The position numbers and the translations under genes were made by a program. From an uncultured Candidatus Peribacteria bacterium (GTDB taxonomy: Bacteria; Patescibacteriota; Gracilibacteria; Peribacterales; Peribacteraceae), in contig CAYXNG010000002.1 in assembly GCA_964466635.1 (NCBI GenBank), positions 1,832-65,831 of the forward strand: a DNA stretch of 64,000 nt. Reading direction: 5' to 3'. Under the pieces are notes generated by a model. The model saw nothing but the letters and a program-made list of their open reading frames with translations, searched no databases and was not told the origin of the DNA. This document shows, one piece after another, positions 1-64,000 of the stretch. Every line of letters begins with the position of its first letter. Position 1 is the stretch's first letter.

Positions 1-19
1 CGGCAACGAAGCGGTCACG

Positions 20-3000
20 ATGGTCCGCTCGCCGGGACGCGACATTGCCGGCGTCGATCTGTACGTGAACAACGTCATCATCCGCTCGGAACAGTCCGGA
101 CAGCCGATTACGACGGCGCACATCAACACCGGTTACGTCGGCTCCGAGCCGCAGATCACCAATGTTTTCCAGATGAGCGGCAACAATACCATCGTGCAGA
201 GCGGTAAACGGCTCATGACTGTCAGCGACTTTAACGCGGGCGGTAACGTTGTCACGCCGAACGCAACGATCCGACGCGGCTTCACACTCGGTCAGCACAC
301 CTTCGCCAGCAGCGGCGTGGTGCTGCGCGGAAGCGGTGCCTCGTTCAATGCTGGTACGGGATCACTCCAGATCAAGGGTCCGTTCACGCTCTCTGGCGGA
401 ACATTCGTCCAGAACCAGGCTCCGATGCGTGTGACCGGTAACTTCGTCCTGAACCCGGGAACAACATTTACCAAAGCGACAAACGGCGCACCGCTGACAC
501 TCGCCGGAGATCTGGAACTCAATGCGAGCGGCGCCAACCTCGGTAACCTGTACATCGGCGAAAGCCCGGATGTGATCACGCTGTCCGGCGATCTTCTTGT
601 CGATTCGCTCACTATCCGTGCCAACGACACGCTGGTGACGAACGGGTATGACATCACGGTTCTTGGCACATTTACCAACAGCGGAACGCTGACCGCTTCG
701 GCCGGCACATCTGTTGCGGTCGGCGGCGATCTGATCAACTACGGTATCTATACCGCAGCAAGTTCGACACTGACGCTGTCCGGCTCCTTCCTCAATGAGG
801 GAACATTCAGCGCCGGCACAAGCACGGTGATCCTCGACGGTACCGCCCAGACACTCTCCGGAACGACACTCTTCTACAATCTGCAGAAGACGGTCGCATC
901 CGCCGACACGCTGTGGTTCGGTACCGGATCCGTCACCACTGTCTCCGGTTCGCTGACGCTGCGCGGTGCAAGCAGCAACCTGCTCAGTCTGCGTTCGACG
1001 AATGCCGGCACGCAGCGCACATTGATCCTTGACGGCGACAGCGGTACGCAGACCATCGATTACCTCAGCGTCCGCGACAGCAATGCATCCGGCGGACAGG
1101 AACTGCTCTGTTACACCGGTTCGGAAGGATGTGTGAATGCAGGAAATAACAGCGGCTGGATCTTCAGCATTACGGGAACCGGAACGGTGAAGGGTCTTGT
1201 CTGGAACGATGAAGACGGTGACGGAGTCCGCGACAGCGGTGAAAACACGTTCTTCAGCGGTCTGACTGCCGCTCTCACGGGAACAACCGGTACCGGTATG
1301 AGCGTCAACAAGACGGCGTCGACCAACGCTGCCGGTCTGTTCTTCTTCTCCGGCTCGATTATCAGCAACAGCGCCGGTTACACCGTCACCATCAACGGCA
1401 ACGCCGCGCCGAACGGATATATCCGCACGCGCTTCAACAGTTCCGGATCGAATGTTCTGGGAACCGGCGGCATCATCAATGTTCGCTTCGGATATGTTCT
1501 CCCAAGCACCATCACTGGTTCGGTCTTCCTGGATACCGACGAAGACGGTGAGCGCGATGCAGGCGAGAACACGGTCTTTACCGGCGCGACGATCACGCTG
1601 ACCGGCACGACATCGACCGGTGCGTCGATTACCCGCCAGACAACAACGAATACCAGCGGTGCATACCTCTTCTCGAATCTTGCGCCATCGCCGGATGGCT
1701 ATCTGGTGGTCGTCAGTCCTCCGGACGGCTATGAAACAACATCAACCAACAGCCGTACCGTCACCATCACGACGGGAGGATCGGCACGTACCGAGGCATT
1801 CGGTTTCATAGAAGAAGAGGACGAGGAAGCGGGAGGCGGCCATGTCGGTCGTGATGACATATTCGTTTCATCGGATGAAGGTGATGACGAGGCGCCGATC
1901 GTCGTGCAGCCTGAACCGATCATCACAGACGATGACGTTCCGTCCGAGGAAGAGCCGTCCATTGAGCCGGAGCCGATTCCTGCCGGACAGGAACGCGAGG
2001 AGCAACAGGAAGAAGATGCCGAATACATCCGTGATCTCCTGCAGAAGATTGAAGAACGCCGCAATGAACGCCGGCAGAACATCGCAGAAACCGATGTCGA
2101 ACGTGTGCGCATCATTCAGGAGCGTGCACGAACGTGGATCATCGGTGGCCAGGAGACAACACTGCTTCAGGTGTCGCCGATCGTTAAGGGCATTGCTGCT
2201 GCGCCGGATCTGATTCGTGCAGGAATGAAGCAGATCGCCCGCGCAGGAGAAGCAGTCAATACGTTGTCTGATGCAGCTGTTAAGCAGATTGCGTCGGTCT
2301 TCAATCGCGCCACCGAAGCCGCAGATTCCGCGTCTGATGCAGTTGCTAAGCAGATTGCGTCCGTCTTCAATAGCGCCATCGAAGCGGCGGATTCCGCCCG
2401 TGTCGCCGTCATTGCCGTTGCCAATACAGCATTGCAGTCCGTGGTCAACGCAGCAGATCAATCCATCAAGACTGTTGCAGCCATCGTCGACGCATCAGCC
2501 GATATGATTCACCGCGCCGGTGATGCTGCGGTTGTCGCCGTTACCGATACGATTCGCTCAATCGGAGAGATGGGTATTGCAACGGCCGACCGTATTGCCA
2601 TTGCCTGGACTACCAGCGCAGACTCCGCCGCCAATGCATCGGCAACCATCGCACTGCGCACTCGCGATCTTGCTGTGCTCACGGTCAGTACGACACTGCG
2701 CACACTTGGTGAAACCGGTACGGCTGCCGCCGATGCGATTGCCGCTGCATGGAATACGACAACCGATTCTGCAGCCGTCATTGCTCAGCGATTCACTGAC
2801 TTCGGTACGCTCACAGCCATGCGCGCCCGCGACGCAGCCGATTCTGCAGCCGTTATCGCTCAGCGATTCACTGACTTCGGTACGCTCACAGCCATGCGCG
2901 CCCGCGACGCAGCCGATACAGCCGATCAGCTTGCACAGGCCGTCGTAGACCTTGGTGTACTCGTTGCATTCGAAACAGAGGCAATAACCGATGCGCTCCA

Positions 3001-3745
3001 AGAGGGACAGGATCTGCTCGATCAGGCTTCCGCGGAAATCACGGAAATCGCGTTTACCGTCCTCGATGACACGGCTCAGATCGCCGCCGATGCAGTCGAA
3101 ACCGCAGTGGTTGCCGTCGTCGATACCGCAGTGGATGCGGCAACAACGGTTGCAGAAGGCGGTGCATACATCGCCGTTCGGACGAACGATGCCTTCAATG
3201 AATTCTTCACGACCGCCGGCGAAAATTTGACCATCGCATTCGAACAATTGAGCCGTGGCGTGACACCGACGCAGATCACGGAGCTGCCGCCTGCACGACA
3301 GTATGAAACCGAAATCGTGAAGCGTGATGATCAGATTCTTATCGCACAGTTACATCTGAGCGTCTTCAACTCACTCGGTCTGCCGGTCCGCAATACGCCG
3401 GTCGTTCTCTTCTCCACGCCGAAAATTTCCACGACGAACGATGAAGGTGTCGCAACATTCCGCGACGTCGAAGCCGGTAAGCATCGCTTGGAAGTTCATG
3501 TCTCCGGCGAATCCGTCGAATCGCGCGAAATCATCATCGAAGCTCCGGCGGAAATTCAACTATCTGACCTTGAGCGTGTGAAGGCCGTCCTGCCTGTCAT
3601 TCAGGTGATGGTCGAGGACACGACGATGCATGCAGCAGCGCCGTATCAGTTGCCGTGGCTCTGGGCGATCATCGGCATACTCGCAACCGGGAACGCCGTA
3701 TGGTTCGGTGCATGGGTATGGCGAAGAAAGACAAAGTTAGTATAA
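20..3745 (+). CDS. Giant repetitive cell-surface protein, probably 5'-partial at the window edge. It has SdrD/Cna-B-like Ca-binding repeats, an acidic coiled-coil linker, Ala-rich tandem repeats, a carboxypeptidase-regulatory-like beta domain and a C-terminal TM anchor
   Basis: 1241-aa ORF. The frame stays open back to base 2 and the annotated Met has no signal peptide. Repeated VWNDEDGDGVRDSGENTF / VFLDTDEDGERDAGENTV motifs. Acidic tract EEEDEEAGG. C-terminal hydrophobic WLWAIIGILATGNAVWFGAWVW followed by RRK. Confidence 0.75.
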   Translation: MVRSPGRDIAGVDLYVNNVIIRSEQSGQPITTAHINTGYVGSEPQITNVFQMSGNNTIVQSGKRLMTVSDFNAGGNVVTPNATIRRGFTLGQHTFASSGVVLRGSGASFNAGTGSLQIKGPFTLSGGTFVQNQAPMRVTGNFVLNPGTTFTKATNGAPLTLAGDLELNASGANLGNLYIGESPDVITLSGDLLVDSLTIRANDTLVTNGYDITVLGTFTNSGTLTASAGTSVAVGGDLINYGIYTAASSTLTLSGSFLNEGTFSAGTSTVILDGTAQTLSGTTLFYNLQKTVASADTLWFGTGSVTTVSGSLTLRGASSNLLSLRSTNAGTQRTLILDGDSGTQTIDYLSVRDSNASGGQELLCYTGSEGCVNAGNNSGWIFSITGTGTVKGLVWNDEDGDGVRDSGENTFFSGLTAALTGTTGTGMSVNKTASTNAAGLFFFSGSIISNSAGYTVTINGNAAPNGYIRTRFNSSGSNVLGTGGIINVRFGYVLPSTITGSVFLDTDEDGERDAGENTVFTGATITLTGTTSTGASITRQTTTNTSGAYLFSNLAPSPDGYLVVVSPPDGYETTSTNSRTVTITTGGSARTEAFGFIEEEDEEAGGGHVGRDDIFVSSDEGDDEAPIVVQPEPIITDDDVPSEEEPSIEPEPIPAGQEREEQQEEDAEYIRDLLQKIEERRNERRQNIAETDVERVRIIQERARTWIIGGQETTLLQVSPIVKGIAAAPDLIRAGMKQIARAGEAVNTLSDAAVKQIASVFNRATEAADSASDAVAKQIASVFNSAIEAADSARVAVIAVANTALQSVVNAADQSIKTVAAIVDASADMIHRAGDAAVVAVTDTIRSIGEMGIATADRIAIAWTTSADSAANASATIALRTRDLAVLTVSTTLRTLGETGTAAADAIAAAWNTTTDSAAVIAQRFTDFGTLTAMRARDAADSAAVIAQRFTDFGTLTAMRARDAADTADQLAQAVVDLGVLVAFETEAITDALQEGQDLLDQASAEITEIAFTVLDDTAQIAADAVETAVVAVVDTAVDAATTVAEGGAYIAVRTNDAFNEFFTTAGENLTIAFEQLSRGVTPTQITELPPARQYETEIVKRDDQILIAQLHLSVFNSLGLPVRNTPVVLFSTPKISTTNDEGVATFRDVEAGKHRLEVHVSGESVESREIIIEAPAEIQLSDLERVKAVLPVIQVMVEDTTMHAAAPYQLPWLWAIIGILATGNAVWFGAWVWRRKTKLV
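2270..2401 (+). repeat. Imperfect in-frame tandem repeat, 2 x 66 bp (22-aa unit DA.VKQIASVFN.A.EAADSA)
   Basis: gatgcagctgttaagcagattgcgtc at 2270 recurs as gatgcagttgctaagcagattgcgtc at 2336. Confidence 0.85.
2765..2914 (+). repeat. Near-perfect in-frame tandem repeat, 2 x 75 bp (25-aa unit DSAAVIAQRFTDFGTLTAMRARDAA)
   Basis: The unit starting gattctgcagccgt occurs at 2765 and again at 2840, and a third unit begins to diverge at 2915. Confidence 0.9.
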
Positions 3746-3822
3746 GAAAGATACATTTGTGTCATCCCGAGCCTGCCTAACGGACAGGCAGGCGTAGTCG
3801 AGGGGTCAAAGGTGCATATTCA

Positions 3823-4776
3823 TTAATTCTCTCTGCATCCTTCCCGTGTCAGGCGGTAACCGCCCGGCACCGGTTCGAATTCGGCGAAGCAAACCCGGCC
3901 CTGTTCGTCCGCCCAGTAGAGCGAGATGCCGAAGGACGGGAGAATAGTTAATTGGATGTCTTCGCGCAGCGGAATCGAATCGGCAAGTGTTTCGCCGATG
4001 CTAGCCGCAAGGCGCTTACGCCCTTCATCGCGGACCGAGAACAGCGTTGCGCCGCTGTGGTCGACAATGGCAAAACGTCCGACGGCGGCCGAGAGCAGTA
4101 CGCCTGGGCTGCCACCCGGCGGCAGACCTTGTTCTTCCATATCCGCGATCACATAATCCTCGGTCTTATCACCCGTCAGGTCGGTTCGCAGGAGAACGGT
4201 CGAGTGTTCAAATCCCTCTTTTCTGCGGACGATCCCCAGCATCTGTTGGAATCGCTCCTGCTCCTCCTGCCATTCCTGCAGATTCTGTGCTTCCGCAGTT
4301 TTCCATGCTAGATAATCGTTCCGGTAGGCGGTGATGTCCGCATCGCTCATGCCAATGAAAAACGACACCGATCCGGTTGCGCTTTGCTTCTGTTCGCCTT
4401 CACCGGTGAAGGCATCAATCTGCAGCATGTAGGGTGCGGCTGTCCACGCATCGCGGGATCCAAAACTGAACCGCGCGATTTTTGCCCCCGACTGCGTGAC
4501 AATCGATGTGCGCCCCAGCGGCATCTGTCGGTCATCGGGCGAGAACCATGTCGCCTGGACGGTGGTCCCCTCTTTCACGTACTCGAACCCTACTACACCG
4601 ACAAGGTTCCGCTCATCGCGTTCGAAGGTGCTGCTGAACCGTAAGTCTGCCAAATCGGTGACCAGATTCCCCGTTGCAACTCCAATGAAGCTGATCACCG
4701 GACTGTCATGAGGAGAAGTACAGCCCGTTAATACTGAAAGTGCCGCAACAATGAACAATCTTCGCATGGGCATCAT
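3823..4776 (-). CDS. Hypothetical lipoprotein
   Basis: 317-aa ORF. N-terminal signal with lipobox (AALSVLTGC). No recognisable catalytic motif. Confidence 0.6.
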   Translation of the reverse strand: MMPMRRLFIVAALSVLTGCTSPHDSPVISFIGVATGNLVTDLADLRFSSTFERDERNLVGVVGFEYVKEGTTVQATWFSPDDRQMPLGRTSIVTQSGAKIARFSFGSRDAWTAAPYMLQIDAFTGEGEQKQSATGSVSFFIGMSDADITAYRNDYLAWKTAEAQNLQEWQEEQERFQQMLGIVRRKEGFEHSTVLLRTDLTGDKTEDYVIADMEEQGLPPGGSPGVLLSAAVGRFAIVDHSGATLFSVRDEGRKRLAASIGETLADSIPLREDIQLTILPSFGISLYWADEQGRVCFAEFEPVPGGYRLTREGCREN

Positions 4777-4844
4777 GGTAAGGCGTAAAGAGCAAGGGGT
4801 AAAGAAGGAGCATCCTACTCAATACCCCTTTTGCTCAATACTGC

Positions 4845-6395
4845 TTACCGTGCTGTATCTTCCATGATGAGCGGCATGGGGACCGGGTTACCCTGTCCGG
4901 TTCGCTCCTTTAGAAGATCCGCTGCGAGCGGGACGGTGATGCTCTTCTGGTAGAAGTATTCTCCTTCCGGCACGTTCGTGACCGGGAACACGAGAGCGGG
5001 AACAAGCAGTTCGTCACTCATGTTATCGCGGTAGTGGTACATGCGGACCAGAGACACCTCCGGCGTGCCGAGCGTGATATCGACACTTTTCACGGTTGTG
5101 CCCTGCGGCATGAAGTCGGTTGGGAACACACCGTATGCATCGATGAAGGCGCGGATAGCTGCTTCGTCCGTTACGCCGGCGTAGGCAGACTTGCGATACT
5201 TCTGGTCCATAATGCCCCATGCATCAGATACGCGCTTCTCGCGGACGTTCACGTTGATGCTGATGCCGGTTTTCATTCCTCCTTCGTCATAGACGGGCTT
5301 TCCGTCGATGAGTAGGGGATAGATCACCTGTGCGCCATCGGGAATCCAGACCATCGATTTGTCTGTTGCAGCTTCGTACTGGGCGCGCCACTGGTTGTTT
5401 ACTTCGGGCTCGCCGTACTGCGATAGGTCGATGCTGTACTTCTCGACGAAGGCATTCGCAATGCCGATGAGCACGTCGTCGGCAGGGACATCTTCAGCCT
5501 TCACACGGAAGCGCTGGTAGCAGGCTTCGTCGCGGCAGGCGCTTTCCGGATGCGGCCACTTTTCCCAGTTCTGGTTAATGTTGATGGTTCCCTCGCGGAA
5601 CGAGACGTTCACCATGTAGCCGTACTCTGTATCCTGATAGAAGCTGATCATATCGGTCTTGGCATTGCCGAAGGAGCCGAGATCAATGAGACCGGTGTTG
5701 AAGGCAGAGAGAATCTGGCCAATGTCGGCGTTGGAGACGCCGCGCATGCGGCTGTACACATCGACGGAGTCCGTCAGCGATGGCAGAGCGCCATCAAACA
5801 CGAGATTGTATTGTGTCATTTCAGGTGCAATGAGGCCGATTTTTGGATCAATCATCATCGCATCGCCACCTCCACCGCCCGACTGCGGACGTGCGGACAT
5901 GGCAGTATCAATCTCCGGTGCACCTCCGCCGCCCCCGCGTCCATAGGCGGTATTCTGTTGCACAGTTGAAAGATCACCAAAAGCAGAAGAGCCCGAATCT
6001 TCAACGGAATATGAGAACAACTTTTGTGTTCCATTACTCTCGTTTGTGAATGATGGAAGGCCTCCTGACTGGGTCAGGGAGTAGGTAATGGGACCGGCGA
6101 TGATTGCGCCGAGTACCACACCGGTAACGGTGTATTGAAGATGATTCATGGTGAAGAATGAGAAGAAAGAGGAGGAGGAAGAATACTTTTTTTGATCATG
6201 GTTCGACGAGCTCACCATGACATTCTTTTCCCGAAGCATTGAACGTAATCGCTGAATGAATGCTTCATCGGGAGTGACATCCGGCTTCGAGCGCATCATC
6301 GCTTCGAGCACGGGAATCAGTTCCGCTTCATGATCCTGAAGCGATGGGTCGATGGTGTAGAGTTCGCCGAGGATGGAGCGGAGATCGGAGGACAT
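4845..6395 (-). CDS. Putative membrane-spanning anti-sigma factor with a large extracytoplasmic domain
   Basis: 516-aa ORF lying 5 nt downstream of the ECF sigma gene. Short cytoplasmic N-domain, one TM helix (VTGVVLGAIIAGPITYSL), Gly-rich linker, large C-terminal domain. Confidence 0.55.
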   Translation of the reverse strand: MSSDLRSILGELYTIDPSLQDHEAELIPVLEAMMRSKPDVTPDEAFIQRLRSMLREKNVMVSSSNHDQKKYSSSSSFFSFFTMNHLQYTVTGVVLGAIIAGPITYSLTQSGGLPSFTNESNGTQKLFSYSVEDSGSSAFGDLSTVQQNTAYGRGGGGGAPEIDTAMSARPQSGGGGGDAMMIDPKIGLIAPEMTQYNLVFDGALPSLTDSVDVYSRMRGVSNADIGQILSAFNTGLIDLGSFGNAKTDMISFYQDTEYGYMVNVSFREGTININQNWEKWPHPESACRDEACYQRFRVKAEDVPADDVLIGIANAFVEKYSIDLSQYGEPEVNNQWRAQYEAATDKSMVWIPDGAQVIYPLLIDGKPVYDEGGMKTGISINVNVREKRVSDAWGIMDQKYRKSAYAGVTDEAAIRAFIDAYGVFPTDFMPQGTTVKSVDITLGTPEVSLVRMYHYRDNMSDELLVPALVFPVTNVPEGEYFYQKSITVPLAADLLKERTGQGNPVPMPLIMEDTAR

Positions 6396-6400
6396 AGAAA

Positions 6401-6964
6401 TCAGAGGAAACGGGAGAGAACAAAGAGTGCGAATGCGGCGGGCCCCATCGACTGACGAAGGTCAGCGACGGTGCGCGAAAAGGTCATTTTGCATGCGGCT
6501 TCGGATTTTCCGGTTAGGTCGGCAATCTCTTTATACGAGAGGCCGTCCCATAGTCGCATAATCACCAGCTCGCGCTTGTCTTTGGGAAGCTGATTAAGTG
6601 CATCGCGGACACGTGTCGCTTCCACTGCCCCGGCTGCATCCAGAAACGGATTTTCATCCGCTGCCAGATCCCACACGTCATCAATATCGGTGTGGGGCTT
6701 AAGGGTCCGGAAGTGGTCGTGCACCGTATTGCGGGCAATGCGATACAACCACGTCGAGAATGCGCCTTTTCGCTCATCGTAGGAGCCGATGTGCTCCAAC
6801 GCCTTCAGAAAGGTTTGGCTCGTCAGATCTTCCGCGGTCATGCGGTCCATGACGCGGTAAAAGACGAATGCGTAGATGCCTTTCAAATGGCGAATATAGA
6901 GCTCATCGAAGGCGCCGGGATTGCCGCTTTTGTAGGAATGAACAAGATCGGTATCGGGAGTCAT
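6401..6964 (-). CDS. ECF-type RNA polymerase sigma-70 family factor
   Basis: Region 2 (FDELYIRHLKGIYAFVFYRV ... TWLYRIARN) and region 4 HTH (RELVIMRLWDGLSYKEIADLTGKSEAACKMTFSR). Confidence 0.9.
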   Translation of the reverse strand: MTPDTDLVHSYKSGNPGAFDELYIRHLKGIYAFVFYRVMDRMTAEDLTSQTFLKALEHIGSYDERKGAFSTWLYRIARNTVHDHFRTLKPHTDIDDVWDLAADENPFLDAAGAVEATRVRDALNQLPKDKRELVIMRLWDGLSYKEIADLTGKSEAACKMTFSRTVADLRQSMGPAAFALFVLSRFL

Positions 6965-7087
6965 GTCTTCACGTGAAGGTGGTACCGTAACATTGTACGT
7001 CCGGCGGCGTCAGAAGTAACTCGCTCAATGATCAATTCTGTGGAATGAGGAATGTATGTCTCTTTTGCCCTTGGATAAGACGGAACT

Positions 7088-9745
7088 ATGCTATCATCCG
7101 CCCCTTCCATGACCCCGGAGCGCATCGAACTTCCCGAACGGCCAGACCTGATAAACGGTACGAACGTATCGGGACTTTTTGCCGATTCCCTTGTCCGCTG
7201 GAGAGCCGATATCGCCGATGTATTCAATCCTGATAAGAATGAGCATGCGACATGGCCGCCGGAAGATCCGCGCAGACTCTTCGAATATTTTTCAAGCCGA
7301 CCCAAGCTTGCCGTTGAAATGGCATTGGAATTATCGACGATGATTCTGGAAATTGAGCGGGAAGACGGTGTGTTTTTGGAGAAGAAGACCTATGCCCATC
7401 AGCTTGCCCACCTTAAATGGCTGGCGCTGTCGCTGCTGCGCGATGGTACGACGTATCTTATTGAAGGTGCGCCGGGTACCGGCAAAACACTCGTTCTCGG
7501 ATCGATTATGGCTGCCGCAACGCGCTTGCAGATGCGCGGTCTTATGAATGATGCGGTGATGTACGCGACGCACAAGCCCTTCATTCTGGCGCAGCAGACA
7601 TTCAACGCACATGATCGCCGTCTCCGTCTCATACAACCGCCCGATCCCACCTGCATCAGACAGGAGGTTTCCTACATTCAGAAGCTGGTCGGGTCCGAGA
7701 CGCTGTTCCCACGCAACGTGTGGCGCGACATGCGCAAAGAGAGGCATACGCGCGATGCCGCATTGCGGGCTATCGAAACGCACTTGCGTGCGTCGCCGGA
7801 AGGGCAGGATGTTCTTTCGACGAAGAGCGAATTGCTCGATCCGATCGTGCGCTTGATGACGGGCGATGCCGTGCTGGTGTACGACGTTGATGCCGACATG
7901 ATGCATCTTCCTTTGTCTCCCGCGGAGGTAACCGATGACGAGACGGTCGGTTATTACAGCGGCGATATCGGCCGGGGCATTCCGCGGTCGTATGTCGATC
8001 AGCAACTGGTTGCTTCCCGCAAAGGCGCCGACGTGCATGGCGTCAAACTTGATTGCACAAAAAACGGTCAGTCGCTCGACGGAGTGCGCGTCGTGCTGAC
8101 CACCGCCCCCACCATTCTCATGCGAGGCATGCGCCATTCGATCCAGGATATTCTTGGACGCACCGGCATCATCATTGTCGATGAAGGGAGGAATGCGGCG
8201 ACGGCATTCCAGGATGCGGTGCGCGAGGCATCGGGCAAGAAGGAAAAGCCGCTGGTGTTCGCTGCATCCGCGCTCAGTACGACCAACGGTTTGGCAAGCA
8301 GGCCCTATGCAGACTCCTATTCTCCGCGACTGACCATTGCCGCCGCAATGGAACCGGGCCCTGACGGGCATCAGGTCCTGCCGAATATCGGCGTCGATAT
8401 GTTCCCGGGCAGAGGAAACGCGCTGTATCACAGTTCGACCGTCGAGGCGGTGCATCAGTTTGTCGAAGCGCATTTTACCGACCTGCCTTTGCCTGAACGC
8501 GAACATCTTCCGCAGCTGTATCTCTGCACCAGTATCATCGTGGTTTCCGGCGAGACACTTGCCGAGACCGTCAGGATGCTCAGGCAGGAATACCGGAATC
8601 GCGGCATCGCTGCGGATGTTATTCCTTTCTGCAAGCATCCCGAAAAATCGGGAGCAGGTAACACGCAGTATCCGTACAGCGAACGCGTGTTGCAGGCAAT
8701 GATGGATTCCCCCGAGGAGTCTGCCGATCGACGCGTGCGCGTCATGGTTGCAGGTCCAGATTCGATCAAAGATGCGCTCAGTATTCCGACGTTGCAGAAC
8801 GTGACCGTGGCGACCGCGAAGGGCATCAGCAAGAACGTGCTGCTGCGGATTCTTGGTCGTTTGCAGCACTCAAACAAGCATCGTGCCGCCGGGCCCGCGC
8901 ATCGCGTCTATTTCCGGCAAGGGTTGTATCAGGATACGAAAGCGGAAGAGACGGTGTTTCAACTGCTCGGCGAACATACAGGATCTTCCATGCAATGGGT
9001 TCCTTTGCAGATTCTGAAAGGGGACCATGGCGCCGAGGCGGATCGCAAGCGCGTTACCGGTCTTCCGTCCATGTCCGTTCCGTTGTCCGATGAAGAACTG
9101 GGGAAACGGCGTGCAGAAAAAGGAATGCGCGTAAAGACGCTCGAGCTGCATCGTCTTCATGTCGAGTCGAACGGCCACGTTCCCCGCAGTGCCGCAGCCG
9201 AAGCGGTACAATCATCAGCCGTTTGGTCGGCTTTCGATCCCATCATCGCACGTGCGCTTCCTCTCTGGCATGACACGGCAGCACGAAAGGCTTTCTGCGA
9301 CATCGCAATCGAGCGGATGCGTACAGACGTCGTGCCCGATTTCATGGTCGCTCCGGATATCTGGCCGACGTGGAACACAGAATTGATGCTGATAGCGTTC
9401 CGGCATGCCCACGTCGGTCCGCAAGCGATTCTCGATGCACTCAAAGAGCGTATCACTGCCGCCGCGCAATTGGGACGGGTGGAAGAAGAGGTGATTCCTG
9501 GCGAATACATTCCACTGAAGGACGAGGTTCACTCTCCGGAGGATGATGAAGAAATTGAGTCGGCGGAAACGGAAGAGGAGGATGTCGATGAGGTCGACGA
9601 AGCGAGCATCGAACAGTTGGATGAGGTGTTGGCAGAAGAATTCGACGATGAAGATGATATCGGGATTGACCTCGATGAAACGGAGTTGATTGACAGCCTT
9701 CACATAGGATCAGAAGAGTATGGCGTCGATGATGACGACTTCTAA
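7088..9745 (+). CDS. SF2-type helicase/NTPase-like protein with a long acidic C-terminal tail
   Basis: Walker A LIEGAPGTGKT, Walker B/DExx IIIVDEGRN, motif VI-like LLRILGRLQH. The last ~90 aa are extremely acidic and end in GVDDDDF. Confidence 0.7.
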   Translation: MLSSAPSMTPERIELPERPDLINGTNVSGLFADSLVRWRADIADVFNPDKNEHATWPPEDPRRLFEYFSSRPKLAVEMALELSTMILEIEREDGVFLEKKTYAHQLAHLKWLALSLLRDGTTYLIEGAPGTGKTLVLGSIMAAATRLQMRGLMNDAVMYATHKPFILAQQTFNAHDRRLRLIQPPDPTCIRQEVSYIQKLVGSETLFPRNVWRDMRKERHTRDAALRAIETHLRASPEGQDVLSTKSELLDPIVRLMTGDAVLVYDVDADMMHLPLSPAEVTDDETVGYYSGDIGRGIPRSYVDQQLVASRKGADVHGVKLDCTKNGQSLDGVRVVLTTAPTILMRGMRHSIQDILGRTGIIIVDEGRNAATAFQDAVREASGKKEKPLVFAASALSTTNGLASRPYADSYSPRLTIAAAMEPGPDGHQVLPNIGVDMFPGRGNALYHSSTVEAVHQFVEAHFTDLPLPEREHLPQLYLCTSIIVVSGETLAETVRMLRQEYRNRGIAADVIPFCKHPEKSGAGNTQYPYSERVLQAMMDSPEESADRRVRVMVAGPDSIKDALSIPTLQNVTVATAKGISKNVLLRILGRLQHSNKHRAAGPAHRVYFRQGLYQDTKAEETVFQLLGEHTGSSMQWVPLQILKGDHGAEADRKRVTGLPSMSVPLSDEELGKRRAEKGMRVKTLELHRLHVESNGHVPRSAAAEAVQSSAVWSAFDPIIARALPLWHDTAARKAFCDIAIERMRTDVVPDFMVAPDIWPTWNTELMLIAFRHAHVGPQAILDALKERITAAAQLGRVEEEVIPGEYIPLKDEVHSPEDDEEIESAETEEEDVDEVDEASIEQLDEVLAEEFDDEDDIGIDLDETELIDSLHIGSEEYGVDDDDF

Positions 9746-9781
9746 AAGCATCTTGAGCTCGGTCGTTTGAGGGTCTAGCAT

Positions 9782-10552
9782 GTGCCGCCTATGTCTTCGG
9801 GATTTTCCATTGCCGGTCCGGATGAAGATGCCGGGGCGTATGCCCTGGATCAGTTGCATGACGGGAAAGGATTGAGCGGTTCGGGTAAGCGTGTTTCCGA
9901 TATGTGCAAAGTCCTGTCCGAGACCGATCGGTTGCGCGTGCTGTGTCTCCTGCATAGGCAGGAAGAGTGTGTCGAGGATATGTGCGAGAAAATGAACATC
10001 TCCCAGCCCGGACTGTCGCATCATCTCGCGCTCATGCGCACGGCGGGTATTCTGAAAAACGATCATCGTGGCAGGTATCAGTTCTATTCGATTGCAGAGA
10101 GCGGGAAGAGTGCGCTCAGAAACAGCGGAGAAGCGCTTCGCCGCATACGTTCTTTCGGCATACCGGAGGAGTATCCGCCTGCCGAAACACCCCTTTCCAT
10201 CGATCAATTACTGGATCAGGATTGTGCCGTTTCAGCTGTGGGTGTCGAGCTGGCCAAGCGGTTGAAAGTGATCGGCGAAGAGACGCGCATGATGATCCTT
10301 CTTCTGTTGAGCGGAGGGGAAATGAATGTCACGGATCTGTGCACCCGGCTCAAGGAAAGTCAGCCTGCCGTTTCTCATCACTTGAGCTTGATGAAAAAGG
10401 CGGCACTTGTGATCCCCAGAAGAGCCGGAAAGAAAAGCTATTACTCGATTCTCCCTGCGGGTGGTGACCGTATCCACCAAGCCGGGAACATTTTGCAGAA
10501 ATTCGCGGCGGATCCTCATCCTGACACCGGTTCTGCGACGTGTATGTCATAG
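9782..10552 (+). CDS. ArsR/SmtB-family transcriptional regulator with two tandem winged-HTH domains
   Basis: Two copies of the ArsR signature: DMCEKMNISQPGLSHHLALMRTAGIL and DLCTRLKESQPAVSHHLSLMKKAALV. Confidence 0.8.
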   Translation: MPPMSSGFSIAGPDEDAGAYALDQLHDGKGLSGSGKRVSDMCKVLSETDRLRVLCLLHRQEECVEDMCEKMNISQPGLSHHLALMRTAGILKNDHRGRYQFYSIAESGKSALRNSGEALRRIRSFGIPEEYPPAETPLSIDQLLDQDCAVSAVGVELAKRLKVIGEETRMMILLLLSGGEMNVTDLCTRLKESQPAVSHHLSLMKKAALVIPRRAGKKSYYSILPAGGDRIHQAGNILQKFAADPHPDTGSATCMS

Positions 10553-10647
10553 AAAAGACGTGAAGGAAATGCATTCGTATGGAGATGTAACTTCTATATG
10601 TCGGACAAATGATTGATTCCGCTTTCGTAATGCGTATCCTGCGAGTC

Positions 10648-11220
10648 ATGACAACGCCTCTTCGTATTGCGACTATTATCGGTTCCACCCGTCCCAACCG
10701 TTTCAGCGAACATCCGGGGCAGTGGATATTTTCGGAAGTGCAGAAACTCGATGGAGTGGAAGCGGAGTTTCTCGATTTGCGCGATCATCCGTTGCCGTTT
10801 TTTGATCAGCCTCAATCGCCATCGGGCGTTCATGATGGGAATTACGGCAATGACGCCGTCAATGCATGGGCCAAGAAGATTGCCGCCGCCGATGCGTTTG
10901 TCATCGTTTCACCGGAGTACAACCATGGCCCCTCGGGTGTGCTTAAGAATGCACTCGACAGCGTGTATGCGGAGTGGAACAACAAAGCGGTCGGATTCGT
11001 CAGTTACGGGAGTGTCGGCGGTGCCAGAGCAGTGGAGCAACTGCGTCTTGTCGCGATCGAGTTGCAGATGGCGCCGGTGCGAACAGCGGTGCACATTCCC
11101 GGTTCGATTGTCTGGGGAAGCGGATGGAACGACGAAGCCGCGCAGGCGATGAAGAAAAATGCGGATGCGATGCTGCACCAAGTCGTCACGTGGGGGAGAG
11201 CATTGAAAGGCGTCCGATAG
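10648..11220 (+). CDS. NAD(P)H-dependent FMN reductase family oxidoreductase
   Basis: LRIATIIGSTRPNRFS ... VIVSPEYNHGPSGVLKNALD motifs. I chose the internal ATG at 10648 (MTTPLRIA) over the ORF-track start at 10609. Confidence 0.8.
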   Translation: MTTPLRIATIIGSTRPNRFSEHPGQWIFSEVQKLDGVEAEFLDLRDHPLPFFDQPQSPSGVHDGNYGNDAVNAWAKKIAAADAFVIVSPEYNHGPSGVLKNALDSVYAEWNNKAVGFVSYGSVGGARAVEQLRLVAIELQMAPVRTAVHIPGSIVWGSGWNDEAAQAMKKNADAMLHQVVTWGRALKGVR

Positions 11221-11335
11221 GGCGCATAAGGGATTTTGTGCCTGGAATTCCTGTTTTAAGCCATAAAAAAGAACGCTGAAAAATTGGTCAGAGCTTCAAA
11301 ATGCTCTCGTCTTACAGGGGTATCTTTTACCCCTC

Positions 11336-12031
11336 TTGCCTATGCAGCGCCGCACTCAGTACACCATCGGCTACACATTGGCAGCGGCAGCGGCTCTTCT
11401 CCTTGCAGCCTTTGCCCTCGTCAATCAAGCGGATGCACGCTCATCGGGTCCGTCCGTCGGCCAGAGAGTCCGTGTCTGCGTTGAGGAACGCCGTGACAAC
11501 GGATACTTCGACCGCGATCTGAGTTGGAACGAACGCCAAGCCCTTCGTTGGGAATTCCGTCTCTGTATCCGTCATGCGATCTGGGGACACGGCGGACATT
11601 CGTCATCGAAGTCTTCATCCTCGAAGTCATCGAGCAAATCGTCGGTTTCGTCTCTTTCCAGTTCGCGTATCAGTAGCAGCAGTCTGAGTAGTTCTACCGG
11701 CTCCAGCATGAGCAGCAGCACACAATCCTCTGTCACCGGCAGTTCCCTCAGCAGTAGCAGTCGTTCCTCGGCAACCGTGACAGTGAACGTCAACATAGAG
11801 AACAGCGACTTTGCGCCGTCGACGATCTTTGTGAAAAAAGGGACGACGGTTCGATGGACCAACAATGATGATGTACCGCACACTGTTACCAGTATCAACG
11901 GTACCGTCCTCAGCAGCGGAACCATCAGTGCCGGCGGGACGTATGCCCATACCTTCAACAGTACCGGCATCTATTGGTATGACTGTGATTTCCATTCATC
12001 GATGAAAGGAGCAGTTGTTGTGACCAACTGA
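11336..12031 (+). CDS. Secreted cupredoxin (amicyanin/plastocyanin-like blue copper protein) with a poly-Ser linker
   Basis: Signal peptide, long S-rich linker, and C-terminal domain with type-1 Cu ligand pattern PHTV ... YDCDFHSSMKG (H, C-x2-H-x2-M). Confidence 0.75.
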   Translation: MPMQRRTQYTIGYTLAAAAALLLAAFALVNQADARSSGPSVGQRVRVCVEERRDNGYFDRDLSWNERQALRWEFRLCIRHAIWGHGGHSSSKSSSSKSSSKSSVSSLSSSRISSSSLSSSTGSSMSSSTQSSVTGSSLSSSSRSSATVTVNVNIENSDFAPSTIFVKKGTTVRWTNNDDVPHTVTSINGTVLSSGTISAGGTYAHTFNSTGIYWYDCDFHSSMKGAVVVTN

Positions 12032-12087
12032 TACTCTTTCATCACAACCGCCGTTCTGTCGCTGTGCAGGACGGCGGTTTTTTTAAA

Positions 12088-12579
12088 TTATTCCTCCATC
12101 ATCTCAGGATATTCCGCGGCGATTGCCGCCTCCAACTCTTCTGCGTATTGCGTTCCCAACGCTTCGCCGTTTGTTGCGTGCGTTTCGATCTCTGTCACTG
12201 TCCGGATGCTGGCTATGGCGGGATTCTGCGCGATCCTCAGCACGCCTTCGACTGCCATCCGCATTTCCTGAATCGATTCAATCAACAAAGGATGAATGTC
12301 GCTCAGGATTGCCGGAGCAACCATCGCCTCCGCATCCGCTTCCATCTCGATGAGTGACGTATGGACTGCATCAAGTTCCTGTTCTTCTGCGTCCGTCCAT
12401 GCGAAGGTGTCTCCTTGAACGTTCATCAGCGTTTCGAATTTCGTGCCCATTTCCATCATCGAGTCGCCGATCGCCTCTGCGTCGGTTAAATACTGCTCAA
12501 GAGCAACAACCTCCGGATCGGGTGTACAGGCGGAAAACGCTAAAACAGAGAGAGCAATCAGTGAAAGTCGGGTGTTCAT
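12088..12579 (-). CDS. Hypothetical lipoprotein
   Basis: The internal start MNTRLSLIALSVLAFSAC gives a signal peptide plus lipobox. The longer ORF-track start would overlap the upstream gene. Confidence 0.5.
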   Translation of the reverse strand: MNTRLSLIALSVLAFSACTPDPEVVALEQYLTDAEAIGDSMMEMGTKFETLMNVQGDTFAWTDAEEQELDAVHTSLIEMEADAEAMVAPAILSDIHPLLIESIQEMRMAVEGVLRIAQNPAIASIRTVTEIETHATNGEALGTQYAEELEAAIAAEYPEMMEE

Positions 12580-12622
12580 AGAAGGGGAGAGAAAATATCC
12601 CCGCCATTCTACAGTAACCGAT

Positions 12623-13525
12623 TTACCCGTCATATGCCTTTTGCAAGGCGGCAAGATCGAACTTTTTCATGTGCAGGAACGCTTCGGTGACGCGTGCGAC
12701 GCGCGATTCATCCGGGTCATTCATCATCTCATCCATCATCGTTGGATTCACCTGCCACGATACGCCGTACTTGTCCTTCAGCCAGCCGCACTGCTCAGCT
12801 TCCGGAACCGCTGATAGCTTTTCCCAGAAGTAATCGATCTCTTCCTGTGTGTCGCAATTCACCATCAGAGAAACAGCTTCGTTAAAGTCGAACTTGTGCA
12901 TGTGGCCGCTATCCATCGCTGTGAACCACTGATCCTCTAACATAAATTCAGCAAACATGATTTTTGCTGCTGCCTCCGGCGCTGTACCTGGGGGGTACTC
13001 GGCAGTGGTGCCACGTTTGGAATTTTTAAATACTGACACGTAGAAATCGATCGCTTCATTCGCCTTCCCGGTTTTATCGCCGGTGAACATCAACGAGGGG
13101 ATCACGGTTGGTCGCGGTTCTCCCGCTGGGTCGGTGAGAATCAGCTGCCACGACACGCCGTATCTATCCTGAATCCAGCCATAATGTTTGCTGAACGGAT
13201 ATTCGCCGAGTTCCATCAGTACCGTGCCTCCGTCGGATAATTTCTCCCACGCAGCATCCAGCTGTTCCTTGGCATCCGGTTCGCGGGAAGGATCGAAGTT
13301 GATCATGAAGGAGATCGACGGGTTAAGCTTGAAGTACGGCCCAGCGCTGATCGACATGAATTTCTGTCCGCGAACAGTGAACGACACCACATCGCAATCG
13401 CCGGACGGGGTGTTCTTCAGGACGTTTATGCGATCGACCGATGAATCCCGGAAAGCCGATGCATAGAGCCGTGCGGCTTCTGTTGCTTCTTTGTCGAACC
13501 AGAGGTGGGGGGTGATGGAAGGCAT
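12623..13525 (-). CDS. Two-domain VOC/PhnB-like protein (3-demethylubiquinone-9 3-methyltransferase domain family)
   Basis: N-terminus MPSITPHLWFDKEATEAARLYASAF is typical of this family. A second repeat has the YGVSWQ motif (seen twice). Confidence 0.8.
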   Translation of the reverse strand: MPSITPHLWFDKEATEAARLYASAFRDSSVDRINVLKNTPSGDCDVVSFTVRGQKFMSISAGPYFKLNPSISFMINFDPSREPDAKEQLDAAWEKLSDGGTVLMELGEYPFSKHYGWIQDRYGVSWQLILTDPAGEPRPTVIPSLMFTGDKTGKANEAIDFYVSVFKNSKRGTTAEYPPGTAPEAAAKIMFAEFMLEDQWFTAMDSGHMHKFDFNEAVSLMVNCDTQEEIDYFWEKLSAVPEAEQCGWLKDKYGVSWQVNPTMMDEMMNDPDESRVARVTEAFLHMKKFDLAALQKAYDG

Positions 13526-13642
13526 AAAGAAACACTAGCATTTCCTGTTACCTCTGACGATCAGATTCGTATCTTTTTGTACATGTCGTTGTGTGATATC
13601 CGTCTTACACGCATGATGTATCTATCCTTTTCTTCTTCACTT

Positions 13643-14140
13643 ATGAACACTCCACTCGCACTCGCATTCATCGCTCTCTGCATGGTTGCCTGTACGCCAC
13701 AGACTCCCGCGGTCGATCACACAGGATCATCGTCATCATCAAGCTCAATCACATCGGTGTCCGATTCGTATGTCGGCTTATCGGAGGCTGACGCAGAAGC
13801 GAAAGCTGCTGCCGACGGTGTCCCGTTCCGTGTGGTGATGCGCGATGGTGAACCACAGATGGTCACCATGGACTATCGGCCCGGCCGCATCAATGCGACG
13901 GTGGAAAACGATATCGTCATATCCTATGAAGTGGAGGGATCAGAGACGTCTCAGCCCTCTTCATCTGCATCTGCCGAGTATGATCAGAACAGCTGGCGGA
14001 CGATGATCCCCCAGTTTTGCATGTCCTTCTACGATGGCTGTAACACCTGTCACAGGCTCATCGACAGCGATGATGCCGCCTGCACGAAAAAATTCTGCCA
14101 GCAGTACGAGCAGCCGAGATGTTTGGATGGGCAGAATTAA
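13643..14140 (+). CDS. Lipoprotein with a peptidase-inhibitor I78-like domain
   Basis: Start at MNTPLALAFIALCMVAC (lipobox). GLSEADAEAKAAADGVPFRVVMRDGEPQMVTMDYRPGRINATVEND resembles the I78 family signature. Confidence 0.55.
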   Translation: MNTPLALAFIALCMVACTPQTPAVDHTGSSSSSSSITSVSDSYVGLSEADAEAKAAADGVPFRVVMRDGEPQMVTMDYRPGRINATVENDIVISYEVEGSETSQPSSSASAEYDQNSWRTMIPQFCMSFYDGCNTCHRLIDSDDAACTKKFCQQYEQPRCLDGQN

Positions 14141-14167
14141 TACAAGATGGTTGTATACTGATCTCGT

Positions 14168-14608
14168 ATGAACATGTTCAAGCCGACTAAGGCGACGACC
14201 GTCACAGAGTACATTGCGTCCGTTCCCGCCGATCGTCGAGCAACGATCGAGGAGCTCCATGCACTGATTCAAAAGACCGTCCCAAAGCTTAAGCCTTACT
14301 TTTCCTACAACATGCTCGGTTACGGCACGTTTCCGTACAAGAATTATAAGAAGGAAGATATCGAATGGCCGATCATCGCCCTCGCCAACCAGAAACAGTA
14401 CATCAGCCTGTACGTCTGTGCGGTTCATGATGGGAAATACATAGCCGAAATGTATGCGGAAGAACTCGGAAAAGTCAGCGTCGGAAAGAGCTGCATCCGG
14501 TTTAAAAAGCTGGACGATGTGAACCTCGATGCATTGAAAAAAGTGCTGAAACTTGCGGAGAAGCATCCCGGTCTGGACGGAGTCGGTGCATCGAAGAAGA
14601 ATTCTTGA
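14168..14608 (+). CDS. DUF1801 (YdhG-like) domain protein
   Basis: TVTEYIASVPADRRATIEELHALIQKTVPKLKPYFSYNMLGYG pattern. Confidence 0.7.
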   Translation: MNMFKPTKATTVTEYIASVPADRRATIEELHALIQKTVPKLKPYFSYNMLGYGTFPYKNYKKEDIEWPIIALANQKQYISLYVCAVHDGKYIAEMYAEELGKVSVGKSCIRFKKLDDVNLDALKKVLKLAEKHPGLDGVGASKKNS

Positions 14609-15585
14609 CATCGTGTCTCTACGGACTATCCTTTGCGCCAATGACCGAGATGATGCACGAGGCTTTCCTTGCATCCCGGACTGAGACACAGTCCCGAACC
14701 GATACCGACCCCCCGAAACGGATTCAGCACGCATTGCGGGTTTACCGTGCGTGGATTGCCGGCGCGTTGTTGAGTGTACTTCCGACAACTCTTGCGGCAG
14801 GGGAGCCGACGCCGGTGCAGCCGGTTACCGAGGCAGTGAAAGGATCGCTCGTGATTGCAGGCGGTGGGGTATTGCCATCTATCATCCGAGAGCGGTTTGT
14901 GGAGCTTGCAGGCGGGAAAGAAGCAAAAATCGTCGTCATTCCAACTGCCAGTGCAGACGCCGATATTGCGGAAAAACAACAGCTGTTTCTGTGGGATGGA
15001 CTTCGGCAGAGCGTGAAATCGGCGCAGCTGTTTCACACGCGTGATCGCGCTGTGGCGGATGACGAAGACTCAACGCAGATATTGGATGATGCGACGGGTA
15101 TATGGATAGGCGGCGGGGTGCAAAAGAATGTTGTGGATGCGTATAAGAACACAAAAGTTGTTCGGAAAATATGGCAAGTGTTAGATAAAGGAGGCGTCGT
15201 TGGCGGAACGTCGGCAGGTGCCGCGGTGATGAGTCGGGATATGATTCAGCGGAGCATAAAAAATCCGTTGGATGGGAGTGTGGAGCCGGAAATGGGTGAA
15301 GGATTTGGATTTCTTCCCGGCTCCATTGTTGATCAGCATTTCATCAGTCGTAACCGTCTTGATCGCCTGCAGAAAGCGATGCACTCTCGACCGGGACTGG
15401 TTGGAATCGGTGTTGATGAAGGCACTGCGCTGGAAGTGAAGAGAAGTGGAAAAGTGAGAGTGATTGGGAATTCGACGGTGTCGATCTTCACGACAGGGGA
15501 GCCGGTTATTCTTGGGCATGGTGAGGAGGCCGAACTGTCATCATTCGGCATGCCGACGGTCGAAGTGTCGAATAATATGCCCTAG
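14605..15585 (+). CDS. Peptidase S51 / cyanophycinase-like protein with an N-terminal signal anchor
   Basis: LVIAGGG ... KIVVIPTAS ... GGTSAGAAVMS (Ser nucleophile) ... VDQHFISRNRLDRL. Overlaps the previous gene by 4 nt. Exact start uncertain. Confidence 0.75.
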   Translation: MTSCLYGLSFAPMTEMMHEAFLASRTETQSRTDTDPPKRIQHALRVYRAWIAGALLSVLPTTLAAGEPTPVQPVTEAVKGSLVIAGGGVLPSIIRERFVELAGGKEAKIVVIPTASADADIAEKQQLFLWDGLRQSVKSAQLFHTRDRAVADDEDSTQILDDATGIWIGGGVQKNVVDAYKNTKVVRKIWQVLDKGGVVGGTSAGAAVMSRDMIQRSIKNPLDGSVEPEMGEGFGFLPGSIVDQHFISRNRLDRLQKAMHSRPGLVGIGVDEGTALEVKRSGKVRVIGNSTVSIFTTGEPVILGHGEEAELSSFGMPTVEVSNNMP

Positions 15586-15598
15586 TGACTTTTTAGTG

Positions 15599-17785
15599 TC
15601 ATTTCACGGATAGAGCATTCACGATCATCTTTGCAGCTTCCGCGCGATTGATTGGATCTTCGGGTCTGAATCGGTTTGTCCCATCATCACCCGATATAAT
15701 GCCGAGCGCTGTCGCTGCCGCAATCGCGTCTGCAAAAGGTGAGAGCGGTGACACATCGTCATATGTGATGTCATAACCATCCGTCGGAATCCGGAGTGCT
15801 TCCATCAATGACTGTATTACTGCTCCGCGAGAAGCGGCTGATTGAGGATTGATTCTGCGGTTGAAGACAGACAGCGACATGGCATTTGCCGCATCCAAAT
15901 AAGCGTCAGCCCAGCGCTCCCCGGTCGTCATACCAATCACCGATTGCCCAACAATTACCGTGCACACTTTTGCTAATTGGCCGAGCGTGATGGGGTCAGC
16001 AGGGCCGTACAATCCCAGAGGATTGCCATTCATGTCTTTGTACCCTTCAAAAATCTTTAATTCGGCCAATCTTCGAACATGCTGACCGAACCAGTCGTCG
16101 GTCCACACATCCCGGAAGACGATCACGCGGCTGTCGTCGCCTGTGACGGATACATTCGAATTCGGTGCATCACTGACAACGCCGTTCGTTTCATACACAT
16201 CTTCCACGCCTGCGGCCGTTGCATCATCCGGCGTGTGCGCACTTGTCCTGCGTACCGGTGCGTCGCCGCCGCGCCCCGGCGATCCTCTTCGTCCGCCTCC
16301 TCCCCCTTGCGCAGCTGACGAAGATGACGAAGACGAGGAAGATGACGAGGCAGCAGCTGCGGTCGTGAAGTTCCATGTGGTCGACGCCGTGATTGCCGCC
16401 GTGTGATTCCCCGATGCGTCTTTGAACGCATTGGCCGACCATACGACATAGTACGATGTACCCGCGCTGAGCGTCGTCGACGGGTTCAATGTCAGCTGGG
16501 TCGAACCGTTCCCGGAAAGCAGCGCACCCGAAACGGTGATCGTTTCAACCGTCGAGTCATCGGATGATAATTTGATCGTCAATGTTCCCGTTCCGGCGCG
16601 GGTCGTCTCATCGAATGTCAGTACAAGATCGGCAGCAGTACTTACGTCGGTTGCATCATCGGCAGGGGAACGAGCCGATACGCTCGGTCCCGAGAAGTCG
16701 CCGGTGGTGAAATTCCACGATCCTGTTCCCGTCAGACCGGCAAAGTAAGCACCGGAAGCAGTTTTGAATGCGTTAGGCTGTACGATGACATAGTACGACG
16801 TGCTGTCCGACAACGTGGTCACAGGGTTGATGGTGATGGTCGATGAACCGGTGCCGCTGATGCGCGAACCCGAAGCGGCGATGGTTTCCACGGTGGAGTC
16901 ATCCGACGATTTCTTAATGACGATGCTGCCAGTTCCGGCAATCACCGCACGGTTAAAACGCATGACCAGATTGGCCGATCCGTTGATATTCGTCGCGTTG
17001 TCGGCCGGTACCAGCGCTCCGGACAGTGTCGGGGCGGGGGCGGCATCGGGATCATCGGAGCCGGCGACGATGTTGTTGATCTGGCTTTCCGTAAGCGCGT
17101 AATCGTAAATGCGCACATCATCGATGCGGCCGTTTATTCCCTCGTCTCCGGTGTGACGGACGCCGATATACATTGTTCCGTTGATATCACGCCCTGCAGA
17201 CGATCCGGAGAATTTTTCGACACCTGAAACGAACAGTTTCACGTTCGTGCCGTCGTATGTAAATGTAATATTATGCCAAGTACCGACACTGAGGTTATAT
17301 CCCGTATCCCGCCAGCTACCGTCATAAAATGCAAGTCTGTGAACAGCAACGTCGCCGTACGTTCCGGCAATTTCAAACGCATCACCACTCCAGCTCATTA
17401 TGCGGTCAAAATTCCCTGAAGCGATTTCTCCATCTCCGGTCGGCTTGTACCAGAATGAAAATGATCGTTCCTCCGTTCCACTAAAGTTCAGCGATGAGGG
17501 CCATGCAAACTGAACACCGTCTCCAGTGCTGGTGAAATTCAAAGAGTACGGGTTCGTGAAAGAAACCGACGGCACATCGGTCGACCACGTGGGGTTCGGT
17601 GTCATGAATGTCCCTGTCGCAGTACGCGGATTGCTGTAGACGGATGTGCCAGTTCCCTCGTCAAAACGCCAGTGTGCAATGGGCGCTGTTGCAGCGTATG
17701 CCTTGAAAGAACACAGAAACGACAGGAAAACACCTGCTCCAGCAAGCAGTATCCTGTGTTGTCCATGCTGCAGGGGATGAAGCAT
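15599..17785 (-). CDS. S-layer-type surface protein: signal peptide, LamG/concanavalin-like domain, two Ig-like repeats, poly-Ser/Gly linker, C-terminal SLH-like anchor
   Basis: Start moved to MLHPLQHGQHRILLAGAGVFLSF (ATG at 17785). LamG-like DDVRIYDYALT. Repeated SSDDSTVETI.(A/V)SG Ig-like units. C-terminal FRDVWTDDWFGQHVRRLAELKIFEGY and GTNRFRPEDPINRAEAAKM motifs. Confidence 0.7.
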   Translation of the reverse strand: MLHPLQHGQHRILLAGAGVFLSFLCSFKAYAATAPIAHWRFDEGTGTSVYSNPRTATGTFMTPNPTWSTDVPSVSFTNPYSLNFTSTGDGVQFAWPSSLNFSGTEERSFSFWYKPTGDGEIASGNFDRIMSWSGDAFEIAGTYGDVAVHRLAFYDGSWRDTGYNLSVGTWHNITFTYDGTNVKLFVSGVEKFSGSSAGRDINGTMYIGVRHTGDEGINGRIDDVRIYDYALTESQINNIVAGSDDPDAAPAPTLSGALVPADNATNINGSANLVMRFNRAVIAGTGSIVIKKSSDDSTVETIAASGSRISGTGSSTITINPVTTLSDSTSYYVIVQPNAFKTASGAYFAGLTGTGSWNFTTGDFSGPSVSARSPADDATDVSTAADLVLTFDETTRAGTGTLTIKLSSDDSTVETITVSGALLSGNGSTQLTLNPSTTLSAGTSYYVVWSANAFKDASGNHTAAITASTTWNFTTAAAASSSSSSSSSSSAAQGGGGGRRGSPGRGGDAPVRRTSAHTPDDATAAGVEDVYETNGVVSDAPNSNVSVTGDDSRVIVFRDVWTDDWFGQHVRRLAELKIFEGYKDMNGNPLGLYGPADPITLGQLAKVCTVIVGQSVIGMTTGERWADAYLDAANAMSLSVFNRRINPQSAASRGAVIQSLMEALRIPTDGYDITYDDVSPLSPFADAIAAATALGIISGDDGTNRFRPEDPINRAEAAKMIVNALSVK

Positions 17786-17938
17786 GGCTGCGATTGTATC
17801 AAATGAACCCGATGGGTGAAATTGCACAATAATGCAGGTATTTTCCGGTCGCTTGTATATGCACTCGCACAGATGTTCGTTGTAAAAATATGAAGAACTT
17901 GCTGAGACGAATGGGATGTTTTTGCATATACTGACCAT

Positions 17939-18334
17939 ATGAAAAAACTCTTCGCCCCCATCCTGCTCGCATTGGTTCTTCTCGTTGCTGGCTTCTACGG
18001 ACTCAATGCCTATATCTACCAGGAGAAACAAGGTGATCCGTCGGAGATCGAACGCTATCGCGGGACGCTGAGTGGGGAGGTGGTTTGCTTGCCGCATACG
18101 AATACCAGCGGTCCGACAACGCTCGAATGTGCAATCGGGCTCCGCACCGATACCGGCGAGCACTACGCACTTGATCTTGCGCTGATGTCGCAGCAGGCGG
18201 ATCCGCCGGAGACAGGCGAGCGCATCAGCGCCAACGGTATGATTACGCCGATTGAACTGCTCAGTACCGATTACTGGCGGCAGAACGATATCGACGGCAT
18301 TTTCTCGGTGACGGATTCACTGGAGGGACCCTGA
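17939..18334 (+). CDS. Small exported/membrane-anchored hypothetical protein
   Basis: 131-aa ORF with N-terminal hydrophobic segment MKKLFAPILLALVLLVAGFYGL. Confidence 0.5.
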   Translation: MKKLFAPILLALVLLVAGFYGLNAYIYQEKQGDPSEIERYRGTLSGEVVCLPHTNTSGPTTLECAIGLRTDTGEHYALDLALMSQQADPPETGERISANGMITPIELLSTDYWRQNDIDGIFSVTDSLEGP

Positions 18335-18421
18335 TCGTATCGCATTTAGATCAATTTTTGTGTTCGTATTAAATTAATAATCAATATAAATTTATTGTAA
18401 TTCGATAAAACCTGTGCTTAC

Positions 18422-18934
18422 ATGTGCGCATCTTCATTTTCTCCTATGAAACGCGTATCCACCCTCTTTCTGAAAGCAGTCTTGATTCTCATTGCGGGGA
18501 CAGTCACCGTCTTCTGCGTCTTTTTCTTTCCGGACGCATGGCAAGGCGTTCCTGCGGAATGGCCTGCCATCACCGAAACGAACATGGTCTATCCAGGATT
18601 GATCGGTATCTATCTGACCATTGTTCCGTTCCTCTACGCGTTGCTCCAGGCATTCAAGCTCCTGCTGTACATCGATAAGAACCAAGCCTTTTCGGAGTTA
18701 TCGATCCACGCTCTTCGATCGATCAAATTCGCAGCGGTGACCATGACCGTGTTGTATGCGAGTGCGATGCCGCTGATGTTCCTGATTGCCGAAGTGGATG
18801 ATGCGCCGGGTCTCATTCTCATCTACGGCGCGTTCACATGTGCGCCGCTGGTCGTCGCGACGTTCGCCGCTGTGTTACAGAAGCTGGTACAGAACGCAAT
18901 CGATCTGAAAGCCGAAAACGATCTCACTATTTAA
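18422..18934 (+). CDS. DUF2975-like polytopic membrane protein
   Basis: Four predicted TM segments. Lies immediately upstream of a YozG-type XRE regulator, the usual partner of DUF2975. The real start may be MKRVSTLF at 18446. Confidence 0.6.
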   Translation: MCASSFSPMKRVSTLFLKAVLILIAGTVTVFCVFFFPDAWQGVPAEWPAITETNMVYPGLIGIYLTIVPFLYALLQAFKLLLYIDKNQAFSELSIHALRSIKFAAVTMTVLYASAMPLMFLIAEVDDAPGLILIYGAFTCAPLVVATFAAVLQKLVQNAIDLKAENDLTI

Positions 18935-18943
18935 CGTTCATCT

Positions 18944-19159
18944 ATGTCCATTCGTATCAATCTCGATGTCATGCTGGCCAAGCGGAAAATGAGTGTCACC
19001 GAACTCTCGGAGAAAGTCGGTATCACGATGGCGAATATTTCGATCCTGAAAAACGGCAAAGCAAAAGCCGTTCGTCTCTCGACGCTCGAAGCTATTTGCG
19101 CAACATTGGACTGTCAGCCTGGAGATATTCTGGAATATGTCACAGCCAAGAAAAAATAA
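18944..19159 (+). CDS. XRE-family HTH transcriptional regulator (YozG-like)
   Basis: MSIRINLDVMLAKRKMSVTELSEKVGITMANISILKNGKAKAVRLSTLEAICATLDCQPGDILEY. Confidence 0.9.
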   Translation: MSIRINLDVMLAKRKMSVTELSEKVGITMANISILKNGKAKAVRLSTLEAICATLDCQPGDILEYVTAKKK

Positions 19160-19184
19160 TCCCACTCTCTTTTCTTTTCCTCCT

Positions 19185-19616
19185 ATGAATAGCATTTCCA
19201 TCATCGCCATCAGAGCACTTATTGTGCTGACTGCTGTTACGGTTCTTGCATTCCTGATTGTCGAGCCACAGTTTGAAGGAAGGAACATTGGTGCGACGCT
19301 CTTCGAAATCTATTTCACCGATCCGTTCCTGGCGTATGCCTACCTCGCGTCTATTCCGTTTTTCGTCGCGCTGTATCAGCTCTATACACTCGTGAAATTC
19401 CCTAATCAAAAGTCACTACGGATCATCAGAAACTGCGCGCTGATCACGATTCCGTTCATCATTATCGGAGTGGCCTGGATTCTTCAGGTTGAAAGCGATG
19501 ACAGGCCGCCGATTATTGCGCTGGGAACTGTCACGACACTTCTTTTCATAGCAGCAGCCGTTACAGCCGCTGTCTTTGAGAAGAAGGTGCAAAAACAGTC
19601 TTATACATCCCTGTAG
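19185..19616 (+). CDS. Second DUF2975-like membrane protein
   Basis: Start at MNSISIIAIRALIVL (ATG 19185). Four hydrophobic segments with topology similar to 18422-18934. Confidence 0.55.
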   Translation: MNSISIIAIRALIVLTAVTVLAFLIVEPQFEGRNIGATLFEIYFTDPFLAYAYLASIPFFVALYQLYTLVKFPNQKSLRIIRNCALITIPFIIIGVAWILQVESDDRPPIIALGTVTTLLFIAAAVTAAVFEKKVQKQSYTSL

Positions 19617-19624
19617 GACCCCGT

Positions 19625-20389
19625 CTACCGGACTGCCGTGAATGTCAGGACGCCTCCGCGGTCCAGAGAGATGAGTTCGAGTGTTTCGGGCGTGAGTCTG
19701 CCAACCTTGAAAAGCAACGCATCCGCCTGTGTTCCTGATGCGATGATTCTGATATACACCGTATTCTCTTCAAGAGGTATGCCCGTCATCGGAGCGGGTC
19801 TCTCCTTCGTAAATACCTCATATGTACCACTGGAGACTTCTTCAGAGTCATAGAGATCCACAACCGTGCCGATCATCTCTCCTTCTTCAAAGCCTTTAAA
19901 CTCACGGACAAATTTCGCGTCGTCGCTGCTCTGCCATTTGCCCATGATGCTTTCACCAACGACGAGGCGCACGTCGGGTTGCATGCTGCCCGCACCTTCG
20001 TCGGGGTCACCCCAGTTCCATGGCGGCGAGTCCGTGCTTGGTACGGGATTGCACACGGCGTTTTCATTGCCGACCATCAGTCGTACTCCCTCGCCTGCTC
20101 CGGTAAAGACGATGTCCATCCCCATGTACGTACCCTCAAAGCGGGTGTTAGCGGTACTCGTCAGAGTGATTTTTCCGGTAAACATCGCCTGTGATCCTCC
20201 CTCGAGTTCAATAGATTGCATGTCTTCGCTTGGTTTCATCGTGAACGTAGAACCGTTATCGCATGTGTATGCGTATGTTCCAGTATCCTCTTGCATGGCA
20301 GAGTCCTGCACGGTGTCTTGCTGCATATACCAGTAGCCCGCAAGAAGAATAAGGGCCAGAGCAGCCAGATACATCAAAGATTTTTTCAT
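19625..20389 (-). CDS. Hypothetical exported protein
   Basis: The internal start MKKSLMYLAALALILLAGYWYM gives a signal anchor. The rest is beta-rich with no motif I recognise. Confidence 0.5.
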   Translation of the reverse strand: MKKSLMYLAALALILLAGYWYMQQDTVQDSAMQEDTGTYAYTCDNGSTFTMKPSEDMQSIELEGGSQAMFTGKITLTSTANTRFEGTYMGMDIVFTGAGEGVRLMVGNENAVCNPVPSTDSPPWNWGDPDEGAGSMQPDVRLVVGESIMGKWQSSDDAKFVREFKGFEEGEMIGTVVDLYDSEEVSSGTYEVFTKERPAPMTGIPLEENTVYIRIIASGTQADALLFKVGRLTPETLELISLDRGGVLTFTAVR

Positions 20390-20607
20390 AGTGTCGATAG
20401 TGTCTCGTATAGACAATCCGTTTGTCAATATTGGATGTTCCGAACATGGAAGTCGTTTCAACCCTTCGACATGATTCAGCGTCTGAGATCATCAGATGAT
20501 CGCCAGCATGTCGAGTATAAGTGATCCTACACAACAATACATTTTTCTCTTCAATAAAGTGTTTTCGTCACCGGTGTCATACTCGCTTCACCTTCTCCTC
20601 CTTCACG

Positions 20608-22896
20608 ATGCGTTGTGCACGTCGCCTTTCTTCCATTGTCACGATATTCTCATTGCTCTCTCCAGCGTTTGCTCATGCCGCGACGAAGGCGTACATAACG
20701 AATGGATTCTCCAACACTGTTTCGGTATTGAATCTTTCGAATAATCAAACAGTGGATTCCATCAATGCCGGAGGTGCTTCATGGGATGTGGCTATCAACG
20801 GAACCGGTGCATATATCACGCTTTTCAATAGTAATATCGTACGTGTCTACGATACGACGGATAATGAATTGGTAACGACGATTACGGTGGGGGATGGACC
20901 GGTCTATATCGCGTTTTATGGAACAGGTGCGTACATCACAAATTCAAACGATAACAATGTAAGCGTAATCGACACGACAAATTTTTTGGTAGAGAGAACA
21001 ATCGCGGTTGGAAGCAACCCGGGAGGTATTGCTTCGAGCGGTACCGGAATGTACGTCGCAAATAATGGAACCAATACGGTTTCCGTCATTGATGTCACAA
21101 ATAATCTCGTAGAACAGACGTTAACAGTCGGAAGTAATCCCTATGAAATCGCCGCGTCCGGTACCGGTATCTATGTGGCGAATCAAAATGGTTCCACTGT
21201 TTCCATTATTGATAGAAGTAATAACGTCGTGGAAGGAAGCGTCTCTGTCGGGACGAATCCTATCGCCATCGCAATCAGCGGAACAGGTGCGTATGTTGCT
21301 AATTCCGGCAGTGACAATGTGAGCATCATAGATATTTCGAATCGACTGGTGGAGAAAACCGTAACGGTTGGCGGTGATCCAGGTGGTGTGGCAATAAGCG
21401 GAACGGGTGTCTATATATTGAATCGCTCAGGCAATTCGATAAGTGTCATTGATACAGCCAATGGCTTGCTTGAGACAACAATTTCGGGGTTTACCAATCC
21501 AATGCAAATGGCAGTTGCTTCTGATAACGCCACTCTTGCGCCCACGCTCACCGCGCCCGCATCGGGTGCAAGCATTGCTCTCTGCGACGACTTGACGGTG
21601 ACCTACACGCTTCCCGAAAATCCGACGTCGGGATCGGTCGAGATATTTTTCTACAACACATCAACACATACCGGACCCACGTTGACCATGAACAACAGCA
21701 CCGGTGCAAGCTTCAACCTCGATCTGGAAAATTTGACCGCATCGGCAAACGTCGTGTCCGCAACCGGAGGAACAAGTTTAGTAGCAGGCAGTTACGTGAT
21801 GTATCTGAGCTATGAAGATGCATTTGGGAATACAGAGGAAGATGACACGGCGAATCTTACGGTGACAGATTGTCCCGCAAGCAGCTCTTCATCTTCCTCA
21901 TCGGAATCCTCACGGGGAGGCGGGGGTGGCGGTCGCCCGACCATCACACCCGAATATATTCTGGAAGTCGCTGAAAAACGGTTTGGTTCCACGTCCTCAA
22001 GTTCGAAACGGTCGGAGTTTGTGGAAGTGAACGGCCAGGTATTTACCGATGTACGCAGCGGCGAATGGTACGGTACGTTCATCAAAAAAATCGCCGAGCT
22101 CAGAATTTTCGAAGGATATAAAATGTTGGACGGTACGCCGCTGAACCAGTTCGGTCCCGCCGATCCGATCACGCTTGGTCAGCTGGCAAAAGTGGGGACG
22201 ATTCTGTGGGATAAGAAAGACAGGGAGCCCAAGCCGACGGGCAATGAGTGGTTCAAGCCGTATATCGCGACGGTACAGAAACATGAATTAACGGTGTTCC
22301 GCGGATCGCCGAACGCCCTTGCACATGCCACGAGAGGGCACGTCGTGCAAACAATCATGGAAGCGCTGAACTATCCCCTCAGAGACGGCGCATCACCGTA
22401 CGACGATGTTCCCACAGACCATCCGTACATACGGGCGATTGTTACCGCCACGCAGATGGGATTCATCGGCGGTGACAGCGGAACGAATAATTTCCGTCCC
22501 GATGAGCCGATCAACCGCGCGGAAGTGGCGAAGGTCCTCAGTCTCGCGTTGGGACATGTCGGCATCAATTACCTCGATGATCTGCTCTCTGCGACTCCGA
22601 CATCGCGCGCATCAGCGTCAGCATCATCGTCCGTGACTATTTCTTCATCGTCATCATCCGCGTCATCATTGACAAGCAGTACAGCACCCAGCGCGACAGC
22701 CGGAAAAGATATCCGCGTTGTCGCCACCGCCATCCTCAATGTCCGCAGCGATGCGCGCATCGACTCAACGCTTCTCTGGACGGCCAGACAGGGGCAGGAA
22801 TTTGAGGTGTTGCGTATTGTTGCCGAAGATTGGGCGCATGTCCGCGTCTCCGATGGAGGCGAAGGATATGTGTGGGTGCATCATTTGAGTAAGTGA
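20608..22896 (+). CDS. Surface protein: YVTN-type beta-propeller repeats, Ig-like domain, poly-Ser/Gly linker, SLH-like anchor module, C-terminal SH3b-like domain
   Basis: Start at MRCARRLSSIVTIFSLLSPAFAHA. About 8 repeats of GTGAY(I/V)(T/A)N..(S/N)N.VSVID. FTDVRSGEWYGTFIKKIAELRIFEGY and GTNNFRPDEPINRAEVAKV. C-terminal ILNVRSDARIDS...GYVWVHHL. Confidence 0.75.
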   Translation: MRCARRLSSIVTIFSLLSPAFAHAATKAYITNGFSNTVSVLNLSNNQTVDSINAGGASWDVAINGTGAYITLFNSNIVRVYDTTDNELVTTITVGDGPVYIAFYGTGAYITNSNDNNVSVIDTTNFLVERTIAVGSNPGGIASSGTGMYVANNGTNTVSVIDVTNNLVEQTLTVGSNPYEIAASGTGIYVANQNGSTVSIIDRSNNVVEGSVSVGTNPIAIAISGTGAYVANSGSDNVSIIDISNRLVEKTVTVGGDPGGVAISGTGVYILNRSGNSISVIDTANGLLETTISGFTNPMQMAVASDNATLAPTLTAPASGASIALCDDLTVTYTLPENPTSGSVEIFFYNTSTHTGPTLTMNNSTGASFNLDLENLTASANVVSATGGTSLVAGSYVMYLSYEDAFGNTEEDDTANLTVTDCPASSSSSSSSESSRGGGGGGRPTITPEYILEVAEKRFGSTSSSSKRSEFVEVNGQVFTDVRSGEWYGTFIKKIAELRIFEGYKMLDGTPLNQFGPADPITLGQLAKVGTILWDKKDREPKPTGNEWFKPYIATVQKHELTVFRGSPNALAHATRGHVVQTIMEALNYPLRDGASPYDDVPTDHPYIRAIVTATQMGFIGGDSGTNNFRPDEPINRAEVAKVLSLALGHVGINYLDDLLSATPTSRASASASSSVTISSSSSSASSLTSSTAPSATAGKDIRVVATAILNVRSDARIDSTLLWTARQGQEFEVLRIVAEDWAHVRVSDGGEGYVWVHHLSK

Positions 22897-22906
22897 TGAT
22901 TTTTGA

Positions 22907-22935
22907 AAAATGGCTCGACGTGGTTCAGGCGGTTC
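22907..22935 (+). repeat. 29-bp exact direct repeat, copy 1 (aaaatggctcgacgtggttcaggcggttc)
   Basis: Identical 29-mer at 30461-30489. Confidence 0.95.
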
Positions 22936-22965
22936 GGATCAACTACGACCTCATGATGGATGTAG

Positions 22966-23430
22966 TCAGAACGTAGTATTCCGAATTTTTTCAGCAAGTT
23001 CAGCTAGATGTTTATCGTCTGCGCGTTTGTAATCATGCGAGGAGATATAACCTTGGTACCTTTCAAAGAAAATATCGACATCAGATTTCATCTGTTGCCA
23101 TTCTTTCATATCCCCAGTCCCATGCATGGGGAAGAGCTTTGTATGAACATGATTTATGCCAAACCCTTCAAAGATCATGCCGGTTCTGCCAACGTCATCG
23201 AATGCTTTATCCAAGAGTTTGCCCACCTTTTTGGATGCAATGACCAAGTCTGAAAGGACATTGTCCGGCAGGTCAAAGGCGTAACTCGAGAAATGCTTCT
23301 TCGGAATGACTACCGAAAAGCCCTCCGTATTCGGGAAAATCGAGAGGAAAGCAATGTGCGAATCATCCTCCCAAATCTTATGGCAAGGGACTTCTCCAGA
23401 GACAATCTTACAGAAGATGCATTCGGACAT
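22966..23430 (-). CDS. HIT (histidine triad) family nucleotide hydrolase/phosphoramidase-like protein
   Basis: CIFCKIVSGEVPCHKIWEDDSHIAFLSIFPNTEGFSVVIPKKH and diverged triad GINHVHTKLFP. Confidence 0.85.
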   Translation of the reverse strand: MSECIFCKIVSGEVPCHKIWEDDSHIAFLSIFPNTEGFSVVIPKKHFSSYAFDLPDNVLSDLVIASKKVGKLLDKAFDDVGRTGMIFEGFGINHVHTKLFPMHGTGDMKEWQQMKSDVDIFFERYQGYISSHDYKRADDKHLAELAEKIRNTTF

Positions 23431-23516
23431 AACTCGATCTTACCATACTTCAAAAGGACTCAGCCGTACTGAATGAAGTTCGAACCAAGTTCTTGGCTTA
23501 GGTTAAATCAAAGATT

Positions 23517-23538
23517 AATGGCTCCCCGACGTGGCTCC
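23517..23538 (+). repeat. Degenerate copy related both to the 29-bp repeat and to the 3' end of tRNA-Asn
   Basis: aatggctccccgacgtggctcc, compared with the repeat aatggctcgacgtggttc and the tRNA-Asn plus-strand tggctcccccgactgg. Confidence 0.5.
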
Positions 23539-23650
23539 TTCTAGAACTCAGGACAGTGTATAGGATGCTCAGGAATATACAGTTACCGTTGCCACTCACA
23601 GCGTAATGTGTAACATTGACATAAGCAATTTATGCTGTTTTAATAGGATT

Positions 23651-24157
23651 ATGAATAGCATAGCAGCCCCAAAGGGTATTCTCATTGAAGGCGTTGAGTG
23701 CGCAGGCAAGACAACCCTGATCAAAGGAATCAGAGACAAAATTGTACCTTGGGATGCCAAGTATCTTGCGCATCAGCCAGGCCAACAGTTCGAACGTTTC
23801 ATGTACGAGTACATGGTTAATAGGAACATTATTTTCAACAGAGGACATTTTAGTGAAGCAATCTATAGCCGACTGTGGGATCGTGAGACGCCTTTCCAGC
23901 CCCATGAATTGCAGGTGCTGAACGATTATGTACGTCGGAATCTGCTGGTGATTTTATGCGATGCAGATACGGATACTTTGGAAAAGCGTTACAGCGAAAG
24001 GAATTATTCCCAGAAAGCAGCTGCGCCTGAACTTGGCAAAATCCGTGATTTGTTCGAGGACCAATTTCAAGGAGTTGAATGTCTGCGGTACACATCGACT
24101 GACCAGCAAAACCTTGAGAAAGTGCTTGAAGAGATTAAGGCAAAAGTCGGTTCCTAA
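23651..24157 (+). CDS. Small P-loop nucleotide/nucleoside-phosphate kinase-like protein
   Basis: Start at MNSIAAPKGILIEGVECAGKTTLIKGIRD (Walker A). About 169 aa. Convergent with the NTP-transferase gene and overlaps it by 4 nt. Confidence 0.6.
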   Translation: MNSIAAPKGILIEGVECAGKTTLIKGIRDKIVPWDAKYLAHQPGQQFERFMYEYMVNRNIIFNRGHFSEAIYSRLWDRETPFQPHELQVLNDYVRRNLLVILCDADTDTLEKRYSERNYSQKAAAPELGKIRDLFEDQFQGVECLRYTSTDQQNLEKVLEEIKAKVGS

Positions 24158-24945
24158 CTTCCAAACAAATCGCAAAACTTACGCATCATACCGTTGCTGA
24201 TCCATTCGTGATAGATACGAAAATCTTCCTCTGTATCCATCTCGATCCAGCCCCTTTGGACTTTAATTGCCTGAACATTCACGCCTTCATCAATCGTGGC
24301 CTGAATCATATCTGTCATATATGCCTGCCTGAAGGACCGTGAATTATACCAACGATCGCTCTTTCCTGATTGTGATTGTTCGTGCTTATCATGCACTTTC
24401 TTAAAGGCCTCCGTCCCGCTTGAGTCAAATTTTAACAATCCGATATAACGTGCATCCATTTCATTTTCTGCAGGTTGTGGTCTGCCTAGTTCAGTGATTT
24501 GTCCTTGCTCATTCAATTGCAGGCTCTCACTATCACTTTGAACGTTCCCCAGCCTCGTTTTCCAGTACTCCTGAAAATTTGTATCGACCGCGACACCGAT
24601 TGAACATTTTGTGTCACGCATACATTCAAGAATTCTCGGCTCGTACACAATATCCGAATAGCAGAGCAGGCAATCTCCCTCAAACTCGGAACGCGCAGCC
24701 ATGAGTGAACCCACCATATTCGTGGTCGCATACTCTGGATTTTCTACATAACGCACATCAGGGTAATTAATCAATTGTCCCATATATCCTCTGACAATCA
24801 CGATGTCATCTACAATCGTGCGAAGGGCTTCCAATTGGTATTCCAATAGAGGTTTACCGTTCAGGGGAACCAAACATTTCGGCTTGTCTTTCGTATGTTC
24901 CCCTAGGCGACTACCCATGCCGGCGGCGAGTACGATGGCTTTCAT
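24154..24945 (-). CDS. Nucleotidyltransferase (sugar-/phospho-substrate cytidylyl/uridylyltransferase fold)
   Basis: MKAIVLAAGMGSRLGEHTKDKPKCLVPLNGKPLLEYQL signature. Confidence 0.8.
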   Translation of the reverse strand: MKAIVLAAGMGSRLGEHTKDKPKCLVPLNGKPLLEYQLEALRTIVDDIVIVRGYMGQLINYPDVRYVENPEYATTNMVGSLMAARSEFEGDCLLCYSDIVYEPRILECMRDTKCSIGVAVDTNFQEYWKTRLGNVQSDSESLQLNEQGQITELGRPQPAENEMDARYIGLLKFDSSGTEAFKKVHDKHEQSQSGKSDRWYNSRSFRQAYMTDMIQATIDEGVNVQAIKVQRGWIEMDTEEDFRIYHEWISNGMMRKFCDLFGS

Positions 24946-25622
24946 TTGTGAGTGAAGTGAGCAATGACACGATGGAGAAGATCTGCATGCGCATTAACAA
25001 AACCAGCATCTGAGCATTTGCGTTCCGGATGCCACATTAATCCAAGAATTGGTAATTTTGTATGCTCGACTGCTTCGATCGCCCCATCATTTGTCACTGC
25101 GCTTCCTATGAGCTCTTTGCCAAGAGTTTTTATACCCAAGCCATGAAAGGAGTTCACAGTCATTTGTTTCTGATTTCCAAGCAACGACCGCAGTAATTCA
25201 GAGGTGAACTGAATTTCATGATCAACAGCTACATGGCTTTTCGGAGAGGCTACTTCAGCGCATGTTCCTTCATAATATGTATTGATGAATTGTAATCCTC
25301 TGCAAATACCTAGAACTGGCTTTCCATCTTCTATGGCGGTGCGCAGAAGCTTCCACTCTGAACGGTCGCGATCAGCACGTGGATCGTCCGAAGTATCGGA
25401 CTCTGATTTTAGAATAATATTGTCTCCTCCAGAGAGGATAAGCATGGCGACATCGCGAATATACTCAGTACAAATTTCAGGTCTGTTGGGGATAAGAACA
25501 GGCTCAAAGCCCTGACGATGTACATAGTCGATAAGATCGTGAGAAAGGGCATCGCGCCACTCGCCATAGTCACTGCCTACCATTCTCATGGAAATGCCGA
25601 TTTTGTTTGGCGATGTACTCAT
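24942..25622 (-). CDS. Class I glutamine amidotransferase-like / peptidase C26 (gamma-glutamyl hydrolase) family protein
   Basis: Nucleophile elbow PVLGICRGLQFIN and LGLMWHPER His motif. Confidence 0.85.
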   Translation of the reverse strand: MSTSPNKIGISMRMVGSDYGEWRDALSHDLIDYVHRQGFEPVLIPNRPEICTEYIRDVAMLILSGGDNIILKSESDTSDDPRADRDRSEWKLLRTAIEDGKPVLGICRGLQFINTYYEGTCAEVASPKSHVAVDHEIQFTSELLRSLLGNQKQMTVNSFHGLGIKTLGKELIGSAVTNDGAIEAVEHTKLPILGLMWHPERKCSDAGFVNAHADLLHRVIAHFTHK

Positions 25623-28036
25623 TGTGATGATCGAATGGAATGATTCGCACAGTCGATTTCTACCAGGGATTGTCCTTTAAGCTGATCGAAGCGTCTACCT
25701 ACTCCAATAGCGGCGGGCAGCCCGAACTCCGCGCAACGAATCGCCATGTGGGATGCAGCTCCTCCATATTTAGTGACAAGTCCTTGGATTTGATGCACGA
25801 ATATCCAGTCATAGCCGGGGTCAGCACTCTCGATGAAAACAATGCGATTCTGTAATTGCTCGTTTGTTTTACCCGCAGTCAAAACTAGTGGACTTCCAAT
25901 GATGTGCTTTTGCGTAATAAAATTTGGCCTGCTTGCAATGAAGCTCACATGCTCGATATCGGAAACATCGGCGATGAGCTCGGGCAAGATGACCAGCTCC
26001 TGCTGTTCATATCTTATGCGTGCGTTGGCACTTGCATTTCTAATGCGACTTATAGCATCAGCATCGGCAGCGCTTCTCATAGACTGAATTGCATTGATGT
26101 CCAAGTAAGATAAATCATCCTTTGTGAGTGAGTGCTGTTGTCCCCATTCGGCAATGAGTTGCAGTGCATCGCTGACATTTTTCGTGAAGAGAAATTTCGC
26201 GTCTTCCCTGCCGACGATGCTCAACTTGGCGAATTCGAGTACATCGTTTACATCCAGTGAAGACCCCGCATTTCTCAAAACAGATTGCATGGCTGCGAGT
26301 TCAGATGCTACCCATTGAAAATCCCTTGCCTCCTCCACATTAGAAGCTATGTCTGATTGAATGGGAGTTGCGGATCCAAAATATAAATCGGTTGCTTCAT
26401 CATAGCGTGGAGATGAGATATCAAAGGTCCCCGGCCTTAAATGCCCATACTTCTGTAGAAATCCCTCAAGCGGCAATTCTCCTTTCCGGACTCGTGTGAG
26501 TTCTTGCCCCATTTGCCCAGCTGCTGTCTCGAATGATTGCAAAAACGCATTATAGGAGGAATCAGAGATGGCACCTTTTGCAACAAAGGATCGAAGCATC
26601 GCATTGCCAACGAATGCCATTCTGGCAATGGCGGAAAAGCCCTTCGTCCCTCTTTTTCTACAATCAGCTACAAGGAATCGAACACATTCCAGCATGTTTT
26701 CCGGTTGTTTCGTTGCAAGTATGGAAGATCTCGCTTTGTCCATTTGAGCCATTTCGGTCATGTAAGACGCGAGATCACCACGACCACCGCGGATTAATGT
26801 CTCGGTGTGTTTGAGTAGGACCCTCCTGACATCAGCGATTTGATGAGGTGACAATCCGGCGGCTTCAAATCGTGGAGTGCAATCGTCGAAAGAAGGAGTG
26901 AAACAATTGGTCGCCACATCAAACTCCACTTTGTCGTGAAGATGTGGTCTTGCCTGGAGGTAATCCAAAGATTCATTGATTATGCGCTCTCTTTGGGAGG
27001 GGCCAATGAGCTTAGGAAGAAGTGAATTGAAACTGTTTCTCACATCCACGTACGGGCGACCTGCTAGGGTGACGAGCAATTTTTCTCCTTCCGGATTGTA
27101 GTAACCAAGCTCTCCTCTCGCTTCTCTCCATGCACTATCCGTAATCAGTGACTCGAACATTGAGAGTGCAAGCGGACGCGGATGACTTCCTACCAATTCT
27201 GCGGGATTCCAGTCCGACATATCACTCAATATTGCCCTGCGTCCTGCGACACCCGCCTTCCGTTCATTGCAGCGGCCAATAGCAATCCTCGTTTCTTCTA
27301 TGACTGACTGAATATTCGACGACTTGAACCGTTCCAGAGCCGCCTTTTGTGCCAAAGGGCGAACCTGAAAAAGGTATAACTGCTGCTTATTGTCGAAAGC
27401 AAATTCGATATCCAAAGCGTTGTTGTCTGCTAGAGACTCAAGTTCTTTGGCACATTCAACCAGCGACGCTAGGCGAGGATCGTTCGGCGGTGCTCCGCCA
27501 TTTCTGTAGATGTAGTGAGTCTGTTGTTCCTCTGAAACTCCACTTGTGATTTTGTCCGTGGCACCAGAATCGTCGTAGTTGATAACGTAGTACGGTGCAC
27601 CGTTTTGTATGTCGCAGGTGAACATGACACCGCAAATTGCAACATCCGTAAGCTGCGGCTGGATTAGAACCTGATGCTTGCCGTCTTTATCTCCGTATGA
27701 TTTCACGACTCGATTGATGGCTTCAAAAATTGCTGATGCATTAGGTCTCTCCACATTGAGTACAGAGTCGAAAGCACCAGCATTCGACGAATCCGCTGTA
27801 TCCTCAGATAAAGCAGAACTGCGAACAATGAGAAGTCCATCACTAAAATGTCTTTGTACATTGCTAACAATATTCGTTGCATACTGCTTCCATTGCTGCA
27901 CCGTAAAGTGGATTTGTGGAAGAATAATCGCGCTTTTCAGGATTGGACGGAGCCTGTCCAGAGTCTCGGCCTTGGTGCCGAGTTCAATGTGCTTTTTGGG
28001 AACATCAGAGCCGATGAGCGGATCTTGCTCAGGCAT
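25619..28036 (-). CDS. PEP-utilising-enzyme family protein (N-terminal PEP/pyruvate-binding ATP-grasp, C-terminal swivelling phosphohistidine domain)
   Basis: 805 aa. N-terminal GTKAETLDRL...IVRSSALSEDT. C-terminal GLVTKYGGAASHMAIRCAEFGLPAAIGVG. Confidence 0.8.
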   Translation of the reverse strand: MPEQDPLIGSDVPKKHIELGTKAETLDRLRPILKSAIILPQIHFTVQQWKQYATNIVSNVQRHFSDGLLIVRSSALSEDTADSSNAGAFDSVLNVERPNASAIFEAINRVVKSYGDKDGKHQVLIQPQLTDVAICGVMFTCDIQNGAPYYVINYDDSGATDKITSGVSEEQQTHYIYRNGGAPPNDPRLASLVECAKELESLADNNALDIEFAFDNKQQLYLFQVRPLAQKAALERFKSSNIQSVIEETRIAIGRCNERKAGVAGRRAILSDMSDWNPAELVGSHPRPLALSMFESLITDSAWREARGELGYYNPEGEKLLVTLAGRPYVDVRNSFNSLLPKLIGPSQRERIINESLDYLQARPHLHDKVEFDVATNCFTPSFDDCTPRFEAAGLSPHQIADVRRVLLKHTETLIRGGRGDLASYMTEMAQMDKARSSILATKQPENMLECVRFLVADCRKRGTKGFSAIARMAFVGNAMLRSFVAKGAISDSSYNAFLQSFETAAGQMGQELTRVRKGELPLEGFLQKYGHLRPGTFDISSPRYDEATDLYFGSATPIQSDIASNVEEARDFQWVASELAAMQSVLRNAGSSLDVNDVLEFAKLSIVGREDAKFLFTKNVSDALQLIAEWGQQHSLTKDDLSYLDINAIQSMRSAADADAISRIRNASANARIRYEQQELVILPELIADVSDIEHVSFIASRPNFITQKHIIGSPLVLTAGKTNEQLQNRIVFIESADPGYDWIFVHQIQGLVTKYGGAASHMAIRCAEFGLPAAIGVGRRFDQLKGQSLVEIDCANHSIRSSQ

Positions 28037-28081
28037 AAAGTGTATTACTATAAACCAATGTATGTGTTAGTCAAATTTCTT

Positions 28082-28633
28082 TTACTCGCCGTCCTCCACG
28101 ATATATTCCCATCCTGGCCTCCAAGCCTTCGTATGCCTCCAGTCTTCTTCCATAGCCTGCTCCCAAGATTTTCCTTTTAACACCACATCAAGAGCCAGCT
28201 GAGGGCCTTGATGAGCCACTATCGCTATGTGTTTGCCCTTATAGGCTTTCTTTATGAATTCGATAAAATCTGCAATTCTTCGCTCGATATCTTTGTAGCT
28301 CTCGCCGCCCGGAAAAGGCTGATCTATGTAATTTGTGAGATTCTGCTTAAAGTCGTCAGCGGGTTTTTGCGTGAAATCCCCGTAGTTTGCCTCACGCAAT
28401 CTTTCATCAACAACTATCGGACAGCGACCTTCAAAAGCAAGATGGGCAGAATCAATGGCTCTTTGAAGGTCAGAGCAAAAAACAACATCGAATTTTTGTG
28501 GTGCCTGAGTGCCAAGCTCCTTTGCCTGTTTTTTCCCTAACTCGGACAACTCGCCATGAGCCCATCCCGTAGCGAGATCCTGCTCGTTATCCGTTGTCGT
28601 GCCGTGGACGAAATACGTGATTTTCAGAGGCAT
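28082..28633 (-). CDS. Histidine phosphatase (phosphoglycerate-mutase-like) superfamily protein
   Basis: Start at MPLKITYFVHGTTTDNE. VVFCSDLQRAIDSA and IVAHQGPQLAL motifs. Confidence 0.7.
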   Translation of the reverse strand: MPLKITYFVHGTTTDNEQDLATGWAHGELSELGKKQAKELGTQAPQKFDVVFCSDLQRAIDSAHLAFEGRCPIVVDERLREANYGDFTQKPADDFKQNLTNYIDQPFPGGESYKDIERRIADFIEFIKKAYKGKHIAIVAHQGPQLALDVVLKGKSWEQAMEEDWRHTKAWRPGWEYIVEDGE

Positions 28634-28662
28634 TGGTGATGAATCATAGCGTACTTTGCTCA

Positions 28663-28703
28663 CTAATAAAACAGTACCCTGCACACTTTCGCGTGCAGGG
28701 TAC
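28663..28703 (-). terminator. Rho-independent terminator downstream of the HD gene
   Basis: Perfect 11-bp inverted repeat gtaccctgcac/gtgcagggtac (28674-28703) with an 8-nt loop, followed on the minus strand by TGTTTTATT. Confidence 0.6.
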
Positions 28704-28729
28704 CGAGCTGACGATCGTCGTGCATCTTC

Positions 28730-29368
28730 TCACGACGCTGCGGCGGCCATCGCAACCGACAGTTCATCCGGACCGAAGGACAGGTACTGGAAGAGTTCGC
28801 GCTCGAGGGTTTTCTCCTCTTGCAGCTTCTGCTCCCACCAGCCCTCGCCCTTGTCGATCCACTTGTGCTTGTAGGCCTCACGGAGATACGCGAGCCGCTC
28901 ATCGAACGAGGTGATCTGATCGAATTGCACGCGCCAGTCGGCGTAGTGCAGGATCTTCAGTTCGATGCAGTCGGTCAGGTACGTCGGGTTTCCCGTCGAG
29001 CCGATCTTCGAGACGAAGACGGCGAATTCGGGGAATTCATCACGGAACATCTCGGCGGCCACCAGCGTCTCGTGCATGCCGGTGAACCGCGTGCGGAGTT
29101 GCTTCCACACCTCAATCTCGCGTTCGCTTGGGGTGTAACCCCATTCGGGACGCGCTTCGAGCGTGGGAAGCGATGCGGTCTTGAACGCGTCATGGAGACG
29201 GCAGCCGATGGTGACGAGTTCGATGTCCACCTCAGCTCCCCCCTCGCGCATCTTCTGCGCAAGGAACGTTCCGACCTCTGCGACTTTGGCGCAGTGCCTA
29301 CGGATCGGCTCCGGAACCGCATAGCGGTCCAGGAGATCGTCGCAGTACTGCTCTGAAGGAATCTTCAT
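28730..29368 (-). CDS. HD-domain metal-dependent phosphohydrolase
   Basis: IGCRLHDAFK (HD dyad) and LHYADWRV. Start chosen at MKIPSEQ (29368), which has GAGG upstream. Confidence 0.75.
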   Translation of the reverse strand: MKIPSEQYCDDLLDRYAVPEPIRRHCAKVAEVGTFLAQKMREGGAEVDIELVTIGCRLHDAFKTASLPTLEARPEWGYTPSEREIEVWKQLRTRFTGMHETLVAAEMFRDEFPEFAVFVSKIGSTGNPTYLTDCIELKILHYADWRVQFDQITSFDERLAYLREAYKHKWIDKGEGWWEQKLQEEKTLERELFQYLSFGPDELSVAMAAAAS

Positions 29369-29477
29369 GGCTGACCTCACTTTCTGGTTAGGGTACGGGT
29401 TGCGATGCTTGAAAAGAACGCCAGCTCTACTTCCCCAGCATCATGCTGAGGAATGTGCAGTCTACATACCTAAATTA

Positions 29478-29491
29478 TATATTGCAATATA
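29478..29491. promoter_or_regulatory. Perfect 14-bp palindrome TATATTGCAATATA in the divergent intergenic region
   Basis: Self-complementary 14-mer between the HD gene (minus) and the sulfotransferase-like gene (plus). Confidence 0.3.
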
Positions 29492-29534
29492 AATACTATA
29501 TGTCTAATATTGGGAGGTTCCTACTATTCTTGCA

Positions 29535-30362
29535 ATGAATCAGTCATCAAATGAATTGAATAAAGATTTGCGAACTTTGATTTGTTGCGGTCGCAGCGGG
29601 TCTACAGCTCTGCTGCACTGTCTTTCGCAAAGCGACAGCGTGGATGCACGTTATCAGCTTATTAAGACAAGCGTCAGGGATGCAGTACGCTCACAAGCAA
29701 TACCGCCCGCAGAAAGTGACACTGGTGACTACGCAGAAGACTATTCCATTTATTATGGACAGAGCGATCCTAGTAAAACAGTGGTTCTTAAAGAAACCAT
29801 CGGTTCATATAACATTCCAGAATGTGACTATTCTGTTTTTCCCAAGTCAGAAAAAGATCAAGCGATTCGCGCTACCCGTCCCGTGTTTCTTGTACGGGAT
29901 CCTCTGGAAGTAATGGACGCAAAAAAACGGAGAGGCTGGAAATCTACTTTGGAGAATTCTGTGAGGGCTTATGGAAATGTTTTCAAGGAATACCAACATG
30001 CCAAATCTGTAGCTCCGGAAAGCGTATTGAGCTGTACGTATCAACACTTAATGAGCGATCCAGAAAAAACTATTCGCAGAGTTTGCGATCATTGGGGAGT
30101 TAGATATGAAGATGTTATGTTGAAATGGCGATATCCATTCCCATCTGCAATTAAAGGCGGCAAGGATTTTTATGAATTGGGAGCCACCGGCGCATTTGAT
30201 GGAATTGCAAAAAGTGAAACACTAAAAGCGAAAGAGTACCAAGGCTTAACGCTAGACGTTGCCTCGATACTACGAATGACGAGAGGCGATCTCAATAGGG
30301 TTTACGACTATTATGAAAAAATGAAAGTGGATGCAGATCGAGATTTCGGCGAAACTGTCTAA
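29535..30362 (+). CDS. Sulfotransferase-fold (Stf0-like) protein
   Basis: P-loop-like 5'-phosphosulfate-binding motif LICCGRSGSTALL and 3'-phosphate-binding-like VFLVRDPLEV. Confidence 0.6.
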   Translation: MNQSSNELNKDLRTLICCGRSGSTALLHCLSQSDSVDARYQLIKTSVRDAVRSQAIPPAESDTGDYAEDYSIYYGQSDPSKTVVLKETIGSYNIPECDYSVFPKSEKDQAIRATRPVFLVRDPLEVMDAKKRRGWKSTLENSVRAYGNVFKEYQHAKSVAPESVLSCTYQHLMSDPEKTIRRVCDHWGVRYEDVMLKWRYPFPSAIKGGKDFYELGATGAFDGIAKSETLKAKEYQGLTLDVASILRMTRGDLNRVYDYYEKMKVDADRDFGETV

Positions 30363-30460
30363 TGCATGTGTGTGCATTCCCTCCTTCCAGAAGAACTAAT
30401 TATGAAGAATCGATAAAGCAAAGCCTAAGTTTGAAATACTGCTTAATCGACCTAGCGTAC

Positions 30461-30489
30461 AAAATGGCTCGACGTGGTTCAGGCGGTTC
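30461..30489 (+). repeat. 29-bp exact direct repeat, copy 2
   Basis: Identical to 22907-22935. In this copy aatggctc pairs with the downstream gagccatt to form a hairpin. Confidence 0.95.
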
Positions 30490-30615
30490 AGAGCCATTAT
30501 GATTTGATGTCGCAGTTGTATACATAGCTTCTAAGCGCTCAAATTGCCTTTTAAGATAAATATTTGGTTCTATACTTCAGTTCATGTCAGTTTTTAAATT
30601 TAAAGCTCAAATTGC

Positions 30616-33045
30616 ATGGTAAATGTGATTCAGCTGACTGCTGGCTCTATAGCATCACGTCCATGGAAGAAGAGGCCAGGCTTTGATCGTAACCGTGTTG
30701 TAGAGCCAGGGGACTATGGTTTTCAAGCCGGCAATTTAAATGCTTGTTTTAGCAGATTTAAAAATCAAAGCGAATTGGTAAGGGAAGGAATTAATCGTTA
30801 TTTGGAAATTCAACTATTCCCTGAACCTCAAGAACTTAAGGAAGATTATTTCAGGTATCTGGGTGAGCAGTATGCTTTGACCCTTAAGAAAATTGAGAGT
30901 GCCGGGATGCATTCAAGGGCACATTTTCAAATTGAAAATCTAGACTTGCTTCTCAGAAATCTAGAGCAAGTAATACGCGAATTTGAGGGTTATTCTCAGG
31001 AGCAAATTGCTGCTACAGATTTCACAGCAGGCCGTATTAAATTATGGCGCTACTTTCAGCTAAGCACGAGTCAGACAAAAAATCGTGTAGAACCTGTTGA
31101 AGATTTTGATGCACTCAGGTTGAAAGTGGATTTTATAGAAAGCGCCCCAGACTTTAGTAGTGTTGTTTCAGCTGCGGCTATCTCCTCAGGCATTGATGCG
31201 ACTCTTTATCCAAACGGCATCATTAGCATAAAACAAATACGAGAGAATGGGGCACGTAGAGTAGCCGATTTTGCTGAACGCCTTTCACAATATGACAAAA
31301 TACATTTCATAAAATTGGATGATTTTGTTTCAACAATTGAATCTCCTCTTCAGGGTGGGCGATTGGAAGAACGAGAATATGTAATACAGAGAATTGCCCC
31401 AGACGCTCCTGTGGTTGCTGTTATAGATACTGGTGTGCAGAGTCACATTTTGACAAATAGCTTCCTGACAGATGATGGATTGGATTATAGATCGGGTGTT
31501 AGCGATCCCAGAATTGCTGCCCCTTTTGTAGATAACGTTGGCCATGGAACTGCTGTCGCAGCAGAAATTGCTTATGGCAAAAGTATTGAAGAATATCTAA
31601 TTGCCAAGAATGAGGAATATCTCATTCCACTGGTAAAAATTTTTCCAGTGCGGATAGCTGATACAACAAAGAATTTTACTGTGCCTTACGATAAGATTTT
31701 CGACATTAATGGACACTTTGCAGAAGCTGTAAGACGTTACAATATCAAGCTTGTAAATATTAGTTTCGCAAGCACTCAACAAAAATCATTTGAAGAAGAA
31801 AAAATCTCTGAGGCTGCAAACTTAATGGATAGATTTGCCAAGGAACTAGGTGTTACATTTATAGTTTGCGTTGGAAATATTGATTTTGGGAAGCTCGAAA
31901 GTTTAATAGCAGCAGATAGTAGTTTTCTGTTTTTTCAGAGACCCAATGGCTATGGGGAGCCAACTGCTAATCCTCTTTTTAAATGCATAAATATAGGTGC
32001 GCCTTCTGATTTACTCTCAGGAGTGGTGGTTGGCAGTTGTTATCCGCAAAAGTCTAAGTTTGTTGTATCCACATTCAATCGATCTTATTCATTTGATAGT
32101 GTTCGTAATGGGTATTCAAAGCCAGATGTGTTGGCAATTGGCGGAGGGGATGCACCAGTTGATTTAGAATCTTTGCCAGCGCGTGTCTGCAACTCCAGTC
32201 AACGGGTAAGTGTTTTATCGCAGCACGAATCTTTTTTAGCACAGCAAATTGGTACAAGTTTTTCAACTCCAAGGGTTACCAGAGCACTCGCCATCGCTAT
32301 AATCAAATATCCTGACATCTCTCCCGAAACTTTGAAGTGTCTTTTTCTTCATAAAGCCAGCAACTACATGGCTCCAGATAAAAAATATGGCATGAATTTT
32401 GGAACAGTAAATTTACAAAGACGCTCAATAGAATTTGCAGATATTTATAAAGGATTTGGCAGCTTGACCGAGGTTAATGAGTCTGATTTTTTTGAAGATT
32501 CTGAGGATGAAATTTCTTTCATCATCGAGGGCGCTGTACCAGCTGAAAAGATGATCTCTTATCGAGTACCTTTGGCTGCAATGTTAGGTGACGGCACAAC
32601 GGCCAGAACCAACAAAATGGAACTTAAGCTTTCAATTTGTACACTTCCCCGGAGTACTAGAACTGGTGAGGTATCTTTAAAATCAGCAAATCCCTTTCAT
32701 GTGGCAGCATTCATGCACGTTAATAGTTTGGTTCCTACTCGCACAATGATTTTTGCGGGTAGGCAATATCGCGATCAGTGCATACGTAGCAATACTCCAG
32801 GTATAATACTTGGTTGGACCAGTGATTATCAGGTGCGCCATTTTCCAACATTTTCTATACAATCGAAAATGTATAGGAAGGATAAGTTGGCAGCACTGTT
32901 AGGAAGTGGAGATTCGGCGACAATTACCGTAAGAGGTCTTTCAGAATCTGCTGCGCAGACTACCGCTAAGTTTGCGATAGTCTTTTCAGTCAAAGACCTT
33001 GGTGCAACAGGCGAAATTAGGAACCGTATCAGAATCAACGTATAA
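30616..33045 (+). CDS. S8 (subtilisin-like) serine peptidase with unknown N-terminal (~265 aa) and C-terminal (~220 aa) domains
   Basis: Catalytic triad motifs VVAVIDTGV (Asp), DNVGHGTAVAAEI (His), GTSFSTPRVTRALA (Ser), and oxyanion Asn in VCVGNID. No signal peptide. Confidence 0.9.
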   Translation: MVNVIQLTAGSIASRPWKKRPGFDRNRVVEPGDYGFQAGNLNACFSRFKNQSELVREGINRYLEIQLFPEPQELKEDYFRYLGEQYALTLKKIESAGMHSRAHFQIENLDLLLRNLEQVIREFEGYSQEQIAATDFTAGRIKLWRYFQLSTSQTKNRVEPVEDFDALRLKVDFIESAPDFSSVVSAAAISSGIDATLYPNGIISIKQIRENGARRVADFAERLSQYDKIHFIKLDDFVSTIESPLQGGRLEEREYVIQRIAPDAPVVAVIDTGVQSHILTNSFLTDDGLDYRSGVSDPRIAAPFVDNVGHGTAVAAEIAYGKSIEEYLIAKNEEYLIPLVKIFPVRIADTTKNFTVPYDKIFDINGHFAEAVRRYNIKLVNISFASTQQKSFEEEKISEAANLMDRFAKELGVTFIVCVGNIDFGKLESLIAADSSFLFFQRPNGYGEPTANPLFKCINIGAPSDLLSGVVVGSCYPQKSKFVVSTFNRSYSFDSVRNGYSKPDVLAIGGGDAPVDLESLPARVCNSSQRVSVLSQHESFLAQQIGTSFSTPRVTRALAIAIIKYPDISPETLKCLFLHKASNYMAPDKKYGMNFGTVNLQRRSIEFADIYKGFGSLTEVNESDFFEDSEDEISFIIEGAVPAEKMISYRVPLAAMLGDGTTARTNKMELKLSICTLPRSTRTGEVSLKSANPFHVAAFMHVNSLVPTRTMIFAGRQYRDQCIRSNTPGIILGWTSDYQVRHFPTFSIQSKMYRKDKLAALLGSGDSATITVRGLSESAAQTTAKFAIVFSVKDLGATGEIRNRIRINV

Positions 33046-33053
33046 TCTTCCCC

Positions 33054-33941
33054 ATGAAGGCAATGGTTCTACAGAAAAAATCATCATCCAATGGCAGCTA
33101 TTACGATAGTCTTCAATCATTGTTGGGTAATGAGAAGAAACTGGAAACATTTAAGTCGCAGGGAAAAGAGCAAGATTTGTTCGTTAGTGATAGAGCATAT
33201 GAAATAATTAATTCTAAGGTTAAATTCCAAGATGTCGTCCAAACACCTTCATTGAAAAGTGACTTCACAAATTTAATAAATGAATTTTTGCACAAGGAAA
33301 CTTTGAAAAGTTACGGAATAAATGCCGACAATAAAATTATCTTCTTCGGTCCATCTGGCTGTGGCAAAACGATGTCAGCAATGGCTCTTGCTAACAAGTT
33401 AAATAAAAAGCTTTTTCTCGTAAATTTAGCCACCATTGTAGACAGTAGCTTAGGTAAAACTAGTAGTAACGTTGCCGAAATAGTAGCGGAGGCTGCGTCT
33501 CAGAATGGTATTATTTTCTTTGATGAATTTGATGCTTTGGCCAAAATGAGAAGCGATGAGAATGACCACGGTGAGATGAAGAGAGTGGCTAGCTCGATTA
33601 TTCAGATTTTGGATTTCCTGAATGAAGATTCAGTATTCATTGCTGCAACTAATCATATTGATTTGATTGATAAGGCTATCTTACGAAGGTTTGGTAAAAA
33701 GATTTCATTTGATATGCCAACGCCTAAGTTGCTTGAAATCTATATTGAAAAAATCATCAAACCAACCAACTTGAAAATGTCAAAATCAGTCATGAAGGCC
33801 ATTGCAACTGAACTACAAGGCTTATCGTTTGCTGAGGCCAGAGATGCTTTCTTGGCGAAATTAAAAAGATACTTGATTGCTAAAAGTAAGAATAATAAGG
33901 CATCTCTAAAAAGTATTTCATCTGACATTTTGAAAGTCTGA
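33054..33941 (+). CDS. Classical AAA+ ATPase
   Basis: Walker A FFGPSGCGKT, Walker B IIFFDEFDAL, sensor-1 FIAATNH, Arg finger region KAILRRF. Starts 8 nt after the S8 gene stop. Confidence 0.9.
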   Translation: MKAMVLQKKSSSNGSYYDSLQSLLGNEKKLETFKSQGKEQDLFVSDRAYEIINSKVKFQDVVQTPSLKSDFTNLINEFLHKETLKSYGINADNKIIFFGPSGCGKTMSAMALANKLNKKLFLVNLATIVDSSLGKTSSNVAEIVAEAASQNGIIFFDEFDALAKMRSDENDHGEMKRVASSIIQILDFLNEDSVFIAATNHIDLIDKAILRRFGKKISFDMPTPKLLEIYIEKIIKPTNLKMSKSVMKAIATELQGLSFAEARDAFLAKLKRYLIAKSKNNKASLKSISSDILKV

Positions 33942-34183
33942 AGTCATGCACACAAAGTGCTAGATATTGTCTGAAAAACCAATTAGGAGTATTTTAGAAG
34001 TGCACCAGTAGATCTATCGGTATGGACGGCGCGTATTGCGCTGCCTTCAAGAGAGCCTCGAAAGGGGCGCTGACTCCGTCAGCTTTCTCTGAAGGTTCGT
34101 CCTGATGGGTCTGCTGGTGCGCGGAGCAACAGCGCCCCTTTAGTGCGTCTGGACTCCAGGAATTACTTCCTTCTCCAATTTCT

Positions 34184-34561
34184 ATGTCCAATTCAACAGT
34201 TGGTAAGTTGAAAAAATGCCCTCACTGCGCCGAGGAAATCCTCGCTGATGCGAAGAAATGTAAACACTGCGGAGAATTTCTCGACGGCAATTATCCCGCT
34301 GGCCATGGAAGAGGCCCTGTACGTTCATGGAGTCCCGGCGTGGCTGCCGTGCTTAGCGTCTTCGTTCCAGGGTTGGGGCAGATCTACAAAGGAGACATTG
34401 CTATTGGCATTGTAATCTTCATTGTCACCGCGATCGGCTATGTCGTTTTCATTCTTCCGGGCCTCCTCATTCACATTTACGCTGTCAGTACTGCTTACTC
34501 CAAGCCAGCTCCCGGTGACAGGAAGCCAACTCATCCAACTAGAGGGCTTACCTCTTCGTGA
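34184..34561 (+). CDS. Zinc-ribbon plus TM2-type small membrane protein
   Basis: KCPHCAEEILADAKKCKHCGEF followed by VAAVLSVFVPGLGQIYKGDIAIGIVIFIVTAIGYV. Confidence 0.65.
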   Translation: MSNSTVGKLKKCPHCAEEILADAKKCKHCGEFLDGNYPAGHGRGPVRSWSPGVAAVLSVFVPGLGQIYKGDIAIGIVIFIVTAIGYVVFILPGLLIHIYAVSTAYSKPAPGDRKPTHPTRGLTSS

Positions 34562-34808
34562 CATGGTAAGGTACTTCCGAGCTTCTTGAGAGAGGTACGA
34601 GCTACATTTATAGCTCCGACTAACTCCACCACATCCAAAACGCAAGAGCGCAAAGGGGACCCTAAGCATCTTGTTTTTGGCTTATGTATAACAAAACTAA
34701 AAAACCTGTTTCCGTAGGCTCTTGACAGAAGTTTTGCGACTGTAATCTAATGACCACACATCACCATTATTAATCTTCTAACCCAGCCAACTAGCTGGGC
34801 GTTTTGTC

Positions 34809-35024
34809 GTGCCCGCACATTCCTCAGTACCGGCTCCCGATAAAAAAGGCTGCATCAGCTTCAATCCTCTGTTACTGACGGATAAGGACGTACTGGAGTT
34901 CCAGCAGCTCTTCCAAAGGGAAACAGGAATCCTCATTAGCGAGGAAGAGGCACGCACATATGCGGAAAAACTTATACATATTGCAGAAATTTTTGTTTCT
35001 ATTTCCTCTAATAATCATGACTAG
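34809..35024 (+). CDS. Small hypothetical protein (non-ATG start)
   Basis: 71-codon ORF starting at GTG. Its stop overlaps the start of the next small ORF (ATGACTAG). Confidence 0.3.
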   Translation: MPAHSSVPAPDKKGCISFNPLLLTDKDVLEFQQLFQRETGILISEEEARTYAEKLIHIAEIFVSISSNNHD

Positions 35025-35232
35025 TATGGCGCAACCTTTTAACCAAGGACCAGAAATTCATTACTTCTCTAAAGTGATCGATCTTGCAAAGGATGATCGC
35101 AATACATGGTCATTCACACCGGACAACGAAATACCATCATTTGAAGTAGTGATGCGTATTCTCGAATGCGAGGCTGAACAGGCATGGGTTTGGATGGAGG
35201 AGCGGGGACTCAGGCATGAGTTGGAGGATTAA
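35017..35232 (+). CDS. Small hypothetical protein
   Basis: 71 aa from MTSMAQPF. Translationally coupled to the previous ORF and lies just upstream of the recombinase. Confidence 0.35.
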   Translation: MTSMAQPFNQGPEIHYFSKVIDLAKDDRNTWSFTPDNEIPSFEVVMRILECEAEQAWVWMEERGLRHELED

Positions 35233-35323
35233 CTTTTTTTGAAATAGACAGACCGTGCATCTGCTGCATTCTATGCATTTCACACATGTGTTTCTCAATA
35301 TCTTCCAGACCATTTTCTCCTCA

Positions 35324-35332
35324 TGTTAGAAT
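35324..35332 (+). promoter_or_regulatory. Possible extended -10 promoter (TGtTAGAAT) for the recombinase gene
   Basis: catgttagaatataag lies 29 nt upstream of the ATG at 35361. Confidence 0.35.
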
Positions 35333-35360
35333 ATAAGTTTTTCTCTTCCACAAGACTACA

Positions 35361-36980
35361 ATGAAGTATTTCCTCTACTGCCGAAAGTCATCTGATCGCG
35401 ATGATAAACAGGTGCTGAGCATTGAAGCTCAGCAGAGAAAGATGCTTGAAATAGCTGAGAAATTGCATCTTGAAATAGTTGCTGTTTTCCTTGAGCAGAA
35501 GTCTGCTTATAAAACAGGAAGACCGCAGTTCAATGAGATGATGGATAGACTTGAGAAAGGAGAGGCAGATGCCATTCTCACGTATCACCTCACGCGCCTA
35601 GCGCGTAATAGCTTTGATGGCGGAAGAATCGTCTATGCCTTGGACGATAAAGTCATCAAGGAAATTCGGACAGAGGACAGTGTTTTCACCAACATCTCTG
35701 ATGAAAAGTTCATCATGAATATTCACTTTGCGATGTCGAAGAAAAGCTCAGACGACACCAGTCAGTTTGTCCGGCGTGATATCGAAACCAAATTGAAGAA
35801 AGGAGAGTTTCCCGGAGTCGCACCACTTGGTTATCTAAATATCGATAAAAGAGGAACGATAGCCGGACGGCATTATTCGCAGGAGCGACAGAAGATGCTA
35901 TTTGATCTGAACCGACCGCTCAGGCGTGAGGAGATCGACCCGATTAACGGGCCAATTGTGAAGAAGATATTTGAAGAGGCAAGCAAGGGCGTGAAGTCGC
36001 TGAAAGCATTGCGTGAATTGAGTTGGGAACTGGGTCTACGTTCCAAGAACGGTAACAAGCTGCCTGAGGCGACGGTATATGCCATTCTCACCAATCCGTA
36101 CTACTACGGAGTGATCCGCATGAACGGAAAGATCTACGCAGAGAATATTCAGCATGAACCTCTCATTAGTAAACAACTTTTTGATCGAGTGTTACAGCTG
36201 TTACATCAACGTGGCAAAGGCGGAGGTGGCGCACAGCGTCATTTCTTCCCCTACACGGGTCTCTTCAAATGTGGCGAATGCGGCTGTGGTATTACGGCGG
36301 AAATACAAAAGGGACATATTTACTATCACTGCACTCACCGAAAGGGATACTGTAGCCAGCGAACGTGGATATCAGAAGAAAATATGGAGGAACAAATTCG
36401 AGGAGTAATCGACAGGCTTGTAATTCCTGCATCATTCGTAGAGTTTGCATTTAAGAAGCTCAAAGATTCGCACAAAATAGAGGCACAGGTGCAGAACACT
36501 GCGCGTGCGAATACAGAGAGAAGATATGGTCAGCTGAAAGCGAAGTTAGATGCCCTCTTGGAACTAAAGCTATCTCCCAATAATACGAAAGGGGAGCTGC
36601 TGAACGATCAGGAATACATGGACCGTAAGTCAACGATCCAGAATGAAATGCACGAACTGGAACAGCAACGGGAATCATTCAAGAAGCAAGCTGACACTTG
36701 GTTGCAAGACTGCGAGAACTTCATCTCCTTCACACAGGAGTTAGGGCAAAGATACGGCATGGTCAGTTTAGAACGTAAGAAGGAGTTGATGTTCCTGCTT
36801 TGTTCGAAAGGTACCGTAACCAACGGTTCTTTGGCTTTCTCTTACCGAGAGCCGTTCGCGACACTCGCTGAATTCCCCTTAGCCGGTAAAGGCCGGTTCG
36901 AACCGCCTTCGTCGCTTTCTGAAAAGAAGAAGTCCGATTTGTTTACAAAGTGGCTCCCCCGACTGGATTCGAACCAGTAA
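35361..36980 (+). CDS. Large serine recombinase (resolvase N-domain, recombinase domain, zinc ribbon, coiled coil)
   Basis: YCRKSSDRDDKQVLSIEAQ (catalytic Ser region), LTRLARNSFDG, CGECGCGITAE...YYHCTH zinc ribbon. The last 30 nt overlap tRNA-Asn on the opposite strand. Confidence 0.9.
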   Translation: MKYFLYCRKSSDRDDKQVLSIEAQQRKMLEIAEKLHLEIVAVFLEQKSAYKTGRPQFNEMMDRLEKGEADAILTYHLTRLARNSFDGGRIVYALDDKVIKEIRTEDSVFTNISDEKFIMNIHFAMSKKSSDDTSQFVRRDIETKLKKGEFPGVAPLGYLNIDKRGTIAGRHYSQERQKMLFDLNRPLRREEIDPINGPIVKKIFEEASKGVKSLKALRELSWELGLRSKNGNKLPEATVYAILTNPYYYGVIRMNGKIYAENIQHEPLISKQLFDRVLQLLHQRGKGGGGAQRHFFPYTGLFKCGECGCGITAEIQKGHIYYHCTHRKGYCSQRTWISEENMEEQIRGVIDRLVIPASFVEFAFKKLKDSHKIEAQVQNTARANTERRYGQLKAKLDALLELKLSPNNTKGELLNDQEYMDRKSTIQNEMHELEQQRESFKKQADTWLQDCENFISFTQELGQRYGMVSLERKKELMFLLCSKGTVTNGSLAFSYREPFATLAEFPLAGKGRFEPPSSLSEKKKSDLFTKWLPRLDSNQ

Positions 36981-37025
36981 CCCTCTCGTTAACAGCGAGA
37001 TGCTCTACCATTGAGCTACAGGGGA
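36951..37025 (-). tRNA. tRNA-Asn (anticodon GTT), CCA encoded
   Basis: The minus strand reads TCCCCTG TA GCTC AATGGTA GAGC A TCTCG CTGTTAA CGAGA GGGTT ACTGG TTCGAAT CCAGT CGGGGGA G CCA. This gives a full cloverleaf. It begins with U and has discriminator G, as in E. coli tRNA-Asn. Confidence 0.9.
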
Positions 37026-37186
37026 ACGATGCGGCGCGAAAGGCAACCCTCCGGGTTTCCTTCCGCGAACCATCCTTCCGGCAAGGAACGGCTCCAGCAC
37101 GGGAGACCCGTGCTTCGCCGAATTCGTCAGAAAGATCGTGGGGCGATTATACGCATCCATTTGTTCTTTGCCAGTCTATTTAGGCT

Positions 37187-38521
37187 TCAAATCAGGCAAT
37201 TCTCGTGGTCGCACTTCTTGCGACTGTCAGCGATCCATCTGTAAACCCTGCGGCCAATCGGCGCGACGCCGGGAATCCAGAGCAGGGGAGCAATGGGCCA
37301 GAGCGGAGGGAGGCGCTTCGTCATATACCGGAAGGCATCGAATCCGGTGAGATACGATCCATTAGACAGCTTGATATGCATCGACTTATCCAGGCTTCGT
37401 TCGGTGACATCCGGCGCAAATGCGCGGCGATCGTCGGACACCCGGAAGTTCACCGGCTTCAGCGCAGCCAGCCAATCGCATTGCAGAAGGACGAACATTG
37501 AGCGCAGACAGAGGCCGCAATGACCATCATAGAGAACAATTATATTGTTCATGTTCGAGCCCTTCTTTTTGCGCTTTTTAGCGAACACATTTTTTAACCA
37601 TTGAAGATCATCTTCTCGTAGTAATCCGATGTATGCGACGAAGACTGCCAACGAGAACACACCCGCATCAAGCAGGAGATAAATAGCTCCATGGAAGAAG
37701 ATGCCGCCGATGATCAAAATCCGTCGCAGTGAAATCTGCGCCAGCTGCGGCGGAAGCAGACTGGTAATGAAGCGCGGTACCAGAAGAAGAATCCATGCAG
37801 CCTGCCATACCAGCGCCGCGTAGTCGGTAAAGGAAGAGAAGGGAATCAGCATCCGCATGAATGCCGGGTCCCATCGGGCAAACCCAGGATGATGCAGCGT
37901 TGTCTGTATTGCGGTGCCGTTGATCCACATCGTTCCAAGTAGTTTTGTCCACGTGGATGTCGTATACAGCACGATCATCTGCCAGAGTAGCAATCGCCAC
38001 GGCCAGATGGGCATGGTCACGGGCGGCAGAAATGTCCTCTCTTTTTTCCAGTGCGTCCATTGTTCCCGTGCTCTATCGAGGCTGAATGCGTGCGTGCCGG
38101 GCGCAATCATCAGTATGAAACCGAGTGTACGAAGCAATGTGTCACCGCCGCCCAGAATCATCGGATTTCGCTCGTGGAAGGAGAACAATACGATGACGCT
38201 TGCGATTGTCGCAAACCTTGTCCGCAATCCGACCATCGTGCACAACAGCAGAATGCAGAGAATCAGATACAGACAAAAGACCGCAAGCGGCTGATCGACG
38301 TAATCGAGAATGGTAAAGCGGTAGCTGTTACGGACTTGCAGTGCCTCCAACCAGTGCGGAAGAATGCCGATGTTGCTGTAGTAGTAGACGACATCAGGCC
38401 ACTGGAAGAGCAGGTACAGGAGAGTGATGAAACCCCACGCGGCGCGCATCATACCGAAGGCGGTCGCATCAATGCGCCGGAAGAAAAAGCCGTCGATCAT
38501 CTTCAAAGCATTCAAGGACAT
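37187..38521 (-). CDS. Fusion protein: HTTM (vitamin-K-carboxylase-related) membrane domain plus C-terminal DCC-family thiol-disulfide oxidoreductase domain
   Basis: RIDATAFGMMRAAWGFITLLYL at the N-terminus, multiple TM segments, C-terminal IIVLYDGHCGLCLRSM. Start set at 38521 (MSLNALKM), 4 nt after the upstream stop. Confidence 0.75.
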   Translation of the reverse strand: MSLNALKMIDGFFFRRIDATAFGMMRAAWGFITLLYLLFQWPDVVYYYSNIGILPHWLEALQVRNSYRFTILDYVDQPLAVFCLYLILCILLLCTMVGLRTRFATIASVIVLFSFHERNPMILGGGDTLLRTLGFILMIAPGTHAFSLDRAREQWTHWKKERTFLPPVTMPIWPWRLLLWQMIVLYTTSTWTKLLGTMWINGTAIQTTLHHPGFARWDPAFMRMLIPFSSFTDYAALVWQAAWILLLVPRFITSLLPPQLAQISLRRILIIGGIFFHGAIYLLLDAGVFSLAVFVAYIGLLREDDLQWLKNVFAKKRKKKGSNMNNIIVLYDGHCGLCLRSMFVLLQCDWLAALKPVNFRVSDDRRAFAPDVTERSLDKSMHIKLSNGSYLTGFDAFRYMTKRLPPLWPIAPLLWIPGVAPIGRRVYRWIADSRKKCDHENCLI

Positions 38522-39051
38522 GTGGAGGTAAAGCCGATACGTTCGGTGGTCTCCGGCTGCCATGCAGCCCACCATTGTGCGGTCTGCGGTTCGGTGAGAT
38601 AGGGGAGGACGTACACGATGTAGACCAGACGAATCGATGTGCCGGACGCGACATCGTACTCACCACAGAGCAGCTGCATGAAGCGTCCTGCAAATGGTCC
38701 GCGATTATCTTGAAATTCACTGAAGAGATTGCCCGTCATTTTGATGTTGATCGCGCGATTGAAGAATGAATAGCTGCCGGAATGCAGGGTGACGAGTTCT
38801 CTCCAGTCGTTTCCATCTCGCACGTCAAAGCGGTAATGAGTGACGCGGCGGACGGGGTCGGGAGAGAAAATATCCCACAATTGCCATTGGCTCGTCATCC
38901 ACACATACGGCGATACGAACGGGATGAGATGGGACTTCGCGAGCGTGGCAAAATCACTCTTTGAATCACGCGGTGTGCTGTAGACCGCAACGGCGAACAT
39001 GTGCCAGAGGAGAAAGCCGATGAGTAACACTTTTCCGATCGATCGGCGCAT
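38512..39051 (-). CDS. Membrane-anchored hypothetical protein, partner of the HTTM protein
   Basis: 179 aa with an N-terminal TM segment (VLLIGFLLWHMFAVAVY). Tightly linked upstream of the HTTM gene. Confidence 0.55.
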   Translation of the reverse strand: MRRSIGKVLLIGFLLWHMFAVAVYSTPRDSKSDFATLAKSHLIPFVSPYVWMTSQWQLWDIFSPDPVRRVTHYRFDVRDGNDWRELVTLHSGSYSFFNRAINIKMTGNLFSEFQDNRGPFAGRFMQLLCGEYDVASGTSIRLVYIVYVLPYLTEPQTAQWWAAWQPETTERIGFTSTCP

Positions 39052-39126
39052 GAAAGCAGTGTAGCAGGTAGTTGATGGTCAATAGTTGATGGTCATGAGT
39101 AATTCTTCACAACTAATGACTAATGA

Positions 39127-40368
39127 CTATTTACTATTAACCGGTTTCAACACAACCACCTCCCGCCCGACAAACTGATCCGGTCGACGATACAACAATG
39201 ATGTGTGACCGGGAATCTCCGATACCGATCCCGGGGGAAGCACGGGCTCGAAGCCGATTTTCTTGATGTTCTTCCAGATCTGTTCCAGGAAGACCGGACC
39301 GGCTTTCACGTACCAGACCGGCAGCGTCATCACGACCGGCACGCCGGGCAACGTCTCTGCGACGTTTTCCAGGAATGCGGTTTCCAGCGCATCGACTTCC
39401 GCACGGTGCTTGGCTGCATCCTTCGCCGTCGGCCGCTCATCCAGCGCCGGTCCGAGCATCGACTCGGTGACGATGACATCGGGTTTATTCTTCAGTTTAA
39501 ACGGTTTAGTCGCATCCTGCTTCCAGACCTCGCTTGCAGTGTCTTTCTTTAATATCTTCTCCTCTTTGCGGATCCAATCGAGATTTTTCTCGCAGCCGCT
39601 GACCGCTCTCTGCGAAATATCCGACGCAAGAATCGGCCAACCCTTCAGTAGCGACTCCATCGGTATCACGCCGGTGCCGCAGAACGGATCGAGCACTGTT
39701 AGATGCTTGGGCGCTTTCGGGTTTACCTCATGTGCAATCCATCCGCCAAGGTTGAGCAGAATCTGTGCAAGCTTTGGCGGAAGAAGTCCCGCACGCGTAT
39801 CACGGACCGGCTTCTGCATGTCACGCTTGGTGTAGCTGTCGGGATCCTGCGCGGCAATCGTCCGTCCGATCCAGCGGAAATCACCATCGTCCGCGCTGAT
39901 GATCACCAATTCACACCCTTCTTTTCCGGTAATTAATCCCGCGTCGTGCAGTTGTCCGGACACTGGGGCTTTTCGTTCATTGCCGATGTAGCGCGAAGGA
40001 ACGCCCTGCTTCTTCAGATGATTCTTGATGTCGCGATACAAGCCATGCACCGTGCCGAAGTCGACGCCGTAGTTGCGGATACTAAAGGTCACTTTTCCTT
40101 TTACGTTTTTCATCTGGTCCGCGGCAATTGCTGGCAGTCGTTTCCAGTCTGTTTCACCGGGAATTTCTTCGGCCAGTAAAAACAATCCTCCCAAATTTTT
40201 GAGATGGTTGTTCGTCAGTTGCACAGGACTTGCAAGCAGTGCCATCTGCGGCGTGATCATGCGGCGAAGTGTCAGACCGGGAACAACGGCAAACAGCTCA
40301 GCAAGACTGATGGAAGGGTGATTACCAAGGAAGGCGCAGTAGATGCGGATATCAGAAGCGGGAGTCAT
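39127..40368 (-). CDS. SAM-dependent methyltransferase (UPF0020/Trm11/RlmL-like architecture)
   Basis: Motif I VLDPFCGTGVIPMESLL. N-terminal THUMP-like region. C-terminal extension. Confidence 0.65.
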   Translation of the reverse strand: MTPASDIRIYCAFLGNHPSISLAELFAVVPGLTLRRMITPQMALLASPVQLTNNHLKNLGGLFLLAEEIPGETDWKRLPAIAADQMKNVKGKVTFSIRNYGVDFGTVHGLYRDIKNHLKKQGVPSRYIGNERKAPVSGQLHDAGLITGKEGCELVIISADDGDFRWIGRTIAAQDPDSYTKRDMQKPVRDTRAGLLPPKLAQILLNLGGWIAHEVNPKAPKHLTVLDPFCGTGVIPMESLLKGWPILASDISQRAVSGCEKNLDWIRKEEKILKKDTASEVWKQDATKPFKLKNKPDVIVTESMLGPALDERPTAKDAAKHRAEVDALETAFLENVAETLPGVPVVMTLPVWYVKAGPVFLEQIWKNIKKIGFEPVLPPGSVSEIPGHTSLLYRRPDQFVGREVVVLKPVNSK

Positions 40369-41855
40369 GCCTGCAGTATAGTGTCCTCCGACGTTGCGTG
40401 CGGGTTATCAGACGAGATTCCGAGTATACGCGCAAGTGCAAAGCCAGCCTCGTGCAATCGCGGACCTGCATCGGCCAGAAGAAGAACGGTTAATAATGAC
40501 ATGGTCGGTAGCAATTGAACGCCGCCACGAGCCAGACCTGTCTGCATTCGTGCTTCAACCGCAAGGGGGGTAAAGAGGAAAATCAGCATCTGTCCGATGA
40601 ATACAATCAGAATGAAGGCCGTCAGTGGCAACCACTTTCCAAATGCGGATTTCCTGCGCCAGATCAGTAGGCCCATGAGCAGCGGGAAGAACAGATGCCA
40701 GTTTCCTTCGAAGAATGTATTCACAGCAATCGCAATCAACACACCCGATTGCCACCCGATACCCAAGTCGCCGATCGCTTTCGCGTTGCCGAACGTCAGA
40801 CCGTTTGCCCATTTGAACGCGAGCCATGGAAGAACGAACAGAAGCAGGCATCCGGCATACCAGCAGACCGCATGCAGCACTTCATTGGTTGAAATCACCT
40901 TTCGCTTCCAGCCCCACAGTAAGCCAATTGCGAGCAACAGCAACAATGGTGGAAGGTACAGAAGCAGTCCTTCATTTTTTACAAACGGCAAGAGTCCCGC
41001 ACTCAGTGCGCCCAGGCGAATCAGCGACCGTCGTGATCCTTCATCTGCCGCCATCATCGCGCGCAGCGGGAACAGAACGGTCATCAGCACCGTAAGCGAG
41101 AGGAATGCATCGGCATACGGATTTGTCCCGTGCATCATGTAGAGCGGAATTGCCCCAAGCAGATACACGGCAAATAGATCCCACCCCGGTCCTGCCAGTC
41201 GGCGAATCGTTCGTCCCAGAAGAACCAGTGCGCATAGATACCACGCAAGATGAGCCGCATTCGCAGCGGGTTCACTCCAGTCACCGGCAATCGATGCATT
41301 CCATGCTTTAAAGAGTGGAACAGCGGGCGGATACGAACCAATGCTGCGCTTGGAGGCTTCGGGCTCTTCGCCGGGCAGTGAGAGGGTCAGCGCTTGATCG
41401 AAAAAATACAGTTTGCCGCGCAAGTTCCAGTTATCGAATGTGTCGTCCAAAAACGTCGGTGTTAAGAGAAGGAAAACGCTTCCGGCAAACAGCGCACGGG
41501 CAATCACTGTTGCAACTAGAATCCACAAGGTGATGTGGAGCCAGCGCGGGGGCTGAGGTCGATGAACCTCGGTGTTGATGGGTGCAACAGGTCGAGGGAG
41601 CAGCCGCGAAAGAGAAAATAAAATCACGCACAACCCTATCTGCACACCCAAGAATCCCCACCTGTTCAGCGGCATGCCGGATGATGCATGGATGCAGAAT
41701 GTCAGGAACATCGTCACCGTTCCTCCTGCGGCAAATCCAGCGGCCCACTGTTCCATGGCATCAAGTACGCGGGTTTTGCTCTGCAGTAGCTGCAGCAGCA
41801 GACAGCCGTTCACAGCGGGGAAGAGTAGGCCGATGACAATGGCGAGGGCGGTCAT
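40365..41855 (-). CDS. Polytopic integral membrane protein (possible GT-C-fold glycosyltransferase)
   Basis: 496 aa with more than 10 hydrophobic segments. 4-nt overlaps with both flanking genes. Confidence 0.5.
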   Translation of the reverse strand: MTALAIVIGLLFPAVNGCLLLQLLQSKTRVLDAMEQWAAGFAAGGTVTMFLTFCIHASSGMPLNRWGFLGVQIGLCVILFSLSRLLPRPVAPINTEVHRPQPPRWLHITLWILVATVIARALFAGSVFLLLTPTFLDDTFDNWNLRGKLYFFDQALTLSLPGEEPEASKRSIGSYPPAVPLFKAWNASIAGDWSEPAANAAHLAWYLCALVLLGRTIRRLAGPGWDLFAVYLLGAIPLYMMHGTNPYADAFLSLTVLMTVLFPLRAMMAADEGSRRSLIRLGALSAGLLPFVKNEGLLLYLPPLLLLLAIGLLWGWKRKVISTNEVLHAVCWYAGCLLLFVLPWLAFKWANGLTFGNAKAIGDLGIGWQSGVLIAIAVNTFFEGNWHLFFPLLMGLLIWRRKSAFGKWLPLTAFILIVFIGQMLIFLFTPLAVEARMQTGLARGGVQLLPTMSLLTVLLLADAGPRLHEAGFALARILGISSDNPHATSEDTILQA

Positions 41856-43012
41856 GGAGTGACGACGAAGAGGAATGTTTGATCGTTAAAGGTCGCGGTG
41901 ACGGTTCCGGGGCCGGCAATGACCGATCCTGTTCCAACTGCTCCGCGCACACGCAAATAGCCCGCATCATCTACTTCCAGATCCGGTCGATCGATGACGA
42001 CCCATGCGGGAACATCAATGCCTGCCGGGTCCGGTACGATGACGCTGGGGTATGCGTTATAGCGGAATACCGGATAATAGACACTTGGGACGGGACTCAA
42101 CAGTGTGAATGTTTCGTGCTCCCGGATGTGCGGGAAGAGGGCGTTTGCCTTCGCGTAGACCGAGTCGAACGCACGCAATTTTTTCTGATCGTCGTCGGCG
42201 AGCACATATGCGCGGATGTCCGTGATCGCATACGACATGATTTCACTGCCCATGCGGATATCGAACACCAGCCAGCAGAACGAGAAGAAGATCATGAAGA
42301 GGCCGAGCCCCACGTTGCCGTTGCGTTTCATGCGACCGACAATCCAGCACACGATGGCGACAGCAAAGAAAAGTGGATACAGCACTCGGCCGATAGCCCA
42401 CGCAAGCGGAGGTAGGCTTTCGAACATTTCCGTTCGCAGAACGGAGTTCGTCGCAATGAGCGGACCCCAGAGGAAGTTGATGCTGTACGAACGGAACGAA
42501 TCAAACGTCCAGAAGCTCCGCCAGAGTTCGGTAATGCGCTCATAGATGGTCCAGTGGCGAAACTGGATTTCTTCGATGATGACATCCGAACCAGCGGGAA
42601 ATGCGAGTGCGAATTGATCGGTTTGCCAGTTCCACTGCGGATAGCTGGACACTATTACGTGCACATCGTGCATAAAGCCGTCACCAGGAATGCGGAAGTA
42701 TGCCTGTATCAGCTGATCGGGCGTTGCCCCTTTTTCCTGCCAGAGCACAGATCCTTCAGTATCTTTTGCGGCCGCCGCACGAATCGTGATGACGTCTGTC
42801 GGTCCATCCATCGGACCGTTTCCCCAGACGATGTAGCCATCTGCCTCCGTTGCAATGCGTAAACCATCCTCGGTAATCTCCGCTGTTGTCTGCGGCGTTG
42901 TCTGTGCATCTCTCGGCATGTTGCCGCGGAAATTCCACGGGATGATTTCTTCCGCGTGGGCAGTGACAGTCGCGCAGAGGAGAACGGCCGAGATGATGGA
43001 GCGTGCGAACAC
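41852..43012 (-). CDS. Hypothetical exported/membrane protein
   Basis: Signal peptide MFARSIISAVLLCATVTAHA, followed by a soluble domain, then two or three TM segments and a C-terminal domain. Confidence 0.5.
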   Translation of the reverse strand: MFARSIISAVLLCATVTAHAEEIIPWNFRGNMPRDAQTTPQTTAEITEDGLRIATEADGYIVWGNGPMDGPTDVITIRAAAAKDTEGSVLWQEKGATPDQLIQAYFRIPGDGFMHDVHVIVSSYPQWNWQTDQFALAFPAGSDVIIEEIQFRHWTIYERITELWRSFWTFDSFRSYSINFLWGPLIATNSVLRTEMFESLPPLAWAIGRVLYPLFFAVAIVCWIVGRMKRNGNVGLGLFMIFFSFCWLVFDIRMGSEIMSYAITDIRAYVLADDDQKKLRAFDSVYAKANALFPHIREHETFTLLSPVPSVYYPVFRYNAYPSVIVPDPAGIDVPAWVVIDRPDLEVDDAGYLRVRGAVGTGSVIAGPGTVTATFNDQTFLFVVTP

Positions 43013-43134
43013 GGAGAAAGTGTACCCTGAGCCTGCCGAAGGGTTCCAATCAAAATGCTACCTGTCATCCGACAGGCTCGGGATGACAATCATCAAGAAA
43101 TTATGGACCACTTCGACAAGCTCAGTGGCGCTCA

Positions 43135-44991
43135 TTACCGCTCTCCTGCTACCTCTATATCTTCCGGTCCGCCACTGACGACAGCTTTGATGCGTCGCAC
43201 GCCGGCACTCGAGCTCTCTTCTTTCTGGATCTTGAACGATCCGAGCACGCCGGTACGAGACACATGCGGGCCGCCGCAGATCTCTTTGCTGAAGACGGTC
43301 CCGTCACCGATTTTACCGCTGCCGGCAGTCATACCGTTGGGGTCACCCATCACGTAGACTTTCACCTCCGCACCGTAGCGATCATCGAACACGCCGATCG
43401 CGCCTTCTTCTTTCGCACCGTCAACGTTGGTCAGGTGGTACGTCACCAGCAGATCGGCCTTGATCGCGTCGTTGACGAGATCCTCGACTTCTTTGATCTG
43501 TTCGGGCGTCATTTTGTCGCCGTGCGTGAAGTCGAAGCGCAGTCGCTCCGCTGTGATATTGCTTCCTTTCTGCATAACGTGGTTTCCGAGGACGCGATGC
43601 AATGCGGCGTTCAGAAGGTGCGTCGCGGTATGGAGCTTGGTTGTCTCGCTGCTGTTATCGGCCAGACCGCCTTTAAATTTCTGCTCAGCACCTGCACGGG
43701 AAAGGCTCTGGTGAGCGGCAAAAGCTGTATTAAATCCTTGTTCATCAACGGTCAGCCCTTGCTCCTGTGCCATCTCTTTGGTCAGTTCCAGTGGGAAGCC
43801 GTAGGTGTCGTACAAATGGAAGGCGAGTTGACCGTCAATCTGTTTGCCGGTTGTTTCCTCGGCGACTTTTGAAAATCGTTTCAGCCCTTCCTGAAGCGTT
43901 TTTCCGAACTGCTGCTCCTCGTGGCTGAGGGTATCGCGGATCTCTTTTTCCTGATCCTTCAGGGCTCCGTAGATATGTCCGTACTGAGCAATCACCTCAT
44001 CGGCGATGCTCGCGCAGAATGATCCGTCGTGCGTTATACCAAGTGCGCGGGCAGACCGGATCGCGCGACGAATCAGTCGACGCAGTACATAGGACTGATC
44101 GACATTTCCCGGCTTCACGCCGTCGGCGATAATGAAAACCGAGGCTTTCAAGTGGTCGGTGATGATACGAAGGTGACGGATATCCGTTGTCCGTTGTCCG
44201 TTGTCCGTTTGAAGAGATCGGACTTTTTCCAAAATCGGCTTCATCCGATCGGTCTCATACACGTTATCGACTCCCTGCAGCACGGCTGCGACACGCTCGA
44301 GGCCCATACCGGTATCGACGTTCTGCTGCACGAGCGGTTCGAATGTGCCGTCTTCCTTCTTGTTGTACTGCATGAACACGTCGTTCCAGATCTCCATCCA
44401 TTCCGCGTCATGTGTTGCGGGGTTGCCGGTCGGTTCACCCTCGCCGACCCAGTAGAACATTTCGGTATCCGGACCGCAGGGGCCGGTCTGCCCCGCAGGA
44501 CCCCACCAGTTCTTTGCCTTTGGCAGAAAACCGATGCGTTCGCGCGGAATACCGAGGGATTCCCAGATGCCGGCGGATTCTTCGTCCCGTGGAGCATCGC
44601 TGTCACCCTCAAAGCAGGTGACGGCCAAGTGGCTGATGGGGATTTCCAAGACGTCGGTCAGAAATTGAAAGCTCAGCTTGATGGCCCCTTCTTTAAAATA
44701 GTCACCCAAGCTCCAGTTTCCCATCATCTCGAACATTGTCAGGTGTGATGCATCGCCGACTTCATCGATGTCGCCGGTGCGAACGCAGCGCTGCGCATCA
44801 ACCAGCCGTTTGCCCATCGGGTGCGGCTCTCCCAGAAGGTACGGGACCAACGGGTGCATGCCGGCGGTCGTAAACAGCACCGTCGGGTCATTTTCAGGAA
44901 CCAGTGGAGCGCCCGGTATCACGGCATGGCCGTTTTCCGCGAAGAAATCGAGGTAGGCCTGGCGCAGTTCGTCGGTTGTGAGGCGTTTCAT
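43135..44991 (-). CDS. alaS: Alanine--tRNA ligase, short form (catalytic, tRNA-recognition and editing domains; no C-Ala domain)
   Basis: MKRLTTDELRQAYLDFFAENGHAVIPGAPLVPENDPTVLFTTAGM. Editing motifs HTATHLLNAALH and CGGPHV. Ends about 40 aa after CGGPHV. Confidence 0.9.
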   Translation of the reverse strand: MKRLTTDELRQAYLDFFAENGHAVIPGAPLVPENDPTVLFTTAGMHPLVPYLLGEPHPMGKRLVDAQRCVRTGDIDEVGDASHLTMFEMMGNWSLGDYFKEGAIKLSFQFLTDVLEIPISHLAVTCFEGDSDAPRDEESAGIWESLGIPRERIGFLPKAKNWWGPAGQTGPCGPDTEMFYWVGEGEPTGNPATHDAEWMEIWNDVFMQYNKKEDGTFEPLVQQNVDTGMGLERVAAVLQGVDNVYETDRMKPILEKVRSLQTDNGQRTTDIRHLRIITDHLKASVFIIADGVKPGNVDQSYVLRRLIRRAIRSARALGITHDGSFCASIADEVIAQYGHIYGALKDQEKEIRDTLSHEEQQFGKTLQEGLKRFSKVAEETTGKQIDGQLAFHLYDTYGFPLELTKEMAQEQGLTVDEQGFNTAFAAHQSLSRAGAEQKFKGGLADNSSETTKLHTATHLLNAALHRVLGNHVMQKGSNITAERLRFDFTHGDKMTPEQIKEVEDLVNDAIKADLLVTYHLTNVDGAKEEGAIGVFDDRYGAEVKVYVMGDPNGMTAGSGKIGDGTVFSKEICGGPHVSRTGVLGSFKIQKEESSSAGVRRIKAVVSGGPEDIEVAGER

Positions 44992-45114
44992 AGGCCAAAA
45001 GACTACCAGAAACAGCGATCGGCGGTAGTGCTTGCTTTTGTCTGTTTTCAGGATCAAATATGCTCCAAAACTGGCATTTCTGTACATTTTTTGCTATAAT
45101 GGCAAGAAACCCTT

Positions 45115-46542
45115 ATGCACACCTTCAACCCGCTGCGCTCCGTCTGGTCCATCGTACGCATAACAGCGGCGCCGCTCCTGATTGTCGCGGTAACCGTCGG
45201 ACTCGGGTTTGTATTTCACTTGCGCGGTGAGCAGGTTGTCGAACAGCAGTTGCGTGAACGGATGCTCAGTACCGTCGCGATCGCGGCCTTACAAATGGAT
45301 GCGCGGCTGATCGAGCAGGTGCGTACCGATAGGGACGTTTCCAAACAGGCATACAAGACCCTTGTCGGGCAGCTGAAAACTATCCGTGCATTGTCGCCAC
45401 ACACGAGGTTCGCCTACATCATGCGGCGTACCGATGATCCTCTAAAACTTTCGTTCGTTGCTGATGCCGACGCACTGTCGTCGGATAAGGAATTGGATGT
45501 GAACGGCAACGGAACCGTCGATGACGATGAAGTGCCGGGATACCCCGGTGATCTGTATCCCATCAGTGATTCATCTGCACTCCGTGATGTTGCTTTCCGT
45601 GAAGCCGTCGTGGAACGCGATATTACCGAGGATCAGTGGGGACGTCTCATTTCCGCATACGCGCCGATCAAAAACGCTCAGGGCGAAACGGTCGCGATTC
45701 TCGGAATGGACATGAAAGCCGATGAATTTTTCCGCATGACCAACGCGACGTTCTCGATGGTTGCCGTCCTGCTGGTCGCACTTGTCGGTACGTTGCTTGC
45801 GGTCTATATCATGCTCATGGTCCGCGCACGCCATTTCGAGACCTTGCAGCAGCTGGACGTTGAACGGACCGCGCTGCTCGATCTTGCGACGCATCAGCTC
45901 GGCATGCCGCTGGCAACCTTCCGCTGGTGGCTGGAAATTCTGAAGGAACGAGATAACGGACAGTTCTGCAAACGCGGCGATGTATGCGATCAGCTCCAGG
46001 AGGGAATTAATCGGATGGACAGCATCATTCGCGGCCTGCAGCGGGCCGGCGGCCTGAAAGAGAAAGAGTTCACGTCCGTGTCGGACAGTGCGTCCATTTC
46101 CGATGTCACGAAAGCAATCCAGACCGATCTGAAAAAGACGTTCGGCTTGCGTGCGCAGACTGTGCGCATCGATCTACCCAAGAAGCTCCCCCGTGTCCGT
46201 CTGGATACGCAACTGTGCACGGGCATGCTGCGCGAACTTCTGGAGAACGCGTCATTCTACTCTCCACGCAAATCGCGCATTGAATTGAAAGCACGTGCCG
46301 TTCGTGGCAACGTGGAAATAAGCGTGACCGATCACGGTTACGGCATTCCGCAGGAAGATCTGCCTGGCATTTTCCAGCAGTTCAAACGCGGATCGAACGC
46401 ATCGAAATACAAACCGGCTGGTAACGGTCTGGGCCTCTACATCGTTCGACGCATTGTCGAGCGTGCACGGGGAAAGATCCGTATCCGAAGCGAATTGAAC
46501 AAAGGCACGACGGTTGTCGTTCTTCTCCCTGCCGCCGCATGA
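45115..46542 (+). CDS. Sensor histidine kinase
   Basis: TM, sensor domain, TM, H-box LATHQLGMPLATF, and HATPase_c motifs (LLENASFYS, DHGYGIP, GNGLGLYIVRRIV). Confidence 0.85.
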   Translation: MHTFNPLRSVWSIVRITAAPLLIVAVTVGLGFVFHLRGEQVVEQQLRERMLSTVAIAALQMDARLIEQVRTDRDVSKQAYKTLVGQLKTIRALSPHTRFAYIMRRTDDPLKLSFVADADALSSDKELDVNGNGTVDDDEVPGYPGDLYPISDSSALRDVAFREAVVERDITEDQWGRLISAYAPIKNAQGETVAILGMDMKADEFFRMTNATFSMVAVLLVALVGTLLAVYIMLMVRARHFETLQQLDVERTALLDLATHQLGMPLATFRWWLEILKERDNGQFCKRGDVCDQLQEGINRMDSIIRGLQRAGGLKEKEFTSVSDSASISDVTKAIQTDLKKTFGLRAQTVRIDLPKKLPRVRLDTQLCTGMLRELLENASFYSPRKSRIELKARAVRGNVEISVTDHGYGIPQEDLPGIFQQFKRGSNASKYKPAGNGLGLYIVRRIVERARGKIRIRSELNKGTTVVVLLPAAA

Positions 46543-47951
46543 CGTTCCGCGCGCATGTTCGCCTTTGGCCAGTCATTATCTCATCCGTTCTTGTCAGTGC
46601 GGCTATCTCGATGACCGGCTTCTATTTCTTCGTACATGCACAGAACGTGTTGCAGAGCCAGCTGCGCGGCAGACTCGTAGCGATTGCCGGAGCGGCCGCG
46701 CTCTCACTCGACGGTGAGGAAATCGATCGGATTCAGTCCGCAGGCGATATCGACAGTCCGGATTATCGCGCACTTGTCGACCATCTGCAGAAGCTTCGAC
46801 TTGCGACCGGCGTACGTTTCATTTACGTGATGCGCCGCACCACCGATCCGTACACACTCGAATTCGTCGGCGATGCCGACGGCGCACTCAGCGCGGATGA
46901 ACTCGATGTCAACAATAACGGCGTCGTCGAACCTGATGAAGAAGCGGGTTATCCGGGCGATCTCTACGATATTTCGGACACGCTGATACTGCAGAACGAA
47001 GCATTCACACACGCGGTCGCGGACCCCGACACGAGCACCGATCAATGGGGAACGCTGGTCTCCGGTTATGCCCCGATTTACCGGGATGACGGCAGCGTCA
47101 GCGCCATAGTGGGCGTCGACTATCGCGCCGAGGATTTTTACCGCATGTCGCAGCGCATCTTCTCCGTCGACGCATTGGTCGCGGTAATTCTGCTTGCCAC
47201 TGTCATGGGCGGCGGCATCGTCGTTCTATGGGAGCGCCGGCGCATCATGATTCTGCAGCGCATCAACAGTGAACGGTCCGGCCTTCTGCGTCTGACGTTC
47301 CATCAACTTGGTGAGCCGCTGACCATCATGAAATGGTCGCTGGAAACACTCCGCGACGAAACCGATAACCATGAGCTCAAACACCTGGTGAACGATCACG
47401 TGCAGTGCATGGACGAAGGTCTCGGTCGTCTGAACAGCATCATCGATACGTTGCAGCTGGCGGAAAAAATCGATCTCGATACGCTCGATTATCTGCCGAC
47501 TCCCGGCTCTCTGCGGGCGCTGATCGACAACACCAGGAACGAGTGGGATTCGTCTCTGCGCGCGCACAACATCACGCTGAACCTGATCATGAGTGACGAC
47601 ATCCGTTTGCCGATGGATGCAAACCTGATGCAGCTTGTTCTGAGGCAGCTGGTCGTGAACGCAATCGAGTATTCAAAAGAGGGTTCGACCATCGATCTGC
47701 GTGTCTTCAAAAACCACAGCGACGTTAAAATCGAAATCGAAGATCACGGTTGCGGCATTCCTGCCAAAGACATGGAGCACCTCTTCGAGAAATACCGCCG
47801 TGCCGGAAACGCTCATCTCAGCAAACCGGATGGCAACGGACTCGGACTCTACATTGCCCGGGGCATCATACGAAAGGCAGGCGGGCATATTTGGATTGAG
47901 AGCGTCGAAGGCAGAGGCACGACGGTCCACTTCACGTTGCCGCTCGCGTAA
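46539..47951 (+). CDS. Sensor histidine kinase, paralogue of the preceding gene
   Basis: Same architecture. H-box LTFHQLGEPLTIM, then DHGCGIP and GNGLGLYIARGII. 4-nt overlap with the previous gene. Confidence 0.85.
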   Translation: MTFRAHVRLWPVIISSVLVSAAISMTGFYFFVHAQNVLQSQLRGRLVAIAGAAALSLDGEEIDRIQSAGDIDSPDYRALVDHLQKLRLATGVRFIYVMRRTTDPYTLEFVGDADGALSADELDVNNNGVVEPDEEAGYPGDLYDISDTLILQNEAFTHAVADPDTSTDQWGTLVSGYAPIYRDDGSVSAIVGVDYRAEDFYRMSQRIFSVDALVAVILLATVMGGGIVVLWERRRIMILQRINSERSGLLRLTFHQLGEPLTIMKWSLETLRDETDNHELKHLVNDHVQCMDEGLGRLNSIIDTLQLAEKIDLDTLDYLPTPGSLRALIDNTRNEWDSSLRAHNITLNLIMSDDIRLPMDANLMQLVLRQLVVNAIEYSKEGSTIDLRVFKNHSDVKIEIEDHGCGIPAKDMEHLFEKYRRAGNAHLSKPDGNGLGLYIARGIIRKAGGHIWIESVEGRGTTVHFTLPLA

Positions 47952-49346
47952 TCACGCATCCGCGTGCACGGTCTCTTCCACTTCTTTGAAGTCGAACGTG
48001 TCCAATTTCGACCAGATCCAGAAGTAGCCGACCACTGATGCGACGATGTTCCCCGCGGCAATCGATGCCCAGATGCCGATGATCGGGAGCCCGAACACGA
48101 TGGTCAGAATGTAGGACAGTGGAAGCGAGATGACGATGAAACGCAGGAACATGATCCAGAATCCCGGCCACGATTTGCCGATGGCCTGGAACGCACTGGC
48201 TTCCACCATCATCGCCGCGAGGAAGAAGTAGCTGAACGAGACGACGCGCATGTACTGCAGCGCATAGTCCGTCACAACGGGGTCTGTCGTGAACGCACCG
48301 ACGATCTGCGGGGCGAACACCGCGACGATAATGCCGAGGACCAGTGCGATGCCTGACGAATATTTCAGTGCCGTGCGCAACACCTGCTTCGCGCGGTCCA
48401 GTTTCTCCGCGCCGATGTTCTGTCCCATCATCGCCATGGCGCCGAAGCCGAATCCGACAGCGGGCAGATACGCGAAGAACTCAATGCGGAATCCGAGACT
48501 CATCGCAATCGCTCCGGCCTCCTGAAACGCCTGACCGCTGACCAGCGTCAGCACGGCCAGACCGATCGGGTTGATGATCTGCGTGATGGCAGCCGGCAAA
48601 CCGATCTGCAGCACTTTCTTGACGGACTCCCAGCGGAAACTGAGATTCCTGAAATGGAACTGCACCGAGCGTTTCGGGCGGGAGAGTGCATACAGCGCGA
48701 CGACGATGAATACCGCCTGCGAAATGAGGGTCGCGTATGCCGCTCCGCTGATGCCCAGTGCCGGTGCGCCCCACCAGCCGAAAATCAGGACGGGGTCGAG
48801 CACGGTGTTGACCAGGGTCGAGAGTGCGAACAGTTTCGTCAGCGTGAACGTGTCGCCCTGCGCGTTGAAGGCGAACATGATGGTGACGAGAATGAAGAAC
48901 AGAACCGATCCCGCCGCGGTAATGGTGAAGTACTCCAGTGCCGGCTGGAAAATATCGCCGCTGGCACCGGATATCGTCAGCAGGGGATTGCGGAACACCA
49001 GCGCGATGGCCGTGAAGAACAGCGCGACGATCGTCATCAATACGAATGACTGTCCTAGCACGCGCTCAGCTCCTTTCTTGTTTTTTGCTCCGATGTCCAT
49101 CGACATCACCACGCCCGATCCGATCGTGACACCGAACCCGAGTGAGATCATCAAAAACAGCGTGATCTGCGAAATGCTGACTGCGGCAATCGCCTCCGGT
49201 GACAGCTTGCTGACCCAATACGCGTCGACGAGGTTATACAGCGTATAGAAGAACACCGAGAGCATCATCGGCCACGACAGCGACCAGAGTTGTGTGCCGA
49301 TAGGGCCTTTGGTCAGGTCGGTTCCGGTGTGCTCGGTATGTTCCAT
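47952..49346 (-). CDS. MATE family efflux transporter
   Basis: LWSLSWPMMLSVFFYTLYNLVDAYWVSKL and 12 hydrophobic segments. Start set at MEHTEHTG (49346). Confidence 0.85.
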   Translation of the reverse strand: MEHTEHTGTDLTKGPIGTQLWSLSWPMMLSVFFYTLYNLVDAYWVSKLSPEAIAAVSISQITLFLMISLGFGVTIGSGVVMSMDIGAKNKKGAERVLGQSFVLMTIVALFFTAIALVFRNPLLTISGASGDIFQPALEYFTITAAGSVLFFILVTIMFAFNAQGDTFTLTKLFALSTLVNTVLDPVLIFGWWGAPALGISGAAYATLISQAVFIVVALYALSRPKRSVQFHFRNLSFRWESVKKVLQIGLPAAITQIINPIGLAVLTLVSGQAFQEAGAIAMSLGFRIEFFAYLPAVGFGFGAMAMMGQNIGAEKLDRAKQVLRTALKYSSGIALVLGIIVAVFAPQIVGAFTTDPVVTDYALQYMRVVSFSYFFLAAMMVEASAFQAIGKSWPGFWIMFLRFIVISLPLSYILTIVFGLPIIGIWASIAAGNIVASVVGYFWIWSKLDTFDFKEVEETVHADA

Positions 49347-49434
49347 AGAGGAAAAAGAGGAAGAAATGAACCTGGAGTATATCCAGACGGATGAGCAGTG
49401 CAACAGTGGCATGTTCTTCTGATATTCTTTCTGC

Positions 49435-49947
49435 ATGCGTGCAAAGCCCGTCACCGTGCATGTCGATGACCTGATGCAGCAGGCGACCTACGTGTTAACC
49501 GAACCGGAAGGAAAAAATTTCGATCCGCGGTTCAAGCCGGACCTGACGCCCAAGCAGATGCTGGAGCTGGGGGTCTTCGGCGGAAAGTACATGACCGATT
49601 GCCGCGATGAGTTCCCCAAAGACTGGTTTACCAATGCGAAGCTGTGTCACGAGAAGCACGATCCAAAACTGAATTTCTTCGGGGTGAATGCCAGTCAGCC
49701 GCTTTCGGTATGGCGGAAGAACGGATGGATTCACCCCGCTGATCCGCGCGGATGGTTTCAGTGGTATTGCCGGTACTACATGGGGCGGAGAATGGGGGAG
49801 GAGGACGAGCGGCAGATCAAACGGTGGGTCGCCATCAAGCGGCACATTACGCAGATCAAAAAGAACTGTGCGCCGGGAGATTTATCATGTCGAAGACGGC
49901 AGCGGCAGGCTGTGCTGCATTGGGGATATGACAGTCGGAAGATGTAG
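49435..49947 (+). CDS. Conserved-looking hypothetical cytoplasmic protein
   Basis: 170-aa ORF with a Trp/Arg-rich motif GWFQWYCRYYMGRR. I do not recognise the family. Confidence 0.5.
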   Translation: MRAKPVTVHVDDLMQQATYVLTEPEGKNFDPRFKPDLTPKQMLELGVFGGKYMTDCRDEFPKDWFTNAKLCHEKHDPKLNFFGVNASQPLSVWRKNGWIHPADPRGWFQWYCRYYMGRRMGEEDERQIKRWVAIKRHITQIKKNCAPGDLSCRRRQRQAVLHWGYDSRKM

Positions 49948-49983
49948 CTTTCGATTTTGCAATATTTTACTATACTTTCACAG

Positions 49984-50763
49984 ATGAAGCCCAATAGTTT
50001 TGCTACCGGCTTTCTTGCAGGTGCGCTTATCGGTTTTCTTGGAATTGCCGTGACAATCCTTGGGACCTCTAATCGGATGATGATTTTGGAAGATAGGTTA
50101 TCTCGACTTGTCGATATGAATGATGCGAAGCAACGACAAATTCATGAACTTCGAAGTGTCAATGAGCATTTGGAACAGAATCAGGATTACGAATTCATGC
50201 AGGAGCAGCGATTAGTGAACTTGGCTGAATCAAAACAGATCGCAGAGGCTTTCACCTCTTTTGATGGTGAGGTTACGCAGTACAAGAACGAAGAGTTAGG
50301 ATTCACCATGTCCTATCCGGCAGCATGGGGAAAGTTGAGTATCAGCATTAACACACCGGACACAATGGAAAGAATTGAGAGTGGCAAGTTGGTAAGCGGA
50401 CGTTTCAGTCACAAAAATATTTCTTTCGGTGCCTACTCTGCTGATTATCAAGACATCGGTCGTGGCTTCACCACTGCAGAGGCGATTTTCGCAACTTCAA
50501 ATCCCGAGGCTGGCAATCCGGCAATGGACCAAGCAAAGCCCGATGACATCCGGATCTTGGAGTCTGGTGCAAAAGTCTACATGTGGTACGCATGGGAAGT
50601 AGGATGGGACACAGGTGAAACAGTATTTGGCATAAAAGTACCCCTTCTTCATCCGGATATTCCCGCACTGGGCATTGCCGGCCCTATTTCCAATGACGTA
50701 TTGACCGAGGAGGAGATTGCAGGATTTTTGGAGATGGCACGGACGTTTGAGCTTATTCGTTGA
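49984..50763 (+). CDS. Membrane-anchored hypothetical protein
   Basis: Start at MKPNSFATGFLAGALIGFLGIAV (TM), then a coiled-coil segment and a C-terminal globular domain. Confidence 0.45.
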   Translation: MKPNSFATGFLAGALIGFLGIAVTILGTSNRMMILEDRLSRLVDMNDAKQRQIHELRSVNEHLEQNQDYEFMQEQRLVNLAESKQIAEAFTSFDGEVTQYKNEELGFTMSYPAAWGKLSISINTPDTMERIESGKLVSGRFSHKNISFGAYSADYQDIGRGFTTAEAIFATSNPEAGNPAMDQAKPDDIRILESGAKVYMWYAWEVGWDTGETVFGIKVPLLHPDIPALGIAGPISNDVLTEEEIAGFLEMARTFELIR

Positions 50764-50814
50764 ATTCACTCATCTCTCCCGCGCTTACCAACCGCTGCGA
50801 GATGGTGGTCTGCA

Positions 50815-51063
50815 TTATTTCTTGTTTCGTTTGTTCAGAACCCATTGCACCGACGGGCTGATCTTCTTGTCCGTCCGGTGAATGCATCCTATCCAGCAGC
50901 ACGGCCGGCGTTTCCCTTCCAGTAGCTCTTCCTGCAATCGCCGCAGGTGATCTTTCCGTGTTTCCTCCTGCTTCACCATCGTCACCCAGCAGATCCATTC
51001 GTTCCGTGCGAGGGGCGTGAGACTGTTCCATTTCTCCAGCACGTCCGCATGCGCGACGAGCAC
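50815..51063 (-). CDS. YdeI/OmpD-associated family small protein
   Basis: LTPLARNEWICWVTMVKQEETRKDHLRRLQEELLEGKRRPCCWIGCIHR pattern. Confidence 0.6.
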   Translation of the reverse strand: MLVAHADVLEKWNSLTPLARNEWICWVTMVKQEETRKDHLRRLQEELLEGKRRPCCWIGCIHRTDKKISPSVQWVLNKRNKK

Positions 51064-51128
51064 ATCGCGCAGATCATCGGGTACGTCGTGGACAACGCCG
51101 GTGGCAATGGTCTTGTCTGGCAGAGGGG

Positions 51129-52769
51129 TTACGGGGAAACGTGCAACATCCCCATCATCCCATTACTGAGATGTTCCGCAATATGACAGTGGAACATCCA
51201 GTCACCGGGGTTGGAGATGTCCAGCAGAATATCGACCGTGTGCCCCGCGGGGACGAGTGTCGTATCTTTCCAGACGAGGTTGTCGTTCTTTACGCCGTTG
51301 TCCGATAGCACGAGGAACCTCTGGCCGTGGAAGTGGATCGGGTGCTGCATCGGGTGCGGTGAATCTTTCGCATTCACGATGCGGATTTTCAGCTTGTCGC
51401 CGACCTTTGCGGTCCAGAGCAGATCTTTATTCGATTTTCCGGTTGCTGTATCCACCAGTCTCCACTGCATCATGCTGCCCATCGGCATCTCGTTCATCGC
51501 GGCGTCTTCCCATTCAATACCGTCTGCGGGGATGGCACCGGCCATATTCATGCCACCCATCTGTGGTGAGCCTGTCGAATCCATTCCACCATGCATCGAC
51601 ATGGTCAGTGCCAGCGTGTGGTCCACTTCTTTATCGAACGACGACCGGAAGGGGTCGATGCTCTGCACAACATCTGCATGTGTCCGCAGTGTCTTGAATG
51701 CTGTCAGCCGGTCTTCGCCGATCACTCCGCCGACAATGGTAGCCGAGAGAACAGGTGTCGGAGAGGCGGGGTCATCCGCTTCCACCAGCGTAACTGTGCG
51801 TGTTGCGGGGTTGCCGGTGTTCACGTCGTCATCCCAGAAATACACCTCGGCAATCACGCGTTCCGACGGAGACAGAATGTAGCTGTCGGTGAAAAATTCT
51901 TTCTCGTAGCGGCCGCTGTCTCCCCCGACAATTTTCAGCAGGCTGCCCTGCGGTTGCACCAGGCGGTAGGTGCGCGTGTTCGATGCATTTACCATCGAAA
52001 ACCGGACGACGGTTCCCAGTCCTGCCTCTACGGGTCGCGGTGTGTCGCCGTTGACGAGGAACGTATTGCCGAAGCGGCCCATCAGGGTGCGGTCCGCCGC
52101 GTCCGATCCGTACGCAACAGGCATGCCGTCATCATCCAGCAGAATGTCGTCGAGAATAACAGTTTGCTCCTCATCGACAGAGGCATAGGCATCCGCTTTT
52201 TCCGGTGTCACCTGAATGAGACCGTAGAGCCCCATGTCCTGCTGAATGTCTTCGCGGACGTGCGGGTGGTACCAGTAGATGCCTTCATCCGGCACCGTGA
52301 TGGTGTAGGTATAGCTGTCGTCCGGTTCGATTGGCGGCTGCGTCATGCCGACTGCGCCGTCCGAGGCGTTATCCAGACGCAGGCCGTGCCAGTGAATGGC
52401 CGTCGACAGATCGATATTGTTCTTCACCTTCACGGTAAAGGTCGAACCCTGTTTCACTCTCAGCGTCGGGCCTGGAATCTGTCCGTTGTAGCCGTACATC
52501 GCGATGTCTTTTCCATTGATGTTTTTGCGGACGATGGTGGGGTTGAGCTCGATCGTGTCGCCGTCTTCGACGGAGATCACGTCTGTGTCCGTCGCTTCGG
52601 GGAGCGATGAAACGTCCTGACCGTCAGCGGGGAGGAACGATGCCGATTCGGTATCGTCGCCCATCATCATCCCGCCGTGACCCATTGCGGAATGGTCCAT
52701 GGTCGTCGTCGGTGTGCAGGCAGCGAGGACAAACGTGCCGGTGATACTAAGAAGCGTGCGGGTGTTCAT
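51129..52769 (-). CDS. Multicopper oxidase (lipoprotein, Met/His-rich N-terminus)
   Basis: Cu-site motifs [33 protein letters not shown]. Lipobox FVLAAC. Confidence 0.9.
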
Positions 52770-55120
52770 AAACGGGCGAAGAAAAGGAAGAAGGCCGTGA
52801 AGACGACGGTCATCACGACGGGGGCGATATCGGACAGCCAGTTGCGGCGGTCCGGATGAAAGCCGCGGAGAAGCAGAGAGTTGGCGACAACGGAGACGGA
52901 ACTCATCGCCATCGCAAGGCCCGCGAGTTCGGGGCGGAGAATAATGCCGAGTCCGGCAAACATGCGCGTCGCGATGGGAATGCCGATGACGTTGTAGAAG
53001 AGCGCGAAGAACAGGTTCTGGCGGATCTTGCTGACGGTCGCGCGGCTCAGACGGATCGCGTTGCCGACGTCGTCGATGTTGTTGCTCACGAGAACCACGC
53101 CGCCGGTTTCCATCGCGATATCGGTTCCCGACCCCATGGCGATGCCGAGATCTGCTTGTGCGAGAGCGGGTGCATCGTTGATGCCGTCGCCGACCATCGC
53201 GACTGTTTTTCCTGCTGACTGCAGTTTCTTGATCTCCTCCGCTTTGTGCTCGGGCAGCACTTCGGCAAGCACGGTTTCGATGCCGGCCTGTGCAGCGATC
53301 GCTTTTGCCGTCCGTTCGTTATCGCCGGTCATCATGATGACGGACAATCCCATCTTCTTCAGACGGGCGACTGCGTCTTTCGATGTCGGCTTCAGCGTAT
53401 CGGCGACTGCGATCATGCCGATCAATTGCGTTCCCTGCGCCAGCAGCATCACGGTTTTTCCTTCTCCCTCCAGTTTTTGCATCACATCGGCTGCAGTCGC
53501 GATGTCGATGTTCTCGCGTTCCATCAAGCGGCGGTTACCGAAGACGTACCGTTTACCATCGATCGATCCTTCGATGCCGTGACCGGGGATGGCAGTGAAT
53601 GCCGTGCTCTCACTCAGCGTGAGCCCCTTCGACGTCGCATGCTTCACGATGCTTTCCGCGAGCGGATGTTCGGAGCCCTGCTCGAGTGATGCGGCGATGC
53701 GCAGGAGATCCTCGGCCGATCCATCTATTGCATGAATGTCCGTGACAGCCGGCTTGCCGACCGTGAGCGTGCCCGTTTTATCGAACACGATCGTGTCGAT
53801 GGATTTGGCTGCTTCCAGTGGTTCACCGCCGCGGATGAGAATTCCCTGCTCCGCTCCTTTGCCGGTCGCCACCATAATCGCCGTCGGCGTTGCGAGACCC
53901 AGCGCGCACGGACAGGCGATAACGAGCACCGACACGCCCGCGAGCAGCGAGAAGGTGACACCTGCGCCGAGGATCATCCAGACGACGAACGTGACGAACG
54001 CGATGGCGACGACCAGCGGCACGAACCACGATGATACCCAGTCGGCAAAATCCTGAATCGGGGCTTTGGATCCCTGTGCTTCTTCGACGAATTTGATGAT
54101 CTGCGCGAGTGCGGTATCGGCGCCGATTTTCTCCGCGCGGAATTCAATAGATCCGTTCTTGTTGATCGTCGCACCGACGACACGATCCCCTTCTTTCTTC
54201 TCGACGGGGATGCTCTCGCCGGTCAGCATCGATTCATCGACCGATGTGAGGCCTTTGAGGACCACGCCGTCGACGGGAATTTTTTCACCAGGGCGGACGA
54301 CGACGATGTCGCCGACGTTCACCTCTTCCACGGGGATGTCGATTGTCTGGCCATCGCGGATGACACGGGCGGTTTTTGCCTGCAGCCCCATCAGTTTCTG
54401 AATGGCTGCGCTCGTCGCACCCTTCGCCCGCGACTCCAGCCACTTGCCGAGAAGGACGAAGGTGATGAGGAACGCGGCGACTTCAAAATACAGGTCGTGC
54501 ATGCCGCCGATGACAGTCCTCTCGGTAAAAATATGTACAACAAAATTGTACAGACTGTAGAAATACGCGGCGGACGTCCCGATGGAAATCAGGCTGTCCA
54601 TGTTGAACGTATACATCTTCAGGCCGGACCACGTGCTCTGGTAGAACTGCTTCCCGAGCCAGAACTGCACAGGCGTCGAGAGGATCAGCGAGAGGATGCC
54701 CGCATAGTCCATCACCGGGTCCAGAAATGGCATACGAATAAAGGACGCGAGCATGAAGAGTCCCATCGGCGCGCTGAGCACGAGGCCGATCAGGAACTTC
54801 TTCTTATATGCGGCGATTTCCGCCGCGCGTCGCTGCCGGTCCGTCTCGATACCGTGATGACTGTGATCTCCGTGTCCGCCGTGTCCGTGACTCATTCCCT
54901 GCATGTCGCGCACTTCGGCGTTGTAGCCTGCCTTCTTCACGGCTGCGACCATCTGTTCGGGGCTGGCTTTGGATGGATCGAACTTTACGTGCGCTTTCTC
55001 TGACGCGTAGTTCACGTGCGCTTCTTCCACGCCGTCGGTTTTCTTCAGCTGTCGGGTAATTAAAGCGGCGCAGCTGGCGCAGTGCATGCCGGTGATGGAG
55101 AGTGTGCACTGCTCGCTCAT
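52766..55120 (-). CDS. copA: Copper-translocating P1B-type ATPase
   Basis: N-terminal [11 protein letters not shown], then CPC ([11 protein letters not shown]), [15 protein letters not shown]. Start at MSEQCTL (55120), which overlaps the copZ stop by ATGA. Confidence 0.95.
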
Positions 55121-55335
55121 GATGCGGTTGGGTGAACGATGTAATCGGGATTCAATGCTTCTATTTCTTCCTTCCATTGCTGAAAGTTGAACGTGTCATC
55201 GTGCTCGATCGTCACGTTCTTGCTTGCGAGATCCGCATGCGCCGACGTGACACCGGCAATATCTTTACTCACATCTTCAATGAGGCGTGTGCAGCCTTCG
55301 CAGTGAATGCCGGGGATGGAGACGATTGTCTGCAT
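55117..55335 (-). CDS. copZ: Heavy-metal-associated (HMA) domain copper chaperone
   Basis: [21 protein letters not shown]. Confidence 0.85.
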
Positions 55336-55351
55336 AAGGTGGAGGGGAAAT

Positions 55352-55621
55352 TTATCGCTTAGAAAGACCGACGACTTTGATGACTTCGTCGATGAACGCT
55401 GTCTTGTCCTTGTCAGAGTTCAGCTTTTTCGCCGCGCAGGTATGCAGATGCGATTCCAGCACTGCGGCCTGGATATGCTTCAGGTGCCCCTGCATCGCGA
55501 GGGCCAGTTCGAGAATCTGCGCGCAGTACGCGTCATCTTCCACGTCTTTGCGCAGTTTTGCGGTCAGACCTTCGAGGCGGCGGATGGCGCTGAGTGTTTT
55601 TTTCTTCGCGTCTTCTTTCAT
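55352..55621 (-). CDS. csoR: CsoR/RcnR-family metal-sensing repressor
   Basis: IRRLEGLTAKLRKDVEDDAYCAQIL...ESHLHTC (C-H-C ligand pattern). Confidence 0.85.
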   Translation of the reverse strand: MKEDAKKKTLSAIRRLEGLTAKLRKDVEDDAYCAQILELALAMQGHLKHIQAAVLESHLHTCAAKKLNSDKDKTAFIDEVIKVVGLSKR

Positions 55622-55684
55622 AAGAAAAGGGGTAGGGGGTAGGGGTAGTATATCCCCGCCATTTTCCCTGTCAAAGATTTTTTC

Positions 55685-57037
55685 TCAGATTACCTTGAAC
55701 GTGCCGCGGACCATGCCCATGGAACACATGAATGCGAGTTGCCCCGGCTCTGCCGGAGCGGTGAACTCGATGATGTTTTCGCCGGCGTGCAGGGGCTGCG
55801 AAATATTCAGCGCGGGAATCGTCATGATGCTCGTGCAGCCGAATGCGTTGGTGCCGTCGATTTTCCAGCGGACCGGTACGCCGGCGTTGATCGTTACGAC
55901 ATTCGGTTCGTAGGTGCCGTACGGCGTCACGACAATCGACACTTCCTGCACGTTCCCCTTCATTGTCGGCGCTGCGGGCTGCGCGGTTGTCGCCGGAGCG
56001 AACGGCAGATTGATGCCGGTAAGCGCAAGGCCGCTGTTGAGGTTGAAGAGCGCGAGAATCAGGACCAGCGTGCCGGAGAACCGCAGGAACATGCTGAACA
56101 TCGTTCCTTTCATCGACGACGAAAGCATGCTGATACCGAGCAGTGCCGGCAGCGTCCCCAGCGCAAACAGCAGCATGATCGTCGCGCCGGACGAGAAACT
56201 GCCCGAGGCGAGCGCGACCAGCTGCAATGATTGTGTGAATCCGCAGGGGAGGAAGAAGGTCAACGCACCCAAGGCGAACGGCGCAGCGGGGTGATCGCTG
56301 TCCGCGAGAGCCGCGATTTTCCGTGTGAATGTCTTCGGTACCCGGATCGGAAAGCGGCCTTTCGACACGATGTCCAGCATGCTCAGCGCTAGAAACAGCA
56401 TCACGACTGCGACGGCGATGTTCACGTATCCCGTCATCCGCGTGCTGAGGGTAATCGACTGGCCGAGCAATCCGATCAATCCGCCGAACACGAAGTATCC
56501 CGCCAGCCGCCCGAGGTTGAACTGCAGCAGCGGCTGGAATTTCTGCGCGGGGGTTTCGCTGCGGTGGAGTTCGTTGTGTTTCGCCGCGAGTGCCAACAGC
56601 AATCCACCCGTCACCGCCAGACAGCTGCTGGTACCGGCCACGAGGCCGATCAGAAAAATACCGCCGAGCGACAGAGCGCCGGAGGTCGATGGTGCAAGAG
56701 AGACAATGTCGAATGTCTGCAGGAGCATGTACAGCGCGAGGATGATGATCAGCGACACGCCGATCTGCAGCCACTTCCGCGTATCTCCCGGCATCGATGC
56801 ATAGACCGATCCGTCTTCCAGAAGGGTGTACCCGGCCTGTTCGATGACAGCCGCAATCTCCTGCATGTCGGGTGCGTTGCCCGCCTTTGTGACAATGCGG
56901 CCGACACCGCTCTTGTAGCTGACGTCCGCCGACTGCACGCCGGGGACGGTCTTCAGTTTTCGTTCCAGCAGCAGTTCGCAGCTGGGGCAGGTCATACCGC
57001 CGATGTTCACGCAGACGGATGTGTCAGTCTTCTTCAT
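55685..57037 (-). CDS. Three-part fusion: N-terminal HMA domain, TauE/SafE- or CcdA-like permease core, C-terminal cupredoxin-like domain
   Basis: GGMTCPSCELLLE. About 6-8 TM segments with a GTSSCLAVTGG motif. C-terminal VVTINAGVPVRWKIDG...FMCSMGMVRGTFKV. Confidence 0.75.
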   Translation of the reverse strand: MKKTDTSVCVNIGGMTCPSCELLLERKLKTVPGVQSADVSYKSGVGRIVTKAGNAPDMQEIAAVIEQAGYTLLEDGSVYASMPGDTRKWLQIGVSLIIILALYMLLQTFDIVSLAPSTSGALSLGGIFLIGLVAGTSSCLAVTGGLLLALAAKHNELHRSETPAQKFQPLLQFNLGRLAGYFVFGGLIGLLGQSITLSTRMTGYVNIAVAVVMLFLALSMLDIVSKGRFPIRVPKTFTRKIAALADSDHPAAPFALGALTFFLPCGFTQSLQLVALASGSFSSGATIMLLFALGTLPALLGISMLSSSMKGTMFSMFLRFSGTLVLILALFNLNSGLALTGINLPFAPATTAQPAAPTMKGNVQEVSIVVTPYGTYEPNVVTINAGVPVRWKIDGTNAFGCTSIMTIPALNISQPLHAGENIIEFTAPAEPGQLAFMCSMGMVRGTFKVI

Positions 57038-57090
57038 ACAAGGAGTATACGAGTGACGTACCCTTCAGCACAGGATTTTGATTTTTTAAA

Positions 57091-57485
57091 TGGTGGAGAT
57101 GCCGGGATTCGAACCCGGGTCCAACGTGTACACATGGTGTCCATACGATCATGTTCCATTCAATTCTCGCATCCGCATAAGAATGGAACCAAGAAGCGGA
57201 GCGAGTGATGACGCGGAATAGTGAACAGCCACTGCGTCACATGACTGTCACTCTCACTAATGACGTTTCATCCCGTCAGTGAGAATCGCGGGCGAAACGT
57301 GGTTCCAAAAAGGGAACCTATTAGGCGAACGTCAGAGCTGGCACGAATGCCGGGCTCTGGAAGCGAGCGCCAAGGAAATTGCGTTTTGCAATTATTGGTG
57401 CAACAAGTGGGTATCGGGAACCGTTGCCATCCCGGATCGAGACAAACGCATATGCAGAATCACGCTGTCAAAGCCTGTCATCCCC
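57091..57485 (-). ncRNA. ssrA: tmRNA (SsrA)
   Basis: Minus-strand 5' end GGGGATGACAGGCTTTGACAGCG. 3' end GGACCCGGGTTCGAATCCCGGCATCTCCACCA. The acceptor pairing includes G3:U. Internal tag frame ends in TAA TAG. Confidence 0.85.
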
Positions 57486-57692
57486 AATTTGGCACGAAAG
57501 AAAACCGGGACGGTTGTCTTTCGTGAGCTAACTTTCCGGCAAGGAGTGCCTCCACTTCGGGCAAAGCCCTCGTTCGGCACAATCCTTTTATTATTCAGCT
57601 AAACTCTGTACATAATTTGTACTCAGAGTAGAGCCAGCGATGTGAGAGACCGGATGTGGATTGTAGCAAAAGAATGCGCTCTCCGCAGAAAT

Positions 57693-57720
57693 TTGACAAT
57701 TAAATTTTACATTTTACAAT
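57693..57720 (+). promoter_or_regulatory. Sigma-70-like promoter, TTGACA-16 nt-TACAAT
   Basis: ttgaca at 57693-57698 and tacaat at 57715-57720. Confidence 0.5.
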
Positions 57721-57759
57721 AGAAGTGTTCCAATTCAGATCCTCATTAAGGAACTAGTC

Positions 57760-57900
57760 ATGATGGGATGGATGCAGATCGGCTCCTATGAATATGAGCA
57801 CAACGGATTGGAATTCACTGGATGGTACAGATGTGTCGGGGGCCGGCTGGTCAGCGGACACTGGCCACAGTGGAACAATCTCACCGGTGCGACACGGTAA
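57760..57900 (+). CDS. Candidate 46-aa Trp-rich small protein
   Basis: The ATG at 57760 is about 35 nt downstream of the promoter. It translates to MMGWMQIGSYEYEHNGLEFTGWYRCVGGRLVSGHWPQWNNLTGATR. TAA at 57898-57900, with a terminator-like hairpin 20 nt later. Too short to appear in the ORF track. Confidence 0.3.
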   Translation: MMGWMQIGSYEYEHNGLEFTGWYRCVGGRLVSGHWPQWNNLTGATR

Positions 57901-57919
57901 TGCCGGTTCGCACCAAACC

Positions 57920-57943
57920 GGGGGTGTAAGCCCCCATTTTTTT
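57920..57943 (+). terminator. Possible intrinsic terminator
   Basis: ggggg tgtaag ccccc followed by a ttttttt. The stem is only 5 bp. Confidence 0.45.
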
Positions 57944-57978
57944 GCTACACTTCCTTCGATATTTTTTCCTCCTTCTCT

Positions 57979-58371
57979 ATGTCCTCCCGTCTCAACTCCG
58001 TCATTGGCTGGATCTGCCACGGTCTGGTCGCAGCCTTTACGATCTTCAGTGGCGTCATGGAATTCATCGTTGATTTCAGTCTGCCGGAAGTAGTTGCATA
58101 CACGGACAGCCTTGGCATTACCGGCATGGAGTACTACATCGGTGCTGCAAAGCTGGTGATCGTGACGGTGTTCCTGATTCCCCGCACATCAACCGTCGGT
58201 TTCGTGTTCATGGTTGGGTACTTCGGTGGAGTGCTTGCAACGCACATCACCCACGGCATGACCGGCCTTGCTCAGAACGCGCCGATCTATCTCGTATTCA
58301 TTTTGCTCACAATTGGTGCCTGGTTCCGCAATCCGGAGCTGACTGCGCGTCTGCGCGGACAGAAGATCTAA
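57979..58371 (+). CDS. DoxX-like small membrane protein
   Basis: 130 aa with four hydrophobic segments. The N-terminus VIGWICHGLVAAFTIFSGVMEF resembles the DoxX-like family. Confidence 0.55.
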   Translation: MSSRLNSVIGWICHGLVAAFTIFSGVMEFIVDFSLPEVVAYTDSLGITGMEYYIGAAKLVIVTVFLIPRTSTVGFVFMVGYFGGVLATHITHGMTGLAQNAPIYLVFILLTIGAWFRNPELTARLRGQKI

Positions 58372-58402
58372 TAGATCAAATTTTGTATTCAAAAAGGATC
58401 GC

Positions 58403-59380
58403 ATGCCTCAGCGCAGCGGTCCTTTTATGATGGCGCTTTCACGATGCGACCATGAGCGGTATAATTCGTTCGTGTCACACCCCATCACCATCACCGCCTT
58501 CTACAAGTTTCTGCCGCTTGCGGCGGACGGTCTTGCAGCTATTCGCGCAGAGATGATTCGCTTTGGTGAAGACAACGGCATGCGCGGGTTGGTGTTGATT
58601 GCGGAAGAGGGGATTAACGGCACAGTCTGCGGCAAGCCCGAGGTGATAGGGGAGTGGAAAAATCTTCTTACGGAACAATTCGGAGAGATCGCCTTCAAAG
58701 ACAGCTACGCCGATGACCTCGTCTTCAAACGCTGGTCGGTAAAGTTGAAGCCGGAGATTGTCGGACTCAAGCGGCGCGACATGGTTCCCGACGGCAAGAA
58801 CGGACATCTGTCTCCGGCGGAGTTTCACGCGATGCTCCAGCGCGATGATGTGATTGTCGTTGATGCACGTAACTCCTATGAGTACGGCATCGGCAAATTT
58901 GCAAAAGCCGTCGACTGCGGTACTGAGCGTTTCAGTGAATTTGAAGCATTCGCAGAGCAGACAGATCTGCCCAAGGATAAACCGGTGTTGATGTACTGCA
59001 CCGGCGGCATCCGCTGTGAAAAGGCATCACTCGCGATGCAGGAGAAGGGATTCAACGAAGTGTACCAACTCGACGGTGGCATTCTCGCGTATATCGAACA
59101 GTTCCCCAACGGACTGTTTGAAGGGGAGTGCTTCGTGTTCGATAAGCGCGTCGCGGTTGACCAACATCTGCAGCCATCCGCGGTCTATGACACCTGTCCG
59201 CATTGCGGACTACCGGGAAGCGAATCAGTCCTATGCAAAGGCTGTAATACAGAACAAAAAATTTGTTCAAAATGTGCTGTAGTCGATTATCGTCACGCGT
59301 GCAGTAAACAGTGCGCCAATCGTATCAAGTACAAAGGGGTCGCTACGGCATCTGCTGTACCGGCTGGCACCTGTTGCTGA
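58403..59380 (+). CDS. trhO: Rhodanese-domain protein of the TrhO/YceA (UPF0176) family, tRNA U34 hydroxylase
   Basis: ITAFYKFLPL...LIAEEGINGTV...MYCTGGIRCEKAS and a Cys-rich C-terminal tail. True start uncertain (several Met/Val candidates). Confidence 0.8.
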   Translation: MPQRSGPFMMALSRCDHERYNSFVSHPITITAFYKFLPLAADGLAAIRAEMIRFGEDNGMRGLVLIAEEGINGTVCGKPEVIGEWKNLLTEQFGEIAFKDSYADDLVFKRWSVKLKPEIVGLKRRDMVPDGKNGHLSPAEFHAMLQRDDVIVVDARNSYEYGIGKFAKAVDCGTERFSEFEAFAEQTDLPKDKPVLMYCTGGIRCEKASLAMQEKGFNEVYQLDGGILAYIEQFPNGLFEGECFVFDKRVAVDQHLQPSAVYDTCPHCGLPGSESVLCKGCNTEQKICSKCAVVDYRHACSKQCANRIKYKGVATASAVPAGTCC

Positions 59381-59654
59381 CGCAGTCCACGCCGCTGATA
59401 GCGAGGCACGAGTACGTACATGTTGATTCGTATCCGTCGACCATCTCTTTCATCCGATCAACTTCGCTGCTGTTGACGAAGATGTAACAGTCGAACGGAC
59501 ACTTGCCGCCGACGTCGATACAGTCTGCGGGGGTCTCGCAGTAATTCGCTTCAGCAATCTGCTGTTTGATGTACGCCTCGCTTCCAGGTGATGCAGAGCA
59601 TCCGGCAAGAACCAACAGAGCGAGAACGATGATGGGGAGAGTAATGCGCATCAT
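59343..59654 (-). CDS. Small Cys-rich lipoprotein
   Basis: MMRITLPIIVLALLVLAGC lipobox and 8 further Cys. Its 3' end overlaps the trhO 3' end (convergent). Confidence 0.55.
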   Translation of the reverse strand: MMRITLPIIVLALLVLAGCSASPGSEAYIKQQIAEANYCETPADCIDVGGKCPFDCYIFVNSSEVDRMKEMVDGYESTCTYSCLAISGVDCVSNRCQPVQQMP

Positions 59655-59771
59655 GAAAGAGTATACGACTGATAGGACGATCGGTAACGCAGATTCTTAC
59701 TGCTTAAAAATGGTCAAAAAGATCGCATCCTCTTTATTGCTGTTCTTAGGCCTTATGGAGATAATGTCTAC

Positions 59772-61535
59772 ATGTCGCTCACTATTCCCTCCTTCGACGA
59801 TCTCCGTGATTCCAATGAAAAAGCACTTCAGCGTGCAGGGCACAGCTGGGATGCAGAATCGATCCCGAAGGAAAAAATCGATCGGCTGACGACCTTGCTC
59901 GATGAACGCGCAGAGATAGAAGATCTTGCCTCTACGCAATCACAGCGGGAAGAGTATGGCATCGACCGATGGCATCGGGACTTCGTGCGCTTGCGCGATA
60001 TTGCAGATGCAGAACAGCGTGAACGACTATGGGGGGCGATTCCCGACTGCAAGTTCCGCCGATTTCAGGAATCATTCTCGCACCCTCATCAATTCATTGT
60101 TCCGGCGTTTGTTGAGGACGCTGCTGGAATTCATTTTCCACATATCGATTTCCATTCGTTGAGTGTGCATGGATGTCTGGTCAGTGCTGATTTAATTTCC
60201 GGTGCGTTGTCCGAGTCGCTGGAACTTGCGGATGATACCGACACCGAAGGGCAGCCAATTGAGCGTCTTAGACGGCGTCAGCTTGATGCGGCATTGAAGC
60301 TCAAAAAAATATGGGATGAGACGACTCCACTACAGCGTGCAAACCGGCGTATTCTTGTCGTGGGGGAGTCACCATCGGACGGACTGGATTTCGAGTATGC
60401 GGGAGTGACACGCACGCCGTCCGCTCTTGAAGGATCGGTCATTCTGACACGTGAAAGACAGAGTGGCGATCGAAATATTTTCCGTTCCCGTATTGTCCAG
60501 GTATTCGATTCGTCTTTTGCAGCAGACCGTAAGACGGGACATGAAGACGATAACTACAGTCAGGAAATGTCGCTGTTGGTAGGGCTGGAATCCCAATTTA
60601 TCAGTTTCAATCGCAGGTTGAATCAGGAATGGCGTGACGCATCCGATCGAGATGCGCTTCGCAGCGAGGCGCAAGCATTGCTATCGGATGGTGCTGTAGC
60701 ACTCGCGACATGTGAGAATAAGTTTAAGGTCGAGGCGCAGCAATTACTGGAAGCAGCTTCATCGTTGAAAGATCGTCGCGGTCGAGAAAATATCACGGTG
60801 GTGATGACGCGTATGGTGGCGGTCATTCAACGGTTGCAATCGCGCCAGACGGAAATGATTGGAAAAGGAACATATAATCAAGCTGATGCGATGGCGATTG
60901 AACGCGCAAATGAACGCGATCGCTCGACGATCATGACGTTTCGAAAGAGTGTCCTGCAGGCGCCAGCAAAACTAGAAGTATTTGATCAACTGTTTAGCGA
61001 TCGTCCTCTATCGCCTACTGCACACGATGCTGCGGTACAGGGGCTTCTCCGTATGATGCGTCTCGATATGCCTGCGCTGAGTAACGTGCTATTGAAACCC
61101 AACCGCCAGTATGCACAATTGATGTTGGCGCAAGATGTTCACCTGCAGCGTGCATTACACGAGCGCAATCGCGATATGGCGGATGATGCCCTTGTTCGCA
61201 TGCACATCATCGGAAAATTCCAGGAGATCGAACTGCGCTTCCAACACATTCTGCAGGAGATCATGAATCCGCGTGTCGCGATTGAACATCTGATTCAGGA
61301 AGTTGCCGAACTCCGTCAGCAATTTACGGAATATCAACTGTTGCCGCAGCACATCGTCCAGGAATACGTCGCACCCGTCGCCGAGATGAACGTCGTTCTT
61401 GGGCGGATTGAGGGGGGATTGAAGCGCTATGCAAGCCAGAAGCTCGATACAGCCGAACGTGCGGTGATGTACGGCCGCCTTGGTGCATATCTCAAAACGG
61501 TCAACGTACTCACGTTCGCAGGGAGTGCCGCATAA
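59772..61535 (+). CDS. Large hypothetical cytoplasmic, mostly helical protein
   Basis: 587-aa ORF with no motif I recognise. Confidence 0.5.
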   Translation: MSLTIPSFDDLRDSNEKALQRAGHSWDAESIPKEKIDRLTTLLDERAEIEDLASTQSQREEYGIDRWHRDFVRLRDIADAEQRERLWGAIPDCKFRRFQESFSHPHQFIVPAFVEDAAGIHFPHIDFHSLSVHGCLVSADLISGALSESLELADDTDTEGQPIERLRRRQLDAALKLKKIWDETTPLQRANRRILVVGESPSDGLDFEYAGVTRTPSALEGSVILTRERQSGDRNIFRSRIVQVFDSSFAADRKTGHEDDNYSQEMSLLVGLESQFISFNRRLNQEWRDASDRDALRSEAQALLSDGAVALATCENKFKVEAQQLLEAASSLKDRRGRENITVVMTRMVAVIQRLQSRQTEMIGKGTYNQADAMAIERANERDRSTIMTFRKSVLQAPAKLEVFDQLFSDRPLSPTAHDAAVQGLLRMMRLDMPALSNVLLKPNRQYAQLMLAQDVHLQRALHERNRDMADDALVRMHIIGKFQEIELRFQHILQEIMNPRVAIEHLIQEVAELRQQFTEYQLLPQHIVQEYVAPVAEMNVVLGRIEGGLKRYASQKLDTAERAVMYGRLGAYLKTVNVLTFAGSAA

Positions 61536-61580
61536 TCCGCCGGAGTATGGAGGTATGACAAAGGTTATGGAAGGAGTACG

Positions 61581-62072
61581 ATGAGTTCCATGCAGCGCTT
61601 TTTCACGGGATTCTTTCTGGGAACGATTGCGGGTGTGCTTTACGGCGTGGCTGCATATCTGTTCATCCGCAACGTCTGTACCGACCCCGACGCAGTCGAT
61701 GGTATCTGCAGATTCGTCACCCGATGGCCGGTTTATCAGTCGTATCCGCTTCTGAATCTCGACAGTTTTCTTATCAAGCAGCCGCTTCTCGGTATCCCCT
61801 CTTTTGCCACCATCGATGCCTGGGGATTTTTAATCCGGTTAGAGATGATCAATACGGCGCTTTGGATTGCAGTGATGGGCGGTGTTTTGGCAATGATGAA
61901 ACAGGAGTGGCGCGCACGGAAGATCGTCGGCATGTCGATTGTCGCGTTTCTTGCACTTAGTTTTATTCTGCATGTCGCATCGCTGTCCGGTTGCGCAGGC
62001 ATAAAATTCTTCTTCGGGGAGGAAATCCAGTTCTTCGCCTGCGATCCGCCAGCAGCGGGGTGGAGGTGGTAA
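61581..62072 (+). CDS. Hypothetical membrane protein
   Basis: 163 aa with four hydrophobic segments. Confidence 0.5.
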   Translation: MSSMQRFFTGFFLGTIAGVLYGVAAYLFIRNVCTDPDAVDGICRFVTRWPVYQSYPLLNLDSFLIKQPLLGIPSFATIDAWGFLIRLEMINTALWIAVMGGVLAMMKQEWRARKIVGMSIVAFLALSFILHVASLSGCAGIKFFFGEEIQFFACDPPAAGWRW

Positions 62073-62098
62073 AAAAGATATCCAGTATATCTTCTGTA

Positions 62099-63355
62099 TT
62101 AAGGACACGGACCTCCGAAAAACTCCCACGATTGCCCTTCGACAATAACTGTATCAGGCAAATTCGGACCAAAGCAGTAATCGCCGGCACCGATTGCTCC
62201 GTCATTAGAAATTAGTTCACACTGGTTGGTGTCACAAAATCCTCCGAAATTCATGGTCCAAGGTGTGCCGTGATCCAGCCCTCCAATGTTTTCCCATGAT
62301 TCCCTGTTTCCAACAAAATGATCCGTAAATTCATAGCATGATCCTCCGTCAACAATGACATGGAATGCAAAGGGAGGAGAGGGATCGCCACAGGAGAAGC
62401 CACTGGTAGAGGAGGCGGCAAGCGATGATATCGAAGACGATGAAGGACATTCATACAGCAGGGGAATATTCGTACAGTCGGTCGTCACTATGACATCGGC
62501 CCACGTCATGTCTCCATAGTCTGATGCATCAAGACGCAGCGTGTGCGTCCCTGCACTGACCGCAACAACGACCGGCGTGAAAGATGTCTCGCAGAATCCG
62601 GATTCAATCGTTTCCTGCAGATCATCGTCCAGATAGACGGACAAATCGTTGTCTACACCGCCTGAAACTGTAATGGAGCAGGAAGAGGGGACGGTGAAGG
62701 TAAGAGACTCACTGTATTCCCCATTCACCGGGAAGAGATCACAACGCTCATCTGCCGTGAAGCCGCACATTGCTATATTGCCGCACTGCAGCGGACCCAG
62801 ACGCATGATGTGTGGATTGCTCATGCATCCTGCAGATGTCGATGATGATGCACCGCCGCCTCCTGTGCTACCAGACGTACTGCCAGCATCTTCATCCAGT
62901 GCAGTCGTCTGTCCGCAGAATTCATCGTAGTTCAGTGATACAGCGAACTGCCGTTGATATGGTGTTTTGTAGACACCGAATCCGGTTGTTGTCGCGCCCG
63001 TCTCGGTCACATCGACAGGGAGCTCTGCGATATAGTCCGGTACAAGTATGTCCAGGTTGATGCACGTTGAGTCATCTTCAACGCCAGTCCGGCAAATTTC
63101 TTTCGCGTTCTCCGATCCAACCGGTACGTCGTTCCCGCCCGGCATCTCCCATTCGCCGATCATGTACTGCTGCATCGCTTTGGTCAGTTGATCGACGATC
63201 GCCAAACGCTTCGCATTCTGCGCTTCGCACAATTGTTTCCGCGGATTGATGGCGACGATGACGATTGACGCAAGAATGCCGACGATACCTGTTACGACAA
63301 GAAGCTCTATGAGGGTGAAGCCTTCCAGCCACTTCTGGTGTTTTTTTATCGGCAT
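62099..63355 (-). CDS. Type IV pilin-like protein with a large Cys-rich C-terminal domain
   Basis: Prepilin leader and cleavage/methylation motif KWLEG/FTLIELLVVTGIVGILASIVIVAINP (Glu at +5). Confidence 0.75.
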   Translation of the reverse strand: MPIKKHQKWLEGFTLIELLVVTGIVGILASIVIVAINPRKQLCEAQNAKRLAIVDQLTKAMQQYMIGEWEMPGGNDVPVGSENAKEICRTGVEDDSTCINLDILVPDYIAELPVDVTETGATTTGFGVYKTPYQRQFAVSLNYDEFCGQTTALDEDAGSTSGSTGGGGASSSTSAGCMSNPHIMRLGPLQCGNIAMCGFTADERCDLFPVNGEYSESLTFTVPSSCSITVSGGVDNDLSVYLDDDLQETIESGFCETSFTPVVVAVSAGTHTLRLDASDYGDMTWADVIVTTDCTNIPLLYECPSSSSISSLAASSTSGFSCGDPSPPFAFHVIVDGGSCYEFTDHFVGNRESWENIGGLDHGTPWTMNFGGFCDTNQCELISNDGAIGAGDYCFGPNLPDTVIVEGQSWEFFGGPCP

Positions 63356-63789
63356 GCTTCAAGATGATCGGATCGCACAAGATCTAGACCCCCCTGTAAG
63401 CGGAAGATGCTGTAGCCGGATAAGTTCGGATTTGTTTCCAGGGGGTCCTTCGGAATTTCTAGAATGTATTCAGTCGTGAGCATATCCAAGTTGACGCAAC
63501 CGGCGTCCGTCACGCCCTGTGCGCAAATGGCTACGGCGTTCTGTTCTCCCATCGGCATAGATGCCACAGCTGGACGGCGTGCACGGATCTGGTACTGATT
63601 CACCGCGTTACCAAGCTCGCGTACCGTGATATGGCGCTTCGCGTTCGACGTTTCACATAGATGCTTTTGCGGATTGATTGCGACAATGACGATTGTCCCG
63701 ATGATGCCGATGACGCCGAAGACAACGAGGAGTTCTATAAACATGAATCCTCCACGATTCCGCGCCGGTGGATGAACCTGCGTGTTCAT
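63346..63789 (-). CDS. Type IV pilin-like protein
   Basis: RNRGG/FMFIELLVVFGVIGIIGTIVIVAINP, with a short globular head. Confidence 0.8.
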   Translation of the reverse strand: MNTQVHPPARNRGGFMFIELLVVFGVIGIIGTIVIVAINPQKHLCETSNAKRHITVRELGNAVNQYQIRARRPAVASMPMGEQNAVAICAQGVTDAGCVNLDMLTTEYILEIPKDPLETNPNLSGYSIFRLQGGLDLVRSDHLEACR

Positions 63790-63804
63790 AAAATCAGCGA
63801 AGAA

Positions 63805-63990
63805 TTACTGGCCGACGTATACCAGAATCCAGAAGGAGAAGGATAAAATAAGCGTCAGAATCACTTTCTTGTCCTGGCCGCGGGCAATTGTCTGGCCTGC
63901 TAGCAGCACGGACGGCACAAGTAATGCGAGAGGAACAACAATGCGCGTCAGAAAATCTCCGGCGTAGTTAAAGCGCAAAATCAGCAGCAT
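63805..63990 (-). CDS. C-terminal fragment of a membrane protein (probably continues beyond the window)
   Basis: Hydrophobic 61-aa ORF at the window edge. Identity unknown. Confidence 0.3.
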   Translation of the reverse strand: MLLILRFNYAGDFLTRIVVPLALLVPSVLLAGQTIARGQDKKVILTLILSFSFWILVYVGQ

Positions 63991-64000
63991 GAATGCAAGC

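Follow-up and report, generated by a model that had tools for sequence, protein, structure and literature searches.

A probable protease-first member of the IetAS family on a low-GC island of a Candidatus Peribacteria bacterium

Within a 64,000-nucleotide stretch of DNA from an uncultured Candidatus Peribacteria bacterium (the window) lie two adjacent genes for an S8 subtilase and an AAA+ ATPase. The pair is real, but as an addition to a known family it is largely expected, both genes being already recognised by standard defence-finder models. It is probably an IetAS-family module of two genes from a rare protease-first ('ietSA') lineage, acquired by horizontal transfer together with the serine-recombinase island that bears it. 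By analogy with characterised homologues, its most likely function would be that of a toxin-antitoxin module, with the protease as toxin and the ATPase as antitoxin, serving both abortive-infection defence and island addiction.

A pair of an S8 protease and an ATPase was reportedly recovered as the IetAS defence system in the screen of Gao et al. 2020. In IetAS a phage protein sets off abortive infection (bioRxiv 10.1101/2022.08.27.505566), and the defence requires protease activity (PMC13069673). The toxic partner is the protease, and the ATPase acts as its antitoxin, both on pTiC58, as cited in these accounts, and in mycoplasmas, where a deletion confined to the ATPase is lethal (PMC8562856; PMC13069673). 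How IetAS works at the molecular level was still called unknown in April 2026 (PMC13069673), and it matters how an AAA+ protein restrains an 800-aa intracellular subtilase, how the subtilase is released and what it cleaves. While the locus itself leaves the current picture of IetAS unchanged, it adds a compact and very divergent pair to the comparison, and mutagenesis and structural studies can draw on the features conserved across a divergent clade.

The gene pair and its proteins

An open reading frame check returned exactly the coordinates, strand, lengths and 8-nt gap that an earlier note on the window had given (Table 1). Both genes begin with ATG, lie on the same strand and are separated by the spacer TCTTCCCC. 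The upstream region is AT-rich, as had been remarked; a simple scan of it found no sigma-70-like consensus, and a promoter and terminator scan gave sites no more numerous than expected by chance. A chance pair of reading frames is excluded by the HMM E-values given below and by the pairing of the genes, which is kept in eight independent loci.

Table 1. Features of the gene pair and its surroundings (positions in the window)
Feature	Position	Strand	Basis or remark
Upstream intergenic region, AT-rich	30363..30615	+	GC 0.375; presumed promoter or 5' UTR of operon
29-nt direct repeat, middle copy	30461..30489		Inside the upstream intergenic region
ietS-like gene (809 aa), predicted toxin/effector	30616..33045	+	PADLOC IetS, Pfam Peptidase_S8, hhalign
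ietA-like gene (295 aa), predicted antitoxin/regulator	33054..33941	+	PADLOC IetA, Pfam AAA, AF2 + Foldseek
Large serine recombinase (539 aa), context	35361..36980	+	Pfam Resolvase + Recombinase + Zn_ribbon_recom; PHROG integrase 2.8e-65
tRNA-Asn (GTT), right border of low-GC island	36951..37025	-	ARAGORN; Rfam tRNA 72.3 bits; GC profile shift

The earlier note had read the pair as IetAS-like and proposed the PADLOC models as a check, with a novel protease-based conflict system as the alternative. The protease matches the PADLOC IetS model PDLC02198 at 1.4e-21, as well as seven further IetS models, a score in the range of that of an IetS-like protein encoded beside an AAA gene on an Agrobacterium plasmid (1.7e-27). 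The ATPase matches two PADLOC IetA models at 1.4e-61 and 3.8e-61, the second over 284 of 330 profile positions. Both proteins thus fit Iet models, which bears out the IetAS-like reading and leaves the alternative unsupported.

The protease consists of an N-terminal domain (residues ~1-255), an S8 core (~260-595) and a C-terminal domain (~600-809), with Peptidase_S8 (residues 264-593, 1.6e-26) as its sole Pfam match and no Inhibitor_I9 propeptide detected by Pfam. The catalytic residues D271 (DTG), H310 (HGT) and S548 (GTS) and the oxyanion residue N421 (GN) are in place, as first read, and the tetrad is invariant in all 38 IetS-like proteins compared, which come from three clades; the enzyme is predicted to be active. 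The two flanking domains had been described as unknown and extra. When an alignment of the protease clade was compared by hhalign with 31 proteins, every one of which matches PADLOC IetS, the probability was 100% (E 1.3e-67) over 723 columns, positions 21-818 aligning with 17-798. Because this covers nearly the full length, both terminal regions are ordinary IetS domains, and the reading of them as extra domains was rejected. No signal peptide or transmembrane segment was found in the protease, in agreement with the first reading (the highest 19-residue Kyte-Doolittle mean is 1.33), and the N-terminus of its homologues is likewise not hydrophobic. The protease is predicted to be cytoplasmic. 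AlphaFold2, run on a four-sequence alignment, gave an unusable model of it (pLDDT 30.5), and a PDB profile search returned only weak, generic subtilase matches (E of at least 1e-3) and no IetS or IetA structure.

In the ATPase the Pfam AAA domain spans residues 95-220 (6e-29). The motifs that had been called intact are all present, namely Walker A (GPSGCGKT, 99-106), Walker B (IIFFDE, 153-158), sensor-1 (N200, in AATN) and the arginines R211/R212, and these are invariant or nearly so in 60 relatives. Residues 1-45 are disordered. The AF2 model (pLDDT 81.6) has its best Foldseek matches in FtsHi, Rix7, Rpt, Vps4, Msp1 and p97 (E 1e-16 to 1e-14, TM ~0.7), and p97 is also matched in the PDB by sequence (4e-40). 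As modelled, the protein has the large and small subdomains of the classical-clade AAA+ fold shared by FtsH, Rpt, p97, Vps4 and Msp1, but the aromatic residue of pore loop 1 is replaced. The position reads SSLGKT here, and throughout the IetA family K/S-L-G takes the place of aromatic-hydrophobic-Gly (SSLGKT / SKLGET). With no aromatic residue in the pore loop, it is doubtful that IetA acts as a simple unfoldase.

The protease-first clade and its relatives

The clade to which the pair belongs is rare: 1.84 billion representative proteins yielded 11 full-length relatives, and PADLOC IetS models match all 11 of its proteases. The protease gene precedes the ATPase gene in each of the eight independent clade loci, with 8 nt between the two in the window and gaps that range from -4 to +20 nt in the other seven; a third conserved gene was looked for in these loci and none was found. 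Scans of metagenome, genome and viral contigs yielded only distant relatives besides the Candidatus Peribacteria MAG, and repeating the word-index search with the clade alignment as query added no protein to the four found before.

The IetS and IetA trees are congruent. In both, loci with the protease first, loci with the IetA→IetS order and convergent loci fall into separate clades, and the convergent pairs are the sister of the protease-first clade. On these trees the family divides into three co-evolving lineages marked by gene arrangement, one of which extends to bacteria of the Candidate Phyla Radiation (CPR), where some clade members are found. This reach is notable since CPR defence repertoires are poorly known. 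Among 89 survey rows of paired S8 reading frames, which include redundant contigs and split ORFs, 57 are convergent, while the IetA→IetS order occurs in Agrobacterium pAtCG920 and 24 other rows. Related IetS-like proteases of ~735 aa also exist without any AAA+ partner. Gene order and extra domains together had been suggested to mark a distinct variant; the protease-first order is indeed real and clade-specific, but taken by itself it says little about novelty because arrangement varies across the family and convergent pairs are common, and the extra domains fall away.

Identity to the characterised lineages is ~16-18% over the full length of IetS and 25-31% for IetA, and across this distance (~16-18%) the catalytic tetrad, a basic glycine-rich N-terminal IetS motif and the non-aromatic IetA pore loop are kept. 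With identity so low, the function could have drifted.

Like IetAS of pTiC58 and of the PADLOC models, the window pair combines a cytoplasmic protease of ~750-890 aa, with N-domain, S8 core and C-domain, and a classical AAA+ ATPase of ~300-345 aa, encoded by adjacent genes with conserved catalytic and ATPase residues in a mobile or defence-type context. It differs in the protease→ATPase order, characterised IetAS being typically ATPase→protease although this is not a defining feature, in its identity to these proteins (~16.5% for IetS, ~25% for IetA) and in its place in a separate monophyletic clade in both trees. The window IetA also lacks the first ~25-30 residues and, at 295 aa, is the shortest form in the survey. 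The convergent pairs, from many human-gut and environmental metagenome contigs (for example L006, L020 and L044), have proteases that match the IetS profile strongly, and their IetA proteins are, among those outside the clade, the most closely related to it (~31-40% identity), but their genes face each other (protease →, ← ATPase) and their IetA, of ~330-345 aa, has an extra N-terminal helix. Toxin-first ('reverse order') toxin-antitoxin operons include higBA, hicAB and mqsRA; these share with the window pair the logic of a toxin gene before an antitoxin gene in one operon, while their proteins and mechanisms are unrelated to it.

Mycoplasma TA132/133 (PMC8562856) resembles the pair, by description, in that its toxin is an S8 protease and its antitoxin an AAA+ ATPase; that module is chromosomal with signs of horizontal transfer, but its antitoxin gene lies upstream of the toxin gene and its proteins have 353 and 757 aa. 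The ietHAS system (Liu-DS4; PMC13069673) shares the IetA and IetS core, and its defence needs protease activity, but it has a third, essential gene for an SNF2 helicase, of which the eight protease-first loci have no conserved counterpart. The protease-first lineage might even be a functionally distinct third Iet branch, with its home in the low-GC genomes of CPR bacteria (Patescibacteria), UGA-recoded genomes among them, in which the toxin-first operon and the shortened IetA could mean a different way of sensing infection or of releasing the protease; we put this forward tentatively, as a rather unlikely outcome.

The island

GC content is 0.39 in the cassette and 0.53 in the remainder of the window; GC3 is 0.31-0.36 in the cassette, compared with 0.65 in the host AlaRS. 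The cassette is flanked by the direct repeat on one side and on the other by the large serine recombinase next to tRNA-Asn, the last 10 codons of the recombinase gene overlapping the 3' end of the tRNA. The placement of the pair in a tRNA-linked island beside a recombinase was therefore correct. An Rfam scan of the island found nothing beyond the tRNA. Both proteins have matches among PHROG families that derive from phages, and five of the eight clade loci have a recombinase or integrase. Acquisition by horizontal transfer on such an island belongs to our best explanation and is as probable as that explanation taken whole.

Proposed working and alternatives

That one protein is toxin and the other antitoxin, that infection is aborted and that defence needs an active protease are points carried over here from published work on homologues. 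The two genes would be co-transcribed and translationally coupled. IetA, probably as a hexamer, would spend ATP on holding IetS, the cytoplasmic subtilase, in an inactive state, perhaps, and this is speculative, by binding or remodelling its regulatory N-terminal region. Phage, or loss of the island, would remove or block IetA, upon which IetS would cleave essential cell proteins; growth would stop or the cell would die, so that infection is aborted and the island becomes addictive. The manner of restraint by IetA and the protease targets are the speculative parts of this scheme. An abortive-infection or toxin-activation logic had already been suggested for the pair, and it agrees with what is published for homologues (PMC13069673; bioRxiv 10.1101/2022.08.27.505566; PMC8562856).

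A common secreted subtilase assisted by the ATPase as an accessory chaperone is a scarcely credible reading of the pair. Most S8 proteases are extracellular, which is the sole point in its favour, but secreted subtilisins of the classical S8A type carry an N-terminal signal peptide and an I9 propeptide, and the window protease has neither, nor any transmembrane segment; we rejected the reading on these grounds, to which full-length homology to intracellular IetS toxins and the mobile-island location may be added. Another reading takes the pair as an ATP-dependent protease such as Lon or FtsH split in two pieces, in which the AAA+ ring unfolds substrates and feeds them to the subtilase without restraining it. 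The two genes are tightly coupled and co-evolving, and the IetA fold is that of classical-clade AAA+ translocases that partner proteases (FtsHi, proteasomal Rpt, AFG3L2). We nevertheless consider this very unlikely, since in characterised homologues the protease is toxic alone and has to be neutralised by the ATPase, which is the reverse of what an obligatory feeder would do (PMC8562856; PMC13069673), and since the family-wide pore-loop substitution and the partnerless IetS-like proteases also argue against it.

The alternative closest to the toxin-antitoxin module that we favour is a module for addiction (post-segregational killing) that stabilises the island and has no anti-phage role. As later accounts relate it, IetAS entered the literature as a toxin-antitoxin system for the stability of the plasmid pTiC58 (PMC13069673; PMC8562856), and the window pair sits on a serine-recombinase island, as does its closest related locus (L004), where a large serine recombinase lies downstream of the pair. 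Within the window, moreover, no defence gene recognised by PADLOC flanks the pair. We hold an exclusive addiction role to be unlikely all the same, since homologous IetAS systems protect against phages through abortive infection (PMC13069673; bioRxiv 10.1101/2022.08.27.505566), and the two roles are not mutually exclusive. Other members of the clade, moreover, adjoin restriction-modification and other defence-type genes: in L098 a type II restriction-modification system lies directly upstream of the pair, and in L001 a DUF4238-Pers and an HNH-like gene are found near it.

Assignment of the pair to the IetAS family

The protease and ATPase genes lie at exactly the coordinates that the earlier note had proposed, and the residues it named are all found in place, namely D271, H310, N421 (the oxyanion Asn) and S548 of the protease, and the Walker A (GPSGCGKT, 99–106), Walker B (IIFFDE, 153–158), sensor-1 (N200) and R211/R212 of the ATPase. 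The proposed absence of a signal peptide from the protease was borne out by a hydropathy scan, which found no hydrophobic N-terminus or transmembrane segment in either protein (top 19-residue mean 1.33). The intergenic region upstream of the protease gene is AT-rich as described (GC 0.375), and the cassette is compositionally foreign, with a GC content of 0.39 against 0.53 in the remaining window and GC3 values of 0.31 and 0.36 for the two genes, 0.52 for the adjacent recombinase and 0.65 for the host alanyl-tRNA synthetase.

Coordinates of the cassette and other features of the window
Feature	Position	Strand	Details
SLH-domain beta-propeller protein gene	20521–22896	+	
Direct repeat, left copy	22907–22935		AAAATGGCTCGACGTGGTTCAGGCGGTTC, 29 nt, perfect; extends to 49 nt (22907–22955); 10 nt past stop of SLH/beta-propeller gene
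Island A	22966–30362		HIT protein; 183-aa P-loop kinase-like; NTP_transf_3 nucleotidyltransferase; C26 glutamine amidotransferase; 805-aa PPDK_N/PEP-utilizer; His_Phos_1 phosphatase; weakly HD-like 216-aa protein; sulfotransferase
Direct repeat, middle copy	30461–30489		extends to 49 nt (30461–30509); end 126 nt upstream of protease ATG
S8 protease gene (IetS-like)	30616–33045	+	809 aa; Pfam Peptidase_S8 residues 264–593, 1.6e-26
AAA+ ATPase gene (IetA-like)	33054–33941	+	295 aa; Pfam AAA residues 95–220, 6e-29
Branched hairpin, long	34000–34122	+	59 nt downstream of ATPase stop
Large serine recombinase	35361–36980	+	539 aa; last 10 codons overlap tRNA-Asn 3' end
tRNA-Asn	36951–37025	-	end of low-GC stretch
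Alanyl-tRNA synthetase, short, PRK01584 type	43135–45087	-	650 aa
tmRNA	57091–57485	-	395 nt; tag AKRNFLGARFQSPAFVPALTFA

PADLOC models for both components match the pair, as expected of an IetAS-like system: IetA at 1.4e-61 and 3.8e-61, the second near full length, and IetS at 1.4e-21, with seven more IetS models also matching. On these profile matches the locus is assigned to the known IetAS family, which present defence-finder profiles already recognise, and the main reading of the earlier note is upheld. The single-sequence IetS match spans only residues 257–683, in keeping with the earlier view that the domains flanking the catalytic core were of no known type. An exhaustive HMMER search with the protease against 1.84 billion representative proteins returned only 12 matches below 1e-30, query included, the other 11 being ten full-length relatives (799–832 aa) and one 569-aa fragment, at 31–42% identity. 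Beyond these the score falls sharply, from 189 to 77 bits, into a large family of ~750–890-aa proteases. We aligned 31 members of that family (A3), including an Agrobacterium plasmid protease sited just downstream of an AAA+ gene, and compared them by hhalign with the alignment of the protease clade (A2), which gave a probability of 100% and an E value of 1.3e-67 over 723 columns (positions 21–818 against 17–798). PADLOC IetS models match all 31 (best 4e-141), and the Agrobacterium protein scores 1.7e-27, similar to the window protein. Because the alignment is near full length and every A3 member is an IetS by PADLOC, the N- and C-terminal regions are ordinary, strongly diverged IetS domains and not additions. 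Relatives in the PDB offered nothing past generic subtilase cores, and an AlphaFold2 model of the protease from a 4-sequence alignment reached a pLDDT of 30.5. The sole recognisable N-terminal feature kept through three Iet lineages is a basic, glycine-rich motif, WKKRPG in the window IetS (residues ~15–25; window 30616–30720) and [KR]xRPGGG in the other two, which could be where the ATPase takes hold or where the protein is processed.

The close relatives of the ATPase form a small group of 293–310 aa (41–62% identity), and the more distant ones a large group of ~340 aa (~35–40%); the short form is without the first ~25–30 residues of the long form, a predicted helix. The AlphaFold2 model of IetA has a mean pLDDT of 81.6, being confident at residues 46–295 and disordered at 1–45, and in Foldseek it superposes on Ycf2-FtsHi, Rix7, proteasomal Rpt subunits, Vps4, Msp1 and p97 (E 1e-16 to 1e-14, TM ~0.7). 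The modelled fold is that of a classical-clade AAA+ translocase, in accord with sequence matches to p97 and Cdc48 (4e-40). At the pore-loop-1 position the sequence is SSLGKT (window 33438–33455, residues 129–134), or SKLGET in relatives, with L133, G134 and T136 conserved. The aromatic residue typical of substrate-threading AAA+ motors is missing here family-wide. For a classical-clade enzyme, from which threading would be expected, this is unusual; it argues against simple processive unfolding and may bear on mechanism.

A protease-first lineage and its probable hosts

Gene arrangement was surveyed in two ways, from the neighbourhoods of IetA relatives and by profile searches of the six-frame ORFs from 97 retrieved loci. 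The protease gene precedes the ATPase gene in all eight loci of the clade (the window, L001, L003, L004, L098, L099, L100 and L101), with intergenic gaps of -4 to +20 nt. In the wider family 25 rows have the ATPase first (Agrobacterium, Neobacillus, actinobacteria and a viral contig) and 57 are convergent, many of these being redundant human-gut contigs. Separate IetS and IetA trees of 38 pairs, built by neighbour joining, both contain three monophyletic groups matching the three arrangements, the convergent group being sister to the protease-first one. Within the protease-first group the IetS and IetA trees branch identically, which shows the genes co-evolving as one unit, and mean identity to the other groups is 16–18% for IetS and 25–31% for IetA. 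No third gene is common to all eight loci. Protease-first order, suggested earlier as one mark of a distinct variant, is a trait of this clade, though arrangement varies in the family and order by itself says little about novelty; the other suggested mark, extra domains, does not hold. The novelty is modest and consists of a rare protease-first lineage, deeply diverged, whose IetA is shortened and some of whose members come from CPR bacteria. That this lineage senses or fires differently from characterised systems seems unlikely.

The clade lies mostly in low-GC DNA (0.25–0.42). At L099 (2210–5556), from a genome of 24% GC, the two genes carry 58 in-frame TGA codons and zero in-frame TAA or TAG, which indicates a UGA-recoded lineage; database translations place W at conserved G positions, fitting code 25 (Gracilibacteria/Absconditabacteria), and the protease gene is split (215 + 589 aa) by a frameshift or as a pseudogene. 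Taken with the origin of L001 in a Candidatus Peribacteria MAG, this recoding suggests that CPR bacteria often host the clade. For a subgroup of ~730–740-aa IetS-like proteases (L057, L060, L062, L065, L066, L091 and L094), no AAA+ gene lies within 1.5 kb, nor is any neighbour conserved; judged by these contexts, its members are "solo" IetS-like subtilases.

Probable toxin–antitoxin function and its alternatives

Passages in two papers describe IetAS as first reported as a plasmid-stability toxin–antitoxin system with a protease toxin and an ATPase antitoxin (PMC13069673, PMC8562856). In mycoplasma the ATPase gene could not be deleted unless the protease gene was removed too, and the protease was lethal when expressed alone (PMC8562856). 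IetAS is also anti-phage, needs protease activity and behaves as abortive infection, and the toxicity of one Bacillus system is triggered by just one phage protein, SPbeta YosG (bioRxiv 10.1101/2022.08.27.505566; PMC13069673); the molecular mechanism of IetAS was described as unknown as late as April 2026 (PMC13069673). By analogy with these homologues, the locus is most likely a module of toxin (IetS) and antitoxin (IetA) that would serve abortive-infection defence and island addiction. IetA would restrain IetS, perhaps, more speculatively, by gripping the basic glycine-rich motif. Toxin-first order has precedents in unrelated toxin–antitoxin operons (higBA, hicAB), and with a gap of 8 nt the cassette genes are probably translationally coupled.

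A role in addiction only, which sequence does not separate from one in defence, we regard as quite unlikely. An arrangement like a split Lon or FtsH, with the ATPase delivering substrates to the protease, is at odds both with the genetics of the homologues and with the ~735-aa proteases that have no AAA+ partner or conserved neighbour, and is improbable. A secreted subtilase with a chaperone deserves next to no credence, being ruled out because signal peptide and propeptide are both missing and the homology to intracellular toxins extends over the full length.

The island and the surroundings of related pairs

Several relatives of the pair lie among mobile or defence-type genes. At L004, the locus most closely related, a large serine recombinase again lies downstream (27.6% identity to that of the window), and tyrosine integrases occur in L001, L098 and L101. 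At L098 (3534–8888) the pair directly follows an HpaII-type type II restriction–modification system in the same orientation (MTase_II 1e-105, REase_II 5e-86), with two tyrosine integrases nearby, a layout that recalls the non-random co-localisation of restriction–modification and ietAS in E. coli (bioRxiv 10.1101/2022.08.21.504612). The L001 pair is flanked by a DUF4238-Pers-like and an HNH-effector-like gene, and that of L003 is followed by a Schlafen/AlbA_2 gene. Both proteins are covered by PHROG families of unknown function (phrog_3964, 1.4e-36; phrog_3757, 3.4e-68), so relatives occur in phage genomes too. PADLOC found no match among the cassette's neighbours within the window except an insignificant match of HIT type.

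The cassette sits inside a ~14-kb low-GC stretch (23–37 kb) with the tRNA-Asn and the large serine recombinase at its end, in agreement with the tRNA-linked island described earlier. The overlap of these two genes apparently places the island junction within the tRNA gene, and the recombinase C-terminus would be altered by excision. The direct repeat (0 expected by chance) flanks a 7.5-kb low-GC segment, and (T)ACAAA-TGGCTC is common to both copies and to the tRNA-Asn 3' end and flank; the repeats resemble att scars and may mark two tandem island insertions. The enzymes of Island A form an odd set, one that could produce or alter a small molecule resembling a nucleotide, and within this island PADLOC gave no match bar an insignificant HIT~ThsC2. 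The hairpin has a minimum free energy of -89.2 kcal/mol on the + strand (z -6.5) and -66.0 on the - strand (z -4.05) relative to shuffled sequence, a difference suggesting an RNA made from the + strand that forms G-U pairs. Rfam gave no match to the hairpin, and related loci lack it. GC rises abruptly at its site, from 0.36 to 0.50, which is apparently where the cassette ends on the right.
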